A stretch of DNA of 64,000 nt, from NCBI GenBank assembly GCA_038315875.1, contig JBBQAG010000001.1, forward strand, positions 523 through 64,522. Direction: 5' to 3'. Origin of the DNA: Sphingomonadales bacterium (GTDB taxonomy: Bacteria; Pseudomonadota; Alphaproteobacteria; Sphingomonadales; Sphingomonadaceae). Positions 1 to 64,000 of the stretch are shown one piece after another. How positions within the stretch are numbered: the first letter of the stretch is position 1; the number at the start of each line of letters is the position of its first letter. The position numbers and the translations under genes are program-made. The notes beneath the pieces were generated by a model. The model saw only the letters and a program-made list of their open reading frames with translations. It did not search any database and had not been told where the DNA came from.

Positions 1-623
1 TTGAAGGGCCGCAAGGATTATACGCTGCCACCTGCAAAATGCCAAAGCCCATGGAGCTCGGCGATGGCTGGCGGATCGAGGAAGTCAGCTTCAAGCCCTG
101 GGGCGCTTGCCGCCACGCTCATCCCGCGATCGACGCGGCACTCGCGCTGCGCGCGCGCGGGACGCTCGAGCTACCCGTGACCGTCGCAACGTTCGCCGAT
201 GCCCTCGCCTTTTGCGACCGCCCCGATCCCAAGACGCCGCAAGAGGCGAAATTCTCGCTGCAACACGCCGTCGCGGTGGTGGTGGCACGTGGCGTGCCGA
301 CGCTTGCGGATTTCGAGCCCGACGCGATTGCGGCACTCGCTGGCGTGCGCGCCGGGGTGCGGGTGATCGAAGACCCGATGATCACCGCGCGCTACCCCGC
401 TCATTTCGGCGCGACCGTCAAGGCCGGGCGCGATCACGAGGCGCTGATCGACACGCTCGGCGATCCCGAACGGCCATTGTCGCGCGACGGGGTGATCGCC
501 AAGGCGCGCGCGCTGTTCGCCTGGGGCGGGCTCGATCCGGCGCTGTCCGAGCGCGCGGCGACGCTCGCACTAGACAGCAACGATGCCGAGGGCGTGGTTG
601 GCTGGCTCGAAGAAATCCTGTGA
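1..623 (+). CDS. MmgE/PrpD family protein, C-terminal part (5' end outside window)
   Basis: Frame is open from nt 3 (EGPQGLYAATCK...), upstream of the ORF-track start. Has MmgE/PrpD motifs EGPQGL, KPWGACRHAH, AKFSLQHAVA and GDPERPLS. Confidence 0.85.
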   Translation, partial: EGPQGLYAATCKMPKPMELGDGWRIEEVSFKPWGACRHAHPAIDAALALRARGTLELPVTVATFADALAFCDRPDPKTPQEAKFSLQHAVAVVVARGVPTLADFEPDAIAALAGVRAGVRVIEDPMITARYPAHFGATVKAGRDHEALIDTLGDPERPLSRDGVIAKARALFAWGGLDPALSERAATLALDSNDAEGVVGWLEEIL

Positions 624-1906
624 ACGCGACTGCCACCCTGCTCGAATTCGTGCGCGCCGAGCATCGGCTACCACAAAGCGTGCGTGTCGATGCCGAACGC
701 CTGCTCGCGGACACGCTCGGGGTTGGCGCAGCAGGCGCGACGGCGCCGGGGGCAGCCGGGGTGCTTGCAGCGGCACAAGGTTGGGGCAATGGCAGTGACG
801 CCCGGTTGATCGGATCACCGGAGCGCCTGCCCGCCCCCGGCGCCGCCTTCGTCAACGCGTTTCGCGTCCACTGCCTCGAATGGGATGCGGTGCATGAGCC
901 CGCGGTTGTCCACGCAATGTCAGTCGTCACGGCAGCCCTTGCCGCGAGTATCGACCGGATGGGCGGCTGCGACCCCGAAGACGCGCTGACCGCGCTGGCG
1001 GTCGGCGTCGATATCGCCTGCGGACTGGGCATTGCGGCCACGTCCCCGCTCACCTTCTTCCGTCCGGCGACCGCCGGGTGCATCGGCGCGGCAATGGCGG
1101 TTGCGCGGATCGAACGACTCGAGCGACCAGCGGATGCCCTTGGCCTCGCTTATTCCTTCTGCGCGGGCACGATGCAGGCGCATGTCGAGGGATCAATCGC
1201 GCTCCCGTTGCAGATCGCCAATGCGGCGCGTTCGGCGATCATGGCGGTCGATCTCGCCAAGGCGGGGCTTAGCGGCCCTTATGACTCGCTCGAAGGCGCC
1301 TTTGGGTATTTCGCCCTGTTCGATCGCGGCGACCTGACAGCCTATGTCGCGCAGATTGGCACGCTTTGGCGGATCAGTGAGATCAGCACCAAGCCCTATC
1401 CATCGGGCCGCGCAAGCCATGCCGCGCTTGGCGTGCTGGCCGACTGGGTGCTCGATCCGACCAAGGTCGACCGGATCGAGGTGATCGCGCCGCCGCTGAT
1501 CCAACGCCTCGTCGGGCGGACAATGCCGCGCAGCATGACCCCGGCCTATGCCAGGCTGTGCCTGCCGCTGCTCGCAGGGATGATGATCGTCGATCGGCGG
1601 ATCGACCCGCGCCGGTTCGTGCCTGCGACGTTTTTCGATCCGGAGATTGCCGATCTGGCGGGGCGCGTATTCGTGACGATCGATGGCAATCCCGATCCCA
1701 ACGCGCTGTCCCCGCAGCGAGTGCGTGCGACGATGAAGGATGGGCGGGTAATCGAACGGGTGGTGCCCGCCACGCTCGGCAGCCCGCAATCGCCGCTCTC
1801 TCCCGAGCAGACAGAGGCAAAGCGCGATCTGGCTCGCGCACTGGCGCCCGAAGCCGATCCGCGGCTGTTCGAATCTCCTCTTGCCTGGTTCACGGAGCCG
1901 CGATGA
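620..1906 (+). CDS. MmgE/PrpD family protein (second paralogue)
   Basis: GTG 620 overlaps the upstream TGA (GTGA). Motifs NAFRVHCLEWDAVH, LEGAFGYF, KPYPSGRASH, LGSPQSPLS. Confidence 0.85.
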   Translation: MNATATLLEFVRAEHRLPQSVRVDAERLLADTLGVGAAGATAPGAAGVLAAAQGWGNGSDARLIGSPERLPAPGAAFVNAFRVHCLEWDAVHEPAVVHAMSVVTAALAASIDRMGGCDPEDALTALAVGVDIACGLGIAATSPLTFFRPATAGCIGAAMAVARIERLERPADALGLAYSFCAGTMQAHVEGSIALPLQIANAARSAIMAVDLAKAGLSGPYDSLEGAFGYFALFDRGDLTAYVAQIGTLWRISEISTKPYPSGRASHAALGVLADWVLDPTKVDRIEVIAPPLIQRLVGRTMPRSMTPAYARLCLPLLAGMMIVDRRIDPRRFVPATFFDPEIADLAGRVFVTIDGNPDPNALSPQRVRATMKDGRVIERVVPATLGSPQSPLSPEQTEAKRDLARALAPEADPRLFESPLAWFTEPR

Positions 1907-3267
1907 CCTTCCCGACCTATTTCGAAGCCTTTGATGCAAAACAGATGCTCGCCGATTATCCCGTCGGCGATGCCTTTATCGCGCGCTATACAGCCATGAG
2001 CCGCGACGAATTGCGCGCCATCCAGGAAGTGCGCTTCGCCACACTGATGAAGCGCGGCTGGGAGATTCCCTTTTATCAACGGCTATGGGGCGAAAAGGGT
2101 ATCGAGCCGGGCGATATTCGCAGCCTCGACGATATCACCAAGCTGCCCGTTTACGACAAGACCGATCTGATGGCCTCAGTCGCGGCGCACCCGCCCTATG
2201 GCGATTTCGGGGGGCGCGGCGGCGATCCGGTGATCTTCCACACCACGAGCGGCACCACCGGGCGCCCGCAACCCCTGCTGTTTGGGCCAAAGGGGCGCGA
2301 GATCACCAACCTGCTCGTCGGCCGGATGTATCGCTGGCAGGGTCTGTCGCCCGAGGACGTCGTGCAGTCGGTCTATGGCCACGGCATGATCAATGGCGGG
2401 CATTACATCCGCGAGGCCGTGACCCACTTCACCAACTCGCTGTTCCTGTCGGCAGGCACGGGAATCGAGACGCGCAGCGCAGCGCAAGTATCGCTGATGG
2501 CCGATTTCAAAGTGACGGTGCTGGTCGGCTTCGTCGATTATATCCGCAAGCTGGCCGATGTCGCGCGCGAGGCGGGGATGATCGACCAGATCAAGATCCG
2601 GATGATCTGCGGCCATCTCGGCACCGAAGACCGCGCCGCGACCGAAGCGGCCTGGGGCGGCGCGAAAGCGTTCGATTGGTACGGCGTTGGCGATACCGGA
2701 TCGATTGCTGGCGAAGGGCCGGAACGCGACGGGCTTTATGTGTGGGAGGACGCGCAATTCCTCGAACTGCTCGATGTCGAGACCGGTGCGCCCGTCCCGC
2801 ACGGTGAAACCGGCGACATGGTCGTCACTTGCCTGTTCAAGGACGATATCGCGCCGTGCATCCGCTTCAACACGCATGACATCACGCATGAACTGAGCGG
2901 CACCAATGCGACGGGCATGGCGTTCAAGCGGATCGCCGGTTTCAAGGGCCGAAGCGACAATATGGTCAAGCTGCGCGGCATCAACGTCTTTCCCCACGCA
3001 ATCGGCGCGATCATCGAGAACCGTGCGGACTTGACCGGCGAATATGTCTGCCGGCTGGTGCGAGATCCAGTGACTCAGCGCGACGACATGCTGGTGATCC
3101 TCGAAAGCCGCGGCGGCAGCGACACAGCGGCTCTCGGCGCGCTGTTGCGGCAGGGGCTCGGCGTCGAGGTATCGATCGCGATTGAACCACCAGGGGGGAC
3201 CGCAGACCTCACCCAGATCGACAGCCGCCAAAAGCCGATCCGGCTGATCGACGAGCGCGGACTGTGA
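1903..3267 (+). CDS. Phenylacetate-CoA ligase (PaaK)-like adenylate-forming enzyme
   Basis: ATG 1903 overlaps the upstream stop (ATGA). P-loop TTSGTTGRP, WYGVGD, IRFNTHD, GRSDNMVKLRGINVFP. Confidence 0.85.
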   Translation: MTFPTYFEAFDAKQMLADYPVGDAFIARYTAMSRDELRAIQEVRFATLMKRGWEIPFYQRLWGEKGIEPGDIRSLDDITKLPVYDKTDLMASVAAHPPYGDFGGRGGDPVIFHTTSGTTGRPQPLLFGPKGREITNLLVGRMYRWQGLSPEDVVQSVYGHGMINGGHYIREAVTHFTNSLFLSAGTGIETRSAAQVSLMADFKVTVLVGFVDYIRKLADVAREAGMIDQIKIRMICGHLGTEDRAATEAAWGGAKAFDWYGVGDTGSIAGEGPERDGLYVWEDAQFLELLDVETGAPVPHGETGDMVVTCLFKDDIAPCIRFNTHDITHELSGTNATGMAFKRIAGFKGRSDNMVKLRGINVFPHAIGAIIENRADLTGEYVCRLVRDPVTQRDDMLVILESRGGSDTAALGALLRQGLGVEVSIAIEPPGGTADLTQIDSRQKPIRLIDERGL

Positions 3268-3274
3268 TCGCCGG

Positions 3275-4441
3275 ATGATCGATTGGACCGATCTTGAAGC
3301 GCGTAACGCCCCCCTCAACGCCTTTGTCGATTGTGATCGCGGCGCGACGGCTGGCGAAGGACCGCTGGCGGGTGTGACGATCGGCATCAAATCCAACATC
3401 GCCGTCAAAGGCCTGCCCTGGACCGCGGGCATGGGCACGCGGCGCAGCGTGATCGCCGAGCGCGATGCCGCCGTCGTGGCGCAATTGCGCGCGGCGGGCG
3501 CGATCATCCTCGGCACGCTCAACATGCACGAGGCAGCGCTCGGCGCGACGAACGACAACGCATTCTACGGCCGCACGCACAATCCGCACCGGCATGACTA
3601 CACGCCTGGTGGTTCCTCGGGCGGCAGCGGGGCTGCGGTGGCGGCAAGCTTGTGCGACGTAGCGCTGGGCACCGATACCCTTGGCTCGGTACGAATTCCG
3701 GCGGCCTATTGCGGCGTCTGGGGACTGAAGCCAACGCTCGGCGCGGTGAGCGACGACGGGCTGGTGCATCTGGGCACGGCCTATGACTGTATCGGCCCGC
3801 TCGCACGCGACCTCGACTTGCTGGCGCGGGCGTGGGCGGTGATGGCGCCGGGGCAATCGGAGACGCCGTTCGCCCGGCAATTGATGCTTCGGAATCTTGG
3901 CGACATCGTAATCGAATCAGCGGTCCGAAGGGGCTTTGAGCGGGTCATGGCCGCGATCGACTTGCCCAATGCCAGCTTCGCACTGCCCGATCCACTGCCT
4001 GCAATCCGCATGGCCGGCCTGATCGATTCGGTCCACGAACTGATCGGCGATCTCGGCGAGGCGCGGCATGGCGATGGCGTGTCCGACGAGCTGAAATTCG
4101 TGATGAGCGCGGTTGGCTCGCTCGCCCCGACGCCCGATGTGGTCACGCGCACACGCACCGCGCTGGTCGACGCGCTTGGCGATGACGGCGTGCTCGTGAT
4201 GCCGACCGCACCGCAAGCAGCCTTCGCGCACGGCCAGCGCGCGCCCGTTACTCAGGCCGATTTCACCGCGATTGCCAGCGTTGCAGGCCTGCCCGCGCTG
4301 TCGATTCCGGCGGGCTTCGACGGCAACCGGCTCCCTGTCGGCGCGCAAATCGTCGGCCCGGCGGGCAGCGAGACGCGACTCATCGCGCTCGCCCGCCAGA
4401 TCGAGGCCAACATCCAAGCCTACGCGCCACCCTCACGCTGA
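3275..4441 (+). CDS. Amidase signature family enzyme
   Basis: IGIKSN (Lys), GGSSGGS and GTDTLGSVRIPAAYCG give the Ser-cisSer-Lys triad motifs. Confidence 0.9.
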   Translation: MIDWTDLEARNAPLNAFVDCDRGATAGEGPLAGVTIGIKSNIAVKGLPWTAGMGTRRSVIAERDAAVVAQLRAAGAIILGTLNMHEAALGATNDNAFYGRTHNPHRHDYTPGGSSGGSGAAVAASLCDVALGTDTLGSVRIPAAYCGVWGLKPTLGAVSDDGLVHLGTAYDCIGPLARDLDLLARAWAVMAPGQSETPFARQLMLRNLGDIVIESAVRRGFERVMAAIDLPNASFALPDPLPAIRMAGLIDSVHELIGDLGEARHGDGVSDELKFVMSAVGSLAPTPDVVTRTRTALVDALGDDGVLVMPTAPQAAFAHGQRAPVTQADFTAIASVAGLPALSIPAGFDGNRLPVGAQIVGPAGSETRLIALARQIEANIQAYAPPSR

Positions 4442-4457
4442 CCCCAGGAGAAAACCA

Positions 4458-4766
4458 ATGCGCATCATTGTGTTGTTCAATCTGAAGCCCGACACTGCGG
4501 TCGCCGACTATGAAGCATGGGCGCGCGGCACCGATATCCCCGGCGTCCGTTCGCTCAAATCGGTCAGCGATTTCCAGATCTATCGCACCACCGGCCTGCT
4601 TGGCGGCGATACGCCTGCCCCCTATTCGCATGCCGAGATCATCGACGTGGCTGATATGGACCTGTTCTGGCAGGAGGTCGTCCAGCCGGGCCCGCAAAAG
4701 GTCGCGGGCGAATTCCGCGCATTCCTCGCAGGGGAACCCTTGTTCATCACCACCGAGGCGCTGTGA
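4458..4766 (+). CDS. HapK/RedY-like small protein (dimeric alpha+beta barrel type)
   Basis: SD AGGAG then ATG 4458; 102 aa MRIIVLFNLKP...YEAWARGTDIPGVRSL...EIIDV resembles REDY-like HapK proteins (from recall). Confidence 0.7.
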   Translation: MRIIVLFNLKPDTAVADYEAWARGTDIPGVRSLKSVSDFQIYRTTGLLGGDTPAPYSHAEIIDVADMDLFWQEVVQPGPQKVAGEFRAFLAGEPLFITTEAL

Positions 4767-5560
4767 TGCGCTTTGCCGGCAAGACGATCGTGGTGACTGG
4801 ATCGGGGCGCGAGAAGGGGCTCGGCCAAGCGATCCTGCAGCGCTTCGCCGATGAAGGCGCGAATTGCGTGGTGAGCGACCGCGAGATTGGCGATGAAGCA
4901 CAGGCCGTGGCAAAGGAGTTGAGCGACCGGGGCGCCGCCGTTGCAACGATCGCCTGCGATGTTTCCGCGGCCGCGCAGTGCCAGGCGCTGGTGAAGAGCG
5001 CGGTCGGAGCGTTTGGCGGCATCGATATCTTCGTCAACAATGCCGGCATCGGCTTCATGATGAAGCCGTTCCTGGACGTCGAACCAGCGGACTGGGACAA
5101 GGTGATCGCGGTCAATCTGTCGGGCGCCTTTTACTGCACACAGGCGGCCGCCAAGGCGATGATCGCCGGCGGCCGCGGCGGGCGGATCATCAATATCGCC
5201 AGCCAGGCCGCCAAGACGGGGTTCCCGCATCTGCCGGCCTATGTGAGCTCGAAGCACGGCATGATTGGCCTGACCCGCGCCTCGGCGGTCGAACTCGGCG
5301 CGCACGGCATCACCGTCAACGCGGTTTGCCCCAATCATGTCACGACTGGCCTCGGCGCTGAACAAAACGCCTATTTCTCCAAACTGCTCGGCTTTGACAG
5401 CATCGACGCCTATTTGAAAAACATGGCCGCCAAGAACCCGATGGGCCGCCCCGGCCTCGCCAGTGACACCGCCGCCGCCTGCGCCTGGCTCGCCAGCGAA
5501 GATGCCGTTTACGTGACCGGCGAGGCAATCAATGTGAGCGGCGGCGAGGAAATGCATTAG
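4766..5560 (+). CDS. Classical short-chain dehydrogenase/reductase (SDR)
   Basis: TGSGREKGLG, NNAG, NIAS, YVSSK (YxxxK), VNAVCPNHV. Confidence 0.92.
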   Translation: MRFAGKTIVVTGSGREKGLGQAILQRFADEGANCVVSDREIGDEAQAVAKELSDRGAAVATIACDVSAAAQCQALVKSAVGAFGGIDIFVNNAGIGFMMKPFLDVEPADWDKVIAVNLSGAFYCTQAAAKAMIAGGRGGRIINIASQAAKTGFPHLPAYVSSKHGMIGLTRASAVELGAHGITVNAVCPNHVTTGLGAEQNAYFSKLLGFDSIDAYLKNMAAKNPMGRPGLASDTAAACAWLASEDAVYVTGEAINVSGGEEMH

Positions 5561-5585
5561 CCAATGTTTGACCACGCCAAACCAC

Positions 5586-5668
5586 CCGTCGCCCCGGGCT
5601 TGACCCGGGGTCCCGCTTCTGCCGCGACCGAGGATGAGCGGGACCCCGGGTCAAGCCCGGGGTGACGG
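5586..5668. repeat. REP-like inverted repeat: 32-bp arms, 19-nt loop
   Basis: 5586-5617 CCGTCGCCCCGGGCTTGACCCGGGGTCCCGCT is the reverse complement of 5637-5668 except for one G.T wobble. Each arm contains CCCCGGG-N5-CCCGGGG. Confidence 0.9.
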
Positions 5669-5749
5669 TAAGGTAGGTGGGTTTGACCGCCAGCAGCGAT
5701 GGGTCTCCCTCTCCCCTGCGAGTAGGGACAAGGGAAAAGGAACGATGGG

Positions 5750-6616
5750 GTGAAGGAAGAACGCATCGACTGGCCGAACGGCGCGAAGATCGCGCTGAGC
5801 ATCGTCGTCAACGTCGAGGAAGGCAGCGAGATGAGCGTCGCGCGCGGCGACCGCGGGATGGAGCCCGTCGACGAGCTCGGCATCCATATCAAATCGCCGA
5901 TCCGCAACTACGGCAATGAGAGCAACTATCTTTACGGCATCAAGGCAGGCGCGCCGCGGATCGTGAAGCTGTTGCGCGCCTACGATATCAACGCGAGCTG
6001 GACGGTTGCCGCGCTCAGCCTCGAAAACCACCCCGAGATCGCTGCCGCGATCCGCGATCTGGGGCACGAACCCGTCAGCCATGGCTATCGCTGGGTGCAT
6101 CAATTCAAGATGGACGAAGCCGCCGAGCGTGATTTCATCGCCAAGGCCGTCAGCTCGATCGAGGCAAGCACCGGCACCCGCCCCCATGGCTGGCTCAGTC
6201 GCTATTTCCATACGGAGAATACCCGCCGACTGCTGATCGAGGCGGGCTTCGCCTATCATATGGACGATTATTCGGGCGACGTGCCCTATTGGGACCGCAC
6301 CACCGTGCCCGGCAAGCCGATCGCCATCGTGCCCTACCAGCTCGACGATAACGACATGAAGATGTGGACCGACCCCGCCTATACGCCTGCCGCCTGGTTC
6401 GATTATGCGCGGCGCTGCTTCGATCAGCTGTACCGCGAGGGCGCCGAGGGCAACCCGAAGATGATGTCGCTTGGGCTCCATCTCCGCATCATTGGCCGGC
6501 CGGGGCGCATCTGGGCGTTCGAGGAGTTCTTGAAACACGTCCGCGCGCACGATGGCGTGTGGGTCGCCACACGACACGAAATCGCGCAGCATCTGGCGAC
6601 GGTGGAGCCAGCGTGA
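5750..6616 (+). CDS. Polysaccharide deacetylase (NodB/CE4) family, PuuE/allantoinase-like
   Basis: WPNGAKIALSIVVNVEEG, HEPVSHGYRW, YHMDDY, MMSLGLHLRIIGRPGR, VWVATRHEIA. Confidence 0.85.
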   Translation: MKEERIDWPNGAKIALSIVVNVEEGSEMSVARGDRGMEPVDELGIHIKSPIRNYGNESNYLYGIKAGAPRIVKLLRAYDINASWTVAALSLENHPEIAAAIRDLGHEPVSHGYRWVHQFKMDEAAERDFIAKAVSSIEASTGTRPHGWLSRYFHTENTRRLLIEAGFAYHMDDYSGDVPYWDRTTVPGKPIAIVPYQLDDNDMKMWTDPAYTPAAWFDYARRCFDQLYREGAEGNPKMMSLGLHLRIIGRPGRIWAFEEFLKHVRAHDGVWVATRHEIAQHLATVEPA

Positions 6617-7365
6617 CGCTGCGCCTCGAAACCGACGGCGCCATCGCGCATCTGATCATCGATCGCGCGGCCAAGCGCAACGCGATCACCCAGGCGATGT
6701 GGGAGCAATTCCCCAGCCTGATCGCCGCCGCCATGGCCGATGAAGCGGTGCGCGTCCTGATCCTGCGTGCCGCCGGGCCGGGCGCCTTCTCGGCGGGTGC
6801 CGATATCGCCGAATTCAGCGTCGGCGCCCGCGACCCTGCGTGGCGCGCGGCCAACCAAGCCGCACTCGCAGGCGCCCAGATCGCGCTGACACGCGCGCCA
6901 AAGCCCGTCATCGCCCTTATCGAGGGCGATTGCATAGGTGGTGGCTGCGGCCTGGCGCTCGCCTGCGACCTGCGCGTCGCCACCGCCAACGCCCGCTTCG
7001 GCATTACGCCCGGCAAGCTGGGCCTCGTCTATTCGCTCCACGATACCAAGCTGCTCGTTGATGCCGTTGGCCCGTCCCAGGCCAAGCGGATTCTGTTCAC
7101 CGCTGCCCTGATCGATTCGGTCGAAGCACAGCGTATCGGCCTGGTCGATCTGCTGGATGAAGACCCGATCGCGCTCGCCGAAACGATCGCTGCCAATTCG
7201 CCGCACACCGCGCGGCAAGCCAAGGCGATGGTGCGACGTATCCTGGACGGCCAGGCGCATGACGATGCCGAGACCAACGCGCTGTTCGCCGAGGCATTCA
7301 CGCTGCCCGATTTCGAGGAAGGCGTTGGCGCCTTCCTCGCCAAGCGAAAGCCGGTGTTCAAATGA
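6613..7365 (+). CDS. Enoyl-CoA hydratase/isomerase (crotonase) family
   Basis: GTG 6613 overlaps the upstream stop. FSAGADIAEF, KPVIALIEGDCIGGG, ACDLRVA, EGVGAFLAKRKPVF. Confidence 0.9.
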   Translation: MTLRLETDGAIAHLIIDRAAKRNAITQAMWEQFPSLIAAAMADEAVRVLILRAAGPGAFSAGADIAEFSVGARDPAWRAANQAALAGAQIALTRAPKPVIALIEGDCIGGGCGLALACDLRVATANARFGITPGKLGLVYSLHDTKLLVDAVGPSQAKRILFTAALIDSVEAQRIGLVDLLDEDPIALAETIAANSPHTARQAKAMVRRILDGQAHDDAETNALFAEAFTLPDFEEGVGAFLAKRKPVFK

Positions 7366-8270
7366 GCGACTTTGTCACCCATGGGCGGATCATCGGCGGA
7401 TTGGCGACGGTGCCCGATCTTGAGGCGAGCCTCGCCGATTACCGCGATCGATTGGGGTTGAAGGTGATCGAGCACGGCCCCCTGCCCGACGATCTTGCTG
7501 CGAGCTGGGGGTGTCCCGCCAATGCCGGCGCGCGCTTTGCCAGACTCGCCCCGATCAGCGGCGCGCCGTGCAGCATGCGGCTGGTCGAACAGCCACTCGA
7601 TCGCGATTTCGTGCCCACGCGGAGCTATGGCTGGGCGGCGTTCGAGATCACCGTGCAGGATGTATTCGGCTGGCCCGAAAAGCTTGACGGCAGCGGCTTC
7701 GACATCGTTGGCCCGCCGAAGGAAATTCCCGGCCTTCCCTATTTCGTCGCGATGCAGATGCTCGGACGCGGGCGCGAGATGATCTATCTGAACGAGGTCC
7801 GCGAAAATACGCCAACCTCCGATCTGCCCCCTGCGGCATCACCCGTCGATCATCTGTTCATCGTCATCCTCGCGAGCCCGGACCGCGCGGCGACGATGGC
7901 CTGGTATCACGACACGCTGGGGCTGGAGGAAGGCGGTAGCTACACAATCCCCTATTCGATGATCAACAAGGCGTTTGGCTTGCCCGACGGCCACCTGACC
8001 TCGCTGAGCATGGCGCAGAAAGGGCGGATGCCGATCGTCGAGATCGACGATTATCCGGACGTGGCAACCCCGCGCAGGCGGTCAGCCGGCTTGCTACCCC
8101 CGGGCAATGCGCTGGTGACGCTGGCGGTCGACACGCTCGATCTGCCTGGGCTCGATTTCATCACCCCGCCGGCGCTGCGCGACGGTCCCTTCTATGCGTT
8201 GCGCCGCGCCGCGACGGTGATCGGCCCGGCTGGCGAGTTACTGGAACTGGTGGAGATTGATCACCAGTAG
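7362..8270 (+). CDS. VOC/glyoxalase family protein (multi-module)
   Basis: Repeated VOC modules: VPDLEASLADYRDRLGL, SPDRAATMAWYHDTLGL, IGPAGELLELVE. Start overlaps the upstream stop (ATGA). Confidence 0.75.
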   Translation: MSDFVTHGRIIGGLATVPDLEASLADYRDRLGLKVIEHGPLPDDLAASWGCPANAGARFARLAPISGAPCSMRLVEQPLDRDFVPTRSYGWAAFEITVQDVFGWPEKLDGSGFDIVGPPKEIPGLPYFVAMQMLGRGREMIYLNEVRENTPTSDLPPAASPVDHLFIVILASPDRAATMAWYHDTLGLEEGGSYTIPYSMINKAFGLPDGHLTSLSMAQKGRMPIVEIDDYPDVATPRRRSAGLLPPGNALVTLAVDTLDLPGLDFITPPALRDGPFYALRRAATVIGPAGELLELVEIDHQ

Positions 8271-8331
8271 CGACCGACTGACCGATCCCGTGACGAGGCC
8301 ATTTTCATCACCATTGCGAGCGCAGCGAAGT

Positions 8332-9045
8332 TCATCGGTCGCGAGGCGCCTGGTCCTTCAGTCGTGCCGCCGCTGCCATGGTTCGCGCATCGCGATCCGG
8401 CGAAAGCGCTGCTACCCGTTTGCGATAAAGTGCCACCGCATCGGCCCCCGCGCGTTCGGGTGAGCCACTATCGAAGGGCGGCGCGGGATCATATTCGAGG
8501 CTTAGTTGCACCATCCGGGCATGCGCCTCACCCCGGATTCGCGCGGTCAGCGCCAGTGCGAAATCGATGCCCGCCGTCACGCCGCCGCCCGTTACGCGAT
8601 TGCGATCGAAGACGTAGCGCGCTTGCTCGGGGATTGCGCCGAATGCAGCCAGATGCTCATGCTGCGCCCAGTGGCAGGTCGCACGATATCCCGTCAGCAA
8701 TCCGGCGGCGGCGAGCAGGATCGATCCAGTGCACACACTCGTTACCCACTCGGCGCCGGCAGCGGTCTTGCGCAACCATGCCAGCGTCGCATCGTCCTCC
8801 ATTGCCGCTGTCACGCCAAATCCGCCCGGCACGCACAGGATATCGGGCTGGGCGGCGGTGGCGAAGCTCGCGGTAGGATGAAGCGGGAAGCCGGCATCGG
8901 TCGGCACGGGACCCATCGTCTTGGCGACAAGATCGATCGTCATATTGCCGAGCCGCGACAGCACCTGTGCAGGACCGGTGAGATCGAGCTGGGTAACATC
9001 GGGAAACAGCAGAAACGCAACGCGGATCGGACTCAGTTCGGGCAT
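8332..9045 (-). CDS. DJ-1/PfpI family protein, isonitrile hydratase (InhA)-like
   Basis: FLLFPDVTQLDLTGP (Asp21), VPGG, SVCTG (Cys105), ATCHW, GGGVTAGIDFAL, VQLSLEYDPAPPFDSGSP. The 84-residue Asp-Cys spacing equals InhA Asp17/Cys101. SD GGAGG at 9055-9051. Confidence 0.88.
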   Translation of the reverse strand: MPELSPIRVAFLLFPDVTQLDLTGPAQVLSRLGNMTIDLVAKTMGPVPTDAGFPLHPTASFATAAQPDILCVPGGFGVTAAMEDDATLAWLRKTAAGAEWVTSVCTGSILLAAAGLLTGYRATCHWAQHEHLAAFGAIPEQARYVFDRNRVTGGGVTAGIDFALALTARIRGEAHARMVQLSLEYDPAPPFDSGSPERAGADAVALYRKRVAALSPDRDARTMAAAARLKDQAPRDR

Positions 9046-9069
9046 ATCGACCTCCAGCTATTCGAGGGA

Positions 9070-9139
9070 TGCCCAGGCGATGCGGCTGCAAACCCCGCGC
9101 TCCCCGGTGGTGCTCCACCCGATCGCCAGTTACGCGGTT
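9070..9139 (-). ncRNA. ZMP/ZTP (pfl motif) riboswitch aptamer
   Basis: Minus strand reads AACCGCGUAACUGGCGAUCGGGUGGAGCACCACCGGGGAGCGCGG-GGUUUGCA-GCCGCAUCGCCUGGGCA. P1 CCGCGU/GCGCGG, ACUGGCGA, P2 GGUGG/CCACC, GGGGAGC, P3 GCC/GGC, pseudoknot GGCG/CGCC. Ends 25 nt before the start codon. Confidence 0.9.
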
Positions 9140-9281
9140 ATGCCAATAGGTATCGCTGATTGGGGTCGTTTTCCAGCGTAAAGTCGGGCTGTCGTCCGGT
9201 CCCTTGATGGCACGGCAACACGAAACGTCTGCGTAACGGCTGCGTGCTTTTCAGATTCTTGCCATTATCATCCGCTAGGCC

Positions 9282-10667
9282 ATGCGCCCACTTCCTCAAT
9301 TCGCTGCCGGTTGCGCGATCATGCTTTCCGGATGTGCGCCTGTGCCCCGCATTGCCGTGCCACTAGCGGTGTTGTCGGTTGATTGGAGCCGCGATCCACA
9401 TGATCAAGGCGAGCTGACCAACCGGTCGCTTGCCGACATGCTGGGGTCGTCCGCGCTCGCCGCGCTGATCGATCGGGCGATGATCGCCAGTCCCCCGCTG
9501 ATCGCCGCCCGTGCACGGGTCGATCAGGCGGTGTCGCAGGTGCGTGTCGCGCGGTCGACAGGTCTGCCGCTGGTGTCGGCATCGGCGGGCGGCAGTGCTG
9601 CACGCGTTGGCGGGCGCAGTCCGTTCGATTTCACCAGCAGCTTTGCCGCCCTCGATGCGAGTATTTCGATCGACATTTCGGGCGGCATCCGCGCCGGACG
9701 TCGCGCCGCACGTGATCGCGTGAGTGCTGCCGATCTCGATGCGCAGGCGCTCGCGCTGGAAATCGGCGTGACGATTGCCCGGGTTTATGTCGATCGCGCG
9801 GCATTTCAGGCCAGGCTGAGGCTGATCGATCGCCAGATTGCCGCGACGACCCAGCTCCAGCACCGCATCGAGGCACGGCAGCGTGGCCACGCGCCGACGC
9901 CGATCGCGATCGGACTGCAATTGATCCGAGTCCAGAATCTGATCGCCGAGCGCAGCCGCCTCGATCAGGCGCTCGATCAGACCCGCACCGCGCTGGCCCT
10001 GCTGCTGGGTGAAGAGGCGCCGCGCTTTCGCGCAGTGCCAGCCGATCTTAACGCCTTCGATTACCGGACGACGACGGTACCAAGCCCCTCGCAGTTGCTG
10101 ATCGAGCGTGCCGATATCGCTGCTGCCGAACGTCGTATCGCTGCCGCTGGGGGGGACGTGGCACAAGCGCGCGCGGCCTTTCTGCCCCGGCTGGACCTGT
10201 CGATCAGCCGATCGGCAGAGAATTTCCTGACAGCAGGGCCATTTGCCGGGATGAGCATTGGCGGCGCCTTGCTCGCCCCGATCTTTGGCCGTGGCAGACT
10301 GCGCGGCAATCTCGAATTTGCCACCGCAGGACAGCGCGAGGCGGTCGCCAACTATCGAACGGTGCTGCTATCGGCCTTTTCCGATACCGAAAATGCGCTG
10401 TCGGCAGTTCGTCACGCCCGAGAGCGCGCCGCACTTCTCGCCGATATCGAACAGCGGGCGCTGACGACGGCGTCGCTGGCGGAGCGTCGTTATTTGACCA
10501 GCGGGGGTGATTTCTGGGCGGTAATCAATGTCCAAGACCTGTCGATCGCGGCGCAGGACGCCCGGCTCGTCAGCCTTCAGGAACAGCTCGAAGCGAGCAT
10601 CTCTCTCTACCGAGCGACACGGCGATCAGCGACGGCACCACGATTAGACGATAACCCGACAGACTGA
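9282..10667 (+). CDS. Outer-membrane factor (NodT/OprM/TolC family) lipoprotein
   Basis: Lipobox LSGC; two OEP-like repeats; signature PSQLLIERADIAAAERRIAAA...ARAAFLPRLDL. Confidence 0.85.
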   Translation: MRPLPQFAAGCAIMLSGCAPVPRIAVPLAVLSVDWSRDPHDQGELTNRSLADMLGSSALAALIDRAMIASPPLIAARARVDQAVSQVRVARSTGLPLVSASAGGSAARVGGRSPFDFTSSFAALDASISIDISGGIRAGRRAARDRVSAADLDAQALALEIGVTIARVYVDRAAFQARLRLIDRQIAATTQLQHRIEARQRGHAPTPIAIGLQLIRVQNLIAERSRLDQALDQTRTALALLLGEEAPRFRAVPADLNAFDYRTTTVPSPSQLLIERADIAAAERRIAAAGGDVAQARAAFLPRLDLSISRSAENFLTAGPFAGMSIGGALLAPIFGRGRLRGNLEFATAGQREAVANYRTVLLSAFSDTENALSAVRHARERAALLADIEQRALTTASLAERRYLTSGGDFWAVINVQDLSIAAQDARLVSLQEQLEASISLYRATRRSATAPRLDDNPTD

Positions 10668-10786
10668 ACGTCGCCGGCGGCGCGGCGCACTGGCATTTGC
10701 GGCACCTGCGGTTAGGATGCCGTCGATGCATACCGAGCGGCCGTCGCGGTCGATCATGCGATAATGACTGCGGGGCTTGGCGGATT

Positions 10787-11461
10787 TTGAATTACTGGCT
10801 GCTCGCGGGAATCGGCGTCGTCATTCTGGGCTTTGCGCTCCGGCTCAATCCGCTGCTGGTGGTTGCGGCGGCGGCAGGGGCGACAGGGCTGGCTGCGGGG
10901 ATGGCACCGCTTGCGATCATTGCGGCGTTCGGCAAATCCTTCAACGACAGCCGCTTCGTCACGATCATCTATATCCTGCTGCCCGTCGTCGGCTTGCTCG
11001 AACGGTACGGGCTGCAGCAGCGCGCGCGGACGGTGATCGGCGGCATCAAGGGCGCATCGGTCGGGCGGCTGCTGATCGCCTATATGCTGTTCCGCCAGAT
11101 AACTTCGGCGCTGGGGCTCATCTCAATCGCAGGCCCTGCCCAGACCGTGCGGCCGCTGGTCGCGCCAATGGCAGAGGCAGCGGCCGAGCGTGATCATGGC
11201 GATATCGATAATGCCACCCGGCAAAAGGTAAAGGCGTTTGCCGCGGCGAGCGACACGATCGGGCTCCTGTTCGGCGAAGATCTGTTCGTCGCGATTGGAT
11301 CGATCCTGCTGATCATTGGCTTTTTGAAGCAGAACGGCATCGAACTCGCGCCCTTCGAGCTTTCTGTCTGGGCGATCCCCAGCGCAATTGCGGCTTTCGC
11401 TGTCCACGGGCTACGCTTGCTGCTGCTCGACAGGGCATTGGCGAAGGCGCCGCGCCGATGA
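10787..11461 (+). CDS. DUF969 family membrane protein (predicted 5-oxoproline transporter subunit)
   Basis: Probable TTG start 10787 (NYWLLAGIGVVILGFALRLNPLLVV); LLERYGL, GPAQTVRPLVAPMAEAAA, GLLFGEDLFVA. Confidence 0.85.
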   Translation: MNYWLLAGIGVVILGFALRLNPLLVVAAAAGATGLAAGMAPLAIIAAFGKSFNDSRFVTIIYILLPVVGLLERYGLQQRARTVIGGIKGASVGRLLIAYMLFRQITSALGLISIAGPAQTVRPLVAPMAEAAAERDHGDIDNATRQKVKAFAAASDTIGLLFGEDLFVAIGSILLIIGFLKQNGIELAPFELSVWAIPSAIAAFAVHGLRLLLLDRALAKAPRR

Positions 11462-12399
11462 TCGGTCTGCCCGCGCTCTATGGCCTTGCCGGGCTGATTT
11501 TTGTCGGCTTCGCGATGATGAACGCGCGCGATGCGAGCAACCAAAAGCGGCTGGGGAATGGCGCCTTTTGGGGCTTGATCGCGGTCAGCTTTCTGCTCGG
11601 CGACTGGCTCGGAGATATCGGCAATGGTTTTCTCGCGCTGGGGCTGGTCGTGCTGGCGGGGTTCCGGCTGCTCGGGCGCGGCAGCCAACCGACGACGACT
11701 ACGCAGGAACGCAAAGAGAGCGCCGCGCTGCTTGGCAACCGCCTGTTTCTGCCAGCACTCATCGTGCCCGTCTGTGCGCTGCTTGGCACCGTGTTTCTGA
11801 AGGACAGCGGCCTGGTCGATCCCAAGCAGGTGACGTTGGTATCGCTCGGCGCGGGCGTGCTGATCGCGCTCGCGGTCTGCTATGCCTGGCTCAGGCCGCC
11901 GCTGCTCGCGCCGATCGACGAAGGTCGGCGGCTGATGGATTCGGTCGGCTGGGCAGCCGTTTTGCCACAGATGTTGGCCTCGCTCGGCGCCTTGTTCGCC
12001 TTGGCAGGGGTTGGGCAGGTGGTGGGGGCGCTGGCGGGCATGGCGATTCCACCAGGTAATCTGTTCGTCGCGGTATCGGTCTACGCGCTTGGCATGGCGA
12101 TGTTCACGATGCTGATGGGCAACGCTTTTGCCGCCTTCCCGATCATGACGGCGGCGATTGGCTTGCCCATTCTCGTCGGCGGCTTTCACGGCGATCCAGC
12201 GATCATCTGTGCGATCGGGATGCTTGCCGGCTTTTGCGGCACGCTGATGACGCCGATGGCCGCCAATTTCAACATCGTGCCGGCTGCATTGCTCGAACTC
12301 GACGATCAGAATGCGGTGATCAAGGCGCAGATCGGCACGGCGGTGCCGATGCTCGTGATCAACCTGCTGCTCATCTATTTCCTGGGGTTCAAGCAATGA
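11458..12399 (+). CDS. DUF979 family membrane protein (predicted 5-oxoproline transporter subunit)
   Basis: GWAAVLPQMLASLG, MGNAFAAFP, GTLMTPMAANFNIVPAALLEL, VIKAQIGTA; coupled to DUF969 by ATGA. Confidence 0.88.
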   Translation: MIGLPALYGLAGLIFVGFAMMNARDASNQKRLGNGAFWGLIAVSFLLGDWLGDIGNGFLALGLVVLAGFRLLGRGSQPTTTTQERKESAALLGNRLFLPALIVPVCALLGTVFLKDSGLVDPKQVTLVSLGAGVLIALAVCYAWLRPPLLAPIDEGRRLMDSVGWAAVLPQMLASLGALFALAGVGQVVGALAGMAIPPGNLFVAVSVYALGMAMFTMLMGNAFAAFPIMTAAIGLPILVGGFHGDPAIICAIGMLAGFCGTLMTPMAANFNIVPAALLELDDQNAVIKAQIGTAVPMLVINLLLIYFLGFKQ

Positions 12400-13382
12400 T
12401 CGATTCAGCGATCGCCAGCCGCTTTGCCGAGATCGCGCTTGGCCATGTTACGCGCGAGTATCCCAACAAGCTTGATCACGCGATGATCAATCCTGCAGAC
12501 GTGCAGGGCCCACGCGCGCTGCATCCGATCTTTTTCGGCAGCTATGATTGGCATAGCTGCGTCCATGGCTATTGGCTGCTGCTGCGGGTGCGGCGTGACT
12601 TTCCCGATATGGCGATCAACGCGCGGATCGAGGCGCTGGTCGCCGAAATGGTGACGGCGGCCAATGTCGAGGCCGAGCGCGCCTATCTCGATAGACCAAG
12701 TTCGGGCGGGTTCGAGCGGCCCTATGGTTGGGCATGGATGCTCGCGCTGCACGGCGAGGCGGCGCTGTCCGATCGGGGCGACTGGGCGGCATTGCTCGAA
12801 CCACTTGCACGCGCCTTTGCCGAACGGTTCAAACAGCATCTGCCCAAGCTCACCTATCCAATCCGCGTGGGCGCGCATGCCAATACCGCCTTCGCCATGA
12901 TCCTCGCGCGGCGATGGGCAGTTGCGCACGATATCGCGCTGCTCGACCTGATCGATGCTCGGGCGCGCGATTATTATGCCAATGACCGCGATTGCCAGGC
13001 CTGGGAGCCAGGCGGAGACGAGTTCCTGTCGTCTGCGCTGACCGAGGCCCATTGCATGGCGCGCATTCTGGGGCCCCAGGCATTCCGCGCCTGGTTTGCT
13101 GAATTCCTGCCGCGTTTTGCAGAAGGGCACCCCGCCAGCCTGTTCACGCCGGCGACCGTTTCCGATCGATCGGATGGCAAGATCGCCCATCTCGATGGCT
13201 GCAATCTGAGCCGTGCCTGGTGCCTGCGGGCAATCGCCGGCGCGCTGAACCCGGCAGAGGCGGCGGTCGCCCTCCGATCGGCCGAGCGTCATGCCGCTGC
13301 CTCGCTGAACCAGGTCGCCGGCGATTATATGGGCGAACATTGGCTGGCGACCTTCGCCCTGCTGGCTCTCCTGTCCGAATAA
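12396..13382 (+). CDS. DUF2891 family protein
   Basis: ATG 12396 (ATGA). REYPNKLDH, LHPIFFGSYDWHSCVHGYW, FERPYGWAW, HLDGCNLSRAW, YMGEHWLATFA. Confidence 0.85.
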   Translation: MIDSAIASRFAEIALGHVTREYPNKLDHAMINPADVQGPRALHPIFFGSYDWHSCVHGYWLLLRVRRDFPDMAINARIEALVAEMVTAANVEAERAYLDRPSSGGFERPYGWAWMLALHGEAALSDRGDWAALLEPLARAFAERFKQHLPKLTYPIRVGAHANTAFAMILARRWAVAHDIALLDLIDARARDYYANDRDCQAWEPGGDEFLSSALTEAHCMARILGPQAFRAWFAEFLPRFAEGHPASLFTPATVSDRSDGKIAHLDGCNLSRAWCLRAIAGALNPAEAAVALRSAERHAAASLNQVAGDYMGEHWLATFALLALLSE

Positions 13383-13408
13383 GATCCTCGATCAGCGCGA
13401 CGCGCGAT

Positions 13409-13426
13409 AATTTGTCCGGACATATT
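13409..13426. promoter_or_regulatory. Palindromic operator copy 1 (AATTTGTCCGGACATATT)
   Basis: 18-bp near-perfect palindrome abutting a plausible -35 TTGCAT (13426-13431), 16-nt spacer, -10 TAGCCT (13448-13453), upstream of the DUF1838-like gene. Confidence 0.75.
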
Positions 13427-13487
13427 TGCATTTTTCCGCGAACGCGCTAGCCTTGGCAACATCGCACAAGCTGCATTGGGGGATAGC

Positions 13488-14381
13488 ATGATCCGTTCGC
13501 TTCTGTTGGCCGTCAGCGTTGCCGCCATTTCACTCGCTGCGCCCGCCGCTGCCCGTCAGCTCGATCCCAATGTGCCCGCCGATGCGCTCGAGATCAGCAA
13601 GCGCACACAGTGCGGTGCAAAGGATGGCGAGCCAGCGGTATATCATTGGTCGGGCAAGGTTTATTCCAGGATTGAGGGCGAGCCAGACAAGCTGCTGTTC
13701 CTTGGCGAGGGGATGAATATCCGCCAGTGCGTCGCTGTCGACGATGCCAAGCGGGGCAAGGGCTATCGGCAGGTCAGTCGTGAAGTCATGCTGTTTCTCG
13801 ATCCCAAAACGGGGGAGATTGCGCGCCAATGGGCAAATCCCTGGACCGGTGAAACGCTGCCCGTCGGCCATATCGCCAATGATCCTGTCAACGGCCGGCC
13901 GAGCTTTCCGATCGGCGCTGACGGCAAACCCTATACCGTGACGATCAATCGGATGGGTGCCTGGGCGCAGATGCCCGTCGAAGTGCCGCTATTCTACGAA
14001 AACCCCCTTGGCGGCGATTATCAGGATTATGTCGGCAACAAATATCACGCGATGGAAATCTTCGATTTCGCCGCGCGCGCTGACGAACTGCTCGATACCA
14101 AATACCCCACCGCCTATCCCTCGGTATCTTGGGTGCGGATTTCCGATTGGATGCCGTGGATGAAGATGCGCGGCCGCCACGGCAACATTGTCTTCAACGC
14201 GATGGGCGCCAAGCTGAAAAACTTCGATGAATTGCCCAAGCTGCTGAAGGATGAGATCGCCAAGAACTATCCGGCCTGGACGTCGCCCCCGCCCGGCGAT
14301 GATGCGCGGCCCAACGATACGACCTGGACGGTGTTCAAGAAACAGATCGACTCCAGCCGCAAGGCAGCCGCCGGTAAATAA
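13488..14381 (+). CDS. Secreted DUF1838-like protein
   Basis: Signal peptide MIRSLLLAVSVAAISLAAPAAA; VYHWSGKVYSR...LFLGEGMNIRQC, QWANPWTGE, HIANDPVN, SWVRISDWMPWM. Confidence 0.75.
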   Translation: MIRSLLLAVSVAAISLAAPAAARQLDPNVPADALEISKRTQCGAKDGEPAVYHWSGKVYSRIEGEPDKLLFLGEGMNIRQCVAVDDAKRGKGYRQVSREVMLFLDPKTGEIARQWANPWTGETLPVGHIANDPVNGRPSFPIGADGKPYTVTINRMGAWAQMPVEVPLFYENPLGGDYQDYVGNKYHAMEIFDFAARADELLDTKYPTAYPSVSWVRISDWMPWMKMRGRHGNIVFNAMGAKLKNFDELPKLLKDEIAKNYPAWTSPPPGDDARPNDTTWTVFKKQIDSSRKAAAGK

Positions 14382-14386
14382 GGGCA

Positions 14387-15136
14387 TTATTTCGGCGGCG
14401 CGAACAACGCCTCATCGATGGGGGCGTTGACCTTGGTCTGGGTCCAGAACACTTCGTTGGCCTTCACGCCGTCATAATAGAGCGTGACGTGCCGCGCCTG
14501 AAGCCAGCGCGGATTTTTGAGCGTGACGAAATCGTCATAGATGCGGACGTGCCAGCCCTTGGGCGTTGCAAAGCCCATCGTTCGGATCGCGTAGCTCCGC
14601 TGGTCAATGCCAAACAACGTGCTGCCCCCGCTCGGATCGGTGAGGCGGACCATGTAAAGCGCGTGGCCATCGATCCGGTCATCGGGCACGCGCTCAGCCT
14701 TGAAGCCGGCGTCGGCGGCGTGGCGGATGATGCCGAAGCCGAAGTTGTTCGCCCAATAAGCATCGGCCTCCGCCTTTGGGACCAGACCGCGCTCGTTCCA
14801 TGTCGTGGCGCCATCATAGCCAATCGTGAACAGCGGCTTGCCCTTTGCGAGGGCGACGATCCGCACTTTGCCCTCGGCAGCGTGGGAGACTTCGCGACCC
14901 GGATCATAGACCCGCCACATCCGGTAATCGTCCGCGGTCGATCGTGGTGCGGCGCCTGAGGGACCGTAGAAGATCGCATTGCCGGATAGCGTGAGCGTCT
15001 TTGCCTTCGCCCAAGCCTCGCCACCTGCAGCCTCAGTTGCGCGCGCCAGGATCGTTCGTCCGTCGATCATCGCCTGCGCCGAAGCCGAGACCGGGACGGA
15101 AACGATCAGCGCAAGAGCGATGGTGCGCCTGATCAT
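14387..15136 (-). CDS. Secreted hypothetical protein (beta-rich, possibly LolA-like fold)
   Basis: SD GAAAGGA then ATG 15136; signal peptide MIRRTIALALIVSVPVSASA; ILARATEAAGGEAW; ends NAPIDEALFAPPK. Confidence 0.7.
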   Translation of the reverse strand: MIRRTIALALIVSVPVSASAQAMIDGRTILARATEAAGGEAWAKAKTLTLSGNAIFYGPSGAAPRSTADDYRMWRVYDPGREVSHAAEGKVRIVALAKGKPLFTIGYDGATTWNERGLVPKAEADAYWANNFGFGIIRHAADAGFKAERVPDDRIDGHALYMVRLTDPSGGSTLFGIDQRSYAIRTMGFATPKGWHVRIYDDFVTLKNPRWLQARHVTLYYDGVKANEVFWTQTKVNAPIDEALFAPPK

Positions 15137-15151
15137 CTTGGCATCCTTTCT

Positions 15152-15190
15152 AAAAAAAGAGCTCCCGTCGGCCTTTGCCGAGGGGAGCTC
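15152..15190 (-). terminator. Rho-independent terminator after the TonB-dependent receptor gene
   Basis: Minus strand GAGCTCCCCTCGGC-AAAG-GCCGACGGGAGCTC followed by T7. Confidence 0.85.
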
Positions 15191-15212
15191 AAGGCCATGG
15201 TATTCCAATCAA

Positions 15213-17867
15213 TCAGAAGTTGAACGTCGCCTCTACGCCAAAGGTGCGGCCCTTGCGCAACGCAGTGAAAAAGGCCCGTGGCGCGCCGGTTTCGATCTGC
15301 GCCGGGCGGCCGTCAAAAGTGACCGTGGCTGCAGCGGGCAATCCGGTCGTCCCCGCGCCGTAGCGATAATCGAACCAGCGCGTGGCAAGTGGCGCTGAGC
15401 TCTCGTCGGTCAGGTTACGGACAAAGCCGGCAATGCTGAACTGGCCCGAACGGATGCCGATCCGGCTGTTGGCGACGAAAGCATCGCCAACGCTTGCCAG
15501 ATTGTCGACCTGCACGAACTTGTGCGCTTCATAGCTGAAATTGGTGTTCGCCCAGAGCGACAAATTGCCCCGGAGCGGCACCGTGTAAGTAGCGTTGCCA
15601 TTGACGGTGACGGGAGAGCCGAGCGGCAGCGTCTTGCCTGAGATGCTGCACAGCGGCGCTGCGGCAGCGGTTGGGTTGCGGGTATCGAAATTGGGTCGCA
15701 GCCCACCTGAGTTGAGGATGAACTGATCCGCATCACAGCCCGAGGTGAAGCGTGCATCCACGAACGAGAAGCCGAAGCCAAGGTTCAACCGATCGCTTGG
15801 CGCCGCCTGGACTTCGAGTTCAAAGCCGCTGGTGCGCGCATTGCCCTGGTTGGTGACGATCGACGTGATCGCCCCGGTCCCATTGGGGTTCGGGATCGCT
15901 GTCGTCAGCTGGACATCGGTCAATTGCGTCGTGAAGGCCGAGAACTGAACCCGAAGGCGATTGTCGATCAGCGAAAATTTCGTGCCGATTTCGAACCCTT
16001 CGGATTTTTCCGCCAGATAGTTGACGAAATTCTGCCCGGTCTGAGTGCTCGCCGTCACGCCGGCACCGCCATTGAAGCCGCTTGGTTTGCGGCCTTGAGC
16101 GTATATGCCGTACAACAAGAGGCCGCCGGGCGTGGTGTAGTTGATCGTGACGCGCGGCGTCGTGCCGGTGTCCTTGTTCTCTGGCAGACAATTGGCGGTG
16201 GTGAATGTGCCGAACACGTTGCTCGTGCCGGCATAGCCCGCGCAGAACAGCGGTGCCGACGCGAAATCAAGCGATTTGCGCGTTTCCTCGGCATAGCGGA
16301 CTTCGCCGGTGATCGACAGGTTCTTGGTGATATCCCAGGTCAGCAGCCCGAAGACCGCCATGTTTTCCAGCTCGTTGCGGTTCGAACCGATTGCGCCGAG
16401 CGGATCACCGACGATTGGATTGGCGAAGGTGAGATCGCGCCCATCGGTTTTCTGCTTGAAATAATAGCCGCCAATCAGGCCGTGGACGGGATAGGTGGTT
16501 GGCGACGCGATCCGGATTTCCTGGCTGAAATCATAGCCGTCGTTGCGCGTGGTGTTGGCAAAGGCAGGTTCGGTGACCAGCGGATTGGGCGCAGTACCGC
16601 CGATCGCGGGATTGGTGTTGAAGTAGAAAAACGACTCGCTGTGATCGGAATCGGTACCGAACAGGTTATTGTTCGCTCGATATCCCGAAAGGCTCGAAAA
16701 GACGAAGCCAGAGCCAAGAATATCCCAGTCGACGATCGCCGTGCCGTAATATTGATCGTTCTGGATGCCGTCAAAAGCGGTGCCGTCATAAACACCGCTG
16801 ATCGTCGGCGTACGAAAATTTGGCGGCTGGCCGGTAAAGCCAGGGATCGTCACCGCGATTGGATCGGTATTCAGGCGGATATTGTTCGGCTGCGGCTTGA
16901 TGGTGCCGCAGAAATACTGGTTCGTATTCGTCGACGTGCCAAGCGTTGCCGGGATGTAGGGCAGCGCACTGGAAACGGTCCGATAGCGCGCAGAACGGAA
17001 GCCGGGTGCGCAATTATTGTCGGCCGCCCCTTGCAGGAACAGCGCCAATGGTCCGTCGCGGTTCTGCTGATATTGGCCGCGCAGCCGGATCTTGAGGTCG
17101 TCGCTCGGGGTGAAGTTGAGCAGCGCATAGAACGAGTCGGTGCGCTCATTACCCACCTTTCGGCCCGTCAGCTGGTTGGTATATTGACCGCCATATTCAT
17201 AATGACGCCCGCCAACGCGAAATCCGAGCAGACCGGGAATGATCTGTCCGGAAATAGACGCCGACACCGTGTATTCCTTATACTCGGCAACCGAAGCACG
17301 GCCCGATACCGTGAGATGCTCGGTCGGGTCCTTGGTGATGAAGTTGATCGCGCCAGCATAGGTATTGCGACCGTAGAGCGCCGATTGCGGCCCCTTGATC
17401 ACTTCGACGCGCTGCAGCGATTCGGGATCGAAGCCCTGGATGTCGCCCTGATAGTAAATGCCATCGACGAAATAGGCAGCGCCCGATTCGACGCCGAACT
17501 GGACGTTGGCGAGCACGTTGGAGGCGCCGCGGACTACCGGGCGATCAGAGGAGCGACCGAACGCCTGGCTGAAGCTGATACCCGTCGCCTGCTTGGCGAA
17601 ATCATCGATGCTGTTCAGGCCGAGTGTCCGGATTTTCGCATCCGACAGCACCGACACTGACACTGGCGCCTTTTCGATGCTTTCTTGAATTTTGCGCGCG
17701 GTGACGATGATGTCTTCAAGGCCAGACTGGCCTGCCGGCATCTCCTCGACGGCCGGCGCTGCCGATGTCGTAGCCGGCGCCTGCTGCGCCGATGCAGCAC
17801 CCGGCATCATCGCAACGGAGCCCAAGGCCGTTGCCGCCATCAGCGCAATTCGAGTTACCCCCCGCAT
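15213..17867 (-). CDS. TonB-dependent receptor
   Basis: Signal peptide; EDIIVTARK; plug motif YFVDGIY...RVEVIKGPQSALYGRNTYAGAINFITK; beta-barrel; C-terminal GRTFGVEATFNF. Confidence 0.95.
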   Translation of the reverse strand: MRGVTRIALMAATALGSVAMMPGAASAQQAPATTSAAPAVEEMPAGQSGLEDIIVTARKIQESIEKAPVSVSVLSDAKIRTLGLNSIDDFAKQATGISFSQAFGRSSDRPVVRGASNVLANVQFGVESGAAYFVDGIYYQGDIQGFDPESLQRVEVIKGPQSALYGRNTYAGAINFITKDPTEHLTVSGRASVAEYKEYTVSASISGQIIPGLLGFRVGGRHYEYGGQYTNQLTGRKVGNERTDSFYALLNFTPSDDLKIRLRGQYQQNRDGPLALFLQGAADNNCAPGFRSARYRTVSSALPYIPATLGTSTNTNQYFCGTIKPQPNNIRLNTDPIAVTIPGFTGQPPNFRTPTISGVYDGTAFDGIQNDQYYGTAIVDWDILGSGFVFSSLSGYRANNNLFGTDSDHSESFFYFNTNPAIGGTAPNPLVTEPAFANTTRNDGYDFSQEIRIASPTTYPVHGLIGGYYFKQKTDGRDLTFANPIVGDPLGAIGSNRNELENMAVFGLLTWDITKNLSITGEVRYAEETRKSLDFASAPLFCAGYAGTSNVFGTFTTANCLPENKDTGTTPRVTINYTTPGGLLLYGIYAQGRKPSGFNGGAGVTASTQTGQNFVNYLAEKSEGFEIGTKFSLIDNRLRVQFSAFTTQLTDVQLTTAIPNPNGTGAITSIVTNQGNARTSGFELEVQAAPSDRLNLGFGFSFVDARFTSGCDADQFILNSGGLRPNFDTRNPTAAAAPLCSISGKTLPLGSPVTVNGNATYTVPLRGNLSLWANTNFSYEAHKFVQVDNLASVGDAFVANSRIGIRSGQFSIAGFVRNLTDESSAPLATRWFDYRYGAGTTGLPAAATVTFDGRPAQIETGAPRAFFTALRKGRTFGVEATFNF

Positions 17868-17925
17868 CGACTATCTCCCCCGAGTTTAAATCCCTTGTCA
17901 TGTAGACTTTCATTCCGGCATAAAC

Positions 17926-17937
17926 TTGTCCAGACAA
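17926..17937. promoter_or_regulatory. Palindromic operator copy 2 (TTGTCCAGACAA)
   Basis: About 59 nt upstream of the receptor start; extra CTTGTC half-sites at 17894 and 17940. Confidence 0.75.
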
Positions 17938-18106
17938 ATCTTGTCCTGGAGAGTGTAAGCGAATGGAGTGTTGCCGAACTGTTACACTCCACTCCCGGGC
18001 AATGCGTTGGCGCGAGGGGAATGACGATGCAGGATCGACACCCGCCTTTTAACGGCGTCCAGTGGCCGGCGAATGGCTTGGTTCGAGCCAAGGGGAGGCC
18101 TCCCCA

Positions 18107-18538
18107 ATGAGCACGGCGCTATTCAACGCCTATGCCGCTGCCTAGAGCACGGGCCGGGCAGAGGCGATTACCGACTTTTGGGATCGTTCAGCATTTCGCT
18201 TTTACAAGGCAGAAGAGGTGGCCGATATCTTCACCACCTGGGAAGAAGTCGAGCGGTACTGGCACGGCAATGAGGCGATGCATGAAACCGTGCGGCTAGG
18301 TTTTTCCGATATCATGCCCGTCCCGCTGGATGGCCGGTTCAGCCTGCTGATCGCGCGGATGCGCTGGGATATCCGTTTTGCAACCAGCGCGCCTGCCGCC
18401 GTTGCCGGGCGAGCGATGGGCGGTGACAATCATGTGGTTGCGTTGATCGCGGGCGATAGTTTTGCTGGCTGGTGCGAGGCGCCTGATGCCGCGATCAGCT
18501 ATATCCGGCGGCTGTATGAGGATTCCGCACGGCTTTAA
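18107..18538 (+). pseudogene. NTF2/SnoaL-like frame interrupted by an in-frame TAG (18143-18145)
   Basis: SD GGAGG then ATG 18107: MSTALFNAYAAA*STGRAEAITDFWDRSAFRFYKAEEVADIFTTWEEVERYW..., continuous with ORF 18218-18538. Fold assignment is by pattern only. Confidence 0.65.
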
Positions 18539-18574
18539 ACTTTGGCGCTTGCGTCGTTCCGGCGGTTAGGTAGC

Positions 18575-18586
18575 TTGTCCGGACAA
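18575..18586. promoter_or_regulatory. Palindromic operator copy 3 (TTGTCCGGACAA, perfect)
   Basis: Overlaps a plausible -10 TAGCTT (18571-18576), with -35 TTGCGT (18549-18554) and a 16-nt spacer; 16 nt before the DUF1330 start. Confidence 0.8.
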
Positions 18587-18602
18587 ATTGGGAGCCCGAT
18601 CG

Positions 18603-18908
18603 ATGCCCGCCTACATGATCGTGACCGCCAAGATCGCCGATCGCGAGGCATTTATCGGCGGCTATGGCCAGGCGGCGGCCAAGCTCGTCGCTCAATTCGG
18701 CGGCAGATATGTGCTGCGCGGGCCCGGCGTGTCCTTGCTGGAGGGCGATTTCGGCGAGGGCGCATCAATGGTGATTTCCGAATGGCCCGATCGTGCGGCT
18801 GCCGAGGCATTCTGGAACTCGCCCGATTATGCCGAGGTGAAAAAACTGCGCGCAGGCATCGCCGATTGCCAGGTGCTGCTGATCGAGGCACCGACGATCA
18901 ATGGCTGA
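18603..18908 (+). CDS. DUF1330 family protein
   Basis: MPAYMIV...FGGRYVLRG...LEG...VISEWPDRAAAEAFWNSPDYAEVKKLR. Confidence 0.88.
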   Translation: MPAYMIVTAKIADREAFIGGYGQAAAKLVAQFGGRYVLRGPGVSLLEGDFGEGASMVISEWPDRAAAEAFWNSPDYAEVKKLRAGIADCQVLLIEAPTING

Positions 18909-19377
18909 TTACGCGCCCGATCTGATCAAGCGGACGACGCTGATCGTGCGTGACATCGAGGCGGCAGCGCCTTGGTATGAGCAGGTTTTCGGCATGACGC
19001 GGGTAATGGATACCCCCTTCACGCTTTCTGGAACGCAGCTCGCGGCGGGAGCCAAGGGCGACAAGACCCGGCTGGTCATCCTGAAATGCGCCGATGATCT
19101 GGTTGGCATGATCGGCTTGCTTCAATGGGTCGACCCGGCGATGCCAGCACCAGCCGAATTGCCGACGCGGATCGCCTTTGGTACGCCGATCTTCGTCGTG
19201 GCGGCAACCGACTGCCGCGCGACGACTGACCGCGCGCGCGATGCTGGCAGCCGCATCCACAGCGAACCGCGCGACTGGACGGTGACGGGATTCGACGGCA
19301 CGGAGCAGGCGATGGTCGGCGCAAGCTTCTTCGATCTCGACGGCTATTTCTTTGAAGTGAACGAGCGCGTGGCTTGA
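18901..19377 (+). CDS. VOC/glyoxalase family protein
   Basis: RTTLIVRDIEAAAPWYEQVFGM; FFDLDGYFFEVNE. Confidence 0.82.
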   Translation: MADYAPDLIKRTTLIVRDIEAAAPWYEQVFGMTRVMDTPFTLSGTQLAAGAKGDKTRLVILKCADDLVGMIGLLQWVDPAMPAPAELPTRIAFGTPIFVVAATDCRATTDRARDAGSRIHSEPRDWTVTGFDGTEQAMVGASFFDLDGYFFEVNERVA

Positions 19378-19817
19378 GCGGCGTGCGGTTCCAGCGGGGC
19401 AACCACGTCGTCGCCGATCTTGATCGGGCACTCTGCTTTTATCAGGGCGTGCTGGGCTTCGACGTGACATTCACGCTGCCGCACAACCCGGAAAGCTATT
19501 CCTTTCCCGTCTTCGATATCCCGCCCGAGGCCAGGATGCGCTTTTGCGTGCTGTCGACGCAGACGCAGGAACGCGTGATGGCATTGACCGAGATCGCCGC
19601 GGTTGCTCTCGCCCCGGTGCCACACCCTCGCCGATCGGCGATCGTGTTGGAAATAGAGGATCCCGATGCAGTCATGGCGGGTGCCCGCGCGCTCGGCCTC
19701 AGGGTTTATGACGAGGAAGTGCTGAAGACCAAGGACGGGCGCGTTGGCCGGGAGATCGGCATCGTCGATTTCGATGACAATCTGGTGGTGATCTACAAGA
19801 TCACTGGCGCCGCATGA
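19374..19817 (+). CDS. VOC/glyoxalase family protein
   Basis: TTG start overlapping the upstream TGA; RGNHVVADLDRALCFYQGVLGF; GIVDFDDNLVVIY. Confidence 0.78.
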   Translation: MSGVRFQRGNHVVADLDRALCFYQGVLGFDVTFTLPHNPESYSFPVFDIPPEARMRFCVLSTQTQERVMALTEIAAVALAPVPHPRRSAIVLEIEDPDAVMAGARALGLRVYDEEVLKTKDGRVGREIGIVDFDDNLVVIYKITGAA

Positions 19818-21124
19818 ACGAGGCAATGGAGGCCCCCTATCCAGCGTCGCGCACCGCCTGGACGATGGTGTTGCTGCTGACGCTTGCCTACGTCTTCTCG
19901 TTTGTCGATCGCTATATCCTTGGCCTGCTGATTGAGCCGATCAAGGCCGATTTGCATTTTTCCGATGAGAAGATCGGCTATCTGCTGGGCCCTGCCTTCG
20001 CGCTTTTCTATGCGACGATCGGTGTGCCGCTCGGCTGGCTTGCGGATCGGGCGCGACGGACGTGGATCGTCGCGGCAGGCATCACCCTTTGGAGCCTTGC
20101 GACCGCGGCTTCGGGGATGGCGCGCGGCTTTGGCGGGCTGTTCGTCGCGCGGATGAGCGTTGGCGTTGGCGAGGCGACGCTCAGCCCTTCTGCGATGTCG
20201 ATGATCAGCGACAGTTTTCCGCCCGAAAAGCGCGGAGCGCCGATCGGCGTCTATTCGGCAGCGTTGTCGCTTGGCGCGGGCGTCGCTTCGCTCATCGGGG
20301 CGGCAGTGCTCGGTTGGGCAAAAGTATCGAGCGGCATGACGCTGCCATTGCTCGGCGCAGTGAAGCCTTGGCAATTTGCCTTCCTCGCGGTTGGCCTGCC
20401 GGGATTGTTGATCGCCATCGCTTTCCTGTTTCTACCGGAGCCGCTGCGTCGGCGTGGGCCCGGCAATGCCCAGGCAGCGGGCTTTGGCGCTACGATCGGG
20501 TTCGTCGGCCGGCAGATCGGCGCGTTCGGGGGCATGACGCTGCTGGTCGCCGTCATGACGATCATTGCCTATTCGCAAGGCTTCAACCCCGCTGCCTTTG
20601 CCCGCACCTATGGCTGGGAGGCCAAGGATTATGCGCTTGTGAATGGCCTGATCATCCTCGTCGTTGGGCCAGCAACGGTCTATTCGACTGGCGCGATCGT
20701 CGATCGCTGGCGCAAGAACGGCACCCGCGACGCGGCGTTCCGGATGCTGAGCTATGGCTTTGTCGCGATGCTACCGCTCAGCGCCGTCCCATTGTTCATG
20801 CCCACCCCTACCCTCGCCTTTGTGATGCTTGCGCTAAGCTCGGCTTCAATCGGCACGGTAACCGCAGCCGGGATCATCGCGCTGCTCGACATCACGCCAG
20901 GCGCCTCGCGTGCGACGATCGTGTCGCTTTACTACATGCTGATCAGCATCGCCGGGCTGGGCCTTGGACCGACAACGGTGGGCGTGCTTTCCACGCGCGT
21001 TTTCGGCGAGGCCAATCTGCGGGCTGCGGTGGGATCGGTGCCGCTGATCTATGGCCTGGTCCCGTTGCTGTTGCTGCCGCTCATCGCGCGCACTTATCGG
21101 GCGCAGCTGGCGCGGACGACGTGA
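19814..21124 (+). CDS. MFS transporter (spinster-like)
   Basis: About 12 hydrophobic segments; FSFVDRYILGLL; motif A GWLADRARR; RMSVGVGEA. Confidence 0.92.
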   Translation: MNEAMEAPYPASRTAWTMVLLLTLAYVFSFVDRYILGLLIEPIKADLHFSDEKIGYLLGPAFALFYATIGVPLGWLADRARRTWIVAAGITLWSLATAASGMARGFGGLFVARMSVGVGEATLSPSAMSMISDSFPPEKRGAPIGVYSAALSLGAGVASLIGAAVLGWAKVSSGMTLPLLGAVKPWQFAFLAVGLPGLLIAIAFLFLPEPLRRRGPGNAQAAGFGATIGFVGRQIGAFGGMTLLVAVMTIIAYSQGFNPAAFARTYGWEAKDYALVNGLIILVVGPATVYSTGAIVDRWRKNGTRDAAFRMLSYGFVAMLPLSAVPLFMPTPTLAFVMLALSSASIGTVTAAGIIALLDITPGASRATIVSLYYMLISIAGLGLGPTTVGVLSTRVFGEANLRAAVGSVPLIYGLVPLLLLPLIARTYRAQLARTT

Positions 21125-21423
21125 AGCATTTCACGATCATATGCTGGGATGCCCATGGTTCGGCGCCGATCCGCGCGTCTGCTCGCGACGCGCACTTCGC
21201 CCGCACTGAGGCAATCATCGACCGTCTGGCCATCGCCGGCCCGCTGAAAGACGCAAGCGGCGCGTTTACTGGATCGCTGGTAATTGTTACCGCCGAGGAC
21301 GAGGCTGGCGCGCGTGCAATTCTGGAAGGTGACCCCTATTTTGCGGCAGGCGTATGGGCCCGCTTTGAAATCAGCGAGTTCGTGCCTGCTGCCGGCGGCT
21401 GGATCGGTGGCAAGATCTGGTAA
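21121..21423 (+). CDS. YciI family protein
   Basis: GTG 21121 overlaps the MFS stop; RDAHF, AGPLKD, TGSLVIV, DPYFAAGVW. Confidence 0.85.
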   Translation: MKHFTIICWDAHGSAPIRASARDAHFARTEAIIDRLAIAGPLKDASGAFTGSLVIVTAEDEAGARAILEGDPYFAAGVWARFEISEFVPAAGGWIGGKIW

Positions 21424-21434
21424 GGATGTAAAAG

Positions 21435-22409
21435 ATGGCACGCGCTGCAATCATCAGAAGCACGGGCGGCCCAGAGGTGATCGAGTGGACCGATATCGAC
21501 CTGCCGCCACCGGGCGCAGGCGAAGTGCGATTTGAAACCCGGGCGGCGGGCCTCAATTTCATCGACACCTATCACCGGCGGGGCATCTACCCGATCGATC
21601 TACCCAGCGGCCTGGGTATGGAGGGCGCGGGTGAGATTTCCGCAATTGGCGAGGGGGTGACAACGCTTGCTGTTGGAGACCGCGTCGCAACCTTTGGCCC
21701 TCAACGGGGCGCCTATGCGACTGCGCGCAACCTGCCCGCAACGTCGCTGTTCAGGCTGCCCGATTCGATCGATTTCGAGACAGCGGCAGCCGCGCTGTTG
21801 AAGGGCTGCACCGCCGAATTCCTCGCTGAGCGTGTCGCACACGTGATGCCGGGGGATTGGGTGCTGGTGCATGCCGCCGCCGGTGGCGTCGGGCTGATCC
21901 TGGTGCAGTGGCTGAAGGCAATCGGCGCCAGGGTGATCGGCACGGTCGGCAGTGAGGACAAGGCGGCGCTGGCGCGCAGCGCCGGGGCTGACGAGGTCAT
22001 CCTGTATCGCCACGAAGACATTGCCAAGCGGGTGCGCGATATCACCAGCGGCGCGGGCGTACGGGTGGCGTATGACGGGATCGGTCAGGCGACCTGGAAC
22101 GCTTCGCTCGATTCAACCGGCCGGCGCGGGATCATCGTCAGCTATGGCAATGCCGATGCGCCCGTGACGGGGGTCGCGCTCGGCATCCTCGCGACCAAGG
22201 GCTCGCTCTACAATACCCGGCCGACGCTGTTCGATTATTACACCACGCCCGAAGAGCGAGCAGCGGGCGCCGCACGGCTTTGGGAGATGATCGCGGGCGG
22301 CAAGGTGAAGGTGACGATTGGGCAGCGCTATCAGCTTGAAGATGCCGCGCAGGCGCACCGTGACCTCGAAGGCCGCCATACCCATGGATCGACGTTGCTG
22401 GTGCCCTGA
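21435..22409 (+). CDS. qor: NADPH:quinone oxidoreductase (zeta-crystallin/MDR family)
   Basis: GLNFIDTYHRRGIYP, LGMEGAG, VLVHAAAGGVG, YDGIG, GSTLL. Confidence 0.88.
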   Translation: MARAAIIRSTGGPEVIEWTDIDLPPPGAGEVRFETRAAGLNFIDTYHRRGIYPIDLPSGLGMEGAGEISAIGEGVTTLAVGDRVATFGPQRGAYATARNLPATSLFRLPDSIDFETAAAALLKGCTAEFLAERVAHVMPGDWVLVHAAAGGVGLILVQWLKAIGARVIGTVGSEDKAALARSAGADEVILYRHEDIAKRVRDITSGAGVRVAYDGIGQATWNASLDSTGRRGIIVSYGNADAPVTGVALGILATKGSLYNTRPTLFDYYTTPEERAAGAARLWEMIAGGKVKVTIGQRYQLEDAAQAHRDLEGRHTHGSTLLVP

Positions 22410-22452
22410 GGCACGTCGAAAGCAACGCGTCGACCCAGCTTGGCACCCGCGA

Positions 22453-23085
22453 TCAGCCGCGCGACTTCATGCCTTGCACGCGGTGCCAGACATAATAGCC
22501 CGCAGCACCAAGCAACAGCACTGCGATGAGCGCATCGGCACTGTGAAAAGCGGCCTTCAGCCACGGGCTGCTGTTCCACTGCTCGCCCAGCTTCATTCCC
22601 ACCCAGGCAAGCCCGAAGCACCACGGCCAGGAGCCAACGAAAGTGTAGATATGGAATGGCAGCACGGGCATCCGCGCCATACCAGCGGGAAAGGCGATGA
22701 AAGAGCGGATGACTGGCAGCAGCCGCCCGATCAGCACCGCCGAATTGCCGAACCGAGCGAAAAAACGATCGGCGGCGTCAAGTTCACCCGGCCCGATCAG
22801 CAGATAGCGACCCCAGCGCTCGATCGCCGGGCGCCCGCCCCGCTTGCCGAGCTCATAGGCCGGGATCGAGCCCAGATTGCATCCGATCGCTCCCGCCGTT
22901 GCCGCCAGATACAGGTTGAACAGCCCGGTTGAGACCAGATAACCCGCAAAAGGCATGATGATTTCCGAAGGCAGGGGAATGCATGCCGATTCGATTGCCA
23001 TCAGCAGCGCGATGCCAAGATAGCCGCCGGATGAAATCACCCAGATGGTGAAGCCGGCCAATACCCCAAGAATTTGCTCGATCAT
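22453..23085 (-). CDS. DedA family membrane protein
   Basis: MAIESACIPLPSEIIMPFAG, FFARFG, GRLLPVIRSFIAFPAG. Confidence 0.92.
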   Translation of the reverse strand: MIEQILGVLAGFTIWVISSGGYLGIALLMAIESACIPLPSEIIMPFAGYLVSTGLFNLYLAATAGAIGCNLGSIPAYELGKRGGRPAIERWGRYLLIGPGELDAADRFFARFGNSAVLIGRLLPVIRSFIAFPAGMARMPVLPFHIYTFVGSWPWCFGLAWVGMKLGEQWNSSPWLKAAFHSADALIAVLLLGAAGYYVWHRVQGMKSRG

Positions 23086-23166
23086 GGTACCGCGATTGCG
23101 CGAAGCGGCTGCAGAATGGAAGCGCTTTGTTGCAGTGCCGCAGGCTGTTTTGGCCGGGCACCACCA

Positions 23167-23655
23167 TCATTCGCGCTCGTCGCTGCCTGGCGGCGATGCC
23201 TCGGCGCGCGCAATTTCGCGTGGCTTGCGCGCTTCAAAAATCTCCGCGAGCCGCGCTGTCTCCTTCGCCGAAAGATCCTTGGCGGCAGAGGGAAACATCT
23301 CCTCCTCTTCTTCATCGATATGATGTTCATAACGATCGCGCATGGCCTTGAAGCGCGTCAGCCACGCACCCGATGCCATATCGATCTCGCTCAGCTCGCC
23401 CAGAAAATCGTCGATTTCCTTGTGCTCCGAAACCGAATGACGGGCATCATCGCGAAGATCGGGCTTCGCCAGCATGGTCGCATAGAGCGATTCCTCCTCG
23501 GCCGCTGCATGTGCCGAAACTTCGATCTTGAACGCATCGAACAAGGCGCGGCGCTCGCCACTGTCACCGCTGGTCTCGCCGATCTGGCGCAGCAAGGTGC
23601 GGTGCTTGTCGTGATCGGCCTTCAGGTCGGCGAAAATCTGCGCAGTCGTCATCAT
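23167..23655 (-). CDS. Hemerythrin/HHE cation-binding domain protein
   Basis: LKADHDKHR, HAAAEEESLY, HSVSEHKEID, HHIDEEEEEMFP; SD GGAG before ATG 23655. Confidence 0.88.
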   Translation of the reverse strand: MMTTAQIFADLKADHDKHRTLLRQIGETSGDSGERRALFDAFKIEVSAHAAAEEESLYATMLAKPDLRDDARHSVSEHKEIDDFLGELSEIDMASGAWLTRFKAMRDRYEHHIDEEEEEMFPSAAKDLSAKETARLAEIFEARKPREIARAEASPPGSDERE

Positions 23656-23679
23656 GAGTCTCCGATTGTCGACTGTCTC

Positions 23680-23705
23680 AACCAGCGATCTCACGCAAAG
23701 TTGCC
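23680..23705 (-). promoter_or_regulatory. Putative EcfG/sigmaT (general stress response) promoter
   Basis: Minus strand GGCAAC-N17-GTT, 25 nt upstream of the hemerythrin start; one mismatch to GGAAC-N17-GTT. Confidence 0.5.
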
Positions 23706-23804
23706 GACGCTCTCTCCAAATCCTCTCGAAGCTGATCGGCGCCGACGAGCGCAGAGCAAACCATCTGCGCTGTCTGGTGATTGGCAAGCGACGCGCTCAC
23801 CTGA

Positions 23805-24323
23805 TCAACCGAACAGGAACTGGCCAAGCATCCGGTTGAAGGGAAAGGTGAAGAACCCAGCGATGAGAAGCGCGCCCGTCACCATCCCGCGCACCGATCG
23901 CCGATGCACGGCGAGGCGGTGGTGCCGCGCGGACCACCAGATCAGCGGCACTTGAAACAACGTCCATGCCGACAAGATGTGGATGATGCTGAAATTGCCG
24001 TGATTGGCGTTGCGGATTCCCAGCGAGATGAGCGCAGTGGCCAGCATCGCTGCGACCCAGATCGTGCCCAGCGCCCGGTGCGGACGATCACCGCGGCGGC
24101 GCAACAGCATGATCGGGGTCAGCGCCAGCGCGATCATCATCGATCCCAGATGCAGCCACACGAGCACCGGCACCTGGCCCCAATGACGATTACCACGCAG
24201 CAGGGCAGCAATGACGAAGGCGAGCAGGATTGCCGCTGCAATCGCCAGCACCCGCTCAAATCGGTCTGGCGCCAGCGAAGGCGGGGCCTTGCCGGCGCGT
24301 GTCGCGATCGTCGCCATCATCAT
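23805..24323 (-). CDS. DUF2306-like membrane protein
   Basis: Five hydrophobic segments with conserved His: WLHLG, RGDRPHRALGTIW, FSIIHILS, HRRSVRG. Confidence 0.75.
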   Translation of the reverse strand: MMMATIATRAGKAPPSLAPDRFERVLAIAAAILLAFVIAALLRGNRHWGQVPVLVWLHLGSMMIALALTPIMLLRRRGDRPHRALGTIWVAAMLATALISLGIRNANHGNFSIIHILSAWTLFQVPLIWWSARHHRLAVHRRSVRGMVTGALLIAGFFTFPFNRMLGQFLFG

Positions 24324-24352
24324 CCCCCCGGATCAGCGTAGCTGGCGCGCGA

Positions 24353-24757
24353 TCAGCGTTGCGGCTGATCCGCCCGTTCTGCAGCCCTCTTCGCCTTGCG
24401 TTCGCGCAGCGACTGTTGGAACAATTGGTTCTGACATCCCGATGCGCCGCCGATCCCGGCCGCGCTGCAGCTTCCAGTCCCGGTCTGGCCGACATCCTGC
24501 ACCGACTGTTGCCGCACCGCCCAGCTTTCATATTCGGGCTTGATCGTGCCCTGGCGAAGTTCCTTGGGGATGCGGAACTGCTCGGCCGCCGGGCGACGCT
24601 GACAGACGACGATTTCGTTACCGTCGGTATCGGTCGGGCATTTGTCCTTGTCGCCATATAGGATGATCACGCCGCCGACGGGCGCATCCTGCGCAAACGC
24701 AGGCGCACCTACCGCCACCGTTGCAGCCAAGGCCGCCCAAATTGCCAGCTTCGCCAT
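24353..24757 (-). CDS. Secreted hypothetical protein
   Basis: Signal peptide; CPTDTDGNEIVVC...GSCSAAGIGGASGC. Confidence 0.7.
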   Translation of the reverse strand: MAKLAIWAALAATVAVGAPAFAQDAPVGGVIILYGDKDKCPTDTDGNEIVVCQRRPAAEQFRIPKELRQGTIKPEYESWAVRQQSVQDVGQTGTGSCSAAGIGGASGCQNQLFQQSLRERKAKRAAERADQPQR

Positions 24758-24868
24758 CACATCATCTCCCTACAGCAGTTCCAAGGCAGGCGACATCACC
24801 TGCCAGCTCGAACCGCGACAATACAAATCCGGCACTCAAACCGATACGCGCCGGCGCGTGCATCGGTT

Positions 24869-25405
24869 TCATATCCGTTTTGCCGTTGCGATGGCGATGC
24901 GGCAGCCCAGGCGAATGGCACCGCTCAACAAAGGATAGCCAGGCGCGCGCTCAGCGCCCGATGCAAGAGCGGTATCACGGTGTTCCAGTTCATCGGCCTG
25001 AAAATCGGCGATTGCAGCTGAAAGCTCGGGATCGCTATTGCCAAGCTGCACCAGCTGTTCCGAATAATGTTTGTCGATCTCGGTTTCCACCGCCGCCGTG
25101 CATGCCATTGCTGCTTCCGGACCGATTGCCGCAGTTACGGCACCTAATGCAAAACCGGCCACATCCCAGATCGGCTGGAGCAATGTCGGTCGCACCCGGC
25201 GGGTGGCCATCATCTTGTCGAAAAAGGCACGATGCCGTTCTTCCTGCGCCGCCATTCCGGCAATCGCGCGCGCCGCCGCGCCGCGATCACCCATCACTGC
25301 CAGCTGGCCGGCATAAATGCGCGTCGCCCCAAATTCGCCAGCCTGATCGACGCGGATCATCGCATCGGTCCGGCGCTTCGCATCTCCCGGCTTCCAATCG
25401 CTCAT
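24869..25405 (-). CDS. coq7: Demethoxyubiquinone hydroxylase (Coq7 di-iron family)
   Basis: MIRVDQAGEFGATRIYAGQ, EERH, CTAAVETEIDKHY, DELEH. Confidence 0.93.
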   Translation of the reverse strand: MSDWKPGDAKRRTDAMIRVDQAGEFGATRIYAGQLAVMGDRGAAARAIAGMAAQEERHRAFFDKMMATRRVRPTLLQPIWDVAGFALGAVTAAIGPEAAMACTAAVETEIDKHYSEQLVQLGNSDPELSAAIADFQADELEHRDTALASGAERAPGYPLLSGAIRLGCRIAIATAKRI

Positions 25406-25893
25406 CAGCGGCCCTTTCGCAGCAACATCAGCATTATGGCCGAGCCGCCGGCAATCGAGAAGAGGGCATTAAAGCCAGCTAGCGAAATCCCGCCGAGCGT
25501 CCATTGCGGCGCATCACACCGCACCAGCGGCGCCGCCATCACACGCGCAAGCATGTCAGTCGCGCTGCCACCAGCGCCAGTGATGGTACTGCTGCAGGCC
25601 GTGATCCCCTGCCACCAATGATATTCGACGCCGGCATGGAACACGCCGATCGCGCCGCTCGTCAGGATTGCCAACGCCGCCAGGGCGACCAGCACCCGAC
25701 GCGCATCTGCGCCGGGAACGACAAAGGAGAGCGCTGCCAGGGCGATCGCGGCATAATGCGGCCAGCGCTGCCAATAGCACATCTCGCATGGGTAAAGCCC
25801 GCCCAGGAACTGCGATCCAATCGCGCCCGCCATCAGCGCAAGCGGCACCAAAAGGGCGATCAGCCGTGCAGCCCGGAAATCCCCCAATGCCAC
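25405..25893 (-). CDS. dsbB: Disulfide bond formation protein B family
   Basis: PCEMCYWQRWP, FHAGVEYHWW, C...VRCD; probable GTG start 25893. Confidence 0.88.
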   Translation of the reverse strand: MALGDFRAARLIALLVPLALMAGAIGSQFLGGLYPCEMCYWQRWPHYAAIALAALSFVVPGADARRVLVALAALAILTSGAIGVFHAGVEYHWWQGITACSSTITGAGGSATDMLARVMAAPLVRCDAPQWTLGGISLAGFNALFSIAGGSAIMLMLLRKGR

Positions 25894-25897
25894 TGAA

Positions 25898-27283
25898 TCA
25901 ATTGGGCTTTGGCGCAGGCGGCGCAGCAAGATCAGGTGCCGCAGGACCAGGCGTACCAAGCTTTGCGATCGCGGCGACCTGGGTCGGCCCGCCAAGCCGC
26001 GCGATCGTTTGCAGCGCATAATAAAGCTGGAAATCGTCGATCTTGCGCTTCTTCAGATCATCGATTGAAGCCGCGAAACGCGTATCGGGCTTCGTATCTT
26101 CCTCAAGCACCGAATTATCGACCTTCGCCTCGTTGATCAAATGACGGCGCAGATCGTCCTCCCGAAAGGTTGGACGAGTCTTGTAATCCGCATCGCTCAG
26201 CTGCGGCACCAGAACATCGGGATCGATCCCGCCTTCCTGCACCGATCGCCCCGAAGGCGTGTAATAGCGCGCCGTCGTCAGCCGTACTTCGGTTTTGGCA
26301 CCGATCTTCAACAACGACTGGACCGATCCCTTGCCGAAGCTGCGCTCGCCTAGGACGAGGCCACGGTGATGATCCTGCAGCGCGCCGGCGACGATCTCCG
26401 ATGCGGAAGCGGTGCCGGAATTGACGAGGACAACGATCGGCAGGCCATTGGCGAAATCGCCGGGCTTGGCAAAGTAGCTCTCGATATCGGTTTTCTCCCG
26501 GCCACGCTGCGAGACGATCTCGCCGTGATCGAGGAAGGTATCCGATACCTCGATCGCTTCGTTGAGCAAGCCACCGCCATTGTCTCGAAGATCGACGACA
26601 TAGCCGAGCGGATCATGCCCCAGTTTCTTGCGGATCTGCGCGATCGCGTCGCGCGTGTAGGCGCCGGTGCGATCGGAGAACGTGTTGATGTTGATGATGC
26701 CGATATCGCCCTTCACGTCCCACTTCACAGGTTTCTGGACGATGATTTCGCGAATCAGCGATACCTCGATCGGCTTGTCGCGGCCCTTGCGCACCAGCGT
26801 GATCGTGATCCGGGTGCCGGGTTTGCCGCGCATCTCCGAAATCGCCTCGTCGAGCGTCAGGCCGTAAAGCAGCTTGCCGTTCAGGCGGGTGATATAGTCG
26901 CCCGATTTCACGCCGGCACGAAATGCCGGCGTATCTTCCTGCGGGGCAATCACCTTCACCGCGCCGTCTTCCATCGTCACCGACAGGCCAAGGCCGCCAT
27001 AGCTGCCTTCGGTCTGGATGCGCAGATTGTCGTAATCAACGCCGTCGGCAAATGAGCTATGCGGATCGAGCGCTGCCAGCATCCCGTCGATTGCGCCTTT
27101 GACCAGCACCTTGTTATCGACCTTGTCGACATAGTTCGCTTTGATCAGATTATACACGTCCATGAACTGATCGAGCTCACGATAGGTGTCGGTATCGACC
27201 TGTGCCATCGCGCCGGTCGTAACGGGCACGAGCGCGAGCGCGACGACGATCGCAGTGGCCTGGAGCAGCGCGGAACGGGACAT
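25898..27283 (-). CDS. ctpA: S41 family carboxyl-terminal processing protease
   Basis: LDPHS, PDZ GGLGL, DLRDNGGGLL, TASASEIVAGALQD, SFGKGSVQ, TTARYYTPSGRSVQ. Confidence 0.93.
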   Translation of the reverse strand: MSRSALLQATAIVVALALVPVTTGAMAQVDTDTYRELDQFMDVYNLIKANYVDKVDNKVLVKGAIDGMLAALDPHSSFADGVDYDNLRIQTEGSYGGLGLSVTMEDGAVKVIAPQEDTPAFRAGVKSGDYITRLNGKLLYGLTLDEAISEMRGKPGTRITITLVRKGRDKPIEVSLIREIIVQKPVKWDVKGDIGIININTFSDRTGAYTRDAIAQIRKKLGHDPLGYVVDLRDNGGGLLNEAIEVSDTFLDHGEIVSQRGREKTDIESYFAKPGDFANGLPIVVLVNSGTASASEIVAGALQDHHRGLVLGERSFGKGSVQSLLKIGAKTEVRLTTARYYTPSGRSVQEGGIDPDVLVPQLSDADYKTRPTFREDDLRRHLINEAKVDNSVLEEDTKPDTRFAASIDDLKKRKIDDFQLYYALQTIARLGGPTQVAAIAKLGTPGPAAPDLAAPPAPKPN

Positions 27284-27395
27284 GGACGCAAAACTTTCGA
27301 AAGATCATGGGCGGCGGATGAGCGTGCCCGCAGCAGTGTAACGAGGATCAGTGCCCAATCAAAGCGCTGAACAGATGAACAGATGCTGGACGCGA

Positions 27396-28592
27396 TCAGC
27401 CGAGCAACCGCGTCATGTCTACGGGCCGGTCGCGCCGCCTGAGTTCGATCGTGACGCGCGGGGCATCGCCTTCATTCGCCCGACCGATCGGCGCGCCCTG
27501 CTCCACGCGCTCGCCCGTCGCCACCGATGTCGAGGCGAGATTGGCGATCAGCGAAGTCCAGCCCCCGCCGTGATCGATGATCACGACGGTGCCATAAGCG
27601 CGAAACGTCCGCGCGAACACGATCCGGCCTTTGGCAGGTGCGATCACCTGAGCCCCCGGCTGGGGCGCAATCGTCAGCCCGCGCGAACGAACGCCCGCCT
27701 CGGAGATTTCGCCCAGCCCAGTCACGACCTTGCCGGCAACGGGCAGGCGATAGGGCGGCGCACTGATCGACCAGCCAAGCGTATCGACGGGCGAGGCGAC
27801 TTCGCCCGGCCGGGGCGGGCGCGGCAACGGCCCGGGTAGCGATTCCAGATCGGCGCGGGTGGTTGCCTGATCGCCAAGCTGATCCATCAGATCGACGATA
27901 TCGCGCGCGCGCTCGCCAAGCGCGATCGCCCGATCCGATTCGAACAGCGCATCACGGCCCAAAGCGCGCGATTTGAGCCGATGTTCGGCTTCGAGCCGGG
28001 TCAACGCCAGGCGTTCGGTCTCGAGTCGGCCCCGGCTGTCGCCAAGGGCACGCACCGCCAGCGCCGATGCTGCCTGCAGTCGCCGAGTCCGTGCAAGCGC
28101 CGCACGCACGCTGGTCGTCCGGGCGTTTACCTGCGGGATAACCGTGCCCAACACCGCCCGCACATGCACCAGATCGTCGACCGAGCCCGGCTGCACCAGA
28201 CTGACGATCATCGGCCGGCGGGCGAGCGATTGCAGTGCGGCGAGCAGCCGAACGATCGGCGCCTGCTTTTCGGCAAGCGTCGCGCGCTGGCGATCGAGCA
28301 ACTGTCGCACGATCGCAATCCGCGCCTGTGCCGCGGCGATATCAGCCTCTGCTCGCTGGATACGGGCAGCGACCGCGGCTTCCTGCGCCCGTGCCTGCCG
28401 CGCCTCGTCGCGCTCACCCGCTGCAGCGCGTTCAAGTGCATCGGCACGCTTTTGGGCAGCGGCCGATTGCACCTTCGCCTCGCGGAGGCGATCGCGGTCG
28501 TCCGAACCGCCTGACGGTAGCTGCGCAGCGACGGTCCCCGCCATCGCCAGGCACGCCGCGAGAGGGGCGATCAAGAAGGCCGATCGCTTCAT
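27396..28592 (-). CDS. envC: Murein hydrolase activator EnvC family (coiled coil + M23-like)
   Basis: Signal peptide, long coiled coil, C-terminal YGTVVIIDHGGGWTSL. Confidence 0.85.
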   Translation of the reverse strand: MKRSAFLIAPLAACLAMAGTVAAQLPSGGSDDRDRLREAKVQSAAAQKRADALERAAAGERDEARQARAQEAAVAARIQRAEADIAAAQARIAIVRQLLDRQRATLAEKQAPIVRLLAALQSLARRPMIVSLVQPGSVDDLVHVRAVLGTVIPQVNARTTSVRAALARTRRLQAASALAVRALGDSRGRLETERLALTRLEAEHRLKSRALGRDALFESDRAIALGERARDIVDLMDQLGDQATTRADLESLPGPLPRPPRPGEVASPVDTLGWSISAPPYRLPVAGKVVTGLGEISEAGVRSRGLTIAPQPGAQVIAPAKGRIVFARTFRAYGTVVIIDHGGGWTSLIANLASTSVATGERVEQGAPIGRANEGDAPRVTIELRRRDRPVDMTRLLG

Positions 28593-28597
28593 CCTGC

Positions 28598-29020
28598 CTA
28601 TCCTTCGCGGTGATAGGGGTGGTTGGCAAGGATACTGGTGGCGCGCCACAATTGTTCGGCAAGCATCGCGCGGGCAAGCAGATGCGGCCAAGTCGCCCGC
28701 CCGAACGAGAGCAGCAGATCGGCATCGGCGCGATCAGCCTCGCCAAAGCCATCGGCTGCACCAATCATGAAACGCGCTTCACGAACGCCGTCATCGCGCC
28801 AACGCTCCAGCCGCTCGGCAAAGGTCTTCGATGGAAGCATCTCACCGGTTTCATCGAGCAGCACCAGCTTCGTCTGCGGCTCGCGCAGCGGCACGCGTCC
28901 GCCGTTATCGGGCAGTTCGGTGATCCGCACCGGCCAGCCGAGCCGCTTCACATAGCGATCGACCAGTTCGGCCTCGGGCCCGCGCCCGATGCGCCCGCGC
29001 GCGACAATGTGGAGCAGCAA
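28598..29020 (-). CDS. rlmH: 23S rRNA pseudouridine-1915 N3-methyltransferase
   Basis: LLDETG, FMIGAADG, LSFGRATWPHLLARAMLAEQLWRA, HPYHR. Confidence 0.95.
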   Translation of the reverse strand: MLLHIVARGRIGRGPEAELVDRYVKRLGWPVRITELPDNGGRVPLREPQTKLVLLDETGEMLPSKTFAERLERWRDDGVREARFMIGAADGFGEADRADADLLLSFGRATWPHLLARAMLAEQLWRATSILANHPYHREG

Positions 29021-29026
29021 CGCGGA

Positions 29027-29440
29027 TCAGTCGTCTGGCGTCGGATCCGGCTCCGCAACGGCCACTGCCACCGGTGCGTCACCAAATGCCCACATCCGCT
29101 CCAGATTATAAAAGCTGCGCACTTCGGGGCGAAACAGATGGATGATCACGTCGCCCGCATCGATCAGCACCCAGTCCGCCGTCGGCAACCCCTCGACGCG
29201 CGCGCTGCGGCCCGTTTCGGCCTTGATCTTCTCGGTGAGCTTCGACGCCATCGACGCGACCTGCCGGGTCGAACGACCGCTGGCGATCACCATGTGATCG
29301 GCAATGCTGCTCTTGCCCGCGAGCGGGATCGAGATGGCGTCGACCGCCTGATCATCGTCGAGCGATGCCAGAACGAGACGATGCAGCGCCTCGACACCGT
29401 CAGTGTCGGACGAGCGATAGCTTTGTGGGGATGAGGCCAA
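29027..29440 (-). CDS. rsfS: Ribosome silencing factor
   Basis: SD AGGAG + TTG; MVIASGRSTRQV, WVLIDAGDVIIHLF, RSFYNLERMW. Confidence 0.95.
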   Translation of the reverse strand: MASSPQSYRSSDTDGVEALHRLVLASLDDDQAVDAISIPLAGKSSIADHMVIASGRSTRQVASMASKLTEKIKAETGRSARVEGLPTADWVLIDAGDVIIHLFRPEVRSFYNLERMWAFGDAPVAVAVAEPDPTPDD

Positions 29441-29448
29441 GATAACTC

Positions 29449-30120
29449 CTAGGTTGAAGGCGCGTCGGTAGCGCCGCCGGGTGCGGTTGAAGGGGCGTCA
29501 GTGTCAGTATCGGAGCCCAAAAAACGGGCCTGCCAGGCGGGATCGGCCTTTCGGAGCCGGGTCGCGGACGTCTCATCAGGGCGAAAGCGCAACAGCACGA
29601 GTGCCGGCAATCTCCACCTCGTCCAGCCTTGAGCCTGATATGCGGGATGGACAAAGCGCCGCAACCAACCCATCGCGGGGGCCGCGCGGGCAGAACCTTC
29701 ATATCCCGGACGCGCGATGACTGCAATCGGAACCTGCTTGGCGATCCGCCGCCAGCCGCGCCATTGATCGAATTGGGCAAGATTATCGCTGCCCATCAGC
29801 CAGACGAAGCGTTTCTTGGGGTATAATTTGGTCAGCTTGTCGATCGTATCGACCGTAAACCGGGTGCCCAGCCGTTGCTCGATCGCGCTTACCCGGATCG
29901 GCGCGTGGCGCGCCATTTGCAGGGCAGAGGCATAGCGTGCGGCAAAGGGCGCCATGTCGCTCGCCGTCTCTTTCAGCGGATTGCCCGGCGACACCAGCCA
30001 CCACACCTCGTCGAGATCGAGCGCGGCAAAAGCGGCCATGCTGATCGATCGGTGCCCGGCATGCGCGGGATTGAACGAGCCGCCAAGGATGCCGATGCGC
30101 GTGGCTGTCGCGCCTCTCAA
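29449..30120 (-). CDS. nadD: Nicotinate-nucleotide adenylyltransferase
   Basis: GILGGSFNPAHAGH, NPLK, TRFTVDT, WLMGSDNL; probable TTG start overlapping the proA stop. Confidence 0.92.
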   Translation of the reverse strand: MRGATATRIGILGGSFNPAHAGHRSISMAAFAALDLDEVWWLVSPGNPLKETASDMAPFAARYASALQMARHAPIRVSAIEQRLGTRFTVDTIDKLTKLYPKKRFVWLMGSDNLAQFDQWRGWRRIAKQVPIAVIARPGYEGSARAAPAMGWLRRFVHPAYQAQGWTRWRLPALVLLRFRPDETSATRLRKADPAWQARFLGSDTDTDAPSTAPGGATDAPST

Positions 30121-31382
30121 CCGCGCACCTGCCCCGTGCCGCGAGCAACCCATTTATACGTGGTCAATCCCTCGAGCGCGACCGGCCCGCGTGCGTGCAG
30201 CCGACCCGTTGCGATGCCGATTTCGCCGCCCAGGCCGAATTCGCCGCCGTCAGCAAATTGAGTGGAGGCATTCCATAGCACGATGGCGCTGTCGACCTCG
30301 GCGAGGAACCGTTCTGCTACGCCCGCATCGGCGGCAACGATGGCATCGGTATGATGCGATCCGTGGCGCGCGATATGCGCCATTGCGCCGTCGACGCCGT
30401 CGACGATCGCAACCGAGGCGACCGCATCGAGATATTCGGTATCCCAATCGGCGTCATTGGCTGCCAAGACACCGCCATCGAGGATTTGCGCAGAACCATC
30501 TCCGCGGACCTCGCACCCCGCCTGACGCAGCGCCGCAATCAGCGCGCCGCCGCCGGCAAAACGCCGATCGATCAGCAGCGTTTCCATCGCGCCGCACACG
30601 CCTGTCCGCCGCAGCTTTGCATCGATCACGATCGCCTGCGCCATCGCCGGATCAGCCGAGCCATCGACATAGACATGGTTGATCCCGTCGAGATGCGCGA
30701 GCACGGGCACCCGCGCCTCCGCCTGCACACGCGCGACGAGGCTCTTGCCCCCGCGCGGCACGATCATGTCGATGCTCCCCTCCGCTGTCAGCATCGCGCC
30801 GACCAACGCGCGATCGGTATCGGCAACGAGCATCACGGTTTCGGGCGACACGCCGGCCGCACCGAGACCAGTGACGAAGGCAGTATGGATTGCCCGATTG
30901 CTCTCCCGCGCTTCCGATCCGCCGCGCAGGATGACCGCGTTGCCAGACATGACGCACAGCGCCGCTGCATCGGCGGTCACATTGGGGCGGCTTTCATAAA
31001 TGATCCCGATCACCCCGATCGGCACGCGCACGCGGGCAAGCGCGATGCCGCTGGGCGCCGTGCGCTGATCGATCACGGCGCCGACTGGATCGGCCAGGCG
31101 CGCAATCGTCGCTACGGCTGCCGCCATCGCCTCGATCCTGCCTGCGTCCAGCCGTAGCCGATCCAGCATCGCCGGCGACAATCCTGCTGCTTGGGCGCGC
31201 GCCATATCATCGGCGTTCGCCGCCAGGATTTCGGGCATCGCTGCCCTTAGGCACGCCGCTGCGCGCTCCAGTGCCGCAATCCTCGTAGCGGGCGGCAGCC
31301 GCACGAGCATCTGGCTCGCAGCGCGCGCCTGCGCGGCCATCTCGTCGATAATGTGATCAGCGCTGTCGGCAATGTCGGTCAT
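30117..31382 (-). CDS. proA: Gamma-glutamyl phosphate reductase
   Basis: GVIGIIYESRPNVT, LRGGSEA, IVPRGGKSL, GVCGAMETLL, NASTQFADGGEFGLGGEIGIAT, RGPVALEGLTTYK. Confidence 0.96.
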   Translation of the reverse strand: MTDIADSADHIIDEMAAQARAASQMLVRLPPATRIAALERAAACLRAAMPEILAANADDMARAQAAGLSPAMLDRLRLDAGRIEAMAAAVATIARLADPVGAVIDQRTAPSGIALARVRVPIGVIGIIYESRPNVTADAAALCVMSGNAVILRGGSEARESNRAIHTAFVTGLGAAGVSPETVMLVADTDRALVGAMLTAEGSIDMIVPRGGKSLVARVQAEARVPVLAHLDGINHVYVDGSADPAMAQAIVIDAKLRRTGVCGAMETLLIDRRFAGGGALIAALRQAGCEVRGDGSAQILDGGVLAANDADWDTEYLDAVASVAIVDGVDGAMAHIARHGSHHTDAIVAADAGVAERFLAEVDSAIVLWNASTQFADGGEFGLGGEIGIATGRLHARGPVALEGLTTYKWVARGTGQVRG

Positions 31383-31475
31383 CGTCAACAGGCGTAGCAG
31401 CGTGTTTGGCGGGCGCCAAACTTTGTGCGGCGCGTGCCTCTATCGTGCGCCGCTCGAAATCGTTATCGTGACCCT

Positions 31476-32594
31476 GTGCAGGGGGAATTCGAAGCAGCAG
31501 GCGACATCGCCACCGGCGGCGTCTTTGCGCGCGCCATTGAGACCGATGCGGGCGAAGCCGGGCATCGAAAATCGCATCGGCATACAGCCCAGTTGATCTG
31601 CCTGAATTGCGGCACCGCGCTATCCGGGGAGTTTTGCGCCAATTGCGGCCAGGCGGTACATATTCATCGGACGCTTGCGTCGATCGGTCATGATCTGCTC
31701 CACGGCGTTTGGCATTTCGAGGGCAAGATCTGGCGCACCCTGCCAATGTTGTTCACGCGCCCCGGCACCCTCACGCGTCGCTATATCGCGGGCGAGCGCG
31801 TGCGCTTCGTCTCGCCGCTCGCGCTGTTCCTTTTCTCCGTCTTCCTGATGGTAGCGACGTTTGAGACGATTGGCGGCCCCTTCGGTGGCAACGACCCCAG
31901 GGCCGTTGCCGCTGCGGGCAAGCTCACTCCGGCCGAGATGACGAAGCAACGCCGCGACAAGCAGGCCGAGAAAACGCGCCTGACGGCTGAAATCGATGCT
32001 CTTCGCGCACCCCGCGACGGCAGCGATCAGGTGGCCACACGCATCGAGCGGATCGATAAGCGGATCGATCGGCTCGACGAAGATATCGACGCGCTCGAAG
32101 CTGCCGAGGCGATCACATCGGGCAAATTCGATAATCCGAAGATCACCAGCAAGATTCACACGGGCATCCCCGCGTTCGACCATCGGCTCGCTTATGCGCT
32201 CAAGGAGCCCAAGCTGTTTCTCTACAAGCTACAGTCGAGCGCTTATAAATATAGCTGGGCGCTGATCCCGATCTCGCTCCCCTTCATCTGGCTGTTGTTT
32301 CCGTTCCGGCGCGATGTCGGCCCCTATGATCATACGATTTTTGCGATCTATTCGCTATCGGCGATGACGCTTGGCGCTGTTTTGTTGAGCGTTGGCCAGG
32401 CAATCGGACTCCCCGGCGGCATGATTGCGACACTCTTCGCCTTCGGCCCCCCGCTCCATATGTATAAGCAGTTGCGCGGCGCTTACCGGATTGGCCGGTT
32501 TGCAGCGATCTGGCGCACCGCTGCATTGATGCTGTTCTCGCTCGTATCCGCCGTGCTGTTCTTCGTCGTCGTGCTGACGATCATCGCTGGCTGA
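31476..32594 (+). CDS. DUF3667 domain membrane protein
   Basis: CLNCG...FCANCGQ zinc ribbon; EGKIWRTL...RPGTLTRRYIAGERVRFVSPLALFLF; coiled coil; C-terminal TM helices. Confidence 0.88.
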   Translation: MQGEFEAAGDIATGGVFARAIETDAGEAGHRKSHRHTAQLICLNCGTALSGEFCANCGQAVHIHRTLASIGHDLLHGVWHFEGKIWRTLPMLFTRPGTLTRRYIAGERVRFVSPLALFLFSVFLMVATFETIGGPFGGNDPRAVAAAGKLTPAEMTKQRRDKQAEKTRLTAEIDALRAPRDGSDQVATRIERIDKRIDRLDEDIDALEAAEAITSGKFDNPKITSKIHTGIPAFDHRLAYALKEPKLFLYKLQSSAYKYSWALIPISLPFIWLLFPFRRDVGPYDHTIFAIYSLSAMTLGAVLLSVGQAIGLPGGMIATLFAFGPPLHMYKQLRGAYRIGRFAAIWRTAALMLFSLVSAVLFFVVVLTIIAG

Positions 32595-32613
32595 AAGGCC
32601 GGCTGAAGGCGCC

Positions 32614-32988
32614 TTACGCCTTGCAGGGAAAACGCTGCTTCATCAGGCTGACAAATGCCGTTTTGACGCTGACGGTGCGCTTTGCTGCAGGAATCGAGGA
32701 GAAATAGCTGATCAGATCGGCACTACCGATTCCGGTCTTGCCGACCGGCGGCGGGCAGCTGCTTGGCTGCTTGCCGGCAGCTGCTTCAGCGGCGAGCGCC
32801 TTGCGATACTCAGCGCCTGCACCCTTCACCTCTTCGGTCATCAGCCCAATATCGGGCGATGCGATTGCCAGCACCCCCTGTTGCTTGAGCGCGGCCGCCT
32901 TGGCGAGAAACTCGTTGACCGTCATCGCCTGCGCGACACTCGGCACGATCGCTGTCAACAATATCGTCGCCATCAAGCTCTTGCGCAT
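32614..32988 (-). CDS. Small secreted protein with Rap1a/Tai-like C-terminal pattern
   Basis: Signal peptide MRKSLMATILLTAIVPSVAQA; SCPPP...YFSSIPAAKR...LMKQRFPC. Confidence 0.6.
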   Translation of the reverse strand: MRKSLMATILLTAIVPSVAQAMTVNEFLAKAAALKQQGVLAIASPDIGLMTEEVKGAGAEYRKALAAEAAAGKQPSSCPPPVGKTGIGSADLISYFSSIPAAKRTVSVKTAFVSLMKQRFPCKA

Positions 32989-33133
32989 CCGATGTCCCTT
33001 CCCGTCCTGGCAACGGGCGCCATAATCGGGCGACACGCTGAGGGAAAGTGGATTCGGCGCACCACTAGGCCGTCGCGAAATTGGTCGCTTGGCCGAGCCG
33101 CTAAAATCCCGAGCCAGCCGAGATACGCGGGCG

Positions 33134-35095
<1,962 letters not shown>

Positions 35096-35119
35096 GGTCG
35101 CTCGATACCTTTCAGGTCA

Positions 35120-35151
35120 CCAAGATAGGCATCCGCAGGTTAATGGCAATG
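35120..35151 (-). promoter_or_regulatory. Putative RpoH (sigma32) promoter of ftsH
   Basis: Minus strand CATTG-N17-CCTATCTTGG versus the alphaproteobacterial RpoH-type CTTG-N17-CYTATNTNNG. Confidence 0.45.
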
Positions 35152-35175
35152 GAACAAGTTACGGCATTAAGTCCA

Positions 35176-36195
35176 TCAGAGTGATCGGCGGGGCGGGGCT
35201 TTGGAAAAATGCCAAATCGGACCCTTCGACGAAGCGATAACGCCGGCGTGGGTGGCCGATTTCCGGGATTCCAGCGCATCGAGCAGAGCCTCGATGTTAC
35301 TTGCATCGCCAAAGTCGGGCCGCGTGATGGCGTTGCTGCTTCGCACGGCCGCGATCGCGGCACGCGCCAGACGGCGCTTCAGTTCGCGTGGCACGCCGGT
35401 GAGGTCCAGCGAAACCGCTTCGCCGGGGTTCGTGCCGTCATGCAAGATGCGGCGCGTTCCCCAGAGCCACGCCTCGATATCACGCATCGCTGAATCGGCT
35501 TGAGCCGCATGCGCTGCCGAACGCGCGAGTTGCACTGCATCGAGCAAGGGCGCCTCGGCCAACAGCGCGCGAAACTGGGTTCGGTCGAATCGAGGGTCAC
35601 CGTTGCTTGGATCATCGACGAAAGGCACCTGCTCTGCGCTGCAAAGCCCGCGCAAGGTCGCGCTACGCCAGCCTAGCAATGGCCGAACGAGATCGAACGG
35701 GGGGGCCTCGACCAGTCTCACCCGCGCCCGGATGCCGGCAAGGCCGGATACCCCCGAACCGCGCGCCGCGCGCATCAGGAATGTTTCTGCCTGATCATCG
35801 CTGTGGTGCGCGGTCGCGAGGATGCCAGCCCCCGCCATCATCGCCCACCGCGTGAGCAAATCATACCGTGCTGCCCGCGCACCGGCCTGGACATTGGCGG
35901 GATCGATCGGGACATCGGGCGTCAGAACCTCATGCGGCACGCCGACTGACTGGCAATAATCGCCCACCATCGCGGCTTCGTCCGCCGATGCGGCGCGCAG
36001 CCGGTGATCGACCGTCGCTGCGATCAGCTGTCCCGGAAACGCCGCGCTGGCGAGCGCCAGCATCGCCATGCTGTCCGGCCCGCCAGACACCGCAAGGGCG
36101 ATAGGTTCGTCCGCCGCGACATCGCGGTCGAGCACGGCAACAAGATCGCCCCTGAAGCGCGCAACCAGCGCCGCACCGGGCGCCGCCGCTCTCAT
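35176..36195 (-). CDS. tilS: tRNA(Ile)-lysidine synthetase
   Basis: AVSGGPDSMAM, TVDHRLR, ATAHHSDDQAETFLMR, DDPSN. Confidence 0.95.
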   Translation of the reverse strand: MRAAAPGAALVARFRGDLVAVLDRDVAADEPIALAVSGGPDSMAMLALASAAFPGQLIAATVDHRLRAASADEAAMVGDYCQSVGVPHEVLTPDVPIDPANVQAGARAARYDLLTRWAMMAGAGILATAHHSDDQAETFLMRAARGSGVSGLAGIRARVRLVEAPPFDLVRPLLGWRSATLRGLCSAEQVPFVDDPSNGDPRFDRTQFRALLAEAPLLDAVQLARSAAHAAQADSAMRDIEAWLWGTRRILHDGTNPGEAVSLDLTGVPRELKRRLARAAIAAVRSSNAITRPDFGDASNIEALLDALESRKSATHAGVIASSKGPIWHFSKAPPRRSL

Positions 36196-36199
36196 TGGA

Positions 36200-37180
36200 T
36201 CAGCTGGCCTTGCACTTCTGTTCAGCCCGGCCGCGCGCGATATCGTCCTTCATCGTCGGCGTGATCTTGGCCGCATAGACCTCGCTCAGCTCGTCATAAA
36301 CCTGGCAGATGTCGGCTGCAGGCTTGCCGAGCTTCTTCAGCGATACCGCCAGATAATAGAGGCTGTCCGGCGCCCGCTCGCCATCGTGAAACTTCTTGTA
36401 GTTGTCGTAGAAAGCGAGCGAGGCGAGCGATGGCTTGCCTTCATCAAGATAGGTGCGCCCAAGCAGATTCTGCGCCCAGCTCGCTCGGCGATGCGTTGGA
36501 TATTTGGCGACGACCTGCTTTAGCTGCGCCTCCGCCTCAGGGTAGAGCTTGGCCTGCCATAGCCGATAGCCATAGACATAGCCGTCGTCGGCGGGATCAT
36601 CGGTTGCGGGTCGCTCGACTGTTGCGACGAGCTTCGCTCGTGCCGGATCAACCGCCATCATGGCGGCAACGGCGCCGGTAGATGCAGGCTTTGGCTTGGC
36701 AAGGCCGGCAGCCAGCGCCGGGCGGGGTTGATCTGCCGAAATCGGCGCGATACCCGTCGCCAGTGGCTTGGCGACGCCTGTGCTCGTGCTGCCGGCTTCC
36801 TCAAGCGCCTTTAGCCGGGCGTCAGTCGATCGGCGATAGGCAGTGAAGGCATCGTCAATCAGCTGGAGCTTATGCTGCGCCTGTTCGATTTGCCCGGTGA
36901 ACGTCGTCATCTGCGATTCAAGTGCGTTCACCCGGCCGTTGAGATCGGTAACAGGGTTCGTCGCCGGCGTGCCCGGACCAGGCCCGCTGGTCGCATCCGC
37001 CGGCGCGATCTGCGGCGGGAAATACTGGCTGTTCCCGCCTGGAAACACCTTTCGCTGAACCGCCCGCATCTCGCGCTCCAGACGATCGACACGACCGTCG
37101 ATCGCGCTCTGCGCCACCGCGATCCCGGGGCCGAACGCAACGCCGCCCAACAAGATCGCCACCATCAACTGTTTACGCAT
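36200..37180 (-). CDS. Tol-Pal associated TPR protein (YbgF/CpoB-like)
   Basis: Signal peptide, N-terminal coiled coil, C-terminal TPRs (WAQNLLGRTYL, APDSLYYLA); upstream of tilS-ftsH. Confidence 0.8.
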   Translation of the reverse strand: MRKQLMVAILLGGVAFGPGIAVAQSAIDGRVDRLEREMRAVQRKVFPGGNSQYFPPQIAPADATSGPGPGTPATNPVTDLNGRVNALESQMTTFTGQIEQAQHKLQLIDDAFTAYRRSTDARLKALEEAGSTSTGVAKPLATGIAPISADQPRPALAAGLAKPKPASTGAVAAMMAVDPARAKLVATVERPATDDPADDGYVYGYRLWQAKLYPEAEAQLKQVVAKYPTHRRASWAQNLLGRTYLDEGKPSLASLAFYDNYKKFHDGERAPDSLYYLAVSLKKLGKPAADICQVYDELSEVYAAKITPTMKDDIARGRAEQKCKAS

Positions 37181-37243
37181 TTTACTCCCCCGGTGCCTTG
37201 TCGCTATCGAGATATACCCAAATCTCGCGCGTTGTCGCCAGCC

Positions 37244-38281
37244 TTAAGGATTGGGGGGCGTGGCCGGCGTTGGCACCGCAGCAGCAGGCTGGGCAGAGGC
37301 TGCATTGGCGCGCGCGGTTTCATCGCTATCGCTGCTGCGCGGAGAGGACGTCGCGGACGGAGAGACACGGTCGCTGCGATTTGGCTTGGTCGGCGCCTGG
37401 GAGCGCCTCGAGGGCCGATCCCTGCCGCTGCCCGCATCGCTTGCAGTCGGCGAACTGGCAGATGATGGGGTGTCAGACGATTGCGCCCCCGACGATAAGG
37501 CGGCCGTGGCACTAGCACCGCGCGCAAGCAGCGCCTCGGCGCTTATCCCGACATCCTTGATCGCGCGAGCACCATCGCCGAGCGGCGCAACAGCCGAACC
37601 GTTGACGGTGACTTCAAGCTTGTCGGGCCGGCCGACATTGATCATTGGATGATCGGCATCGGCAGGCACCTCATAACGCTCGCCCGTCTGCAGTTCCTTT
37701 TCGAACAGCGATTTGCCAGTTGCGTCATAAATCCGCAGCCAGACGACGTCGGTCGCGGTAATCGCCACCTGTCCTCCCCCGGTCGGCGCAGGCGCCGCTG
37801 GGACGGCCTCGGGCGGCGGCGCCATATAGGCTACCGCCTCCGCTGGCACCGGGTTTTCGCCCCCCCGGAACAGGCTGGTGCCATACCAAAGACCAACCGC
37901 GACAACCAAGATCACCGCGATAATCGCGACCATGGTCGCAAGACCCTTTGGCGGCAGCCGCTTCGGATCCTGCATCTCATAGGGCTGATATTCCGCGGGG
38001 CGATGCGTCGCATCCGCCTGTCCACGGACATCGCGCCCGATCGCCACCTCATCGATGCCCACCGCACGCGCATAGGCCTTGGCAAAACCGATCGAATAGG
38101 TCGACGAAGGCAACCCGGAATAATCCGATCGCTCGATCGCCTCGAGATGACGGGTTGGCACCCGCGTACGGGCAGCAACTTCTGCCAGCGAGAGGCCGCC
38201 AGCCTCCCGTGCATCGCGCAGTCTCTCTCCGGCAGTTTTCGGGAAAAGAGTGGCCTCTTCCGCGGGATCAGCTTCAGTCAT
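37244..38281 (-). CDS. RodZ-like protein (HTH, TM, DUF4115)
   Basis: GERLRDAREAGGLSLAEVAARTRV...LEAIE, YSIGFAKAYARAVG, one TM, VWLRIYD...GERYE. Confidence 0.85.
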   Translation of the reverse strand: MTEADPAEEATLFPKTAGERLRDAREAGGLSLAEVAARTRVPTRHLEAIERSDYSGLPSSTYSIGFAKAYARAVGIDEVAIGRDVRGQADATHRPAEYQPYEMQDPKRLPPKGLATMVAIIAVILVVAVGLWYGTSLFRGGENPVPAEAVAYMAPPPEAVPAAPAPTGGGQVAITATDVVWLRIYDATGKSLFEKELQTGERYEVPADADHPMINVGRPDKLEVTVNGSAVAPLGDGARAIKDVGISAEALLARGASATAALSSGAQSSDTPSSASSPTASDAGSGRDRPSRRSQAPTKPNRSDRVSPSATSSPRSSDSDETARANAASAQPAAAVPTPATPPNP

Positions 38282-38365
38282 TTTCCGCTCCGGCTTGGCG
38301 AGCACCGGCTTGCCCGCAAACCGACGCCAGTGTCAACGCAGGCGGGCCTCGTTTTGGGCACGTCT

Positions 38366-40639
38366 TTAGGCCAGTTCGACGTTATTTTCGACCGCCCAGG
38401 CGAGCAGGGTGGCGCGCATGTCGCGCGGCGGGGCAGCGATCAGCACGGCCATGTCATTCATCAGCCGTGCCCGATCGAGCGAGCGGATCATCGCCTTGAT
38501 CGGGCCAACGGCCACGGGCGTGATCGACAATCGCTCGATCCCCAGCCCGATCAGCGCCATCGCTTCAAGCGTGCGTCCGCCCATTTCGCCGCACACCGCC
38601 AGATCGACGCCGGCCGCGTGCGTCGGCGCGACAACCCGCGCAATGAAGCGGAGGATCGAGGGGCTCAGCCAGTCATAGCGTTCGGCAAGCTTGGGGTTGG
38701 CGCGATCGGCGGCAAACAGAAATTGCGTCAGATCGTTGGTGCCGATCGACAGGAAATCGAGTTTGGGCAGCAGGATATCGAGCATTTCGGCAAGCGCTGG
38801 CACTTCCAGCATCGCGCCATATCTGATCTGTATCGGCAACTTGCGATTGCGCGAGGCGAGCCAGGCACGCTGCGCCTCGAACAGGGCATGTGCCTCGTCG
38901 AATTCCCAGGGCTCCGATACCATCGGGAACATCACGTTGAGGGTGCGCCCGCCGGCCGCTTCGATGAGCGCGCGCGCCTGCGCCTTCATCAGCCCGTCGC
39001 GCTCAAGCGCAAGCCTTAGCGCGCGCCAGCCCATCGCCGGATTTTCCTCGTTTGCGGTATCGTCTCGCAAATAGGGGAGCGCCTTGTCGCCACCGATATC
39101 GACGGTGCGGAAGATCACCGGGCGATCGCCTGCCATGTCGAGAACATCGCGGTAAAGCCGCTGCTGGCGCTCGCGCTGTGGCAGCGTGGCCGACACGAGG
39201 AACTGAAATTCGGTGCGAAACAGCCCGATCCCGTCGGCCCCCGTCAGATCGAGCGCGGCAACATCATCGCGAAGCCCCGCATTGACCATCAGCGTCAGCC
39301 TTTTGCCATCCTTCGTCGTCGGCGGCATTTCCTTCATCGCGGCGAACGAGGCGCGACGTTTCTGGCTGAGCAGCAACTTGCCCTCGAACGCTTCCTCGAT
39401 CACCGGCGTCGGGCGGGCAAAAACGTTCCCAGCCGTTACATCGAGCAGCAGAAAATCACCCTCGCCAATCAGCCTGCGGACATCCTTCACGCGTCCCAGC
39501 ACCGGAACGCCCATTGCCCGCGCGACGATCGTGACATGCGCCGTCAGCGATCCTTCCTCGAGGACCACGCCCTTCAGCCGACGTCGATCATATTCGAGAA
39601 GCTCTGCAGGGCCGAGATTGCGGGCGATCAGAATCGAATCCTGGCGAAGACCAAGCTGCGCCGCCGTGCCCATCTGGCCCGACACGATCCGCAGCAGCCG
39701 GTTCGACAAATCCTCCAGATCGTGCATCCGCTCTGCAAGCAGCGGATCGTCGATCTGTCGCATCCGCATCCGCGTGCGTTGCTGGACACGTTCGATCGCT
39801 GCCTCCGCGGTCAGGCCACTGTCGATCGCTTCGTTGATCCGGCGGCTCCAGCCTTCGTCATAAGCGAACATCTTGTAAGTCTCGAGCACCTCGACATGTT
39901 CGCCGCCGACCCCGAATTCGGCCTGCGCCGCCATTCGCTCGATCTGTTCGCGCATCTTGTCGAACGCGCCATAAACACGGTGGCGCTCGGCTTCGACATC
40001 CTCGGCGACGGTATGCTCGACCGTCACGCGTGGCTGGTGGAACACCGCGGACCCCCGCGCCATGCCGTCGACGAGCTTCAGCCCGTCGATCCGGGTCGGC
40101 GCGGTCGACTGTGGGCGCGTGGTGATGGCGCCGGTGTCATCGATCAGATCGGCATTGGCGATCAGTTCCGAAAGCACCATCGCCACGGTCTGCAGCGCCT
40201 CTACCTCGACGTCGTCATAGCGGTGCGGCTCGACATGCTGGACACAAAGCACACCAACCGCGCGCTCGCGCCTGATGATCGGCACGCCGGCAAAGCTGTG
40301 AAACTTGTCCTCGCCGGTTTCCGGCCGATACGCAAAATCGGGGTGTGATGCAGCTTCGGCAAGGTTGAGCGTTTCGACATCCTCGGCGATCGTGCCGACC
40401 AGCCCCTCGCCCAGCGCCAGCTTGGTGACGTGGACCGCCGCCAGATCGAGCCCGCGTGTGGCGAACAGCTCCAGCACGCCCTCGCGCAACAGATAGATCG
40501 AGCACACCTCGCTGTTGGTCGCTTCGCCGATGATCTGGACGACGCTGTTGAGCTTGGCCTGCGCGGTCGTCCGCGCCGCCATCACATCGTGCAGGCCAAC
40601 AAGGATTTCACGAGCGGAAGCGGCGGCTGAAAGAGGCAT
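38366..40639 (-). CDS. ptsP: PTS enzyme I(Ntr) with N-terminal GAF domain
   Basis: GAF (EVCSIYL...LFATRGL), phospho-His motif GSLTAHVTIVAR, GIGLFRTEF, LSIGTNDLTQF, VCGEMGG. Confidence 0.96.
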   Translation of the reverse strand: MPLSAAASAREILVGLHDVMAARTTAQAKLNSVVQIIGEATNSEVCSIYLLREGVLELFATRGLDLAAVHVTKLALGEGLVGTIAEDVETLNLAEAASHPDFAYRPETGEDKFHSFAGVPIIRRERAVGVLCVQHVEPHRYDDVEVEALQTVAMVLSELIANADLIDDTGAITTRPQSTAPTRIDGLKLVDGMARGSAVFHQPRVTVEHTVAEDVEAERHRVYGAFDKMREQIERMAAQAEFGVGGEHVEVLETYKMFAYDEGWSRRINEAIDSGLTAEAAIERVQQRTRMRMRQIDDPLLAERMHDLEDLSNRLLRIVSGQMGTAAQLGLRQDSILIARNLGPAELLEYDRRRLKGVVLEEGSLTAHVTIVARAMGVPVLGRVKDVRRLIGEGDFLLLDVTAGNVFARPTPVIEEAFEGKLLLSQKRRASFAAMKEMPPTTKDGKRLTLMVNAGLRDDVAALDLTGADGIGLFRTEFQFLVSATLPQRERQQRLYRDVLDMAGDRPVIFRTVDIGGDKALPYLRDDTANEENPAMGWRALRLALERDGLMKAQARALIEAAGGRTLNVMFPMVSEPWEFDEAHALFEAQRAWLASRNRKLPIQIRYGAMLEVPALAEMLDILLPKLDFLSIGTNDLTQFLFAADRANPKLAERYDWLSPSILRFIARVVAPTHAAGVDLAVCGEMGGRTLEAMALIGLGIERLSITPVAVGPIKAMIRSLDRARLMNDMAVLIAAPPRDMRATLLAWAVENNVELA

Positions 40640-40701
40640 GAAACCGAGCTATCAGAAAGGCCTCTGCGAGAACAGCGCCGCGGCCTACCCAACGCAAATG
40701 C

Positions 40702-41430
40702 TTATCGCAGCGTCACGCCGCCATGATCGACGACGATGCGCCACAAAAATTCCACCCGCTGGTCATCGATCGCCCGGCCGTCGCGCTTGCCCGGCGCCAT
40801 TCGCAGCATCGGCACCGCCGCCAGCACTGCTCGGCGCAGGCCAGGATAGAAGGGAACCTCGCGCAGGACCCGGCACTGAACGCGCGTGTCGAGCGCAATC
40901 GTGCACTGCATCCGGTAATCGACCTCCAATGATTGCCGCATCAGGTCTTCATCGACGAGCGGAAAAAATTCATCGTCGGTCACCTTATGGACCCAATGCG
41001 GCGGGACGAAGCCTGCGCCGCCGCCGCCACCGCCATTATCGAGATCATAGACGGCATCGCCCTCCCCCGCCTTGATCGGCCCGGTCGCGGCTGGTGGCGG
41101 CGAGGCAAGCGGCGCCGCGACAGTGACGGGCACGGTAGGGAGCGGCACGGGCGCGATCGCGGGCTTTGGGCTTTGGGCGCGCGGCTTGGCGATGGCGGGA
41201 TCGCGACGCGGGGTTGGCTGTGTCGGTTCGGGTGACGGCAGCAATGTGACCGTGATCGGGGCGGCGTCCGCAACCGGCCGGGAGATGCGCTGCCGGAATG
41301 TCAGCAGCGCCAGCATCACCGCCAGATAAAGCCCGGCAACGATCACGATCGTCAACGCCCGGCGGCGATTGGTGATCGGCACATAAGCCGCCCGTTGAAG
41401 CCCGGTCATGTCCATTGCCCGTGCTATCAC
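40702..41430 (-). CDS. TonB-like protein (TM, Pro-rich linker, TonB-C-like domain)
   Basis: One TM, P/A-rich spacer, C-terminal QCTIALDTRVQCRVLREVP...PGKRDGRAID; start uncertain. Confidence 0.55.
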   Translation of the reverse strand: MIARAMDMTGLQRAAYVPITNRRRALTIVIVAGLYLAVMLALLTFRQRISRPVADAAPITVTLLPSPEPTQPTPRRDPAIAKPRAQSPKPAIAPVPLPTVPVTVAAPLASPPPAATGPIKAGEGDAVYDLDNGGGGGGAGFVPPHWVHKVTDDEFFPLVDEDLMRQSLEVDYRMQCTIALDTRVQCRVLREVPFYPGLRRAVLAAVPMLRMAPGKRDGRAIDDQRVEFLWRIVVDHGGVTLR

Positions 41431-41486
41431 GGAGCGTCGGCTAATTCACCGCCCCCGTCACCTGAAAGGGTCGTGTGTTGCGGTGT

Positions 41487-42215
41487 TCAGGGTACTTTGA
41501 AGACAGTTGGATCGATCCCGATCCGTGGCGCTTTACCAGTTGGCGTCGCCGCCATCACCGCGATCGATTGGCCGGCGCGCGCATAAGGCACCGTCACTGG
41601 ATGATCACGCGCCTCGCGGTAAACATCATAAGCGCGGTAAAAATCGACAAAGGGTGCATCGAGCAACGGCACCGAACGCGCGGCAAAATCGGCAAGTCCA
41701 CTAGCAGGCACGTTCGCGATTCCGCTGACGACCTGCGCTGCGGCAGCGCAGAAGCCCGCATGCGCCGGAGGCTGCGCGAAATAATTATACAACTTGGTCA
41801 TCGCACCGTCATAGGCTTCGCGCTCGCCCGCTGCGCCGCCGCCGCGATATTCGGCAATCAGGGTGCGCTCGGCGGCGGCAAGCGATGCTGCCCGGCTGCG
41901 GATCCATTGGTTATAACCCGAAACCAGCACCTGCTCGAACGGCCCGCGACACCCGAGTGCCGCAACGTTCAACGCCGCTCGCAAATGCCAGATCGACGCC
42001 GCCGCAGACAGGCTTTCATTCGGCGTTGGATAGCTGCCATCGACGCGGCGCAGTGGAATGGAGAGATTGGCGGCGGCCCCGCCGGGGGCCGTCAGGCCTG
42101 GGGCATAGACGGGGGAAGCTACGGTCGCCACAGCTGGCGGCTGCCGCGTGGCGCATCCCGCCAGCATGACGCCTAGCGCGGCCACAGTCATTCCTACCAA
42201 GCGACGATCGATCAT
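41487..42215 (-). CDS. Hypothetical lipoprotein
   Basis: Lipobox LAGC; IWHLRAALNVAALGC, MTKLYNYFAQPPA...FC. Confidence 0.75.
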   Translation of the reverse strand: MIDRRLVGMTVAALGVMLAGCATRQPPAVATVASPVYAPGLTAPGGAAANLSIPLRRVDGSYPTPNESLSAAASIWHLRAALNVAALGCRGPFEQVLVSGYNQWIRSRAASLAAAERTLIAEYRGGGAAGEREAYDGAMTKLYNYFAQPPAHAGFCAAAAQVVSGIANVPASGLADFAARSVPLLDAPFVDFYRAYDVYREARDHPVTVPYARAGQSIAVMAATPTGKAPRIGIDPTVFKVP

Positions 42216-42266
42216 GCCCCAATCCTCTTGCTGCCAACCAGCGGGCCGACCTTCGCTTCAGAGGTA

Positions 42267-42281
42267 TTAAGGCTTCGTTAG
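42267..42281. promoter_or_regulatory. CtrA-box-like element TTAA-N7-TTAG
   Basis: One mismatch to TTAA-N7-TTAA; 52-66 nt upstream of the lipoprotein start. Confidence 0.4.
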
Positions 42282-42314
42282 CCACGAGCCCGGCCGGGTG
42301 GCCGTCGGGACGAT

Positions 42315-43346
42315 TCAGGCAGCGCGCTTCTCAAGCGCGGCGATTGCCTCCACCATCAGCTGGGCGATGATCTCGGCAACGGGTTCCTCGCGGGTCACCA
42401 TGCCAACGGACTGGCCAGCCATCAGGCTGCCATGCTCGATATCGCCGTCGATCACCGCACGTCGCAAGGCGCCCGCCCAATAATGCTCGATCTGGAGCTG
42501 CGCCTCGGCCATTTCGACTGAACCAGCATCGAGCAAAGCGGCCACTTCACGCTGTTTGGCGGTGAAGAGCTCGCCACCCGCATTCTTCAACGCGCGTACC
42601 GGGATGACGGGCAGGCGCGGATCGATCTGGATGCTCGCCACCGCATCGCGCGCCGAAGCGCGAAAAAAAGCCTTTTTAAACGCCGGGTGCGCAATGCTTT
42701 CAGTCGCGCAGGCAAATCGAGTGCCGAGTTGTACACCGGCGGCACCCATATCGAGATAAGCGGCGATCGCCTCCCCCCGGCCGATTCCTCCAGCGACGAA
42801 CACTGGCACCTGGGCGGCCACCTCGGGCAGAATTTCCTGGGCGAGGACGCTGGTCGAGACGGGGCCAATATGCCCGCCGGCCTCCATTCCTTCGACCACC
42901 AGCGCATCGACCCCCGATCGGATCAGCTTCTTGGCCAGGCTAAGCGCGGGTGCAAAGCAGATGACCTTCGCACCACCCGCCTTGATCGCATCGAGCGCGC
43001 CGGAAGGCGGCAGGCCGCCAGCGAGGACGACATGGGTGACGTGATGCTTCGCGCACACCGCGATCAGATCGGTGAGCTGGGGGTGCATCGTGATCAGGTT
43101 CACGCCGAACGGCTTCGAGGTAAGCAATTTTGTCGCGGCAATCTCGGTATCGAGCAGCGCTGGCGACATCGCCCCGCAAGCGATCAGCCCGAAGCCGCCG
43201 GCATTCGAAATGGCGGAGACAAGGTGCCGTTCCGAAACCCACGACATCGCCCCGCAGATGATGGCGGTCTCGCTGCCGAGAAACTGCGTGCCACGGGCCA
43301 TGCGGTTGGCGAGGCGGCGCGCGCCGTCGGTGTTGGTCTGGATCAT
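42315..43346 (-). CDS. FMN-dependent oxidoreductase, nitronate monooxygenase/FabK-like
   Basis: GAMSWVS, KPFGVN, EGMEAGGHIG, AGGIG, GVQLGTRF, GSLMAGQSVGMV. Confidence 0.88.
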   Translation of the reverse strand: MIQTNTDGARRLANRMARGTQFLGSETAIICGAMSWVSERHLVSAISNAGGFGLIACGAMSPALLDTEIAATKLLTSKPFGVNLITMHPQLTDLIAVCAKHHVTHVVLAGGLPPSGALDAIKAGGAKVICFAPALSLAKKLIRSGVDALVVEGMEAGGHIGPVSTSVLAQEILPEVAAQVPVFVAGGIGRGEAIAAYLDMGAAGVQLGTRFACATESIAHPAFKKAFFRASARDAVASIQIDPRLPVIPVRALKNAGGELFTAKQREVAALLDAGSVEMAEAQLQIEHYWAGALRRAVIDGDIEHGSLMAGQSVGMVTREEPVAEIIAQLMVEAIAALEKRAA

Positions 43347-43393
43347 TACAGGGCCACTAGCCTTGGCTCCGGGCTTGAGGCAAGTAGCCGTGC

Positions 43394-44188
43394 ATGATGC
43401 GGCGATCGCCTGCCCGCACCGACCGATCGGTACGGTCCGCTACGCTGGTGACGGCGCTTGCCGCCGGCCGTGGGCATCGGTTGCGAACGCTGTGGCAACG
43501 CTGGCGCAACTTTTTCGAGGAAATCTCGATTGTCGTGTTCGGCGTGTTGATCGCGCTGGGCGCCGATAGCGTCGTTTCCTCGCTGCGGGACCGTAGCGGG
43601 TCGATCGAAGCGCGCGCCACGATTCGCGACGAGCTCGCTGAAAATCTCGGACGGATGCAGCAGCGCGACTTGACGCGCGACTGCGTTGACCGCCGCCTGG
43701 ACGAGCTGGGCGGCTATCTAGACCGGGCCGCCGAGCGCGGACGGCTCCCGGTACTCCACTGGATAGGCCGGCCGCAGGTTTGGCCAATGCTCGAAAGCCG
43801 CTGGTCGGCAACCGCCAGCGCCGGCAAAGCGAGCCTGTTGTCATCGAAGGAACAAGGCGGCTACGGCGCCATTTACGCCAATATCCGCGATTTCCAGAGC
43901 AACCAGACGACCGAGCAGCTTGCATGGGCGCAGCTGCGCCAGATCGCCGATCATCCCCGCATTACCCCGCAACAGGATGCGGTGCTGCGCAGCGCCCTGC
44001 AAAACGCGCGCTATGCCGCCTGGCTCAGCCACATCATCGTATGGCAGGTGACACAGGACGCAGCCCGACTCGGCATCTCTCCCATTACCGAGATGATCGG
44101 CTCGCGGTCTATCTGCATACCGACCGACACGCCCTTCGATGATGCGGTCAGCCAGGCCGGCGCCAGCCGGTTCGGGGAACCGCGCTAG
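43394..44188 (+). CDS. Hypothetical membrane-anchored protein
   Basis: One TM (EISIVVFGVLIALG) followed by a helical domain; opposite strand to its neighbours. Confidence 0.65.
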   Translation: MMRRSPARTDRSVRSATLVTALAAGRGHRLRTLWQRWRNFFEEISIVVFGVLIALGADSVVSSLRDRSGSIEARATIRDELAENLGRMQQRDLTRDCVDRRLDELGGYLDRAAERGRLPVLHWIGRPQVWPMLESRWSATASAGKASLLSSKEQGGYGAIYANIRDFQSNQTTEQLAWAQLRQIADHPRITPQQDAVLRSALQNARYAAWLSHIIVWQVTQDAARLGISPITEMIGSRSICIPTDTPFDDAVSQAGASRFGEPR

Positions 44189-44208
44189 CCGTCCACCTGC
44201 CACGCCGC

Positions 44209-45459
44209 TCAGGCGACCGCATCCTCCGCATCCAGCCCATAGGCCGTGTGGAGCACGCGGACGGCGAGTTCGGTGTAATCCTCCTCGATCAGCACGCTTA
44301 CCTTGATCTCACTCGTCGTAATCGCCTGGATGTTGATACCGCGGGCGCCAAGCGTCTGGAACATCGTTGCAGCGATGCCTGCATGGCTGCGCATGCCGAC
44401 GCCGACGACCGAGATTTTCGACACGCGGCTATCATGAACGATGCTGCCAAAGCCGATCGCGTCGCGGCCATTGTTCAGCACATCCAGGCTCCGCGGCAGA
44501 TCGGCTGAGGGCACGGTGAAGGTGACGTCTGTCGAGCCCGTCGAATGCGCGACATTCTGCACGATCATATCGACATTAATCCCGGCATCGGCCAGCGGCC
44601 CAAAGATCGCGCCGACCGCGCCGGGGCGATCGGGAACGGCGGTCAGCGTGATCTTCGCCTCGTTCTTGTCATGCGCGATGCCCGTGATCAGCTGGCGTTC
44701 CATATCCCCAAGTTCCTCTTCGCTGACGATCAACGTGCCCTGTTCCTCGCCATCTGTATCCAGGAAGGAGGAAAGCACGCGGATACGGACATTTTCCTTC
44801 ATGGCGAGGCCGACCGAGCGCGTCTGCAGCACTTTTGCGCCGACGCTCGCCAGCTCGAGCATTTCTTCATAGGTGACCCGCGCCAGCTTGCGCGCGCGCG
44901 GCACGATCCGCGGATCGGTGGTATAGACGCCGTCGACATCGGTATAGATGTCACAGCGATCGGCCTTCATCGCCGCCGCGACCGCGACCGCCGACGTATC
45001 GGAGCCGCCGCGCCCCAAGGTCGTTACCCGTCCGCCATCGGCGACGCCCTGGAAACCGGGGATGACGGCGACCTCGCCTTTGCCAAGCGAAGCATCGAGC
45101 GCGACCATGTCGATATCCTCTATCCGCGCAGAGGCATGCGCCGAACTCGTCTGGATCGGCAATTGCCAGCCAAGCCAGCTGCGGGCGGGCACCCCCGCTG
45201 CCTGCAGCGCGATTGCCAGCAACCCGCTCGTCACCTGCTCGCCCGCCGAGACAACGACATCATATTCACGCGCATCGTAAAGCGACGAGGCTTCACGACA
45301 GAAATTGACGAGGCGATCGGTTTCGCCCGCCATTGCCGAAACGACGACCGCGACCTGATGCCCGGCATCGACCTCGCGCTTCACCCGCGCGGCCACGCTG
45401 CGGATCCGCTCGATTCCGGCCATCGATGTGCCGCCGAACTTCATCACGATACGCGCCAT
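44209..45459 (-). CDS. lysC: Aspartate kinase
   Basis: MARIVMKFGGTS, VVVSAMAGETD, TLGRGGSDTSA, YTDVDGVYTTDP, two ACT domains. Confidence 0.97.
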   Translation of the reverse strand: MARIVMKFGGTSMAGIERIRSVAARVKREVDAGHQVAVVVSAMAGETDRLVNFCREASSLYDAREYDVVVSAGEQVTSGLLAIALQAAGVPARSWLGWQLPIQTSSAHASARIEDIDMVALDASLGKGEVAVIPGFQGVADGGRVTTLGRGGSDTSAVAVAAAMKADRCDIYTDVDGVYTTDPRIVPRARKLARVTYEEMLELASVGAKVLQTRSVGLAMKENVRIRVLSSFLDTDGEEQGTLIVSEEELGDMERQLITGIAHDKNEAKITLTAVPDRPGAVGAIFGPLADAGINVDMIVQNVAHSTGSTDVTFTVPSADLPRSLDVLNNGRDAIGFGSIVHDSRVSKISVVGVGMRSHAGIAATMFQTLGARGINIQAITTSEIKVSVLIEEDYTELAVRVLHTAYGLDAEDAVA

Positions 45460-45511
45460 TGGGGAAACGTAATTCCTTGGGTTGGAAAGGGGCGGCTGAT
45501 AAGTGGGGGGC

Positions 45512-46270
45512 ATGAAGATGGCAAGCGACTCCGCAACGACCCCGGTGACGACCCCCACCACGATCAACCCGAAGGAGGCAGCGCATTTCGGCAAGCTCGC
45601 CGCTGAATGGTGGGATCCCAAGGGATCATCGGCGATGCTCCACCGGCTCAATCCAGCGCGGCTTGGCTATATCCGCGGCACCGTCGATGCGCACTGGCAG
45701 CTCGATCCGGCCAGCTTCACCCCGCTCGCCGGCAAGACCGCGCTCGATGTCGGGTGCGGCGCCGGGCTGTTGTGTGAGCCGCTCGCGCGATTGGGCGCGG
45801 CGGTGACGGGGCTCGATGCAGCGCCCGAAAATATCGAAGCCGCCAAGGCGCACGCCGTGATTTCAGGCCTGTCGATCGATTACCGCGCGGGCAGCGTCGA
45901 GGCCCTGCGCGGCGAGCATTTCGATCTCGTGACCTCGCTCGAGGTGATCGAGCACGTCACCGATCCGACTGCCTTCGTCGCTGGCCTCGCAGCGGCGCTC
46001 GCCGAGAACGGACTGCTGATCCTGTCGACCCCCAACCGCACGATGCTGTCGCGGGTCGCGCTGATCTCGGTCGCCGAGGGGCTGGGCCAAATTCCGCGCG
46101 GAACGCACGACTGGGACAAGTTCCTGATGCCCGGCGAGCTGACTGAAATCGTCGAGGGGGCGGGGCTACGCGTCGTCGATACCCGGGGACTTGGCTTTTC
46201 CCCAGCACGCGGCTTCGCCACCGGCGACGACGTCAAGCTCAACTATCTGATGACGGCGGTGCGCGCCTAG
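45512..46270 (+). CDS. ubiG: Ubiquinone biosynthesis O-methyltransferase
   Basis: WWDPKG...LHRLNPARL, LDVGCGAG, LEVIEHV, STPNRT, GTHDWDKF. Confidence 0.95.
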   Translation: MKMASDSATTPVTTPTTINPKEAAHFGKLAAEWWDPKGSSAMLHRLNPARLGYIRGTVDAHWQLDPASFTPLAGKTALDVGCGAGLLCEPLARLGAAVTGLDAAPENIEAAKAHAVISGLSIDYRAGSVEALRGEHFDLVTSLEVIEHVTDPTAFVAGLAAALAENGLLILSTPNRTMLSRVALISVAEGLGQIPRGTHDWDKFLMPGELTEIVEGAGLRVVDTRGLGFSPARGFATGDDVKLNYLMTAVRA

Positions 46271-47895
46271 CCCATCAGGTTGCGGCCGCGCATCACCGTC
46301 GTCGTGTGGCCGATGCTGGCGGTGGTCGATGCCTGCTTGATCGTATCGAGCATCACCCAGTCATTCGTCACCTTTGTCGGCGTGATCGTCATCGCCATAT
46401 ACCCACGTCGGCTGGTGTCGCACCATTTCAGCTCGGGATTGTCCTTGACGAGTGACGCAGCAACGAGCTTCGGATCGATGCCGATACCCGATTCATAGCC
46501 TGGCGAGGTGACGCTGTGGCCAGCGAATTCGACGCCTGCGGGCTTACCGTCCTGTGCCAGATCATAGGCCCAGGCGTTGTGGCTGTCGCCAGAGATGACG
46601 ACGAGATTTGCCCCCATGCCCTGCGCCGATTTCAGGAAGCGGGCACGGGCGGCGGGATAGCCGCCCCAGCTGTCATAATTGGAGGGCAGCCCAGCTTTGG
46701 CGGCAGCGACGCCTGCCAGGATATAGGTCTTTGAACGCGTGGACGTGTCGGGCGTGATCCAGCTCGCGGCGTCGAGCGGCGCGGATGTATTGCCCATGAT
46801 GGTGCCGAAGCCAACCACCTGCCATTTCTGCCCGGCGCGCACCGAAGCGCGCATCGCGTGCCCCAGCCAATCCTCCTGCTGCGATCCCATCATCGTCATC
46901 GCCGGATCCTGCCAGGCGCCATCTCGGAACGCGACCAGCGCCTTGGCGACATCCATATTCTTGAACAGCGGCGCGATATCTGGCTGCTTGGTGCGCGCAA
47001 GCACGCGCGTTTCGGTGCGGAACAGCGTCGCCAGCGTGCCGATGTCATAGGCCTTCCAAGGCTCGTCCGACACCGGCATCCACTCGCGGTACGCCTGGAT
47101 CGAGGCGGCGCGGCGGCTGCTCCATAGCCCCTCGGCTTCGGGCTGATGGTTTTCGGCGCCGCCTTCCCAGCTGTCATTCGACGATTCATGATCATCCCAT
47201 TGGACGATCATCGGCACCAGGCTGTGCAGCTTCTGCAAATCCGGATCGCTGCGGTAGCTGGCATAGCGCAACCGGTAGTCGGCGAGATGAATGAGCTCGG
47301 TCGTCGGCAGCGGCTGGCGACCTTCCACCGAATCCTTGACGGCGGGATAATCGCCCGTCTGATATTCGTAAAAATAATCCCCGAGGTGGATGGCCAGATC
47401 GATGTCGTTTCTAAGCGCGGCGTGCGCATAGGCGTTGAAATAGCCGAACGGCAGGTTCGAGCAGGAGAAGATCGCGGTGCGGAACGACGCGACTGGACCT
47501 GCGGGCAGCGTCTTGGTGCGGCCGACGGGCGAGAAGCTGCCATCGGGGGCTACGAAGCGGAAATGATAGACGGTGCCGGGCTTCAGGCCGCCCACGGTGA
47601 TCTTGGCGGTCCAGTCACGCCACGGCCCCGTGATCTGCGCGCCACCCGATGCTACCCTCGTGAAATCGGCTGTCTCTGAAATCTCTGCGCGCAGATGCGC
47701 TGAATCGCCAGTGGCGGGCACATAACGCGTCCATAGCAGCATCGAATCGCCGCTCGGCTCGCCACTCGCGACCGAATGGGTGAACCCGCGCACGGTCGAC
47801 ACGTTTGCCGCCTGTGCAAAGCCCGGAATAGCGAAGGCACCGATGCCAAGTGAACCCGTCATCACGAATGAGCGTCGGTCGATCCTGATCGTCAT
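46267..47895 (-). CDS. phoD: Alkaline phosphatase D family (Tat-exported)
   Basis: Twin-Arg DRRSF; FTHSVASGEP, FSCSN, HLGDYFYE, WDDHE, DSWGGY, SGDSH. Confidence 0.92.
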   Translation of the reverse strand: MTIRIDRRSFVMTGSLGIGAFAIPGFAQAANVSTVRGFTHSVASGEPSGDSMLLWTRYVPATGDSAHLRAEISETADFTRVASGGAQITGPWRDWTAKITVGGLKPGTVYHFRFVAPDGSFSPVGRTKTLPAGPVASFRTAIFSCSNLPFGYFNAYAHAALRNDIDLAIHLGDYFYEYQTGDYPAVKDSVEGRQPLPTTELIHLADYRLRYASYRSDPDLQKLHSLVPMIVQWDDHESSNDSWEGGAENHQPEAEGLWSSRRAASIQAYREWMPVSDEPWKAYDIGTLATLFRTETRVLARTKQPDIAPLFKNMDVAKALVAFRDGAWQDPAMTMMGSQQEDWLGHAMRASVRAGQKWQVVGFGTIMGNTSAPLDAASWITPDTSTRSKTYILAGVAAAKAGLPSNYDSWGGYPAARARFLKSAQGMGANLVVISGDSHNAWAYDLAQDGKPAGVEFAGHSVTSPGYESGIGIDPKLVAASLVKDNPELKWCDTSRRGYMAMTITPTKVTNDWVMLDTIKQASTTASIGHTTTVMRGRNLMG

Positions 47896-47960
47896 GGCTT
47901 TGCCCCCTGGTTAATCGCGCGCTTTGCACGCTTGTTGCACATCATCCCTGCGCCCGTGAT

Positions 47961-47978
47961 ATGGCCGCATTGTTACAG
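47961..47978 (-). promoter_or_regulatory. PHO-box-like direct repeat
   Basis: Minus strand CTGTAAC-AATG-CGGCCAT versus CTGTCAT-N4-CTGTCAT; 66 nt upstream of phoD. Confidence 0.45.
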
Positions 47979-48023
47979 GGGCATCGTCTACCCCTATCGC
48001 GCTGGCTGCAAGGGGACCGAAGG

Positions 48024-49496
48024 ATGTACGGATTGCGCCGGCAGCAGGCGATGTTCGCCGGCGCGACCGTGCTGCTCTGCCTGCTGGCGCTGGCCCGGCC
48101 GATCGATCATGACGAAAGCCAGTATGTCGCAGCGACGATACTCGCGTGGCGCGGGCTCCCCTATCGCGATTTCGCCTATTTGCAGACGCCGCTCCAGCCA
48201 ATGTTGCTGGCACCGCTGGCGGCGTTGGCGGGTACGCTGACGTGGCCGGCGCTGCGACTGGCCAATGCGGTTTTCGGGGCGCTGATGCTGCTGGGTTGCT
48301 ATGCGGCGGCGCGCGAGGCCGGCGTCGGTGTGCGGATGGCGACGATCGCCACCGCGCTGCTGGGCTGTTGTGACATTTTCCTGTTCAGCGCCGCGGTCGC
48401 CCGCAACGATGCGTTGCCCGCTGCCTGCCTGGCCGGCGCGCTCTGGCTTGCTCTTCGCGCCGCCAATGGCACTGGCAACGTTGCCAGTGCGCTGCTGGCC
48501 GGATTCCTGCTCGCAGCGGCAGCGGCGGCGAAAATCTCGTTCGCGCTGCCCGCAGCCGCTTATGGCGCATGGGCATTGTGGGATCGCCGACACCGCCCGA
48601 TCGCGCTCGCGGTCGGCGCGCTGCCTGCCGTGGCGCTGCTTATGTGGCTATACGCGCAGGCACCCGATGGATTCATGTTCGGCGTTTTCACTTTTCCGGC
48701 GCAGGCGCCTGCCCAATGGTATCGCGCCGCCAATCCCTGGAAGCTGACCGCGGCGGCAAAGGCGGTCGATACGCTCAAATTCCTGGCGCTGGGCCCGGCG
48801 CTGGTCGCGCTGATCCTCGTCGCCATCGATGCGGATCGCCATCGTACCTCGCGGATGCTGCTTGTGCTGATTATCGCTGGCGCAGTCGCTGCTTTGCTGC
48901 CCGAGCCGACGTGGCGCCAATATCTGTTGCCGATCCTGCCGCCGCTGTTCATCCGGCTGGCAATGGTGTGGGAAGCGCGGGCGCCGAGCCGCCCTTGGCG
49001 GATCGCAGTTGCGGTGTTTGTCGGCGCGGGCTTGGCAACCACTGCCGAGGGCTTGATCAACAATCGGGGCATGACGATGATTGAGGCAACGGCACAAGGC
49101 GATGCAATCGGCTTGGCTGCACGCCGGGCCGGCATCGATGGACCAATCGCCACCCTGTCGCCGCAGTTCCTGCCCGCGGCGCAATTGACGATCGATCCAC
49201 GCTTTGCAGCCGGGCCCTATTATTTCAGGAGCCGGTCGCTGCTGTCGCCCGCAATGGAGCCCCGCCTGCGTGTCGTTTCGCGCGCCCGGATCGATCTCAC
49301 CAACTTACCGCCCGCTGCCATCCTCATTGGCGGCGAAGGCGCTTGGACGAGCGGCGATTCCGGCGACGACAATGCGCTTGAAGCCTATGCGATTGGCTTG
49401 CGCTGGCGCCGGATCGGCGTGCCGGGGGGACGGTTCAGGCTCTACGCACCGCCTCAGGCCGCCGCGCGCTTGGCGCCCGCCACCAGTCCTTCATAA
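48024..49496 (+). CDS. GT-C fold (ArnT/PMT-like) integral membrane glycosyltransferase
   Basis: First TM then RPIDHDESQY acidic motif, PYRDFAYLQTPL, many TMs, soluble C-terminal tail. Confidence 0.7.
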   Translation: MYGLRRQQAMFAGATVLLCLLALARPIDHDESQYVAATILAWRGLPYRDFAYLQTPLQPMLLAPLAALAGTLTWPALRLANAVFGALMLLGCYAAAREAGVGVRMATIATALLGCCDIFLFSAAVARNDALPAACLAGALWLALRAANGTGNVASALLAGFLLAAAAAAKISFALPAAAYGAWALWDRRHRPIALAVGALPAVALLMWLYAQAPDGFMFGVFTFPAQAPAQWYRAANPWKLTAAAKAVDTLKFLALGPALVALILVAIDADRHRTSRMLLVLIIAGAVAALLPEPTWRQYLLPILPPLFIRLAMVWEARAPSRPWRIAVAVFVGAGLATTAEGLINNRGMTMIEATAQGDAIGLAARRAGIDGPIATLSPQFLPAAQLTIDPRFAAGPYYFRSRSLLSPAMEPRLRVVSRARIDLTNLPPAAILIGGEGAWTSGDSGDDNALEAYAIGLRWRRIGVPGGRFRLYAPPQAAARLAPATSPS

Positions 49497-50632
49497 TAGG
49501 CCATCAACTCGCGGGTGTGCTCAACATCGGTGCGGACCTTGCCCGCCGCCACGATCGCTGCCCGGCGCAGCAAAATGCCGTCGCGGGAGGCCATCCGTTC
49601 GATCGCCTGCGCGGCCGATTGCGCGTTACGCGCCTGGTAAAGCTCCGAACAATGCGGATCAGCGACCTCTGCACACCCGCCTTCGTCGGGCGCGATCAGC
49701 GGCAGGCCGGATGCCATCGCCTCGGACGCAACCAGCCCGAAGGGCTCGCCTTCGGAGCCATGGATCAGCGCATCGCAGCTCGCCATGATCCGCGCGAGCC
49801 GCATCCGATCATAGACCGGGCGGAACATCCGGATATGCGGCGATCCGTTCACCCGTCGCTCGATCGTGCGTCGCTCGATGCCATCACCGATCAGCAACAG
49901 TCCAACAGGCAGCTTGGCCCCTGCCCTCGACACGGCGTCGATAACGAGCGGCCAACGCTTTTCGGGATGATGCCGCCCTAGCCCGAGCAGCAAATGCGCT
50001 TCGGGTGGCAGATCGCACTGCGCAAGCAATGCCGCGCGCAGTTTCTCATCGCGCATATCGGGCGAGAAATGCCCCTTTTCGATGCCCAATGTCATCGCCG
50101 CATCAATCCGCACGCCGCGCCGCGTCAGCCGTTTTTGCAGCGCCGGACCGTTCGTCACCACCGCATCGAAATGCGCGAGAAAGCGGTTCATGTAGCGGCT
50201 GTACCAGGCAAAGGCGCGCTCGATGCGCTGGGGGTTCGCCACCCCTTCGAACCAGCGCTGCGGATAAGCCCCCACATTATCGTTGTGCATGAAGAATATC
50301 TTCGCGGCGCGCCCTTGCCATTGCCCGACGATCCAGGCGGGGCGCCACGGCGACGATACCTCGACGACATCGGGATCAAGCGCGTCGAGCAGTTGGGTAA
50401 TCGGTTCACCGTCCCAGAACAGCCCGTAGTTCGAATCGAACGGCAAGGGTGGCGCCTTGATGAAGATGATCCGCCCGCCACCGGGTCGCTCTTCAACCGA
50501 ATCGGCAAGCGCCGGTGCGATGACGATGAGTTCATGCCCCATCTCCGCCATGATCGTCATCTTGCGATCGATATAGGTGCGAACGCCGCCGCCCGTAGGC
50601 GAATAGAATTCGTTGACGTCGACGATTTTCAC
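49454..50632 (-). CDS. GT4 family (GT-B) glycosyltransferase
   Basis: FYSPTGGGVRTY, LGLGRHHPEKR, EPFGLVASEAMASGLP. Confidence 0.9.
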   Translation of the reverse strand: MKIVDVNEFYSPTGGGVRTYIDRKMTIMAEMGHELIVIAPALADSVEERPGGGRIIFIKAPPLPFDSNYGLFWDGEPITQLLDALDPDVVEVSSPWRPAWIVGQWQGRAAKIFFMHNDNVGAYPQRWFEGVANPQRIERAFAWYSRYMNRFLAHFDAVVTNGPALQKRLTRRGVRIDAAMTLGIEKGHFSPDMRDEKLRAALLAQCDLPPEAHLLLGLGRHHPEKRWPLVIDAVSRAGAKLPVGLLLIGDGIERRTIERRVNGSPHIRMFRPVYDRMRLARIMASCDALIHGSEGEPFGLVASEAMASGLPLIAPDEGGCAEVADPHCSELYQARNAQSAAQAIERMASRDGILLRRAAIVAAGKVRTDVEHTRELMAYYEGLVAGAKRAAA

Positions 50633-50637
50633 CTGCG

Positions 50638-51171
50638 TTACCTGTCGGTCTTGATTGGGCCGAAGCCGCTGAAGCCGCGCAGATACTGCGCCTGAATGAT
50701 AGTGTCTGTCACCCCCGGGCCGACGTCGATCTGGGCGTCCGCCAGCTTGGGCCGGCTGCGCCCCATCTTCATGTTGCTGGGCAGCCCGGCCCCGTCGACC
50801 CAGAAATTGAACTTGTTCTTACCGTCGCGATCATGCGTAAAAAACAGGGCATAGCGGCCGGGTCGGGGCGCCTTGATGCACACCGAAACTGTGCCGCTTT
50901 CGGGCGTGTCTGCCCATACACGGCGAAAGAATTTGCCCTCGTTGATCAGATCGCGGTCGTCGCGCAGAAAATCCTTGTCGTTGGCGGGATAAAGCTCGAG
51001 CTTGAGCCGACCCTTGCGATCCTTCAGCCCGGTGATCCTGGCATCGATTGCAGGGCCCTCGCCCGCATCGCAGGCAGCGGCATCGCTGCCGACGGCTCGG
51101 CCTGCAAGTGCGGCTTGCGACATCGCCAGTACGCCAAGCGAGAGGGGGATAAGCAACAAACGGGCAGTCAT
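50638..51171 (-). CDS. DUF2141 family exported protein
   Basis: Signal peptide; ITGLKDRKGRLKLELY, PGRYALFFTHDRDG, DGAGLPSN. Confidence 0.8.
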   Translation of the reverse strand: MTARLLLIPLSLGVLAMSQAALAGRAVGSDAAACDAGEGPAIDARITGLKDRKGRLKLELYPANDKDFLRDDRDLINEGKFFRRVWADTPESGTVSVCIKAPRPGRYALFFTHDRDGKNKFNFWVDGAGLPSNMKMGRSRPKLADAQIDVGPGVTDTIIQAQYLRGFSGFGPIKTDR

Positions 51172-52088
51172 GATCGATTCCTAACCAGCGAATACAGGCT
51201 GAACGCGCCAATCAGGCCGACATGGGCAAGCAGCGTGAGCGCTGCTGTCATGGCGACTAGATTGGACAGGGCCTGATCTTGGCCGATAAACAGGATCGCG
51301 AAATTGGCGAAAAGAAGGTCTTTGTTCGGCACCAGCGGCAGCCGCCAGACCAGCAGGCGCCCCGCCGTCAGCAGCAACCACATCTCGATCGATACCTGTG
51401 GCATCCCGAAATGCCAGCAAACCGCCAGCAAAGCCGTGCCTGCGACAACCCGCAGGCTGTGGACCATGAAAATCCACCACAGGGTTGCGCGCGGGAGGGA
51501 GAAAACGCGTTTCGAAAAGATCAGGAAGGGCAGCAGCATCACCGCGACGACGGCGGTCGAGGCGATCAGCGCCTTGACTTGCGTCTGCGTCAACAAGCCG
51601 TAGCAAAAGGGGAGCGCGAGCCCGATCATCGCCAGTGTGAGCGTGTTGCTGGATACCGCCGACAGGATGCTCACATCCTTTACCGCGCCAAAGGGTGCCG
51701 CCACCATTTGCGAGCGCTGCCTGGCCCAGGCGTAGAAATAGGCTTCGCCCGAATAACCGAGCACGACCTCGTTCGCGATCCGCTTCTTGATCAGCGCCGC
51801 CAGGCCGGCGATCGGCACGCCCCAAAGACGCCGGAAGATGATGAAATCGCCCACAGGCAGCGTGAAATAGAGCAGCGTAAAGGCAAGATAGAATGCGGGA
51901 TCGCCGGGCACCGCGCGGGAAAGCCCTGCAAGCCCTGATCCTAGCAATTCGCGCGCCAGCCCGAGGATCATCGCCAGGGTGAGCAAACCGCCGAGCCACA
52001 TCGGCCAACGACGCTTGATCGATTCGATCGGCTCCAGCCCGGCAATATCGGGGGCGGCGCTCGGCGCATTGGCAAGCTGGGTACTCAT
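51168..52088 (-). CDS. Multi-pass membrane protein, LPG-synthase TM (flippase-like) type
   Basis: About 8 TMs; ANEVVLGYSGEAYF; coupled to DUF2141 by ATGA. Family assignment is tentative. Confidence 0.55.
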   Translation of the reverse strand: MSTQLANAPSAAPDIAGLEPIESIKRRWPMWLGGLLTLAMILGLARELLGSGLAGLSRAVPGDPAFYLAFTLLYFTLPVGDFIIFRRLWGVPIAGLAALIKKRIANEVVLGYSGEAYFYAWARQRSQMVAAPFGAVKDVSILSAVSSNTLTLAMIGLALPFCYGLLTQTQVKALIASTAVVAVMLLPFLIFSKRVFSLPRATLWWIFMVHSLRVVAGTALLAVCWHFGMPQVSIEMWLLLTAGRLLVWRLPLVPNKDLLFANFAILFIGQDQALSNLVAMTAALTLLAHVGLIGAFSLYSLVRNRS

Positions 52089-52222
52089 TGAAACGTCATT
52101 CTTTCCTGCATTCGCGGCGTCGGATCGGAAACGGGTGATATGGTGGCCTTAAGAGAACGATCCAGGTCGAAAACACGACCCGGCCTTGCTGGATGCCAGT
52201 CTGGTATCGGGGTAGATCGGCA

Positions 52223-52873
52223 TCACGTGACAGGCTCCGGCGCGAATCGATCGGGATGGGCATCCGCAAACGCAGCCAATCCGGCGGCAGCCGAATCAGC
52301 GCGGACCAGCCGGGGGAAGCGCGTGAGCGGCAGCGAAAATCGCCTAGCGTTATAAAGCTGCGGCACCAGCACTACATCGGCAAGGTTCGGCGCGTCGCCA
52401 CCCAGAAAGGGCCCGTCGTGACCAAGCCCTGACGCCATCGCCTCAAGCGCGGTCAAACCATTGTCGACCCAGTGGCGATACCAACCATCCTTTGCCGCCT
52501 GATCTGCGCCGAATTGCGATTCAAGCCGCTTGAGCACGCGCATATTGTCGATCGGGTGGGTATCGGCGGCGATCACCAGTGCTTGCGACAACACCTGTGC
52601 GCGGGCCATCGGATCGGCCGGGACCAACGGCGGATCGGGGTAGGTCGCATCGAGATAATCGATGATCGCAAGGCTCTGGATGATGGTGCGCCCGTCGATC
52701 TCCAGCGTTGGCACCTGCCCTTGCGCGTTGCGGGCGACATTTTCGGCAGTCAGCTGTTCGCCTGCGACGAGGTTGACGGCAACCCGGTCATAAGCGACGC
52801 CCTTCAGTCCGAGCGCGATCCGCACCCGGTAGCTCGCCGACGACCGGTAATAATCATACAGCACTATCGTCAT
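52223..52873 (-). CDS. maiA: Maleylacetoacetate isomerase (GST zeta)
   Basis: YYRSSASYRVRIAL, NAQGQVPTL, QSLAIIDYLD, ADTHP, PQLYNARRF. Confidence 0.9.
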   Translation of the reverse strand: MTIVLYDYYRSSASYRVRIALGLKGVAYDRVAVNLVAGEQLTAENVARNAQGQVPTLEIDGRTIIQSLAIIDYLDATYPDPPLVPADPMARAQVLSQALVIAADTHPIDNMRVLKRLESQFGADQAAKDGWYRHWVDNGLTALEAMASGLGHDGPFLGGDAPNLADVVLVPQLYNARRFSLPLTRFPRLVRADSAAAGLAAFADAHPDRFAPEPVT

Positions 52874-53931
52874 CAGCCTGAAGCCGGGTCGCTCGGCCCC
52901 TCAGTGCCGCGTTGCAACGCTACCTTGATCATTGCCACCATCGGATCGGCCAGGGCAAGGCCGAGCACCCCGAACAACGTGCTGGCGAGTATCTGCGACG
53001 ACAGCGTGAGCGCGGGCGGCATATCGACGGTACGCCTCGCAACCATCGGAATGACGACATAGCCATCGAAATTCTGCACCAAGAAATAGGTGAAGATCGC
53101 CCAATAGCCCGTGTTCAGCCCAGCGCTGAAGCCGACGGCGACCATCAGGATACCAGTCACGATCGCGCCGATATTGGGGATAAAGGCCAGCATGCCTGCC
53201 AAGATGCCAAGCAGCAGCGCCATCGGTACGCCACCGACCCAAAGCATGAACCAGATGAGAATGCCCTCGACAAGCATGCCGAGCAGCCGGCCCGCGAGCA
53301 GCCGGCGCATGGTGTAAGCCATGCGGTCGATCGTGATCGCGAATTCGCCGCGCAGGTCCGATGGGATCAGCCATTGCAGCCCGCGTTCGTAAAGCCGCGG
53401 CTCCATCGCCACAAACAGGCCGATGACGAGGATCATCAACAGGCTGGCAACCGCGCCGATCGCGGTGCCGACCCATGATGTGAGCCGTCCGAACGACCCC
53501 AAAGCCTGCTGGATGAGGCCGTTGATATCGGCGCGACCGGGTATCATGCCGTGCTGTCCCGCCCAGACGATCACACGGTTGCCCTGCACCTCCAGCGTCG
53601 CCCGCAACTGGGCGAACTGGTCGGCAACCTGAACGCCTGTCAAAAACACCACTGCGGCAATAAACGCGATGGTCGACAAGACGACGATCGTCAGCCGCCA
53701 GCCCCGCCCGATCGGCAGGATGCGCCCTAGCAATCTGACGCCGCCATCAAGCATCGACGCGAACACCAGCCCGCCGAAGATGATCAGCAGCGGCTGAATG
53801 AGCAACACAACGAGCGCCATCGCCGCTGCGAGCCCAAGCCACACCGCCGCGCGCTTCAATTCCCACCGGATCGCCGGGTCGCTGACGTCGCTTGGGCTTG
53901 GCCCGGAGACGATCTCCGCAGGCTCTGTCAC
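52873..53931 (-). CDS. AI-2E (PerM) family transporter
   Basis: LAFIPNIGA, QNFDGYVVIP, FGVLGLALADPM. Confidence 0.88.
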   Translation of the reverse strand: MTEPAEIVSGPSPSDVSDPAIRWELKRAAVWLGLAAAMALVVLLIQPLLIIFGGLVFASMLDGGVRLLGRILPIGRGWRLTIVVLSTIAFIAAVVFLTGVQVADQFAQLRATLEVQGNRVIVWAGQHGMIPGRADINGLIQQALGSFGRLTSWVGTAIGAVASLLMILVIGLFVAMEPRLYERGLQWLIPSDLRGEFAITIDRMAYTMRRLLAGRLLGMLVEGILIWFMLWVGGVPMALLLGILAGMLAFIPNIGAIVTGILMVAVGFSAGLNTGYWAIFTYFLVQNFDGYVVIPMVARRTVDMPPALTLSSQILASTLFGVLGLALADPMVAMIKVALQRGTEGPSDPASG

Positions 53932-54839
53932 TATTGCGCCTGGGCCGGATGGAGCGACGTGCCTGCGCGGCCGCCGCGAAGCGAGCCGGGCCAGGTCAGC
54001 GGGTTCCAGCTGGCGCTACCGTCAACGGAAAAGGTGATGAATTCGGCGCGACCACCGATATTCTCCCATGGCACTGGCCCGCCCAGCCCCAGATTGGCGA
54101 TCGAAAAGCGGCTATCGGCGCTGCGATCGCGATTGTAGCCCATCACGAATACATGATTGGCGGGGATGGTGATTGGCCCATAGAAGTCGCCCTCGCTGCG
54201 ACCGAGTTCAACCGTATCATAGGTGCGGCCATTGGGGAGCGTTTCAGTCACGACCGGCAGATAGCAATACAGCTTGCCATCGGGCCCCGTGCGGCGGGCA
54301 TCGCCATATTCGCTTGGCTCGCAACGGGCATTTTCGTCGACCGGGATGATCTTGTCGTGGATCGCACCGCGCTTCACCGCCACACCGTTCAGCATGACTA
54401 CGCCGTCGCGCACCTCCAGCCGATCGCCGGGCAGGCCGATCACGCGCTTGATGTAATCTTCATTCTTACCCGGTGGGGCAACGATCACAACATCGCCGCG
54501 GGTCGGCAGCCGACCGAACAGGCGACCATGGAAAAACGGCAGCAGATGAAAGGTGGGCGACACGAACGAGAAGCCATAGGGATATTTGGTGACGACCAGT
54601 CGATCGCCGATCAGCAGGCCCGGCAGCATCGATTCCGATGGAATATAGAAAGGCTTGGCGATGAAGCTGTGGAAACCAAGCACGGCGAGCACCAGCCAGA
54701 AGATGCCGCGCACTTCTGCCAGCCAGTCGGTGCCCGGTTTCGTCGGCATCGAAGCCGACTTATCGTCCTGCTTCTCGCCGTCGATCCCACCGTCCAACGC
54801 CAACTCCTCGCCTGCCATCGGTCTCTTTGCCTTCTTCAA
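53931..54839 (-). CDS. lepB: Signal peptidase I
   Basis: [39 protein letters not shown]; alternative start ATG 54818. Confidence 0.95.
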
Positions 54840-55237
54840 ATCGCCAGCGCTTCAATGATCACAAATGCCTGCGCCCAGGGATGATCATCGGTTAACGACA
54901 AATATATGGCCGCGGCGTGGCCTTCGGGGGTGATCGCGTCAAGCCTTGCCTTGGCACCGCCCGTCAGCGCCAATGTAGGTGCGCCGCCGGGCATATTCAC
55001 GACGCCGATATCGCGGAAGAACACACCGCGCTTGAATCCGGTCCCTACCGCCTTGGAAAAAGCTTCCTTTGCAGCAAAGCGCTTTGCAAGTGTCCCGGCC
55101 TTGGTAAACGGGCGCTGTGCCGCCTTGGCACGCTCGGTTTCTGTAAATACCCGCGCTTCGAAGCGATCACCGAAGCGGTCGAGCGACGCCTGGATGCGCT
55201 CGATATTGCACAAGTCAGAGCCGATGCCGATGATCAA
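54836..55237 (-). CDS. acpS: Holo-ACP synthase
   Basis: [31 protein letters not shown]. Confidence 0.96.
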
Positions 55238-55968
55238 CGGGCCGCATCCATTGCTACCCGCATCTCGCGCACTGCTTCGCCCAGACCCAGGAACAACGCC
55301 TCGCCGATCAGGAAATGGCCGATGTTGAGCTCGCGCACCTGCGGGAGCGACGCGATCGGTGCGACATTGGCAAAGGTGATGCCGTGGCCGGCATGGACCT
55401 CAATCCCGTTCTTGGCGGCAAGCGCTGCTGCATCGGCGAGCCGACGAAGCTCATCCGCCTGAGCCGGACCATCGAGTTCGGCATAGCGCCCGACATGCAG
55501 TTCAAGCACCGGCACGCAGAGCCGCAGCGTCGCCTCGATCTGGCGCGGATCGGGCTCGACAAACAGGCTGACGCGGATGCCGGCCGCCTGCAATTCGGAA
55601 ACGAACGGTGCCAGCCGATTGTGCTGGCCTGCGGCGTCGAGCCCGCCCTCCGTGGTGCGTTCCTCGCGTTTTTCGGGCACGATGCACACCGCGTGCGGGC
55701 GGTGCGAAAGCGCAATTTCCAGCATCTCCTCTGTTGCTGCTATCTCCAGATTGAGCGGCACCGAAAGCTCGGCCATCAGCCGCGCGATATCATCATCGGT
55801 GATGTGACGCCGGTCCTCGCGCAGATGCGCTGTGATGCCGTCAGCGCCGGCCTCGACCGCCAGCAACGCTGCGCGCACCGGATCGGGATAGCCGACGCCG
55901 CGGGCGTTGCGCACCGTCGCGACGTGATCGATGTTGACGCCCAGGCGCAGATAATCGGTGATGCTCAT
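55234..55968 (-). CDS. pdxJ: Pyridoxine 5'-phosphate synthase
   Basis: [42 protein letters not shown]. Confidence 0.97.
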
Positions 55969-56552
55969 ATCGCCGCCAGCCCCCGACTGCCGGGCTTGAT
56001 CGGCGGTAGGGCGGCCAATTCCGGCGGCAATGCATCAGCGGGATAGGCTGGGATATCGAGCGTACAGAGCGATACCAGTGGCACGCCGATATCGGCCTTG
56101 CCGTTCGAACGATCGATGATGCACGCTCCGCCGAGCAATATGCCAGGGTGCTGGCGGATAGCAGCAATGCACTCACGCGACGACAGCCCAGTCGTCACCA
56201 TATCCTCCACCATCACCACGCGCGCGCCCTCAGGAATTTCGAAATTGCGGCGCAGCTGGAATTCGCCGCCTTCGCGTTCGACGAAGATGGCATGGCAGCC
56301 AAGCGCGCGGGCCGTTTCATAGCCTGGGATGATCCCGCCGACGGCGGGCGAAACGATCAGATCGACTTCCCCGAAGCGCGCCGTAATCGCCTCGGCCAGC
56401 GCCCGAGCAAGCCGTTCAGTGCGAACGGGATCTTGAAAAACCAGCATTTTTTGAAGGAAGACGGGCGATCTAAGCCCCGATGAAAGAATGAAATGCCCCT
56501 CCAGCAACGCATCCGCGTCCCGGAATTCGGCGAGCACCTCGTCTGCGGTCAT
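55965..56552 (-). CDS. pyrE: Orotate phosphoribosyltransferase
   Basis: [15 protein letters not shown] motif [13 protein letters not shown]. Confidence 0.94.
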
Positions 56553-56765
56553 AGTCGGATCGGCCCTGCTATTGGTTAGAGCGGCCTGATAGGATTGCGT
56601 CCGCCGCCATGCAACGCTGGAGCCAAAAAAGCGTTGTGAACGCTTGAGAGTACAGCCTCTCGTGCGTATAGCGCCCGGCAAAAGAGCATAATATGGATCG
56701 CGTGCCGGGACGATTTGCTGCTACGCACAATCGACCGCCGCACTGCAACAGGACAAACGATCAAG

Positions 56766-57935
56766 ATGCGAATGACAGGGCGTATATCGGGACTGAAGCC
56801 GTTGCTGCTGGCAGCGAGCCTGCTGGTCGGCTGTGGCGGCCAGGCAGTGGCACAGGCGCCTGTTGCGCCCCAGACCACCGCGTCGCAAGGTGTTACCGTC
56901 GGCACACCCACCGCCACGGCGCCGACCGCGCCCCCCGCCCCCACTGCCGCCAATGATCCAATGCTCGCGCTTGATGGCGGGCCAATGATGTTGCCGACGG
57001 CATCGGTTGGCCAGCCGGTTGACAAGGAAATCGGCGTCCAGCCTCAATTCACGCCCACCGGTCGCCGAGCCGCCTGGATGCATGATGTCATCCTGGTGCC
57101 CGTGATCACTGTGATCTCCGTCTTCGTACTGTTGTTGTTGATGTGGGTAGCGTTTCGGTATCGCCGCGCCGCCAATCCCGTCGCTTCCAAGACCAGCCAC
57201 AACACGCTGATCGAGGTGATCTGGACGTTGGCGCCCGTGATCATTCTGGTGGTAATCGCGGTGCCTTCGATTGGCCTGCTGCAGGCGCAATACAAGCCTG
57301 CCCCGTCGAATGCGATCACGCTGAAGGCGATTGGCAACCAATGGTATTGGTCATATCAATATCCAGACAATGGCGGGTTCGAGATCACGTCGAACATGCT
57401 CAAGGAAAAGGGCGACGCCCCCGGCACCGAGCGGACGCGCACCGATGCCGACGGCCCCCGACTGCTGGCAACCGACAACCGGATTGTGCTGCCCGTCGGC
57501 GTGCCGATTCGGCTGATCACGACCTCCAACGACGTTATCCACAGCTGGGCGATGCCGGCATTCTGGATCAAGCTCGATGCGATTCCGGGCCGGATCAACG
57601 AGACGAGCTTCACGATCGACAAGCCAGGCGTCTATTTCGGCCAATGTTCTGAACTGTGCGGTGCGCGGCACGGCTATATGCCGATCACGGTTGCGGCCGT
57701 CGAACCGGCCGTGTTCGCCAAATGGGTAGCGGCCAAGGGTGGCACGATGAAGGGCGCGGCACCGGTCGCGGCCGGTATCTCGCCAGCGCCGGGTACCCCG
57801 GCGGCGGAGGCGCCTGCCGCAGTGACGCCGCTGCCCGCCACGCCTACTGAAACCAAGGGTGTGGCGACCGCCGAGACCAAGCTGCTGGTCAATTCAACCG
57901 AACCTGCGGCCGCTGCCGCCCCGCTGAAGAAGTAA
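56766..57935 (+). CDS. ctaC: Cytochrome c oxidase subunit II
   Basis: Lipobox [28 protein letters not shown], CuA motif [12 protein letters not shown]; start 56766 or 56772. Confidence 0.96.
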
Positions 57936-57939
57936 GATC

Positions 57940-59619
57940 ATGACAGATACTGCCTTAAATCCTTCGGCGTTCCAGGCGCATAGCGATCACGCGCATCATC
58001 ACGATGCCGATCACAAACCGGCCTTTTTCGCGCGTTGGTTCATGTCGACCAACCACAAGGATATTGGCACACTCTATCTGATCTTCGCGATTACAGCCGG
58101 GATCATCGGCGGCGCGATCTCGGGTCTGATGCGCGCCGAACTGGCGCATCCGGGCATCCAGTACCTCACCTATTGGGCAACTTTCCTGCCGGGTGGCGAG
58201 GCAGGCCTCGATCATTCGCTCCATCTTTGGAACGTGTTGATCACCGCGCACGGCCTGATCATGGTGTTCTTCATGGTGATGCCGGCGATGATCGGCGGCT
58301 TTGGCAACTGGTTCGTGCCGATCATGATCGGCGCGCCCGACATGGCGTTTCCGCGCATGAACAACATTTCGTTCTGGCTGCTAATCCCAAGCTTCACGCT
58401 GCTGCTCGCTTCGCCCTTCTTCGGGGGCGCTGGCAATGGCTGGACGCTCTACGCGCCGCTTTCCACCTATGGTGAGCCCGGGCCATCGACCGATATGGCG
58501 ATCCTGTCGCTCCATCTTGCCGGCGCATCGTCGATCCTCGGCGCGATCAACTTCATCACCACAATCTTTAATATGCGCGCGCCCGGCATGACGCTGCACA
58601 AGATGCCACTGTTCGTGTGGTCGGTGCTCGTCACCGCTTTCCTGCTGCTGCTCGCGCTGCCGGTACTGGCGGCGGCCATCACGATGCTGCTCACCGATCG
58701 TAATTTCGGCACGACGTTTTTCGATCCGGCCGGCGGCGGCGATCCCGTTCTCTACCAGCATCTGTTCTGGTTTTTCGGCCACCCCGAAGTATATATCATG
58801 ATCCTGCCGGGCTTCGGCATCGTCAGCCAGGTGATCTCCACGTTTTCGAAGAAGCCGATCTTTGGCTATCTCGGCATGGCCTATGCCATGGTCGCGATCG
58901 GCGTTGTCGGCTTCGTCGTGTGGGCGCATCACATGTTCACCACCGGCCTCAGCGTGAACGTGAAGATGTATTTCACGGCAGCGACGATGATCATCGCGGT
59001 GCCGACCGGCATCAAGATCTTCTCGTGGATCGCGACGATGTGGGGCGGCTCGCTCAGCTTCAAGACGCCAATGATGTGGTCGATCGGCTTCATCTTCATG
59101 TTCACCGTTGGCGGCGTGACCGGGGTGGTGCTCGCAAATGGCGGCATCGACGATTACATGCAGGACACCTATTATGTCGTCGCGCACTTCCATTATGTGC
59201 TGTCGCTCGGCGCCGTGTTCAGCCTGTTCGCGGGCTTCACCTATTGGTTCCCGAAAATGTCCGGCAAGATGCTCAACGAGGCGCTTGGCCAGGTTCATTT
59301 CTGGATGTTCTTTGTCGGCGTGAACGTGCTGTTCTTCCCAATGCACTTTTTGGGCCTGCAGGGCATGCCGCGCCGCATTCCCGATTATTCCGATCAGTTC
59401 GCGACCTATAATTATGTCGCGACCGTCGGCTACATGATCATGGCGACGAGCATGGTAGTGTTCTTCGTCAACCTGATCATGTCGCTCGCCGCTGGGCGCA
59501 AGGCTGGCGACAATCCGTGGGGCGAAGGCGCGACGACGCTCGAATGGACGCTGTCCAGCCCGCCGCCTTATCACCAGTTCGAAACGCTGCCAGTGATCGA
59601 CGACAGCCACGGGCATTGA
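57940..59619 (+). CDS. ctaD: Cytochrome c oxidase subunit I
   Basis: [31 protein letters not shown]. Confidence 0.98.
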
Positions 59620-59621
59620 TG

Positions 59622-59737
59622 TTCTCCACCTTTCTGCTTGCGGGAGGGATCAGGGGTGGGAACGTCCCGCCTAAACAACCCAGGCCGGGAGTGGACAACC
59701 ACCCCCGGCCCTTCCCGCCAGCGGGAGGGGAGGAAAA
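59622..59737. repeat. Palindromic REP-like element between ctaD and ctaB
   Basis: Arms 59634-59659 and 59699-59724 pair at 20/26 positions plus 3 G.T; flanked by GATG at 59618 and 59738. Confidence 0.75.
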
Positions 59738-59738
59738 G

Positions 59739-60641
59739 ATGACAACGACGACGCTCACTGCTCCGATATCCGCCGATTGGCAGGATTTCCTTGCGCTTAC
59801 CAAGCCGCGGGTGATGCGTTCGGTCGTCTTCACCGGTCTGTGCGGAATGCTGGTTGCACCCGTTAGCCTGCCGCCTGCAATCGGCTTCACGGCTATCCTC
59901 GCCATCGCGCTCGCTGCGGGTGCGGCCGGCACGCTCAACCAATGGTATGAAGCCGATATCGATGCGCTAATGAAGCGCACCGCCAATCGCCCGCTCGCCG
60001 CTGGTCGGATGGACCGCGAGACTGCACTCCAGTTCGGCGTGGGTGTCGGCGTGTTCAGCGTCCTGCTGATGGGGTTGTTCGTCAACCTGATCGCGGCAGC
60101 GTTCCTTGCGGCATCGATCCTCTTTTACGTCGTCGTCTATACGATCGGGCTCAAGCGCTACACGCCGCAGAATATCGTCATCGGCGGCGCGGCGGGCGCC
60201 TTCCCGCCACTGATCGGCTGGGTGGCGGCGACGGGCAGCATCTCGCTGCTGCCGATCCTGATGTTCGCCTTGATCTTCCTTTGGACGCCACCGCACAGCT
60301 GGGCGCTGGCCCTGCTCATTCGTGACGATTACGCCAAGGGCCGCGTGCCGATGATGCCCGTCGTCGCCGGCGCGCGGACGACGCGGTGGCAGATGCTTGG
60401 CTATGCCGTGCTGATGGCAATCGTCGCGGTCGCGCCTTGGCCGCTTGGCCTTGCCGGCGCGCTGTACGGCATCGTTGCTACGGCGGCCTCGGTCGTGTTT
60501 GTCGCGCTCACTGCCTGGGTCGTCATCGCCGCTGCGCCGACGCCCAGGGAAATGAAGCCCGAGCGCACGCTGTTCGTCTATTCGATCGGCTATATTTTGG
60601 CGATGTTCGCCGCCCTCGTTGCCGACAAGTGGTTCACATGA
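59739..60641 (+). CDS. ctaB: Protoheme IX farnesyltransferase (heme o synthase)
   Basis: [47 protein letters not shown]; an in-frame upstream ATG exists at 59619. Confidence 0.95.
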
Positions 60642-60772
60642 CGCCCGAGGAAGAGACCCAGCTCCGTGCCAAGCAGAAATCGCGTGCACTCGTGATGGCT
60701 CTGATCCTCGGCGCTCTTGCCGTGCTTTTCTTCGTCGTCACCATCGCCAAAATCCAAGCGGGGCATGCATGA
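60638..60772 (+). CDS. Small single-pass membrane protein of the cox operon
   Basis: 44 aa [44 protein letters not shown]; ATGA overlaps at both ends. Confidence 0.8.
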
Positions 60773-61302
60773 ACCGCAAGCTGCGCACCGCGACGCTCGC
60801 CGGGATCGGCGTATGCTGCATGGGTGGGCTCGGCTATGCCAGCGTGCCGCTCTACCGCCTGTTCTGCCAGGCAACGGGGCTGAACGGCACAACCCAGCGT
60901 GGCGAGGCCGCGCCCGGCGCCGTCGACGGGCAGGTACGGATCGATTTCGATACCAATGTCAGCCCAAAGCTCGACTGGACCTTCCGCCCCGAAATCCGAT
61001 CGGAAACAGTCGATGTCGGTGCGCGCGACATGGCCTTCTTTACCGCGACCAACAATGCGGATCACCCGATCACCGGCACGGCGACTTTCAACGTCTCGCC
61101 GGCGCAGGCGGGGAAATATTTCACCAAGATCCAGTGTTTCTGTTTCACCCAGCAGACTCTGAAACCGCATGAGACCGTGCGTATGCCGGTGATCTTCTTC
61201 GTCGATCCCAAGATGCTCAAGGATCCCGACGCGGCCGATGTCGATACGATCACGCTCAGCTACACTTTTTACCCTGTGGATTCCGCAAAGGCCGCAGGCT
61301 AG
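60769..61302 (+). CDS. ctaG: Cytochrome c oxidase Cu chaperone (Cox11)
   Basis: YASVPLYRLFCQATG, YFTKIQCFCF, ITLSYTF. Confidence 0.95.
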   Translation: MNRKLRTATLAGIGVCCMGGLGYASVPLYRLFCQATGLNGTTQRGEAAPGAVDGQVRIDFDTNVSPKLDWTFRPEIRSETVDVGARDMAFFTATNNADHPITGTATFNVSPAQAGKYFTKIQCFCFTQQTLKPHETVRMPVIFFVDPKMLKDPDAADVDTITLSYTFYPVDSAKAAG

Positions 61303-61330
61303 AGCGCAACCGAACAGCTTCTGACGGGAA

Positions 61331-62203
61331 ATGACGACCATGGCCGGCGCCAAAAATCACGATTATCACATCCTTGCCCCCAGCTTCTGGCCGCTGCTCG
61401 GCGCGATGTCGGCGCTGCTGCTGGCGTCGGGCGGGCTGATGTGGATGCACAAGGCCGATCCATCGGCGATTGTCTTTTTCATCGGCCTTGCCGGCGTACT
61501 CGCGACGATGTTCCTGTGGTGGCGCGACGTCATCCGAGAGGCGCATTCGGGCGATCACACGCCCGTCGTCCAGCTCCATCTGCGCTACGGGATGATCCTG
61601 TTCATTGCCTCAGAAGTGATGTTCTTCGTTGGCTGGTTCTGGGCCTTCTTCGATTTCTCGCTGTTCCCAGCCCCCGTCGAGGTCGTCGGCGGTGAAGTGA
61701 CGCGGATCGCAGAAACCGTGAAGGCGGTGGCCGGGCAATGGCCACCAAAAGGCATTGAGGTGATCGATCCGTTCGGTTTCCCGCTGCTCAACACGATCAT
61801 CCTGCTGCTTTCGGGCACCACCGTCACCTGGGCGCACCACGCGCTGATCCATGGCGATCGTGAGGGACTGAAAAAAGGTCTGTGGGTCACGATCATCCTG
61901 GGCGCGATCTTCAGCTCGATCCAGGCCTATGAATATGCCGATGCACCATTCCACTTCAGCGGGCTGAATTTCGGCGCGTCGTTCTTCATGGCAACGGGCT
62001 TTCACGGCTTCCACGTGATGATCGGCACGATCTTTCTCGCGATCTGCCTGGCGCGCGTTTATTCGGGCCACTTCACCCCACGTCAGCATTTCGGGTTCGA
62101 GGCCGCCGCCTGGTATTGGCATTTCGTCGATGTCGTCTGGCTGTTCCTGTTCGTCTCGATCTATGTTTGGGGCGGTGCAGGCGCGCCTGTCCACGCTGGC
62201 TGA
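61331..62203 (+). CDS. ctaE: Cytochrome c oxidase subunit III
   Basis: LFIASEVMFF, LLNT, ATGFHGFHV, WYWHFVDVVWL. Confidence 0.97.
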   Translation: MTTMAGAKNHDYHILAPSFWPLLGAMSALLLASGGLMWMHKADPSAIVFFIGLAGVLATMFLWWRDVIREAHSGDHTPVVQLHLRYGMILFIASEVMFFVGWFWAFFDFSLFPAPVEVVGGEVTRIAETVKAVAGQWPPKGIEVIDPFGFPLLNTIILLLSGTTVTWAHHALIHGDREGLKKGLWVTIILGAIFSSIQAYEYADAPFHFSGLNFGASFFMATGFHGFHVMIGTIFLAICLARVYSGHFTPRQHFGFEAAAWYWHFVDVVWLFLFVSIYVWGGAGAPVHAG

Positions 62204-62206
62204 CGG

Positions 62207-62710
62207 GTGACCGACTGGCATCTCGCCCAGGTCAATGTGGGGCGGCTGGTGGCGCCGCCCGGCGATCCGCGCGTTGAGCCCTTCATGGCGGCACTCGACC
62301 GGATCAACGCGCTGGCAGATGTATCCCCGGGATTCATCTGGCGGCTCCAGGACGATAGCGGCAATGCGACGGCGTTACGGCCTACCCCCGATCCACTGTT
62401 TGCCGTCAACATGTCGGTGTGGCGCCATGCCGAGGCCTTGTTTGATTTCGTCTATCGCAGCGCCCACACGCCAGTGATGACGAAAAGACGCGATTATTTC
62501 GATCGGTTCGACGGTGCCTATCAGGCGCTGTGGTGGATCCCGGCGGGCCATATTCCATCGGTCGATGAGGCATTTTCACGGTTGTGGCGGCTCGATCGCT
62601 ATGGGCCGACCGATCACGCCTTCACCTTCAAGGCACGGTTCCCGGCGCCGGGTATTTCCGGCACGCCAATCGATATGCAGCCTGATCCTTGGTGTGTCGG
62701 CAACGCCTGA
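62207..62710 (+). CDS. DUF3291 family protein
   Basis: WHLAQVNVG, INALADVSPGFIWRL, NMSVW, FVYRSAH, ALWWIPAGHIP, AFTF. Confidence 0.82.
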   Translation: MTDWHLAQVNVGRLVAPPGDPRVEPFMAALDRINALADVSPGFIWRLQDDSGNATALRPTPDPLFAVNMSVWRHAEALFDFVYRSAHTPVMTKRRDYFDRFDGAYQALWWIPAGHIPSVDEAFSRLWRLDRYGPTDHAFTFKARFPAPGISGTPIDMQPDPWCVGNA

Positions 62711-63083
62711 CCCCAACCCGCCCGCGACGATCGCCATTGTGTTGCGGGGACTGTGCCCAAGGTGCGGCAGCAGAACGCTGTTTGCGGGAATGGTGAAATT
62801 TGCCGACAAATGCACCGTTTGCGGGCTCGACCTTTCGGCGTTCGATGTCGGCGACGGGCCAGCAGCGTTTCTCACGCTGATCCTCGGCGCGCTCGTGGTC
62901 ATCATGGCGATCACGCTCGAACTCACCCTGTCGCCGCCGCTATGGGTACATATGCTGATCTGGATTCCGGTGACGGCTGCAGGTGTGATCGGATCGCTCA
63001 GGATCGCCAAGGCCGCCTTGCTCCTCGTGGAATACCGGATTGCGCTCCGCGAAGGCCGGATTGTTCCGCGCAACGACGCATGA
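62694..63083 (+). CDS. DUF983 family membrane protein
   Basis: GLCPRCG...C..CGLD, DVGDGPAAF, PPLWVH; probable GTG 62694. Confidence 0.88.
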   Translation: MSATPDPNPPATIAIVLRGLCPRCGSRTLFAGMVKFADKCTVCGLDLSAFDVGDGPAAFLTLILGALVVIMAITLELTLSPPLWVHMLIWIPVTAAGVIGSLRIAKAALLLVEYRIALREGRIVPRNDA

Positions 63084-63685
63084 AGAAGCTCCCCCCCATC
63101 CCCACGATCCTTGTCCTCCTCGCGGTTGCCGCGATGATCGGGCTTGGTGTCTGGCAGCTCCAGCGCAAAGGCGAAAAGGAGGCCGCGCTTACCCGCTATG
63201 TCCAGAACGCAACGCTACCCCCGGTGGCGTTTCCGGCAATCCCGATCGGCGATTCGCTGCTGTACAGGCGCACCAGCGTCTTTTGCCTCACCCCCACGAG
63301 CTGGCGCATCGAGGGCGCTGGCAGCCGTGGCTGGCGGCACATCGCGCAGTGTCGCACCGGCGCCGAAGGGCCGGGCTTTGCGGCAGACATGGGCGCATCG
63401 CAGGATTTGAAATACAAGCCGCAATGGCGCGGCGGCGAGGTGAGCGGCACGATCGCCCAGGCCCCATCGCATCAAAGCCTGATCGGCGGGCTTTTCGGCC
63501 GCGAGGTAAAGACGCTGATGATCGTCTCCGACACCGCGCTGCCGGGCCTGAGACCGACATCGCGGCCAAGCCCCGAATCGATCCCCAACAATCACTTGGC
63601 CTATGCCGTTCAGTGGTTCGTGTTCGCAGCGATTGCGCTGGGTATCTATGCGCTTGCGCTTCGGCGGCGGAGCAACGGCCGCTAA
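63080..63685 (+). CDS. SURF1/Shy1 family protein
   Basis: LGVWQLQRKGEKE; NNHLAYAVQWF; ATGA overlap with DUF983. Confidence 0.88.
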   Translation: MKKLPPIPTILVLLAVAAMIGLGVWQLQRKGEKEAALTRYVQNATLPPVAFPAIPIGDSLLYRRTSVFCLTPTSWRIEGAGSRGWRHIAQCRTGAEGPGFAADMGASQDLKYKPQWRGGEVSGTIAQAPSHQSLIGGLFGREVKTLMIVSDTALPGLRPTSRPSPESIPNNHLAYAVQWFVFAAIALGIYALALRRRSNGR

Positions 63686-63728
63686 GCCGCGCTTGTGCGG
63701 CTTGAGGGGCAGCGGTATCGATTCAGCG

Positions 63729-64000
63729 ATGGAGTATCTCAGCACCCGGGGCACAGCGCCGATCCTCGATTTCGAACAGGTGACGCTGGCTGGGCTCGCG
63801 AGCGATGGTGGCCTGTATCTCCCCGCGACCTGGCCGAGCATGTCCCCAGCGGAGATAAGCGCGCTCCGCAGCGCATCCTATGTCGACACCGCTGTCGCGG
63901 TGATGGCGCCCTTTGTCGAAGGCACGCTGTCGATCGAGGCGCTACGGGCGCTGTGCGTCCAGGCCTATGGCACCTTCGCGCATGCCGCCGTCACGCCGCT
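63729..64000 (+). CDS. thrC: Threonine synthase, N-terminal part (runs off window)
   Basis: MEYLSTRG...GLASDGGLYLP...AYGTFAH; not in the ORF track because it is truncated. Confidence 0.9.
   Translation, partial: MEYLSTRGTAPILDFEQVTLAGLASDGGLYLPATWPSMSPAEISALRSASYVDTAVAVMAPFVEGTLSIEALRALCVQAYGTFAHAAVTP

Follow-up and report, generated by a model that had tools for sequence, protein, structure and literature searches.

A nine-gene operon in a conserved catabolic island of Sphingomonadales, most likely for the breakdown of small nitrogen-containing ring compounds

Nine genes at the start of a 64,000-nucleotide stretch of Sphingomonadales DNA (the window) most likely form one operon of a conserved catabolic island of about 50 kb and about 40 genes that shares one putative repressor site. 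The island most likely breaks down small N-containing ring compounds (cyclic imides or lactams) via branched C4/C5 diacids, and we infer that the nine genes, g1-g9, contribute amide/imide processing and CoA activation. The earlier note had proposed a catabolic unit for an N-containing carboxylic compound, with no prp, paa or purine-degradation partner, and our results support both statements.

Using ORF, start-codon and junction analysis, we found nine co-directional genes on the + strand of window positions 1-8270 (Table 1), and Pfam supports each of the nine families previously named for them. Five of the eight junctions are overlaps, as had been stated, each of 4 nt (g1/g2, g2/g3, g5/g6, g7/g8 and g8/g9), and the remaining three are gaps of 7, 16 and 189 nt. 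The 189-nt gap, between g6 and g7, is indeed the only large one and contains a repeat, with 32-nt inverted arms (5586-5617 and 5637-5668) that are 97% complementary. About ten more copies are dispersed on other contigs of the genome, and the gap is missing in some relatives (e.g. L005). The window and the contig both start within g1, whose first 32 codons are on contig C17; C17 abuts the window start (7-nt overlap with C81, colinear with locus L001). Every NCBIfam match of g1-g9 falls under its curated cut-off, so the description of these proteins as orphan enzymes is fair.

Table 1 Features of the operon and of the co-regulated region in the window
Feature	Position	Strand	Remarks
g1, MmgE/PrpD type a	..623	+	Pfam PF19305; full protein 411 aa, start on C17
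g2, MmgE/PrpD type b	620..1906	+	Pfam; 428 aa, GTG start
g3, PaaK-like adenylate-forming (CoA) ligase	1903..3267	+	454 aa
g4, short amidase-signature amidase	3275..4441	+	388 aa
g5, HapK/Dabb-fold protein	4458..4766	+	102 aa
g6, classical SDR	4763..5560	+	Pfam adh_short 7e-55
REP-like palindromic element	5586..5668	.	g6-g7 gap
g7, PuuE-type (CE4-fold, metal-independent) cyclic amidohydrolase	5750..6616	+	288 aa
g8, crotonase-fold protein without the two hydratase glutamates	6613..7365	+	250 aa; Pfam ECH_1 1e-41
g9, two-domain VOC (glyoxalase-fold) protein	7362..8270	+	302 aa; Pfam Glyoxalase 4e-8
Operator-like palindrome TTGTCCGGACAt	13412..13423	.	between 311-aa gene (-), function unassigned, and DUF1838 gene (+)
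DUF1838 protein, regulon member	13476..14381	+	Pfam PF08894
TonB-dependent receptor, regulon member	15213..17867	-	Pfam Plug + barrel; operator at 17926-17937
Operator-like palindrome TTGTCCaGACAA	17926..17937	.	
Exact operator-like palindrome TTGTCCGGACAA	18575..18586	.	
MFS transporter, anion:cation symporter type	19814..21124	+	Pfam MFS_1; best NCBIfam TIGR00893 (2A0114 family)
Quinone-oxidoreductase-like MDR reductase	21435..22409	+	Pfam ADH_zinc_N

Of 80 Sphingomonadales loci, 63 preserve all nine genes colinearly and a further 14 are interrupted by contig ends; this rigid co-occurrence answers the earlier note's call for a conserved-neighbourhood analysis. The search upstream of the first nucleotide, likewise called for, led to contig C17, where a divergent GntR regulator gene accompanies genes for Ccl-like, Ich-like and Mcd-like enzymes and a pair of CoA-transferases; a TonB receptor and a membrane protein are also encoded there. 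The same arrangement (TBDR, then uB-CitE-MaoC-ACAD-CoAT-CoAT, then GntR) is found in 66-72 of the 80 loci as well as on the genome's own C17; it is an itaconate/methylsuccinate-type module. We tried the lyase and hydratase of this block as RipC/Ccl and RipB/Ich equivalogs and rejected both assignments, since the L021 orthologues score under the cut-offs (239 vs 375 bits and 237 vs 340 bits, respectively); judged by their sequences, they belong to the same families as RipC and RipB and probably perform the same chemistry. Distant relatives retain g1-g4 and g8 without g5, g6, g7 and g9; these four genes are absent from three genomes of family f15, and the Tistrella plasmid pTM2 and one genome of another class hold only GntR and CoA-transferase genes beside PrpD-ligase-amidase. 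The ring-opening genes are thus specific to certain lineages, and the substrate of the conserved core may simply be an open-chain amide.

A palindrome, TTGTCCGGACAA, occurs in four exact copies in the genome, where 0.1 are expected, and joins the g1-g9 locus, the window from 12.4 to 22.4 kb and contig C35. The motif, as at 13412-13423, also precedes uB and CitE on C17 and is present on C35. Operator hits cluster near the locus in the genomes of nine of ten relatives, with 6-22 hits compared with 0-1 for a reversed control. In distant families and on pTM2 the operator core lies immediately 5' of g1 and of CitE; the spacer of about 44 nt between GntR and g1 in Sphingomonadales contains no operator. 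The GntR protein combines a GntR HTH (PF00392) with a UTRA domain (PF07702), and the gene set qualifies as a GntR/HutC-type regulon. From these features we infer that the GntR/UTRA regulator may control the island via the putative operator TTGTCCGGACAA. This shared operator ties the g1-g9 operon to about 30 further genes, and together with the upstream block it speaks against the idea of a self-contained nine-gene pathway.

In this assembly the island is split over C35, C17 and window positions 1-22409. Three relatives, two of which have contigs of chromosome scale, carry the C35 set contiguously with the g1-g9 locus. This set comprises two further PuuE-like hydrolases, an isochorismatase-type hydrolase, LeuCD paralogues (the LeuC paralogue scoring above the subfamily cut-off and under the equivalog cut-off), a CoA-transferase and an HMG-CoA-lyase-like enzyme. 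In Pelagerythrobacter marinus the counterpart of the window's DUF1838 gene adjoins g9/QOR, and in Sphingorhabdus sp. 109 it adjoins uB. The MDR reductase is the orthologue of the 324-aa gene 3' of g9 in many relatives; it is 69% identical to the L021 gene, and 36 of 80 loci contain the gene. No oxygenase was found among the island genes scanned, which fits hydrolytic ring opening.

Both g1 and g2 belong to the MmgE/PrpD superfamily, with PF03972 and PF19305 above gathering score (MmgE_PrpD E-values 5e-24 for g1, 2e-39 and 2e-14 for g2). We compared them with iminodisuccinate (IDS) epimerase at H85, D88, H99, Y145, H150, K198 and K266, accepting D or E at position 88 in the isomerase/epimerase test. 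By these positions g1 reads N/E/H/Y/H/K/K in 76 of 76 sequences and keeps six of the seven residues of the IDS-epimerase/methylsuccinate-isomerase set (N at H85). The g2 protein reads H/E/H/(P,A,G)/F/L/K in 78 of 78 sequences and keeps four, with Y145 replaced by P/A/G, H150 by F and K198 by L. The patterns are constant across every lineage examined. The nearest solved structures to g2 are cis-aconitate decarboxylases (E 2e-21). Neither gene adjoins the Mcd gene, a departure from the published adjacency rule for methylsuccinate isomerase. Identification of either protein as the 2-methylcitrate dehydratase PrpD was rejected, as there is no NCBIfam match at E <=0.1 and the island is without prpB and prpC. 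The g3 ligase has an invariant P-loop (TSGTTGRP), weak Pfam matches to AMP-binding and AMP-binding_C_2, and PDB matches to PaaK 4R1L (1e-49) and 2-hydroxyisobutyryl-CoA synthetase 6HDW (7e-37). We rejected phenylacetate-CoA ligase as its identity because it reaches only 165-168 bits (up to 1e-49) with the NCBIfam PaaK models, whose cut-offs are 646-700 bits, and paa genes are absent.

The g4 protein is a member of the amidase-signature family (Pfam Amidase 1e-76, 259 bits) with its Lys/cis-Ser/Ser triad motifs (K39, GGSSGG, GSVR) invariant in 77 sequences. Its best NCBIfam and PDB matches are GatA, its full-length PDB match is malonamidase E2, and it also matches the AtzE and allophanate hydrolase models. 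It could instead be a glutaminase partner of the g3 ligase, serving amide synthesis and not hydrolysis. In g6 the TGxxxGxG, NNAG, Ser and YxxxK motifs are invariant and Asp39 lies at the end of beta-2; the enzyme is probably NAD-dependent. Although g7 matches Polysacc_deac_1 (1e-9), the PuuE model TIGR03212 (7e-76) and the PDB entries PuuE 3CL6 (5e-67) and 3S6O (6e-60), it scores 255 bits against a TIGR03212 equivalog cut-off of 424.6. The motifs of the Glu-His-Trp triad, NVEEG and HG[WY]RW, and in addition GLHLR, are invariant in 71 sequences, and g7 resembles allantoinase PuuE more closely than it does the imidases of the Pseudomonas putida and HxnM type. It probably shares the fold and mechanism class of PuuE and is probably not an allantoinase.

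The g5 match to Pfam HapK (2e-4) is under the gathering score; its AlphaFold2 model (pLDDT 96) gave Foldseek matches at TM 0.7-0.8 to OAC cyclase, HapK 2JDJ, methylmuconolactone isomerase and a hydroxynitrile lyase. The g8 protein has the crotonase fold (PF00378), and in 69 of 69 sequences the positions of the two catalytic glutamates of rat ECH, E144 and E164, are occupied by GGGCG and TP[AG]K. The same is true of PDB 4WCZ, its match at 3e-86, which carries no assigned function. Enoyl-CoA hydratase was therefore rejected as an identity for g8, both glutamates being missing, and hydratase chemistry is unlikely. A sequence search of PDB and NCBIfam with g9 gave no match, and its AlphaFold2 model (pLDDT 92) resembles two-domain glyoxalase I, GLOD4 and PcpA (Foldseek, TM about 0.6).

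From the gene families we propose, with about even confidence, that the island catabolises alkyl-substituted cyclic imides or hydroxylactams hydrolytically, through half-amides and then alkyl-succinates and alkyl-maleates to CoA-dependent cleavage. TonB-dependent receptors, the MFS anion symporter and the small membrane protein would import a small N-heterocycle whose five-membered ring is a lactam or imide bearing alkyl substituents. The g6 SDR, using NAD, would oxidise a ring hydroxylactam to the cyclic imide, g7 would open the imide to a half-amide, and g4 would release ammonia to leave an alkyl-substituted succinate. With the His/Tyr two-base set of iminodisuccinate epimerase and methylsuccinate isomerase, g1 may epimerise the 2-substituted succinate. 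In g2, where Phe and Leu replace His and Lys among the family's carboxylate-coordinating residues, the substrate may be a relative without one free carboxylate, such as a half-amide or ester. The g3 ligase or the neighbouring CoA-transferases would make the CoA ester; g8, g9 and g5 may isomerise, epimerise or decarboxylate intermediates without a cofactor. Cleavage of the product would fall to the enzymes encoded upstream, namely the Mcd-like dehydrogenase, Ich-like hydratase and Ccl-like lyase, giving acetyl-CoA plus a 2-oxo acid, and in a parallel branch the co-regulated C35 block may handle unsaturated (maleimide-type) congeners. The order of the steps and the roles of g2, g5, g8 and g9 are guesswork. 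Our literature search found no published pathway for this imide/hydroxylactam route.

A more specific, speculative suggestion, which we consider a long shot, is that the island is a dedicated pathway for monopyrrolic end products of chlorophyll, haem or bilin oxidation. These would be methyl-, ethylmethyl- and methylvinyl-maleimide, hematinic acid and hydroxylactam-type fragments (BOXes, propentdyopents). The island would then have several PuuE-type imidases for different ring substituents and two kinds of half-amidase. MmgE/PrpD epimerases would suit chiral alkyl-succinates, the ligase a propionate side chain and LeuCD-type hydratases alkyl-maleates. If true, this would fill a missing step in tetrapyrrole carbon and nitrogen turnover.

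Alternatively, the core (g1-g4, g8 and the CoA-transferases) might degrade an open-chain amide of a substituted succinate, such as a compound of succinamate type or of N-substituted aspartate/asparagine type; Sphingomonadales would then have gained the ring-opening genes secondarily. The reduced loci of pTM2, the other-class genome and the three f15 genomes favour this, as does the activity of MmgE/PrpD enzymes on 2-substituted succinates including iminodisuccinate; but in Sphingomonadales g5-g9 are as conserved as the core and coupled to it in translation, and we consider it unlikely, if worth keeping in mind. It is compatible with the imide route because the half-amide is an intermediate there. 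Slightly less probable is a peripheral funnel for N-free branched short-chain dicarboxylates, either itaconate derivatives (2-hydroxyparaconate, itatartarate) or methylsuccinate stereoisomers, with the amidase and the PuuE-like enzyme acting as esterases or lactonases. The upstream block is homologous to PA0878-0883, where an MmgE/PrpD isomerase and a VOC lactonase accompany Ict, Ich, Ccl and Mcd. However, three PuuE-type C-N hydrolases, an amidase with an intact triad and an isochorismatase-type hydrolase amount to a heavy investment in C-N cleavage; g9 is a two-domain protein of 302 aa whereas Rdo has 127 aa, and g1 and g2 lack any NCBIfam model match.

We regard a variant ureide/hydantoin (allantoin-like) pathway as very improbable: the matches of g7 to TIGR03212 and PDB PuuE, and of g4 to AtzE and allophanate hydrolase, point that way, but the scores are far under the curated cut-offs, the island has no allantoate, ureidoglycolate, urease or uricase genes, and the genomic context is CoA-dependent diacid cleavage. 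There is similarly little to recommend a biosynthetic operon in which the PaaK-like ligase and a GatA-like glutaminase make an amide, with a HapK/RedY-like protein as in prodiginine clusters. The GatA matches of g4 and the origin of the HapK family in a pigment biosynthesis cluster agree with it; the linkage to a GntR/UTRA regulator, TonB receptors, an importer-type MFS protein, acyl-CoA lyases and dehydrogenase and CoA-transferases, and the absence of PKS, NRPS and export genes, do not.

The C17 block has a characterised homologue in the itaconate/methylsuccinate cluster. The published pathway consists of Ict/Ich/Ccl with Mcd and an MmgE/PrpD isomerase; the clusters of Pseudomonas aeruginosa (PA0878-PA0883) and Cupriavidus necator encode Ict, Ich, Ccl, Mcd and an MmgE/PrpD methylsuccinate isomerase, and the former includes the 127-aa VOC lactonase Rdo (PMC9875883, PMC12290011). 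Here too, a CitE/HpcH lyase, a MaoC hydratase, an acyl-CoA dehydrogenase, family III CoA-transferases, MmgE/PrpD and VOC proteins share one locus, and g1 retains the His/Tyr/His/Lys/Lys proposed as catalytic in methylsuccinate isomerase. In contrast, the lyase and hydratase fall under the RipC and RipB equivalog cut-offs, and there are two MmgE/PrpD types, one with Asn at the first His and the other without three conserved residues, both encoded apart from the dehydrogenase gene. The island also adds a ligase, amidase, PuuE-like hydrolase, SDR, crotonase and Dabb protein, as well as TonB receptors and predicted control by a GntR regulator.

The end steps of nicotinate catabolism in Aspergillus nidulans use the SDR HxnW, the CE4 imidase HxnM and the amidase-signature enzyme HxnN to convert hydroxylactam to imide, half-amide and diacid (PMC9304392). 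The island has the same trio of SDR dehydrogenase, CE4/PuuE-related imidase and amidase-signature enzyme, although g7 belongs to the PuuE branch and HxnM and the Pseudomonas putida YZ-26 enzyme to the other. The fungal pathway differs in its six-membered ring (glutarimide), its product, 2-hydroxyglutarate, and its lack of CoA chemistry and MmgE/PrpD. Because this trio has published precedent, the earlier note's view that the route matches no nameable pathway stands for the substrate and is too strong for the logic.

PuuE-type enzymes, BpIH and AfIH, hydrolyse cyclic imides (PMC11424739). Judged by sequence, g7 would share with PuuE allantoinase and these imidases the fold, the metal-independent Glu-His-Trp triad and cyclic amide/imide hydrolysis; it differs from PuuE in its bit score (255 vs 425) and in a genomic context unrelated to purines. 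The cyclic-imide metabolism of Blastobacter, reportedly described by Ogawa, Soong and Shimizu as an imidase plus a half-amidase, resembles the proposed route in opening the cyclic imide to a half-amide and then yielding dicarboxylate and ammonia. LeuCD-type enzymes include maleate, citraconate and dimethylmaleate hydratases, and an (R)-citramalyl-CoA lyase belongs to the HMG-CoA-lyase family. C35 similarly places LeuC and LeuD paralogues, a CoA-transferase and an HMG-CoA-lyase-like enzyme beside an isochorismatase-type hydrolase, by family membership the set needed to take an alkyl-maleamate through alkyl-maleate, alkyl-malate and a CoA ester to cleavage.

The window has a GC content of 63-69% and many spurious ORFs, from which g1-g9, the nine genes at its start, were told apart by homology and by start/stop coupling. 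The earlier note had described these genes as one tightly coupled operon, and Pfam and NCBIfam bear out every family it named; five of the junctions are 4-nt overlaps, and the remaining junctions are spaced by 7, 16 and 189 nt. All NCBIfam scores lie under their curated cut-offs and no member attains an equivalog threshold, so that no named enzyme has an equivalog among the nine. The repeat that had been noticed in the large g6-g7 gap is a REP-like palindrome of a dispersed family, with ~10 further copies in this genome (contigs C54, C90, C111, C25, C110, C164, C101, C134 and C68). It occupies the gap in only some relatives, and some relatives, such as locus L005, have no gap at all. Thus, the gap reflects an inserted REP-like element and not an operon boundary, and we rejected a division into two unrelated operons at this point, since the gap contains a mobile repeat and is missing in some relatives, with gene order kept. 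A consensus scan found no plus-strand promoter or terminator within 1-8270, a result that counts for little in either direction. All sequencing runs that contain the window are DNA metagenomes. The prp (methylcitrate), paa (phenylacetate) and purine pathways were rejected for the operon after negative membership tests.

Features of the operon and of the surrounding island, with coordinates in the window or on contigs C17 and C35 of the same assembly
Feature	Position	Strand	Description
g1	window ..623	+	MmgE/PrpD type a
g2	window 620-1906	+	MmgE/PrpD type b
g3	window 1903-3267	+	PaaK-like ligase
g4	window 3275-4441	+	amidase
g5	window 4458-4766	+	HapK/Dabb-fold protein
g6	window 4763-5560	+	SDR
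REP-like palindrome	window 5586-5668		inverted repeat with 32-nt arms, g6-g7 gap
g7	window 5750-6616	+	PuuE-like hydrolase
g8	window 6613-7365	+	crotonase-fold protein
g9	window 7362-8270	+	VOC protein
DJ-1/PfpI, OEP (outer-membrane efflux protein), DUF969 and DUF979 genes	window 8332-12399		between g9 and rest of island
Operator-linked gene	window 12405-13340	-	no Pfam or NCBIfam match
Operator-linked gene	window 14387-15208	-	no Pfam or NCBIfam match; conserved homologues in relatives' islands
Operator-linked gene	window 18898-19470	-	no Pfam or NCBIfam match; conserved homologues in relatives' islands
Operator-linked gene	C35:6237-6983		no Pfam or NCBIfam match; conserved homologues in relatives' islands
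Operator-linked gene	C35:7441-7884		no Pfam or NCBIfam match
TTGTCCGGACAA, exact	C17:1828		receptor/uB spacer
TTGTCCGGACAA, exact	C17:2596		uB/CitE spacer
TTGTCCGGACAA, exact	C35:12201		
TTGTCCGGACAA, exact	window 18575		
TTGTCCGGACAA, one mismatch	window 13412		
TTGTCCGGACAA, one mismatch	window 17926		
GlcD-like FAD oxidase, methyltransferase-like protein, DUF1330 protein	C35 block		one side of operator
SSADH-like aldehyde dehydrogenase	C35 block		same side as FAD oxidase
Two more PuuE/CE4-like proteins, isochorismatase-family hydrolase	C35 block		same side as FAD oxidase
Alpha/beta hydrolase, DUF3598-like protein, LeuC and LeuD paralogues	C35 block		divergent across operator
HMG-CoA-lyase-like protein, CoA-transferase	C35 block		same side as LeuC/LeuD

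A search with the g3 ligase returned 389 relatives among species-representative genomes; the best 80 share 78-94% identity and all come from Sphingomonadales or mis-binned genomes. A conserved-neighbourhood check of these 80 loci confirmed that the genes co-occur elsewhere: all nine are colinear in 63, another 14 are interrupted by the end of a contig, and in the last three g9 or g8-g9 are missing. This synteny excludes a chance juxtaposition. Median identity is lowest for g4 and g5 (52%) and highest for g3, g6 and g7 (81-82%). Across genomes sampled evenly from the family, the ligase occurs in 45 of 301 (~15%) and in 33 of 112 genera, always as a single copy. Cultured carriers include Sphingomonas cavernae K2R01-6, Blastomonas natatoria DSM 3183, Sphingobium chungbukense DJ77 and Sphingorhabdus sp. 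109. The cluster is accessory, yet under strong purifying selection. The genes at window 8332-12399 adjoin g9 in none of the 80 loci; we rejected them as part of the unit, and they look like an insertion into the island.

The window starts 522 nt into contig C81, which itself begins inside g1. In relatives, the upstream order is a TonB receptor (-), uB (a 226-aa membrane protein), a CitE/HpcH lyase, a MaoC hydratase and an acyl-CoA dehydrogenase (+), two family III CoA-transferases (+), a GntR-UTRA regulator (-), and g1, with the genes from receptor to regulator found in 66-72 of the 80 loci. Contig C17 carries the same genes. Its final 7 nt equal the initial 7 nt of C81, and the two contigs map head to tail on a related locus (L001, 7134-7583 and 7577-7976), indicating that they are neighbours; g1 thus starts at C17:8253, with a full product of 411 aa. 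The nine genes are therefore not a pathway of their own: upstream of nt 1 lie the GntR regulator and a CitE-MaoC-ACAD-CoAT block. By NCBIfam, the upstream lyase is nearest to RipC/Ccl (239 bits, cut-off 375), the hydratase to RipB/Ich (237 bits, cut-off 340), and the transferases group with mesaconate and glutarate CoA-transferases.

A shared, predicted operator ties these blocks together. The palindrome ATTTGTCCGGACAA is invariant in the aligned receptor-uB spacers of relatives, and the 12-mer TTGTCCGGACAA has four exact copies in this genome versus 0.1 expected. We scanned ten genomes of relatives for the 14-mer operator with at most one mismatch, using the reversed sequence as control; nine of them gave 6-22 matches versus 0-1 for the control, concentrated in a region of ~50 kb about the locus. 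The C35 gene set adjoins the receptor-uB side nearly whole in Sphingomonas cavernae, Sphingorhabdus sp. 109 and Pelagerythrobacter marinus, where the DUF1838, receptor and quinone-reductase-like genes (here at window 12.4-22.4 kb) lie on one or the other flank. The island, split here over C35, C17 and window 1-22409, would form one regulon of about 50 kb, with some 40 genes under common control. Nine or more of them lack a significant Pfam match or match only a DUF, and the family-less operator-linked genes are candidates for new pathway enzymes or binding proteins.

The divergent start codons of GntR and g1 are ~30-50 nt apart in most loci (here C17:8208-8253), and this spacer contains no operator in Sphingomonadales loci L001-L080. 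Together with the lack of an internal plus-strand promoter-like site, this suggests that g1-g9 may be transcribed in Sphingomonadales by read-through that starts at the uB/CitE promoter and crosses the antisense GntR gene. In three loci of the Sphingomonas populi / pokkalii / hylomeconis group (L041, L049 and L055), the GntR gene is absent between the second CoA-transferase and g1. No operator copy occurs in the genome of S. pokkalii, indicating that another mode of regulation has taken over in it.

Sampling of the whole phylum separates orthologous ligases (56-61% identity) clearly from PaaK paralogues (~30-37%). Reduced versions of the island exist in at least three other Pseudomonadota lineages, represented by three genomes from a different alphaproteobacterial family, a single genome from a different class, and a plasmid of Tistrella mobilis. 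The three other-family genomes retain the CitE-MaoC-ACAD-CoAT-CoAT block, a GntR regulator, a RipA-type CoA-transferase, ligase, amidase and crotonase; two have both MmgE/PrpD types and the third the g2 type alone. In these three, a membrane protein, a FAD oxidase, an SSADH-like aldehyde dehydrogenase and the crotonase make up an operon, whose oxidase and aldehyde dehydrogenase are orthologous to the C35 genes (47% and 56% identity). The other-class genome keeps only the regulator, RipA-type CoA-transferase, both MmgE/PrpD types, ligase, amidase and one family III CoA-transferase. In T. mobilis, pTM2 carries a minimal five-gene divergon, GntR and CoA-transferase opposite PrpD (g1 type), ligase and amidase; on this 690-kb plasmid (L153, 181-187 kb of the record) its neighbours are a second amidase, an aminotransferase, an M20 hydrolase and an MFS transporter. 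The operator core TGTCCGGACA lies immediately 5' of g1 in all distant relatives, Tistrella included, and also 5' of CitE in two of the three other-family genomes. Thus, operator, regulator and the PrpD-ligase-amidase core are old. The genes g5, g6, g7 and g9 are absent from the three other-family genomes and are additions in Sphingomonadales.

We aligned the MmgE/PrpD proteins to iminodisuccinate epimerase (2HP3 numbering). All 76 g1 sequences carry N85, E88, H99, Y145, H150, K198 and K266, thereby retaining the His/Tyr two-base pair and both lysines proposed in the literature for iminodisuccinate epimerase and methylsuccinate isomerase. Verified isomerases are Q0K3E6, PA0881 and Bxe_B2582. 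At the same sites, all 78 g2 sequences read H, E, H, P/A/G, F, L, K, and both patterns are unchanged in every distant lineage. H150 and K198 take part in coordinating the carboxylates of the substrate, and the presence of Phe and Leu in their place throughout suggests that the g2 substrate would lack one free carboxylate. Within the regions examined, some lineage has type a alone, and some lineage type b alone, beside ligase and amidase, so g2 is not just an inactive partner of g1, a reading we rejected. The g2 protein has 4081 relatives at E 1e-30 or better; a homologue search with it filled up with Sphingomonadales proteins bearing generic names only.

Among the other products, g7 retains the PuuE Glu-His-Trp triad, g4 the Lys/cis-Ser/Ser triad, and g6 is a complete SDR in which Asp occupies the NAD-specifying position. 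All 69 g8 sequences have Gly, and Ala or Gly, at the two sites that we take, from rat ECH positions, to hold the catalytic Glu of crotonases; g8 is thus unlikely to be a hydratase, and its near structural-genomics orthologues (4WCZ, 4OLQ) carry no function assignment. Structure models yield no more than fold classes: for g5, a Dabb fold like that of cofactor-free cyclases, isomerases and lyases of small ring compounds, and for g9, a confident two-domain VOC protein nearest to two-domain glyoxalase I, GLOD4 and PcpA (TM ~0.6). One distant relative (L114:4349-7798) has three tandem VOC-fold paralogues of ~370-390 aa between CoA-transferases and regulator, one of them homologous to a VOC fragment at the start of C35.

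Much of the island serves hydrolytic C-N cleavage, for which it encodes three PuuE-type, one amidase-signature and one isochorismatase-type enzyme, and as much is devoted to CoA-dependent cleavage of branched C4/C5 diacids, with lyases and hydratases of two types each, a dehydrogenase, three or more CoA-transferases and a ligase; no oxygenase was found among the genes scanned. PuuE-type enzymes are documented imidases, and a chain of SDR, CE4 imidase and amidase-signature amidase is documented to convert hydroxylactam to cyclic imide, half-amide and diacid. With this precedent and the load of C-N hydrolases, we read g6, g7 and g4 as putative ring-oxidising, ring-opening and deamidating enzymes. 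The substrates of MmgE/PrpD enzymes are in every case succinates substituted at position 2 or 3, which argues for a five-membered ring of the succinimide/maleimide type rather than a six-membered one. The g1 and g2 products would edit the stereochemistry of the diacid and of a mono-carboxylate relative, respectively, g3 would activate the acid, and g5, g8 and g9 might be isomerases, epimerases or decarboxylases that need no cofactor. The C17 block would then serve as an Mcd/Ich/Ccl-like lower pathway, and the C35 block as a parallel route for unsaturated, maleimide-type congeners, via a maleamate-type amidase, LeuCD-type hydratase and HMG-CoA-lyase-type cleavage. Cyclic imides and hydroxylactams as the compound class strike us as an evenly balanced proposition; the individual steps proposed for g1-g9, C17 and C35 are far more tentative.

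Other readings were weighed as well. The view that the core really acts on an open-chain half-amide, which is compatible with the cyclic-imide reading and partly nested in it, is rather unlikely, with the PrpD-ligase-amidase core of the distant relatives in its favour. Given the many C-N hydrolases, a nitrogen-free funnel for branched diacids seems less likely still. A ureide pathway and a biosynthetic operon both appear very improbable. Returning to cyclic imides, the island might break down tetrapyrrole-derived maleimides and hydroxylactams, which occur naturally in leaves and sediments. Such fragments each carry a methyl group and a second substituent, which would explain the many imidases, epimerases and hydratases; this source is speculative and we rate it as quite improbable. 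For hematinic acid or maleimides, our literature searches yielded no pathway in bacteria.

Full-text literature searches returned no paper describing this gene combination, and we thus found no characterised counterpart. Only four activities are characterised in the MmgE/PrpD superfamily, and the two subtypes and the glutamate-less crotonase reported here are undescribed. Identifying the substrate would give functions to thousands of database proteins, supply new imidases, half-amidases and epimerases for biocatalysis, and show where methylsuccinate-type diacids arise in the environment, a point that the literature calls unclear. The pathway logic itself joins two known kinds, cyclic-imide hydrolysis and itaconate/methylsuccinate-type CoA cleavage. 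The itaconate/methylsuccinate pathway has the same enzyme set as the upstream block; its clusters in Pseudomonas aeruginosa and Cupriavidus necator also include Mcd, an acyl-CoA dehydrogenase, and a methylsuccinate isomerase of the MmgE/PrpD superfamily, and that of P. aeruginosa additionally includes a VOC lactonase.

Follow-up and report, generated by a model that had tools for sequence, protein, structure and literature searches.

A predicted ZMP/ZTP riboswitch recurrently paired with an isocyanide hydratase-family DJ-1/PfpI gene in Sphingomonadaceae

The window analysed here, a stretch of 64,000 nt from the genome of a member of the Sphingomonadaceae (contig JBBQAG010000001.1), carries on its minus strand an open reading frame of 237 amino acids (9045-8332) whose product matches the Pfam family DJ-1_PfpI (PF01965) at 94.5 bits. 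In a phmmer search of the PDB, its best solved relative is the isocyanide hydratase (ICH) of Pseudomonas fluorescens (3NON, E 2.6e-67, over residues 7-229 of the 237), and identity with the characterised enzyme is about 50%. The gene is monocistronic, because the downstream neighbour, encoding a VOC/glyoxalase-fold protein (7362-8270, plus strand), is convergent and the upstream neighbour, encoding a NodT-type outer-membrane channel (9282-10667), is divergent. The features of the gene and its leader are as follows.

9147..9175, minus strand: candidate promoter TGGAAA-N17-TACCTA, a weak inference from the sequence and from comparison with relatives
9064..9143, minus strand: ZMP/ZTP riboswitch aptamer (pfl motif), Rfam RF01750, 52.3 bits
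9095..9137, minus strand: P1 helix enclosing the 5' sub-domain, CCGCGU 9137-9132 with GCGCGG 9100-9095 (Rfam alignment)
9124-9130, minus strand: conserved J1/2 box ACUGGCG (sequence)
9076..9127, minus strand: pseudoknot, GGCG 9127-9124 with CGCC 9079-9076, read from the sequence
9106..9119, minus strand: P2 hairpin, GGUGG 9119-9115 with CCACC 9110-9106 (Rfam alignment)
9071..9086, minus strand: P3, a short helix, GCC 9086-9084 with GGC 9073-9071, the outer pairs mismatched (Rfam alignment)
9071-9079, minus strand: conserved 3' box CGCCUGGGC (sequence), containing the CGCC side of the pseudoknot
9039..9075, minus strand: predicted OFF-state sequestor hairpin, UGGGCAU 9075-9069 with AUGCCCG 9045-9039 and CCUC 9067-9064 with GAGG 9054-9051 (minimum free energy folds)
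9051..9055, minus strand: Shine-Dalgarno sequence GGAGG, 5 nt 5' of the ATG (sequence)
8332..9045, minus strand: isocyanide hydratase-family DJ-1/PfpI gene, 237 aa, monocistronic (Pfam PF01965, PDB 3NON)

The initial annotation had placed the protein with InhA-type DJ-1 enzymes on the strength of Asp21 and Cys105, and the alignment upholds that placement. Homology with P. fluorescens ICH and P. putida InhA (3NON, 6NI4 and other structures) is full-length and takes in the C-terminal extension, where the ICH-type segment QLxLEYxPxPPF is conserved, and Asp21, Cys105, Thr106 and Gly154 of the query align with Asp17, Cys101, Thr102 and Gly150 of ICH. Both the catalytic Cys/Asp/Thr set and the loop of Gly150 and residue 152 can thus be recognised by alignment, and isonitrile hydration itself is a predicted activity. 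In ICH, the Cys101 thiolate attacks the isocyanide carbon to give a thioimidate that is hydrolysed to an N-formamide, with Asp17 as the acid/base, and residue 152 acts via its backbone (PMC10462001). Position 152 is Val in place of Ile in the query, and Ile152Val is one of nine positions, each at least 90% conserved in the alphaproteobacterial clade, that differ from the P. fluorescens enzyme, others being residues 45-46 (TD for AS). By analogy with ICH, the most likely activity of the enzyme would be a thioimidate-type hydration or hydrolysis of a C-N compound with a carbon at the formyl oxidation level.

A conserved co-transcribed partner of the ICH-like genes was not found in relatives: the same-strand ORFs that follow are for the most part shadow ORFs of high-GC sequence, the only real genes are lineage-specific (an MFS transporter at loci L102 and L112, an aldo-keto reductase at L014), and no formamide deformylase adjoins the ICH-like genes. 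As a separate observation, a long same-strand run of enzyme genes on the plus strand of the window (1-8270) converges on the ICH-like gene; those checked encode an SDR (4763-5560), a PuuE-like polysaccharide deacetylase (5750-6616), a crotonase (6364-7365) and the VOC protein (7362-8270), and the run is not conserved beside ICH in relatives.

A cmscan search of the whole window gave a single Rfam match that passed its gathering cut-off, on the minus strand at 9143-9064: RF01750 (ZMP-ZTP), with 52.3 bits where 39 are required. The match spans the full model (positions 1-86), and its E value is 1.2e-5 for the window and 1.2e-7 for the host genome (2.63 Mb in 166 contigs, 93% complete), which has no other ZTP switch. 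The covariance model therefore agrees with the riboswitch call previously made from the letters of the sequence, and each pfl-motif element named in that call (P1, the GGUGG/CCACC hairpin P2, GGGGAGC, P3 and the GGCG/CGCC pseudoknot) is present, with the core of the aptamer ending at C9071, 25 nt 5' of the ATG (9045-9043), as had been described. P3 of the window aptamer is weak, with only three Watson-Crick pairs, all of them G-C, and the invariant nucleotides of the ligand pocket and pseudoknot are all intact.

Comparison of 57 aligned ICH-linked aptamers points to continuing selection on this fold. Compensatory changes occur at 12 base pairs. Doubly changed cells number 133, where shuffled alignments give 60.5 +/- 6 and 0 of 500 reach the observed count; 87.4% of cells are paired, as compared with 37-46% when the partners are slid. 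Seven pairs of P1 show compensatory changes and three of the five pairs of P2 covary (one, for instance, has G-C in 33 sequences but A-U in 24); both helices are strong, and in P3 only the inner three pairs are conserved, at 98-100%. The GGCG/CGCC pseudoknot is invariant in 57 of 57 aptamers, 100% paired and without covariation, and the ACUGGCG and CGCCUGGGC boxes are likewise invariant across the set. The aptamer lies in the 5'-UTR, where it overlaps a predicted expression platform. The gene that follows is ICH-like and not one of the purine or one-carbon genes that are typical of the family without defining it. Judged from its sequence, the element at 9143-9064 is a genuine ZMP/ZTP riboswitch, an ordinary member of its class with an unusual target.

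In the predicted OFF-state fold, the segment UGGGCAU, which includes the 3' strand of P3, pairs with AUGCCCG, which holds the start codon. The corresponding segment of each homologous leader was folded, and a predicted GGGC-GCCC sequestor, with at least three of the four GGGC bases paired, appears in 55 of 56 distinct sequences; the GCCC partner either overlaps the start codon (AUG-CCC) or is found 2-7 nt 5' of it, within about 11 nt overall. The Shine-Dalgarno sequence has at least three of four bases paired in the folds of 44 of 53 homologous leaders, and the anti-Shine-Dalgarno/Shine-Dalgarno pairs keep this design although their sequences differ (CCCUC, CCUUC, UUUCU and others). The minimum free energy of the whole leader is not lower than that of shuffled sequences (z = +1.16), a value expected of a bistable GC-rich leader. 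Scans for terminators and for strict sigma-70 promoters found nothing in window positions 8000-9500. The candidate promoter at 9175-9147 is a weak inference; transcripts from it would begin where the aptamer does, at its 5' edge. In the closest relative (L010) the equivalent positions read TGGAAT-N17-TACAGA, and TTG...CTA recurs at similar spacing in other leaders. Only DNA metagenome runs contain the locus, with no RNA-seq run among them.

This layout looks like a translational ON switch, as predicted from the folds. With ligand absent, the P3 3' strand UGGGCAU would pair with the start-codon segment AUGCCCG and CCUC with the GAGG of the Shine-Dalgarno sequence, and initiation would be blocked. 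When 10-formyl-THF is short, ZMP/ZTP would accumulate and, as the presumed ligand, lock P3 and the GGCG/CGCC pseudoknot, which would withdraw the GGGC from the sequestor and free the ribosome-binding site. We consider it likely that the element works as a ZMP/ZTP riboswitch, turning on translation of the monocistronic ICH-family gene when ligand is bound, and that this gene is a member of the folate/purine stress response.

The census of downstream genes shows that the pairing extends well beyond this locus. Within the genus, a ZTP match is found in 8 of 25 genomes and lies directly before the orthologue of the ICH-like gene in all eight. Across the Sphingomonadaceae, 34 of 401 genomes have a ZTP match, always exactly one, and among 33 of these matches (the window's own left out) the commonest target is the ICH-like gene, with 19 instances in seven genera. 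The others are rpiB-glyA (5), folB (3), a small DSP/PTP-like phosphatase (3), a LysE exporter (1) and two sub-threshold matches, one folP-like and one before a beta-glucosidase fragment. Approached from the protein side, an aptamer precedes 32 of 47 sphingomonad ICH loci and none of the 20 non-sphingomonad ICH loci scanned (Reyranella, Pantoea, Myxococcales and Actinomycetota). Sixteen of 400 genomes from other Alphaproteobacteria have a ZTP switch, with glyA as the target in eight cases, LysE in three, purH in one, an unknown gene in one and an ICH-clade DJ-1 gene in three, these last in two other alphaproteobacterial families. In a wider sample of Pseudomonadota, ICH was the target at 0 of 20 loci, and glyA, purH, folD, LysE and phosphatase genes were seen. 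The pairing occurs in more than 60 alphaproteobacterial genomes in all.

On a tree of 106 ICH-like proteins, those linked to a ZTP aptamer are spread over at least three clades, one grouping with Pantoea proteins, and aptamer losses are scattered; the tree requires 9 changes, where shuffled labels would lead one to expect 35. Sister genomes place their single ZTP switch on rpiB-glyA or folB. The association of the riboswitch with the ICH-like gene is therefore no accident, being conserved and recurrent, and in the Sphingomonadaceae this gene has been recruited as the main, and usually the only, ZTP-controlled gene.

The census also brought up other ZTP-associated genes and matches. In three sphingomonad genomes (L093, L094, L107) and one from another alphaproteobacterial family (L142), the sole ZTP-controlled gene encodes a DSP/PTP-like phosphatase of 156-172 aa with an HCxxxxxR motif (Pfam PTP-NADK at 32 bits, and weakly BLH_phosphatase), its ORF starting 13-23 nt past the aptamer. 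From its sequence such a protein could be a ZMP or pterin-phosphate phosphatase, and we know of no report of it as a ZTP target. In five genomes (L120, L127, L134, L135, L156), of which four are alphaproteobacterial and the fifth belongs to another class of Pseudomonadota, the gene immediately after the ZTP aptamer encodes a LysE/RhtB-type exporter (roughly 200-220 aa; Pfam LysE, 103 bits). Such exporters are a recurrent target outside the canonical set and perhaps export AICA riboside or a related compound. With the target of the single switch varying by genus among ICH-like, rpiB-glyA, folB, phosphatase and LysE genes, the one ZTP sensor of the Sphingomonadaceae seems to have been re-wired repeatedly. 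A sub-threshold ZTP-like match of 37.8 bits (L121, genome G129) precedes a folP/sul-like dihydropteroate synthase gene, and a third match in genome G1127 (L160, 44.6 bits) has no evident ORF downstream. One of the eight ZTP-bearing genomes of the window's own genus has a second ZTP-like match (L009, G024:C43:5421-5501, 50.5 bits) with the variant boxes CCUGCGC and GUGCAGC, 70 nt before a gene for a ScpA-like segregation protein, and this may be a decaying or re-purposed copy.

Not every ICH locus retains the switch. Of the same-genus orthologues, 6 of 14 have no aptamer, as do about 15 sphingomonad ICH loci, and ZTP control is therefore dispensable. No relic aptamer was found before these ZTP-less orthologues at E <= 1, with the exception of L088, which is borderline at 39.0 bits. 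The ICH orthologue of Sphingomonas koreensis (L079) appears truncated, at 180 aa, and has a CGCCTGGGC box 36 nt upstream with no Rfam match even at E <= 1, so that it looks like a decaying riboswitch-gene unit. Loci L054-L078, from Reyranella and relatives, pair a ZTP-less ICH orthologue with a divergent GlxA/AraC-type regulator carrying its own DJ-1 domain, a putative protein-based alternative to the riboswitch. Conservation of Asp17, Cys101, Thr102 and Gly150 (ICH numbering) extends over 61 ZTP-linked proteins and 47 ZTP-less ones, and no residue was found that separates the two sets; the enzyme may therefore be a plain isocyanide hydratase without folate chemistry.

Kim, Nelson and Breaker (2015) is reportedly the primary paper on the ZTP riboswitch, and we know of no description of riboswitch control for an ICH. 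The window element has the same two-subdomain aptamer as known ZMP/ZTP riboswitches, with the same pseudoknot between ACUGGCG and CGCCUGGGC, and is predicted to follow the same ON logic: a platform helix would compete with the pseudoknot and the 3' side of P3. In contrast to the clostridial model ZTP switches, which are of the terminator type, the platform here is predicted to be translational, sequestering both the Shine-Dalgarno sequence and the AUG. The pfl motif (Rfam RF01750) goes back to Weinberg et al. 2010 (PMC2864571), and the targets listed for the class are purH, glyA, folD, fhs and pfl (PMC2864571, PMC7266159), whereas the target here is an ICH-family DJ-1 gene. As in the guanidine and fluoride riboswitch regulons (reviewed in PMC7266159), a known sensor upstream of a gene whose role is not understood offers a testable clue to function; the difference is that here the ligand is known and the enzyme chemistry is known in vitro, and the physiological substrate is the missing part. 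In full-text searches of the literature, no paper was found that links a ZTP riboswitch with DJ-1, PfpI, ThiJ, ICH or Sphingomonas, or that joins isonitrile hydratase with folate, although an earlier mention, for example in a supplementary list, is possible; the first 200 of the 438 files of the Weinberg 2010 supplement contain no ThiJ, PfpI or DJ-1. Papers that mention both isocyanide hydratase and a riboswitch deal mainly with structural methods, serial crystallography and enzyme dynamics. The ZTP-ICH pairing is a new, conserved and informative addition to the ZTP regulon.

Because the ZTP riboswitch can be trusted to report a shortage of 10-formyl-THF, every gene that it controls is a candidate in one-carbon or purine homeostasis. 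The initial annotation had proposed an unrecognised role in one-carbon or folate stress, such as making or releasing formyl units. Membership in this stress response is strengthened by the conservation of the pairing, seen in all eight switch-bearing genomes of the genus, in 19 of 33 family matches, at 32 of 47 loci and in two more families, whereas release of the formyl unit as free formate is disfavoured. Metabolic co-occurrence was examined in 25 same-genus genomes, to which the counts for 5-formyl-THF cycloligase (5-FCL) and FolD add 16 genomes of the same order. Of the eight genomes with a ZTP-linked ICH gene, three have Fhs (five lack it) and none has PurT; among the other 17, Fhs occurs in five and PurT in three. 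A supply of free formate for Fhs or PurT, with no co-occurrence to suggest it, is disfavoured because most of the ZTP-ICH genomes of the genus could not use formate. Replacement of 5-FCL (PF01812) or of the FolD cyclohydrolase (PF02882) is without support, each domain being present in 41 of 41 genomes. All four of these tests (Fhs, PurT, 5-FCL, FolD) were negative or uninformative.

The chemistry of the ICH family, which handles C-N groups at the formyl oxidation level, would fit a folate-stress regulon, and our best guess, though a somewhat doubtful one, is that the enzyme conserves or repairs N-formyl purine or folate intermediates and does not produce free formate. An endogenous task in the formyl economy, with Cys-thioimidate chemistry acting on a purine or folate intermediate under 10-formyl-THF shortage, is distinctly improbable in that specific form. 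Such a task may consist of re-hydrating isonitrile-type dehydration products of FGAR, FGAM or FAICAR, of opening 5,10-methenyl-THF to 10-formyl-THF, or of passing a formimidoyl or formyl unit to AICAR without folate; these specific activities are speculation.

The same genomic data can be read in other ways. That the protein is an ordinary isocyanide hydratase detoxifying isonitrile natural products from the environment is suggested by its identity with the characterised enzyme and the retention of all catalytic residues, by the ZTP-less orthologues nested among the ZTP-linked ones without distinguishing residues, and by the GlxA/AraC-type regulator beside the Reyranella orthologue, as expected of a substrate-induced detoxification gene. 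ZTP control would then reflect isonitriles, or the conditions in which they occur, depressing one-carbon metabolism, or N-formamides feeding salvage; however, we know of no link between isonitriles and ZMP accumulation, no formamide deformylase adjoins the gene, and formate from deformylation would be unusable with PurT absent from eight and Fhs from five of the eight same-genus ZTP-ICH genomes, and we regard this account as unlikely. Rather unlikely, too, is that the enzyme relieves an overflow of the ligand by acting on ZMP or its derivatives (AICAR, AICA riboside, the AICA carboxamide) and so lowers a toxic pool alongside the ZTP-linked phosphatases and LysE exporters. The occurrence of those two kinds of target is the pattern expected if the ligand is dephosphorylated and exported, and the DJ-1/PfpI enzymes have Cys amidases and class I amidotransferases among their relatives, but the protein has the ICH residue set and not a Cys-His-Glu amidase triad, and hydrolysis of the AICAR carboxamide would achieve nothing beyond a futile cycle.

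The weakness of P3, a score at the low end of the set, the loss of the aptamer in several lineages and the borderline match at L088 might also suggest that the aptamer is no more than a remnant or has come to bind another ligand, and that the gene lies outside ZMP/ZTP control. This we hold to be very improbable, as all invariant nucleotides of the ligand pocket and pseudoknot are intact, covariation indicates continuing selection on the helices, and the predicted expression platform has evolved in step with the start region.

Isocyanide hydratase has been much studied as a model enzyme, and its natural substrate and role have, to our knowledge, not been established. The conserved, lineage-wide pairing of its gene with a ZTP riboswitch points to antifolate or ZMP stress as a definite setting in which the natural substrate could be sought, and, together with the phosphatase and LysE targets, the ICH-like gene widens the known ZTP regulon. 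If the enzyme does no more than detoxify isonitriles, the finding would still be an unexpected regulatory link worth explaining. If it does act in the formyl economy, the pairing would establish a new arm of the ZTP regulon and answer the long-standing question of what isocyanide hydratases do in nature.

Follow-up and report, generated by a model that had tools for sequence, protein, structure and literature searches.

How does a ZMP/ZTP riboswitch control the gene behind it when no terminator can be seen between the two? The question is raised by the minus strand of a 64,000-nucleotide stretch of DNA from a Sphingomonadales bacterium (GCA_038315875.1 JBBQAG010000001.1:523-64522; hereafter the window), where an aptamer of this class stands directly before the gene for a homologue of isocyanide hydratase. 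An earlier note on this DNA had proposed that the 3' end of the aptamer pairs with the start codon and blocks initiation until the ligand releases it. Our analysis favors a translational ON-type ZTP switch, in which the invader AUGCCCG clamps the start codon when no ligand is bound, and we give this reading a probability of roughly 0.8. The features on which the argument is built are collected in Table 1.

Table 1. Features of the riboswitch leader and its gene, in window coordinates.
Feature	Coordinates	Strand	Basis or role
ZMP/ZTP riboswitch aptamer (pfl motif)	9064..9143	minus	RF01750 alignment
Aptamer P1	9137-9132 with 9100-9095, plus 9129-9128 with 9104-9103	minus	RF01750 pairs mapped to coordinates
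Aptamer P2	9119-9115 with 9110-9106	minus	RF01750 pairs mapped to coordinates
Aptamer pseudoknot	GGCG 9127-9124 (J1/2) with CGCC 9079-9076	minus	RF01750 pairs
Aptamer P3	GCC 9086-9084 with GGC 9073-9071	minus	RF01750 pairs
Leader segments GGGCAU, CCC, UCGA, AUAGCU	9074-9069, 9068-9066, 9065-9062, 9061-9056	minus	sequence
Leader segments GGAGG, UCGA, U, AUGCCC	9055-9051, 9050-9047, 9046, 9045-9040	minus	sequence
Shared switching strand UGGGCAU	9069..9075	minus	in aptamer (conserved CCUGGGC, P3 3' strand) or 5' arm of sequestor
Invader strand AUGCCCG (start codon, codon 2 [Pro, CCC], first base of codon 3)	9039..9045	minus	3' arm of sequestor
Anti-SD CCUC	9064..9067	minus	pairs with GAGG of the SD; inner helix of sequestor in MFE structures
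Shine-Dalgarno (SD) GGAGG, 5 nt before AUG	9051..9055	minus	sequence; enclosed by the hairpin
Second UCGA	9047..9050	minus	alternative inner helix with UCGA 9065-9062
Candidate -10 promoter element CCTATT	9145..9150	minus	low confidence; CTA/TA column in homologue leaders
Regulated gene, 237-aa DJ-1/PfpI protein, isocyanide (isonitrile) hydratase ICH/InhA homologue	8332..9045	minus	ORF, Pfam, PDB

The aptamer, its gene and its distribution

The aptamer was identified by an Rfam search, in which RF01750 (ZMP/ZTP, pfl motif) matches over its full length (model positions 1-86 of 86) with 52.3 bits, against a gathering score of 39, and all of the highly conserved (upper-case) consensus positions are intact. 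Its 5' subdomain comprises P1 and P2 with the conserved ACUGGCG junction and the GGUGGA...ACCAC P2, the corresponding sequences being AACUGGCG at 9131-9124 and GGUGGAGCACCACC at 9119-9106, while its 3' subdomain has a P3 hairpin with a CCGCCUGGGC-type sequence and the GGCG/CGCC pseudoknot. By its covariance score, the element in front of the hydratase gene is a bona fide ZTP aptamer, which would be expected to bind the ligand of its class. A search of the whole source genome (a 2.63-Mb assembly, 92.7% complete) returned this same element and no other ZTP match. A consensus scan of 7500-10000 found no promoter. A CTA/TA column about 10-14 nt upstream of P1 is conserved in 16 aligned homologous leaders, and it is possible, at low confidence, that CCTATT is a -10 element, which would place the start of transcription at the foot of P1.

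The gene behind the aptamer begins at ATG 9045, which opens an ORF of 237 codons and is the only plausible start, since an in-frame UAG lies 15 nt upstream. Its product matches PF01965 (DJ-1/PfpI) with 94.5 bits and aligns over residues 7-229 with the isocyanide hydratase of PDB entry 3NON (E = 2.6e-67), relative to which both the SVCTGS cysteine motif and the LDLTGP aspartate motif are retained; as judged from these matches, it is a full-length isocyanide hydratase homologue. The ORF layout makes the gene effectively monocistronic, with a convergent gene next to it, and there is no conserved downstream partner gene across the orthologous loci, where most of the "next ORFs" seem to be artefacts, read antisense to convergent genes. 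On the opposite side, the divergent neighbor (9282-10667, plus strand) encodes an outer-membrane efflux subunit of the NodT type (195.7 bits with TIGR01845, slightly short of the cut-off), and a 138-nt intergenic region is common to this gene and to the riboswitch promoter.

The combination of this aptamer with this gene recurs in the genus. ZTP matches occur in 12 of 36 other genomes of the same genus, and in the 37 genomes that include the source, 13 of 14 matches lie directly upstream of the hydratase gene. In the species collection, the riboswitch is present at 32 of 80 orthologous loci, all of them with at least 65% protein identity, and none of the orthologues from Reyranella, Pantoea or other more distant organisms among these 80 loci carries it. 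Several leaders deserve separate mention. Two of them, from Sphingomonas koreensis S11.1Y (L084) and Sphingomonas sp. 3P27F8 (L093), contain a fragment of the ZTP 3' motif below the Rfam threshold about 40 nt before the orthologue (GCGCCTGGGC and CGCCTGAGC, respectively) and look like riboswitches being lost. Five riboswitch-free hydratase leaders (L030, L032, L036, L038 and L039) have in common a motif, TTCGACAAGCTCAGGG, about 15-40 nt upstream, perhaps a dispersed repeat, perhaps another kind of regulatory site. Finally, L014 (G024:C43, match 1501-1581) has a second ZTP-like match of 50.5 bits, in which CCUGGGC reads CCUGCGC, about 70 nt upstream of a gene that does not encode a hydratase and whose product we take to resemble ScpA at its N-terminus; this second match may be a variant or a decaying copy.

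Degenerate remnants such as those in L084 and L093 lend some color to the idea that the aptamer in the window is itself a decaying relic that no longer switches, the hairpin described below merely setting translation at a constitutively low level. The three mismatches at the base of P1 and the shortness of P3, which has only 3 canonical (Watson-Crick) pairs, could be read in the same way. We nevertheless hold this to be very improbable, because the element scores 13 bits over the gathering threshold with every highly conserved position in place, and because the short P3 and the arrangement of aptamer and platform are kept across dozens of species with 65-90% protein identity.

Two exclusive folds around the start codon

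The RNA letters and coordinates that the earlier note gave for the leader are exact on the minus strand. Its statement that GGGCAU includes the 3' strand of P3 also holds, since that strand is G9073-G9072-C9071 in the RF01750 alignment and therefore falls within GGGCAU, and the complementarity that it had seen between GGGCAU and AUGCCC in fact extends further, to UGGGCAU and AUGCCCG. In RNAfold, U9075-U9069 lie opposite A9045-G9039 in both the minimum free energy (MFE) structure and the centroid of every construct folded, forming an outer helix of 7 pairs of which the outermost is U.G, and CCUC is paired with GAGG (9067-9064 with 9054-9051) nested within it. The invader that is complementary to the P3 3' strand thus includes the start codon itself, and the ribosome-binding site (RBS) lies inside the hairpin. 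Two extensions of the stem had been suggested, UCGA with UCGA or CCUC with the SD, and both of them fold: the outer helix reaches -14.0 kcal/mol with CCUC:GAGG and -12.3 kcal/mol with UCGA:UCGA, compared with -7.7 kcal/mol for the outer helix alone, about -5 kcal/mol for CCUC:GAGG alone and -1.2 kcal/mol for UCGA:UCGA alone.

The aptamer P3 and the sequestor are mutually exclusive structures. Folding the leader with and without aptamer constraints, a check that the earlier note had put forward, separates two states that differ sharply at the start codon. With P1 and P2 enforced, the remainder folds as the sequestor, and the unpaired probability is 0.22 for the SD and 0.22 for the AUG; with P3 enforced as well, and with the pseudoknot bases and U9075/G9074 blocked, the unpaired probability of the AUG is 0.90. 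For the SD the value is 0.22 (about 78% paired) whichever state is modelled, since the open one still has the small CCUC:GAGG hairpin, and the ligand-controlled element in the model is therefore the start codon and not the SD. Opening of the start site in the model consequently depends on the ribosome melting this 4-bp SD hairpin, which is, by its modelled stability, weak enough for the ribosome to open. The closed and open forms come out at -33.9 and -28.6 kcal/mol, energies that ViennaRNA computes without pseudoknot, tertiary or ligand terms and that thus leave the balance between the two states uncomputed; the advantage of 5.3 kcal/mol for the closed form could plausibly be offset by the 4-bp GC pseudoknot together with ligand binding.

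Taken by itself, the hairpin is statistically marginal and not remarkable. Its stability has a z of -1.22, a level that 23 of 200 dinucleotide shuffles attain, and when the downstream part is shuffled 5000 times, a helix onto GGGC that is as good or better arises in 368 cases (about 7%). The same genome supplied 288 approximate gene starts for comparison, each of them the ATG of a long ORF with GGAG or GAGG in front of it. In this sample the -30..+8 span of the hydratase gene ranks within the top 4.5% for stability (-13.8 versus a mean of -7.5 +/- 3.3) and its start codon within the bottom 9-11% for accessibility, a ranking that is suggestive but not decisive. These figures leave a place for the view that the match between GGGCAU and AUGCCC is a coincidence, produced by an invariant aptamer motif and a Met-Pro N-terminus meeting in a GC-rich genome, and that the riboswitch acts in another way (for example, through the anti-SD:SD hairpin only) or is uncoupled from the pairing. 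The hairpin is ordinary for its composition, CCC is a common proline codon, and the inner CCUC:GAGG helix is independent of the outer one and persists in the modelled ON state. Since the single-sequence shuffles are not significant, the case for sequestration of the start codon rests on comparative evidence.

Conservation of the pairing in Sphingomonas

The comparative set consists of 41 distinct Sphingomonas leaders of the hydratase gene, or expression platforms, that were left once identical leaders had been removed. GGGC is invariant in all 41, and in about 38 of them the MFE structure has this aptamer segment paired to bases that fall from -10 to +12 relative to the AUG, with an anti-SD:SD helix nested inside. 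A search for the best helix containing GGGC gives a similar picture: 39 of the 41 leaders offer GGGC a partner in the -10..+12 range, and 32 of these helices have at least 6 bp; in this search, only L028 and L031 have no partner. The partner is found in three registers, counted from the A of the AUG. The register seen in the window, AUG plus codon 2 (0/+1 to +6), is that of 22 leaders, while 13 use the spacer between SD and AUG (-10 to 0) and 4 use codons 3-4, AUC GCC (+6 to +12). The invader thus appears to have moved within a single genus. Most homologues have a pyrimidine tract at the position of the anti-SD.

Substitutions on the two sides of the helix match each other. GGGCAU stands with AUGCCC in 9 leaders (AU:AU), and in L010 the longer GGGCAUC stands with a GAUGCCC that precedes the real start and is not in its frame. 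GGGCAC is accompanied by GUGCCC or GUGUCC at -8..-2 in L009, L016, L035 and L037 (AC:GU), and GGGCGA(U) by (A)UCGCC in codons 3-4 in L002, L007 and L054 (GA:UC). In 14 of the 41 leaders, GGGCAC pairs with AUGCCC and a C.A mismatch is tolerated opposite the A of the AUG, a base that cannot compensate. The helix score of the set has a mean of 5.34, compared with 3.98 +/- 0.29 in 1000 shuffles (maximum 4.77), none of which reaches 5.34, and the null was subjected to the same helix maximisation as the real leaders. Swapping the 5' extensions between the classes provides weak evidence and discriminates the GA class only, because AUGCCC pairs with an AU extension at least as well as with AC, the commonest in the leaders.

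Codon 2, whose covariation in homologues the earlier note had singled out as a check, is held in place at the level of the RNA. Among the 24 leaders whose gene has proline at residue 2, the codon is CCC in 23, and the exception, CCU in L015, retains a G.U pair. Of the remaining 580 proline codons of the same genes, 35% are CCC and CCG dominates, and the next most CCC-skewed of the conserved proline columns have CCC in 28-30 of 41-42 sequences, so that none matches codon 2. The only leader that reads AUG CCG (L011) has a UGCCC partner upstream instead. UGCCC or UGUCC is found within -12..+6 in 29 of the 41 riboswitch leaders versus 3 of 48 riboswitch-free orthologues, which have different N-termini (Fisher p = 9e-11, uncorrected for phylogeny). 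Counts and p-values of this kind overstate independence, because the 41 leaders are phylogenetically related; the register shifts and the matched substitutions are nevertheless difficult to account for through common descent only. The pairing is kept in the homologues beyond what coding or composition would account for.

The leader of the closest relative, the MAG Sphingomonadales La1_metabat2.072 (L015, 90% protein identity), offers a natural variant of the platform in the window. Before position 1501 its anti-SD CCCUC has changed to UUUUUU, and UCGA:UCGA forms the inner helix of its MFE structure.

A coincidental match is difficult to reconcile with these observations. The partner tracks the aptamer strand and not the protein, as it precedes the AUG in a different frame in L010, L009, L016 and L037, and in codons 3-4 with matching covariation in L002, L007 and L054. 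Proline alone would not ask for CCC in 23 of 24 leaders, the orthologues that have no riboswitch mostly go without a partner, and L015 has lost its anti-SD tract yet keeps the AUG helix. We therefore consider coincidence unlikely, and sequestration of the start codon by the aptamer strand is the reading that we prefer.

Probable translational control and its place among known switches

An intrinsic terminator, which the earlier note had failed to see, was not found by our scans either: between 7500 and 10000 there are 0 terminator-like sites by consensus and no stem followed by a U-tract, and hence no terminator between aptamer and ORF. Nor is there room for one, because the AUG follows P3 after only 25 nt and the Rfam match after 18 nt. 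Control could still be mainly transcriptional if it were exerted through Rho-dependent termination, decay of the mRNA early in the ORF or a non-canonical terminator, the block on translation being secondary. Untranslated leaders often turn into Rho substrates, and the first codons here are C-rich (CCCGAACUGAGUCCGAUCCGC). Such a mode of control seems improbable to us, not only because a stem with a U-tract and the space to accommodate it are both missing, but also because what is conserved is pairing of the SD and the AUG, as a translational platform needs. In addition, the analogous rhtB switch of Pectobacterium carotovorum (Pca) is described in PMC11754884 as showing no ligand-dependent termination in vitro.

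The translational ON logic proposed in the earlier note is thus supported, in the models and alignments, by the exclusive folds, the change in AUG accessibility, the covarying leaders (39 of 41), the constraint on codon 2 and the lack of a terminator. The switch would work as follows. The strand U9075-U9069 would alternate between the aptamer, as the 3' strand of P3 beside the pseudoknot, and the sequestor, in which it pairs with AUGCCCG. When ZMP/ZTP is scarce, the invader would displace P3, and the start codon would be buried in a hairpin of about -14 kcal/mol on which the 30S subunit could not initiate. A shortage of 10-formyl-THF would cause ZMP/ZTP to accumulate, and the ligand, by stabilizing P3 and the pseudoknot, would withhold GGGC from the invader; the outer helix would then collapse, only the weak inner hairpin (about -5 kcal/mol) would be left, and the AUG would become accessible, allowing the isocyanide-hydratase-like protein to be made. 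The pairing itself is conserved and covaries; that the ligand is bound, and in which direction and how strongly expression responds, is inferred, and the switch could act either at equilibrium or co-transcriptionally.

The closest known parallel is the Pca rhtB ZTP riboswitch (Kim, Nelson & Breaker 2015; re-analysed in Nat Commun 2025, PMC11754884), and its validated design bears out the earlier note's appeal to the known ON logic of the class. According to PMC11754884, this switch controls translation, its invader contains the start codon, and its RBS is located distally in the hairpin; transcription is not regulated in vitro, and the switching regions have been confirmed by mutagenesis. Like Pca rhtB, as that source describes it (our base-by-base comparison rests on this description), the Sphingomonas element has a ZTP aptamer, no terminator, a translational ON logic (proposed here), a start codon lying in the invader that displaces P3, and an RBS in a distal inner hairpin that mismatches or an internal loop set apart from the junction of invader and P3, in a manner reminiscent of a "remote toehold". 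It differs in its host, which is a Sphingomonas and not a gammaproteobacterium, in its gene, which encodes a hydratase homologue and not the rhtB exporter, in its inner helix, which is an explicit anti-SD:SD pairing, and in the three invader registers found within the genus. A downstream poly-U tract is present in only 730 of 1755 putative ZTP riboswitches (PMC11754884), and ZTP platforms that use no terminator are therefore common.

Comparison with other riboswitches sharpens the picture. The transcriptional ZTP riboswitches, such as those of Clostridium beijerinckii pfl and Thermosinus carboxydivorans, share the aptamer and the way of switching, in that P3 and the pseudoknot face competition from an invader further downstream, whose strand displacement is prevented by the ligand, so that the gene is turned ON. 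Their invader, however, forms an intrinsic terminator with a U-tract, whereas in the window a U-tract is lacking and the translation start serves as the invader. The add adenine riboswitch of Vibrio vulnificus and the guanidine-II riboswitch resemble the proposed switch in that ligand frees the SD and/or the start codon, but they belong to different aptamer classes, and the element shared between the two states of add is P1, its counterpart here being the 3' strand of P3 beside the pseudoknot. The mechanism is thus not new. Every feature that can be tested at the level of sequence is present, and we therefore place the element with the Pca rhtB type, of which it is a new example that is well supported by computation.

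The significance of the finding is first of all that a start-codon-invader design proven in one gammaproteobacterial ZTP switch is, on computational grounds, the standard in an alphaproteobacterial genus. The 41 natural variants, which cover three registers, the presence or absence of an anti-SD, and A-U or C.A at the junction, could serve as a series for tests of toehold and strand-displacement ideas in translational switches. In addition, the shifts of register put coding positions under a constraint of RNA structure, and codon 2, held at CCC, is a clear case in which RNA structure fixes a synonymous site. On a practical note, translational control means that translational and not transcriptional fusions would be suited to the study of the hydratase switch.

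The second aspect concerns the gene. The gene associations of ZTP riboswitches given in PMC2864571 and PMC7266159 are with purH, fhs, pfl, glyA, folD and related genes, and such a purine or 10-formyl-THF gene, typical of the class though not defining it, is replaced here by the hydratase homologue. This homologue is absent from the ZTP gene lists of Weinberg 2010 (PMC2864571), the text of whose supplements makes no mention of ThiJ, PfpI or Sphingomonas, and our literature search found no paper that links ZTP with DJ-1 or isonitrile hydratase. Production of the hydratase upon accumulation of ZMP could, although we regard this as doubtful for now, form a part of the 10-formyl-THF deficiency response that has so far gone unrecognised. 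To speculate on one example, a route from isonitrile through N-formamide to formate, and on to formate-THF ligase, might conceivably supply one-carbon units, since the source genome encodes a formate-THF ligase (contig C83, 19576-21228) and an N-formyl or formate route to 10-formyl-THF is thus conceivable. A hydratase homologue as the sole ZTP target suggests that enzymes of this family have a connection, so far unrecognised, with purine or one-carbon stress.

Follow-up and report, generated by a model that had tools for sequence, protein, structure and literature searches.

HutC, an effector-released repressor, joins a GntR winged helix-turn-helix domain to a UTRA domain, recognises the operator (C/T)TTGTATATACAAG, has a site beside its own gene and controls catabolic and transport operons. 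An even palindrome of the form GT-N4-AC is also read by NagR/YvoA of Bacillus subtilis and by DasR of Streptomyces, for which GlcNAc-6-P and GlcN-6-P are the ligands; the dre site of DasR has the full form TGGTCTAGACCA. In sites of the HutC subfamily, GT and AC stand 4 nt apart within a palindrome NyGT-N4-ACNy with an A/T-rich periphery, the centre is MTAK (consensus GTMTAKAC), and sites of the FadR, HutC and YtrA types are said to be commonly accompanied by weak extra boxes 7-12 nt from the centre (PMC4494728). The supplement of the same paper gives TTGTATATACAA for HutC, GGTCTAGACC for the dre core, and ATGTCCGGACAT and TTGTCCGGACAT for the actinobacterial HutC-type regulator IolR, whose sites were predicted by comparative genomics and whose regulon serves myo-inositol catabolism (PMC4494728). 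In NagR, Arg38 reads G-5, Arg48 reads G-4 and Gly69 makes the wing contact (PMC4333415).

A 12-bp palindrome, TTGTCCGGACAA (18-bp form AATTTGTCCGGACAAATT), is repeated within the 64,000 nucleotides of Sphingomonadales DNA analysed here (the 64-kb window, numbered from its first letter, with negative positions lying upstream). Sequence comparisons make it very probable that a GntR/HutC-type regulator, whose gene lies 657 bp before the window, binds TTGTCCGGACAA, and that the palindrome marks a conserved catabolic regulon of the Sphingomonadales. The three copies in the window, whose sequences and coordinates a preliminary description of this DNA had given exactly, lie among the following features:

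Position -552, weak site CTGTCCGGACAC, within the opening codons of the first PrpD gene
1-8270, plus strand, operon for PrpD, PrpD, PaaK-like ligase, amidase, SDR, PuuE-like, crotonase and VOC proteins (Pfam, NCBIfam)
13409-13426, operator 1, the 18-bp near-palindrome AATTTGTCCGGACATATT with core TTGTCCGGACAT at 13412-13423, 32.5 bits against a position weight matrix (PWM)
13488-14381, plus strand, exported DUF1838 protein (PF08894, 3.4e-69) with the signal-peptide-like N-terminus MIRSLLLAVSVAAISLAAPAAA
14387-17867, minus strand, TonB-dependent receptor operon, the receptor (15213-17867) having plug and beta-barrel domains
14387-15136, minus strand, exported 249-aa protein without family match and with the signal-peptide-like start MIRRTIALALIVSVPVSASAQA
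17923-17940, operator 2, AACTTGTCCAGACAAATC with core TTGTCCAGACAA at 17926-17937, PWM score 28.4 bits
17941-17946, plus strand, auxiliary half-site TTGTCC, 11 nt from the centre of operator 2
18218-18538, plus strand, 106-aa ORF without family match, between operators 2 and 3
18572-18589, operator 3, AGCTTGTCCGGACAAATT with core TTGTCCGGACAA at 18575-18586, PWM score 25.2 bits
18603-22409, plus strand, operon for DUF1330, VOC, VOC, MFS transporter, YciI-like (gene at about 21121-21423) and NADPH:quinone reductase proteins (Pfam, NCBIfam and ORF reading)

Start codons lie 22-71 nt downstream of all three window sites. The centre of operator 1 is 70 nt 5' of the DUF1838 ATG (13488), and that of operator 2 is 64 nt 5' of the receptor ATG (17867, minus strand), where the site also faces a divergent NTF2-like ORF. 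Operator 3 is followed after 3 nt by a GGGAG Shine-Dalgarno sequence and after 16 nt by the DUF1330 ATG (18603), a position that suits a repressor. Two extra CTTGTC half-sites had been described at the receptor. The box at 17941-17946 is retained as the auxiliary half-site, and in one relative (G021) a second full site, TAGTCCGGACAA, stands in its place, whereas the other (17894-17899), about 35 nt from operator 2, is unconvincing as a half-site. The suggested contact of two copies with -35 or -10 boxes was not confirmed: a scan of all sites with the sigma-70 consensus found no promoter on the gene's strand and hexamers could be made out only weakly and by eye.

We then measured how rare the motif is. 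Matches to TTGTCYRGACAA with at most one mismatch number three in the window against 0.12 expected, a count reached by none of 100 shuffles. With two mismatches the window holds six against 3.0 expected, so that the extras (906, 32392 and 57359) are at chance level and the rest of the window has no credible further copy, in agreement with the earlier remark that no copy was noticed in its housekeeping half. Over the whole genome (2.63 Mb) there are five exact copies, where base composition predicts about 0.26 and a reversed-pattern control gives none. Using a PWM derived from orthologous loci, with the reversed genome as control, we identified six sites of 25.2-33.6 bits; the next best match scored 18.8 and the reversed-genome maximum was 13.1. 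All six strong sites sit just 5' of genes and are spread over three contigs, the three outside the window being on contigs C17 and C35. The predicted regulon is larger than the three promoter regions proposed earlier, and the further site suspected upstream of nt 1 is matched by strong sites at -7037 and -6269 and by the weak one at -552. Each match was inspected individually and judged intergenic or coding. Intermediate matches of 13-19 bits (C82:20798, C82:16173, C103:2773, C5:15141, C112:4055 and C158:2298) were not counted as part of the regulon; some are coding, some amount to the opening codons of a putative ORF (ATG-TCC-GTA-CAA), and the others lack a convincing target. In a full-text literature search the core TGTCCGGACA matched only papers on p53 and on other unrelated subjects, and a search of sequencing runs for the sequence returned no RNA runs and four metagenome DNA runs.

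A GntR/HutC-subfamily regulator had been predicted to lie upstream of nt 1, and a protein with GntR (PF00392) and UTRA (PF07702) domains is indeed encoded on C17 (7459-8208, minus strand). C17 and the window's contig overlap by 7 nt and are contiguous when mapped on a relative, which places the gene at window coordinates -1406 to -657, that is, 657 nt before nt 1. The genome has only two GntR-family genes, one of which, this GntR-UTRA gene, lies within the same island as the sites; among the subset of ORFs scanned with Pfam, there was no other regulator gene. PF00392 scores 68.6 bits in the genome-wide search and 66.7 bits on the protein (cut-off 27), and PF07702 scores 72.7 bits over residues 109-239 (cut-off 23.8). 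The protein aligns over its full length to NagR/YvoA (2wv0), the closest solved structures being 2wv0/4wwc (E 8e-19) and also DasR (4zs8). It is distinct from HutC proper, with 97 bits against the TIGR02018 cut-off of 220, and the island has no hut genes. We rejected a 223-aa ORF between the two C17 sites as a candidate regulator, as it encodes a multi-pass membrane protein without a helix-turn-helix. Membership of the FadR subfamily, which needs GT-N3-AC, was likewise rejected because of the 4-nt spacing and the UTRA domain.

The preliminary description had assigned the palindrome to the HutC type, and the documented GT-N4-AC rule bears this out (PMC4494728). The logo of 164 sites, AAtTTGTCCGGACAAaTT, has GT and AC 4 nt apart and follows the HutC palindrome, with the same arms, TTGT...ACAA, as the HutC operator. 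At flank positions -2 and -3, which lie outside the search pattern, A is present in 85% and 65% of sites, extending the palindrome to 18 bp. As is typical of the subfamily, the sites stand 5' of co-localised operons and near the regulator gene, and are conserved across genomes. The centre departs from MTAK: it is CCGG (C 94%, G 94%) or CCAG, with the inner TA replaced by CG, and differs from the ATAT of HutC. The predicted IolR sites are nearly the same 12-mer and share the CCGG centre, which indicates that HutC-subfamily proteins can use such a word, in that case in an unrelated lineage and for a different regulon. On the protein side, NagR Arg38, Arg48 and Gly69 correspond to Ser40, Arg50 and Gly71, and bases -5 and -4 of the operator are T and G. 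Eight homologues all have Arg50 and Gly71; the Arg38 position is occupied by Ser, Asn, Ala or Thr. HutC also has no Arg there, reading PSE(S/N) where the regulator reads PTES. Ser in place of Arg38 matches the T at -5.

To determine the extent to which the sites follow the regulator, we collected 80 regulator orthologues (57-90% identical, nearly all labelled Sphingomonadales) with 10 kb on either side of each. The regulator clade bears the signature PTESxLC...SRFTVREAL, and culture-collection strains among its carriers include Sphingobium chungbukense DJ77, Sphingobium jiangsuense DSM 26189, Sphingomonas fennica K101 and Blastomonas natatoria DSM 3183. These 1.33 Mb contain 126 exact motif copies against none for the reversed control; one locus with full 20-kb flanks (L084) has no site. 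Among 25 genomes of the same genus, exact copies number 5, 4 and 1 in the three that carry the regulator, and a single copy occurs in one of the other 22. In each of fifteen orthologue-bearing genomes the exact sites number 3-9, and the control matches 0-1. One genome, G038, has five exact sites and regulator homologues that are only 32-35% identical, which retain the DNA-reading residues PTE(S/T)xLC, Arg50 and Gly71. The motif is therefore common to a wider set of paralogues, and it is ascribed to this particular protein on the grounds of proximity and co-occurrence.

For each target, orthologues in other species and genera retain a site upstream, and this is so even for a 27-28%-identical receptor that stands in for receptor 2. 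Operator 1 is kept as TTGTCCGGACAT, in the same orientation to the gene, in G041, G042 and G043, and as TTGTCCAGACAA in G048; in a four-genome alignment it forms, with the adjoining ATATTTGCATTT, the sole long invariant block. Operator 2 precedes the receptor in six of six further genomes and in G021, reads TTGTCTGGACAA towards the receptor in all eight genomes including this one, and is the sole long invariant block of the receptor intergenic alignment. The receptor and the gene for the 249-aa protein stay paired in G041 and G042. A separate operator 3 is retained in one of six relatives, G041, which also retains the 106-aa ORF (75% identical, in the same place); in G042 and G043 the DUF1330 gene uses the receptor's site, and in G044, G048 and G049 it lies downstream of the receptor. 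The gene order of the DUF1330 operon is identical in G041 and G043. Two of the checks put forward in the preliminary description, a genome-wide scan and phylogenetic footprinting, thus support a regulon: since the motif is rare, conserved before orthologues and co-occurs with the regulator, it does not behave as a word found frequently at random positions or missing upstream of orthologues, two of the outcomes named there as contrary.

The PrpD operon starts outside the window, divergent from the regulator gene, and is syntenic with that gene in G021, G019, G041, G048 and G049. In many genera a site stands 110-160 bp 5' of the regulator gene, between it and the first PrpD gene; this site is degenerate in the present genome and exact in other genera. 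Embedded in the coding sequence of the first PrpD gene, it occupies different codons in different lineages (NIVRTR versus LVRT), implying that the DNA word is conserved and not the peptide. The weak site CTGTCCGGACAC probably serves both autoregulation, as a HutC-like site beside the regulator's own gene, and the PrpD operon, which makes the latter a probable member of the regulon.

We consider it highly likely that TTGTCCGGACAA, extended to AAtTTGTCCGGACAAaTT, is the operator of the dimeric GntR/HutC repressor encoded on C17, which would be released by a ligand and control a regulon of six strong sites; the analysis shows the rarity, position, conservation and family fit of the sites and their co-occurrence with the regulator, while physical binding, repression and the ligand are inferred. 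The two winged-helix domains of the dimer would each recognise a TTGT half-site, with the conserved Arg50 contacting G at -4 and the wing Gly71 in the minor groove. Ligand-free regulator would occupy sites 22-75 nt 5' of start codons and block transcription until a pathway substrate or intermediate, bound at the UTRA domain, released it. The ligand may be a branched C5-dicarboxylate, the amide or imide from which it derives, or a CoA ester, and a single inducer may serve the whole regulon. The strong sites would govern (i) TonB-dependent receptor 1 and a divergent membrane protein; (ii) an operon for a CitE-like lyase, MaoC hydratase, acyl-CoA dehydrogenase and two CoA-transferases; (iii) an isochorismatase-PuuE-like-PuuE-like-aldehyde-dehydrogenase operon and, divergently, an alpha/beta-hydrolase-DUF3598-LeuC-LeuD-HMG-CoA-lyase-like operon; (iv) the DUF1838 gene; (v) TonB-dependent receptor 2 and the exported protein; and (vi) the DUF1330-VOC-VOC-MFS-YciI-quinone-reductase operon.

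It is improbable, in our view, that the palindrome is regulatory but bound by a different transcription factor, or that it is a site of activation or dual regulation by the HutC-type protein. No consensus promoter can be placed relative to the sites, and operators 1 and 2, at 64-71 nt 5' of start codons, would be compatible with an activator too; however, operator 3 (16 nt) and the site of the CitE operon (36 nt before the start) are too close for a class I/II activator, and NagR and DasR are described as effector-released repressors (PMC4333415, PMC4918961). G038, with the motif and no close orthologue of the regulator, might point to another factor, yet its homologues share the DNA-reading residues, and the Pfam-scanned ORFs of the present genome offer no other candidate. 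We give next to no credence to the copies being non-regulatory, whether products of chance or composition, remnants of small repeats or a mobile element, or by-products of a conserved peptide. The copy at -552 is coding, encoding V-R-T, and a few weak look-alikes are gene starts of the type ATG-TCC-GTA-CAA, but that coding-embedded copy shifts codons between lineages, just 12-18 bp are conserved amid diverged intergenic DNA, no flanking repeat structure was seen around the copies, and neither the excess near the orthologues (126 to 0) nor the position of all six strong sites immediately 5' of genes fits such an origin, which is refuted as far as computation allows.

The putative repressor and its sites belong to an island of some 45 genes and about 50 kb. 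Its enzymes include three PuuE-like ring or amide hydrolases, an isochorismatase-like amidase, an AS-family amidase, LeuCD, HMG-CoA-lyase-like and CitE-like lyases, a MaoC hydratase, at least four family III CoA-transferases and two MmgE/PrpD proteins; it also encodes two TonB-dependent receptors, exported DUF1838 and orphan proteins, an MFS transporter, and several VOC, DUF1330, YciI and DUF3598 proteins. The island is conserved in Sphingomonas, Sphingobium, Novosphingobium, Blastomonas, Sandarakinorhabdus, Sphingopyxis and Sphingorhabdus. In contrast to HutC, the predicted targets are receptors, CoA-dependent enzymes and amidohydrolases, and the regulon has no amino-sugar functions such as the ligands of NagR and DasR would suggest.

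The closest catabolic parallel is the itaconate cluster (Ict/Ich/Ccl, or RipA/B/C), which in its extended Pseudomonas form includes acyl-CoA dehydrogenase, MmgE/PrpD and VOC proteins, and for which we know of no described HutC-type regulator. RipC/Ccl is the best NCBIfam match of the regulated CitE-like lyase (200.9, below the cut-off of 375) and RipB/Ich that of the regulated MaoC hydratase (238, below 340); the family III CoA-transferases resemble succinyl-CoA:mesaconate transferase, and acyl-CoA dehydrogenase, PrpD-family and VOC genes are neighbours here too. The island is much larger, adding an amidase, three PuuE-like proteins, an isochorismatase, LeuCD, an HMG-CoA-lyase-like protein, two TonB-dependent receptors and many DUFs. 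No regulated enzyme has an NCBIfam equivalog from which a substrate could be named; by sequence, the enzymes resemble those acting on branched C5-dicarboxylyl-CoA esters and those of amide hydrolysis. Literature searches on DUF1838, and on itaconate or citraconate in sphingomonads, turned up nothing on the island. We tentatively raise the possibility that the island, found in no paper, is a new pathway in which amide or imide precursors would be imported and converted to CoA esters of alkyl-substituted maleate, fumarate or succinate, switched on by a HutC-type sensor with a partly coding-embedded operator. Alkyl-maleimides from tetrapyrrole breakdown are a speculative substrate.

As regulation, a HutC-type repressor with a palindromic operator and a local regulon is ordinary and textbook. 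The system adds to the HutC subfamily a case of joint residue and base change, Arg38 to Ser with G-5 to T, and an example of an operator kept within coding sequence. The operator also provides a sequence-level definition of a gene set that is scattered over three contigs and rearranged between genera, and that includes at least seven proteins without assigned function (DUF1838, DUF1330, DUF3598, YciI-like, two VOC and two orphan exported or membrane proteins). In this way enzymes that were an anonymous set, though widespread among environmental Sphingomonadales, become a testable unit, with a handle on its inducer and, through the inducer, on its substrate.

The preliminary description had read a 12-bp palindrome as an operator shared by three promoter regions and bound by a GntR/HutC-type repressor. 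Its coordinates for the three copies proved exact, and a gene start lies close downstream of each:

Site 1, 13412-13423: TTGTCCGGACAT, within AATTTGTCCGGACATATT at 13409-13426; centre 70 nt from the DUF1838 ATG (13488).
Site 2, 17926-17937: TTGTCCAGACAA; centre 64 nt from the ATG of a TonB-dependent receptor (17867, minus strand).
Site 3, 18575-18586: TTGTCCGGACAA; centre 22 nt from the DUF1330 ATG (18603).

Gene identities near the sites were taken from Pfam and ORF reading, with which the earlier labels agree, including those of the YciI-like gene and the exported proteins. Allowing up to one mismatch to TTGTCYRGACAA, the 64-kb window contains these three matches and no others (0.12 expected), and none of 100 shuffled windows reached three. 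Three further matches with two mismatches are at chance level, so that the “housekeeping half” is, as had been claimed, free of credible copies.

Two other features were noted near operator 2. A second conserved element, at 17965-17990 between the operator and an NTF2-like ORF, is an inverted repeat with 7-bp arms (GGAGTGT-N12-ACACTCC), whose blocks GAGTGTTACAG and GCAACA hardly vary among four genomes; this could be a promoter, possibly that of an alternative sigma factor, or the site of a second regulator. Between operators 2 and 3 lies a 106-aa ORF (18218-18538) for which no family match was found; G041, a related genome, has a 75%-identical ORF in the corresponding position, and G042 and G043 lack it.

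Across the whole assembly (2.63 Mb, 166 contigs, 63% GC; the window is C81:523-64522), the exact motif occurs five times, against none for a reversed-pattern control. A 20-bp PWM built from orthologous loci and run over the genome and the reversed genome gave six sites between 25.2 and 33.6 bits; below these, the genome's top hit scores 18.8 bits, and the reversed genome's best is 13.1. Outside the window, the operators are:

C17:1828: flanked by the genes for a second TonB-dependent receptor and a membrane protein.
C17:2596: upstream of an operon encoding a CitE-like lyase, a MaoC hydratase, an acyl-CoA dehydrogenase and two family III CoA-transferases.
C35:12201: separating two divergent operons; the first encodes an isochorismatase, two PuuE-like proteins and an aldehyde dehydrogenase, the second an α/β-hydrolase, DUF3598, LeuC, LeuD and an HMG-CoA-lyase-like protein.

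The shared operator is therefore real, while three promoter regions were too few: the regulon is roughly double that size. The hits at C82:20798 and C103:2773, which score 15-19 bits against the PWM, read ATGTCCGTACAA on the opposite strand, from whose ATG two putative ORFs would start M-S-V-Q; they are probably not operators, the word being a possible ORF start.

Within the window, the block at 8332-13382 (DJ-1/PfpI, an outer-membrane efflux protein, DUF969, DUF979 and DUF2891) contains no operator. In relatives, the regulated operons all lie together in one island. The six examined lack this block there, and it looks like a lineage-specific insertion or rearrangement.

The genome encodes only two GntR-family proteins. 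One (C17:7459-8208, minus strand) combines GntR and UTRA domains, which places it in the HutC subfamily. Contig C17 ends in the N-terminus of the MmgE/PrpD protein with which C81 starts; the two ends have 7 nt in common (TCGACTG), with in-frame read-through in the first PrpD gene, and both contigs map contiguously onto the 90%-related genome G041. Since G021 also has the same gene order (CoA-transferase, regulator, PrpD, PrpD), the regulator can be placed at -1406 to -657 of the window; the assembly break, at -522, falls inside the island. The earlier guess that the regulator and a further site lie upstream of nt 1 was thus borne out, the sites found there being two strong ones (-7037 and -6269) and the weak CTGTCCGGACAC (-552).

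The regulator-adjacent site falls within the first 30 codons of the MmgE/PrpD gene, which is divergent from the regulator gene, as follows:

L001 (own locus): 8313-8324 (window -552).
L030-L037: about 9839-9854.
L061, L070, L073 and L078: 9893-9904.

For Sphingomonas and Sphingobium types, the encoded peptide is N-I-V-R-T-R, following an “RPI” motif; for Novosphingobium types it is L-V-R-T, preceding that motif; and in two close relatives (L021, L022) the site lies in the intergenic spacer instead, which argues that the DNA word is conserved and not the peptide. Only the 10-bp core of the site is left in our genome.

GntR sites follow NyGT-Nx-ACNy; the spacing is 3 nt for the FadR subfamily and, for most sites of the HutC subfamily, 4 nt, and additional weak boxes are often present 7-12 nt from the centre (PMC4494728). 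The operator here likewise has GT and AC 4 nt apart, and a TTGTCC box lies 11 nt from the centre of site 2. The supplement of the same study contains HutC sites such as CTTGTATATACAAG, with arms identical to those found here, and HutC-type IolR sites, ATGTCCGGACAT and TTGTCCGGACAT, that are nearly the same word. With the A conserved at flanking positions -2 and -3 (in 85% and 65% of sites), which lie outside the search pattern, the palindrome becomes 18 bp long. The closest solved structure to the regulator is NagR/YvoA, in whose DNA complex Arg38 reads G-5, Arg48 reads G-4 and the wing residue Gly69 enters the minor groove (PMC4333415). The aligned residues are Ser40, Arg50 and Gly71; all eight homologues compared keep Arg50 and Gly71, and none has Arg at position 40. 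This pattern corresponds to the operator, which, unlike that of NagR, has T at -5 and, like it, G at -4.

Motif and regulator also occur together. The regulator was found in just two of 24 other genomes from the genus, G021 (74% identity) and G019 (53%); the three carriers have 5 (own genome), 4 and 1 exact copies, and of the 22 non-carriers one has a single copy and 21 none. G019 has three sites at distances of up to 12 kb from the regulator. When one genome per species was scanned, 149 relatives came up; the 80 best show 57-90% identity, and almost all of them carry the label of a Sphingomonadales genus or of unclassified Proteobacteria. The ±10-kb flanks of these best 80 (1.33 Mb) hold 126 exact sites versus none in the reversed control, and 164 versus 11 at up to one mismatch; 15 of the 80 genomes, searched whole, have 3-9 exact sites each (control, 0-1), clustered around the regulator.

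In G038 (contigs C4, C409, C422, C533, C551 and C316; loci L111-L116), from another family of the order, five exact copies of TTGTCCGGACAA precede TonB-dependent receptors and an HMG-CoA-lyase-like gene. Its HutC homologues, one of which adjoins a 70%-identical MaoC gene, are only 32-35% identical and keep the DNA-reading residues, so the operator word seems common to a wider clade of paralogues.

In phylogenetic footprinting, G041, G042 and G043 have the DUF1838 site as TTGTCCGGACAT with its orientation unchanged; G048 has it as TTGTCCAGACAA. The receptor site is present in all six relatives and in G021, and the C35-type site is retained in six of six. A separate DUF1330 site was found only in G041; in other relatives the gene uses the receptor's site or sits downstream of the receptor. 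At the receptor-2 position of L101-L104 (G043, G044, G048 and G049), the TonB-dependent receptor is 27-28% identical to that of the window, with operator and orientation kept: the control element has been conserved and the receptor beneath it exchanged. When the diverged intergenic regions are aligned, no long block other than the operator is invariant.

The asymmetric variant reads TTGTCTGGACAA towards the receptor in eight of eight cases, an orientation that yields TGGACA, a 5/6 match to the -35 hexamer TTGACA, suggesting that the receptor operator may overlap the -35 box. Only 16 nt separate the end of operator 3 from the ATG, and the site of the CitE operon is 36 nt before the start, distances at which both must overlap or follow the promoter. 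Because scanning found no consensus promoter at the sites and a search of sequencing runs turned up no RNA run with this sequence, we can only infer the operator-promoter geometry and the direction of control. A ligand-released repressor acting at the operators is the most likely reading. HutC is a repressor of this kind. NagR and DasR have been described as such (PMC4333415, PMC4918961).

The original observation is thus real and its interpretation essentially right. We found no description of the regulon or island in the searchable literature; the regulatory system is of a well-known kind, and the regulon itself is uncharacterised so far. No regulated enzyme reached an NCBIfam equivalog cut-off; the best matches were RipC/Ccl and RipB/Ich (itaconate degradation), succinyl-CoA:mesaconate and succinate-glutarate CoA-transferases, LeuCD and HMG-CoA-lyase subfamilies, PuuE-like hydrolases (three copies), a PaaK-like ligase and an AS-family amidase. 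Going by these family matches, the regulon points to a putative pathway, for which an alkyl-maleimide substrate is speculation, that would combine uptake (receptors, MFS transporter) with amide/imide bond hydrolysis and then CoA-dependent breakdown of branched C5-type dicarboxylates.
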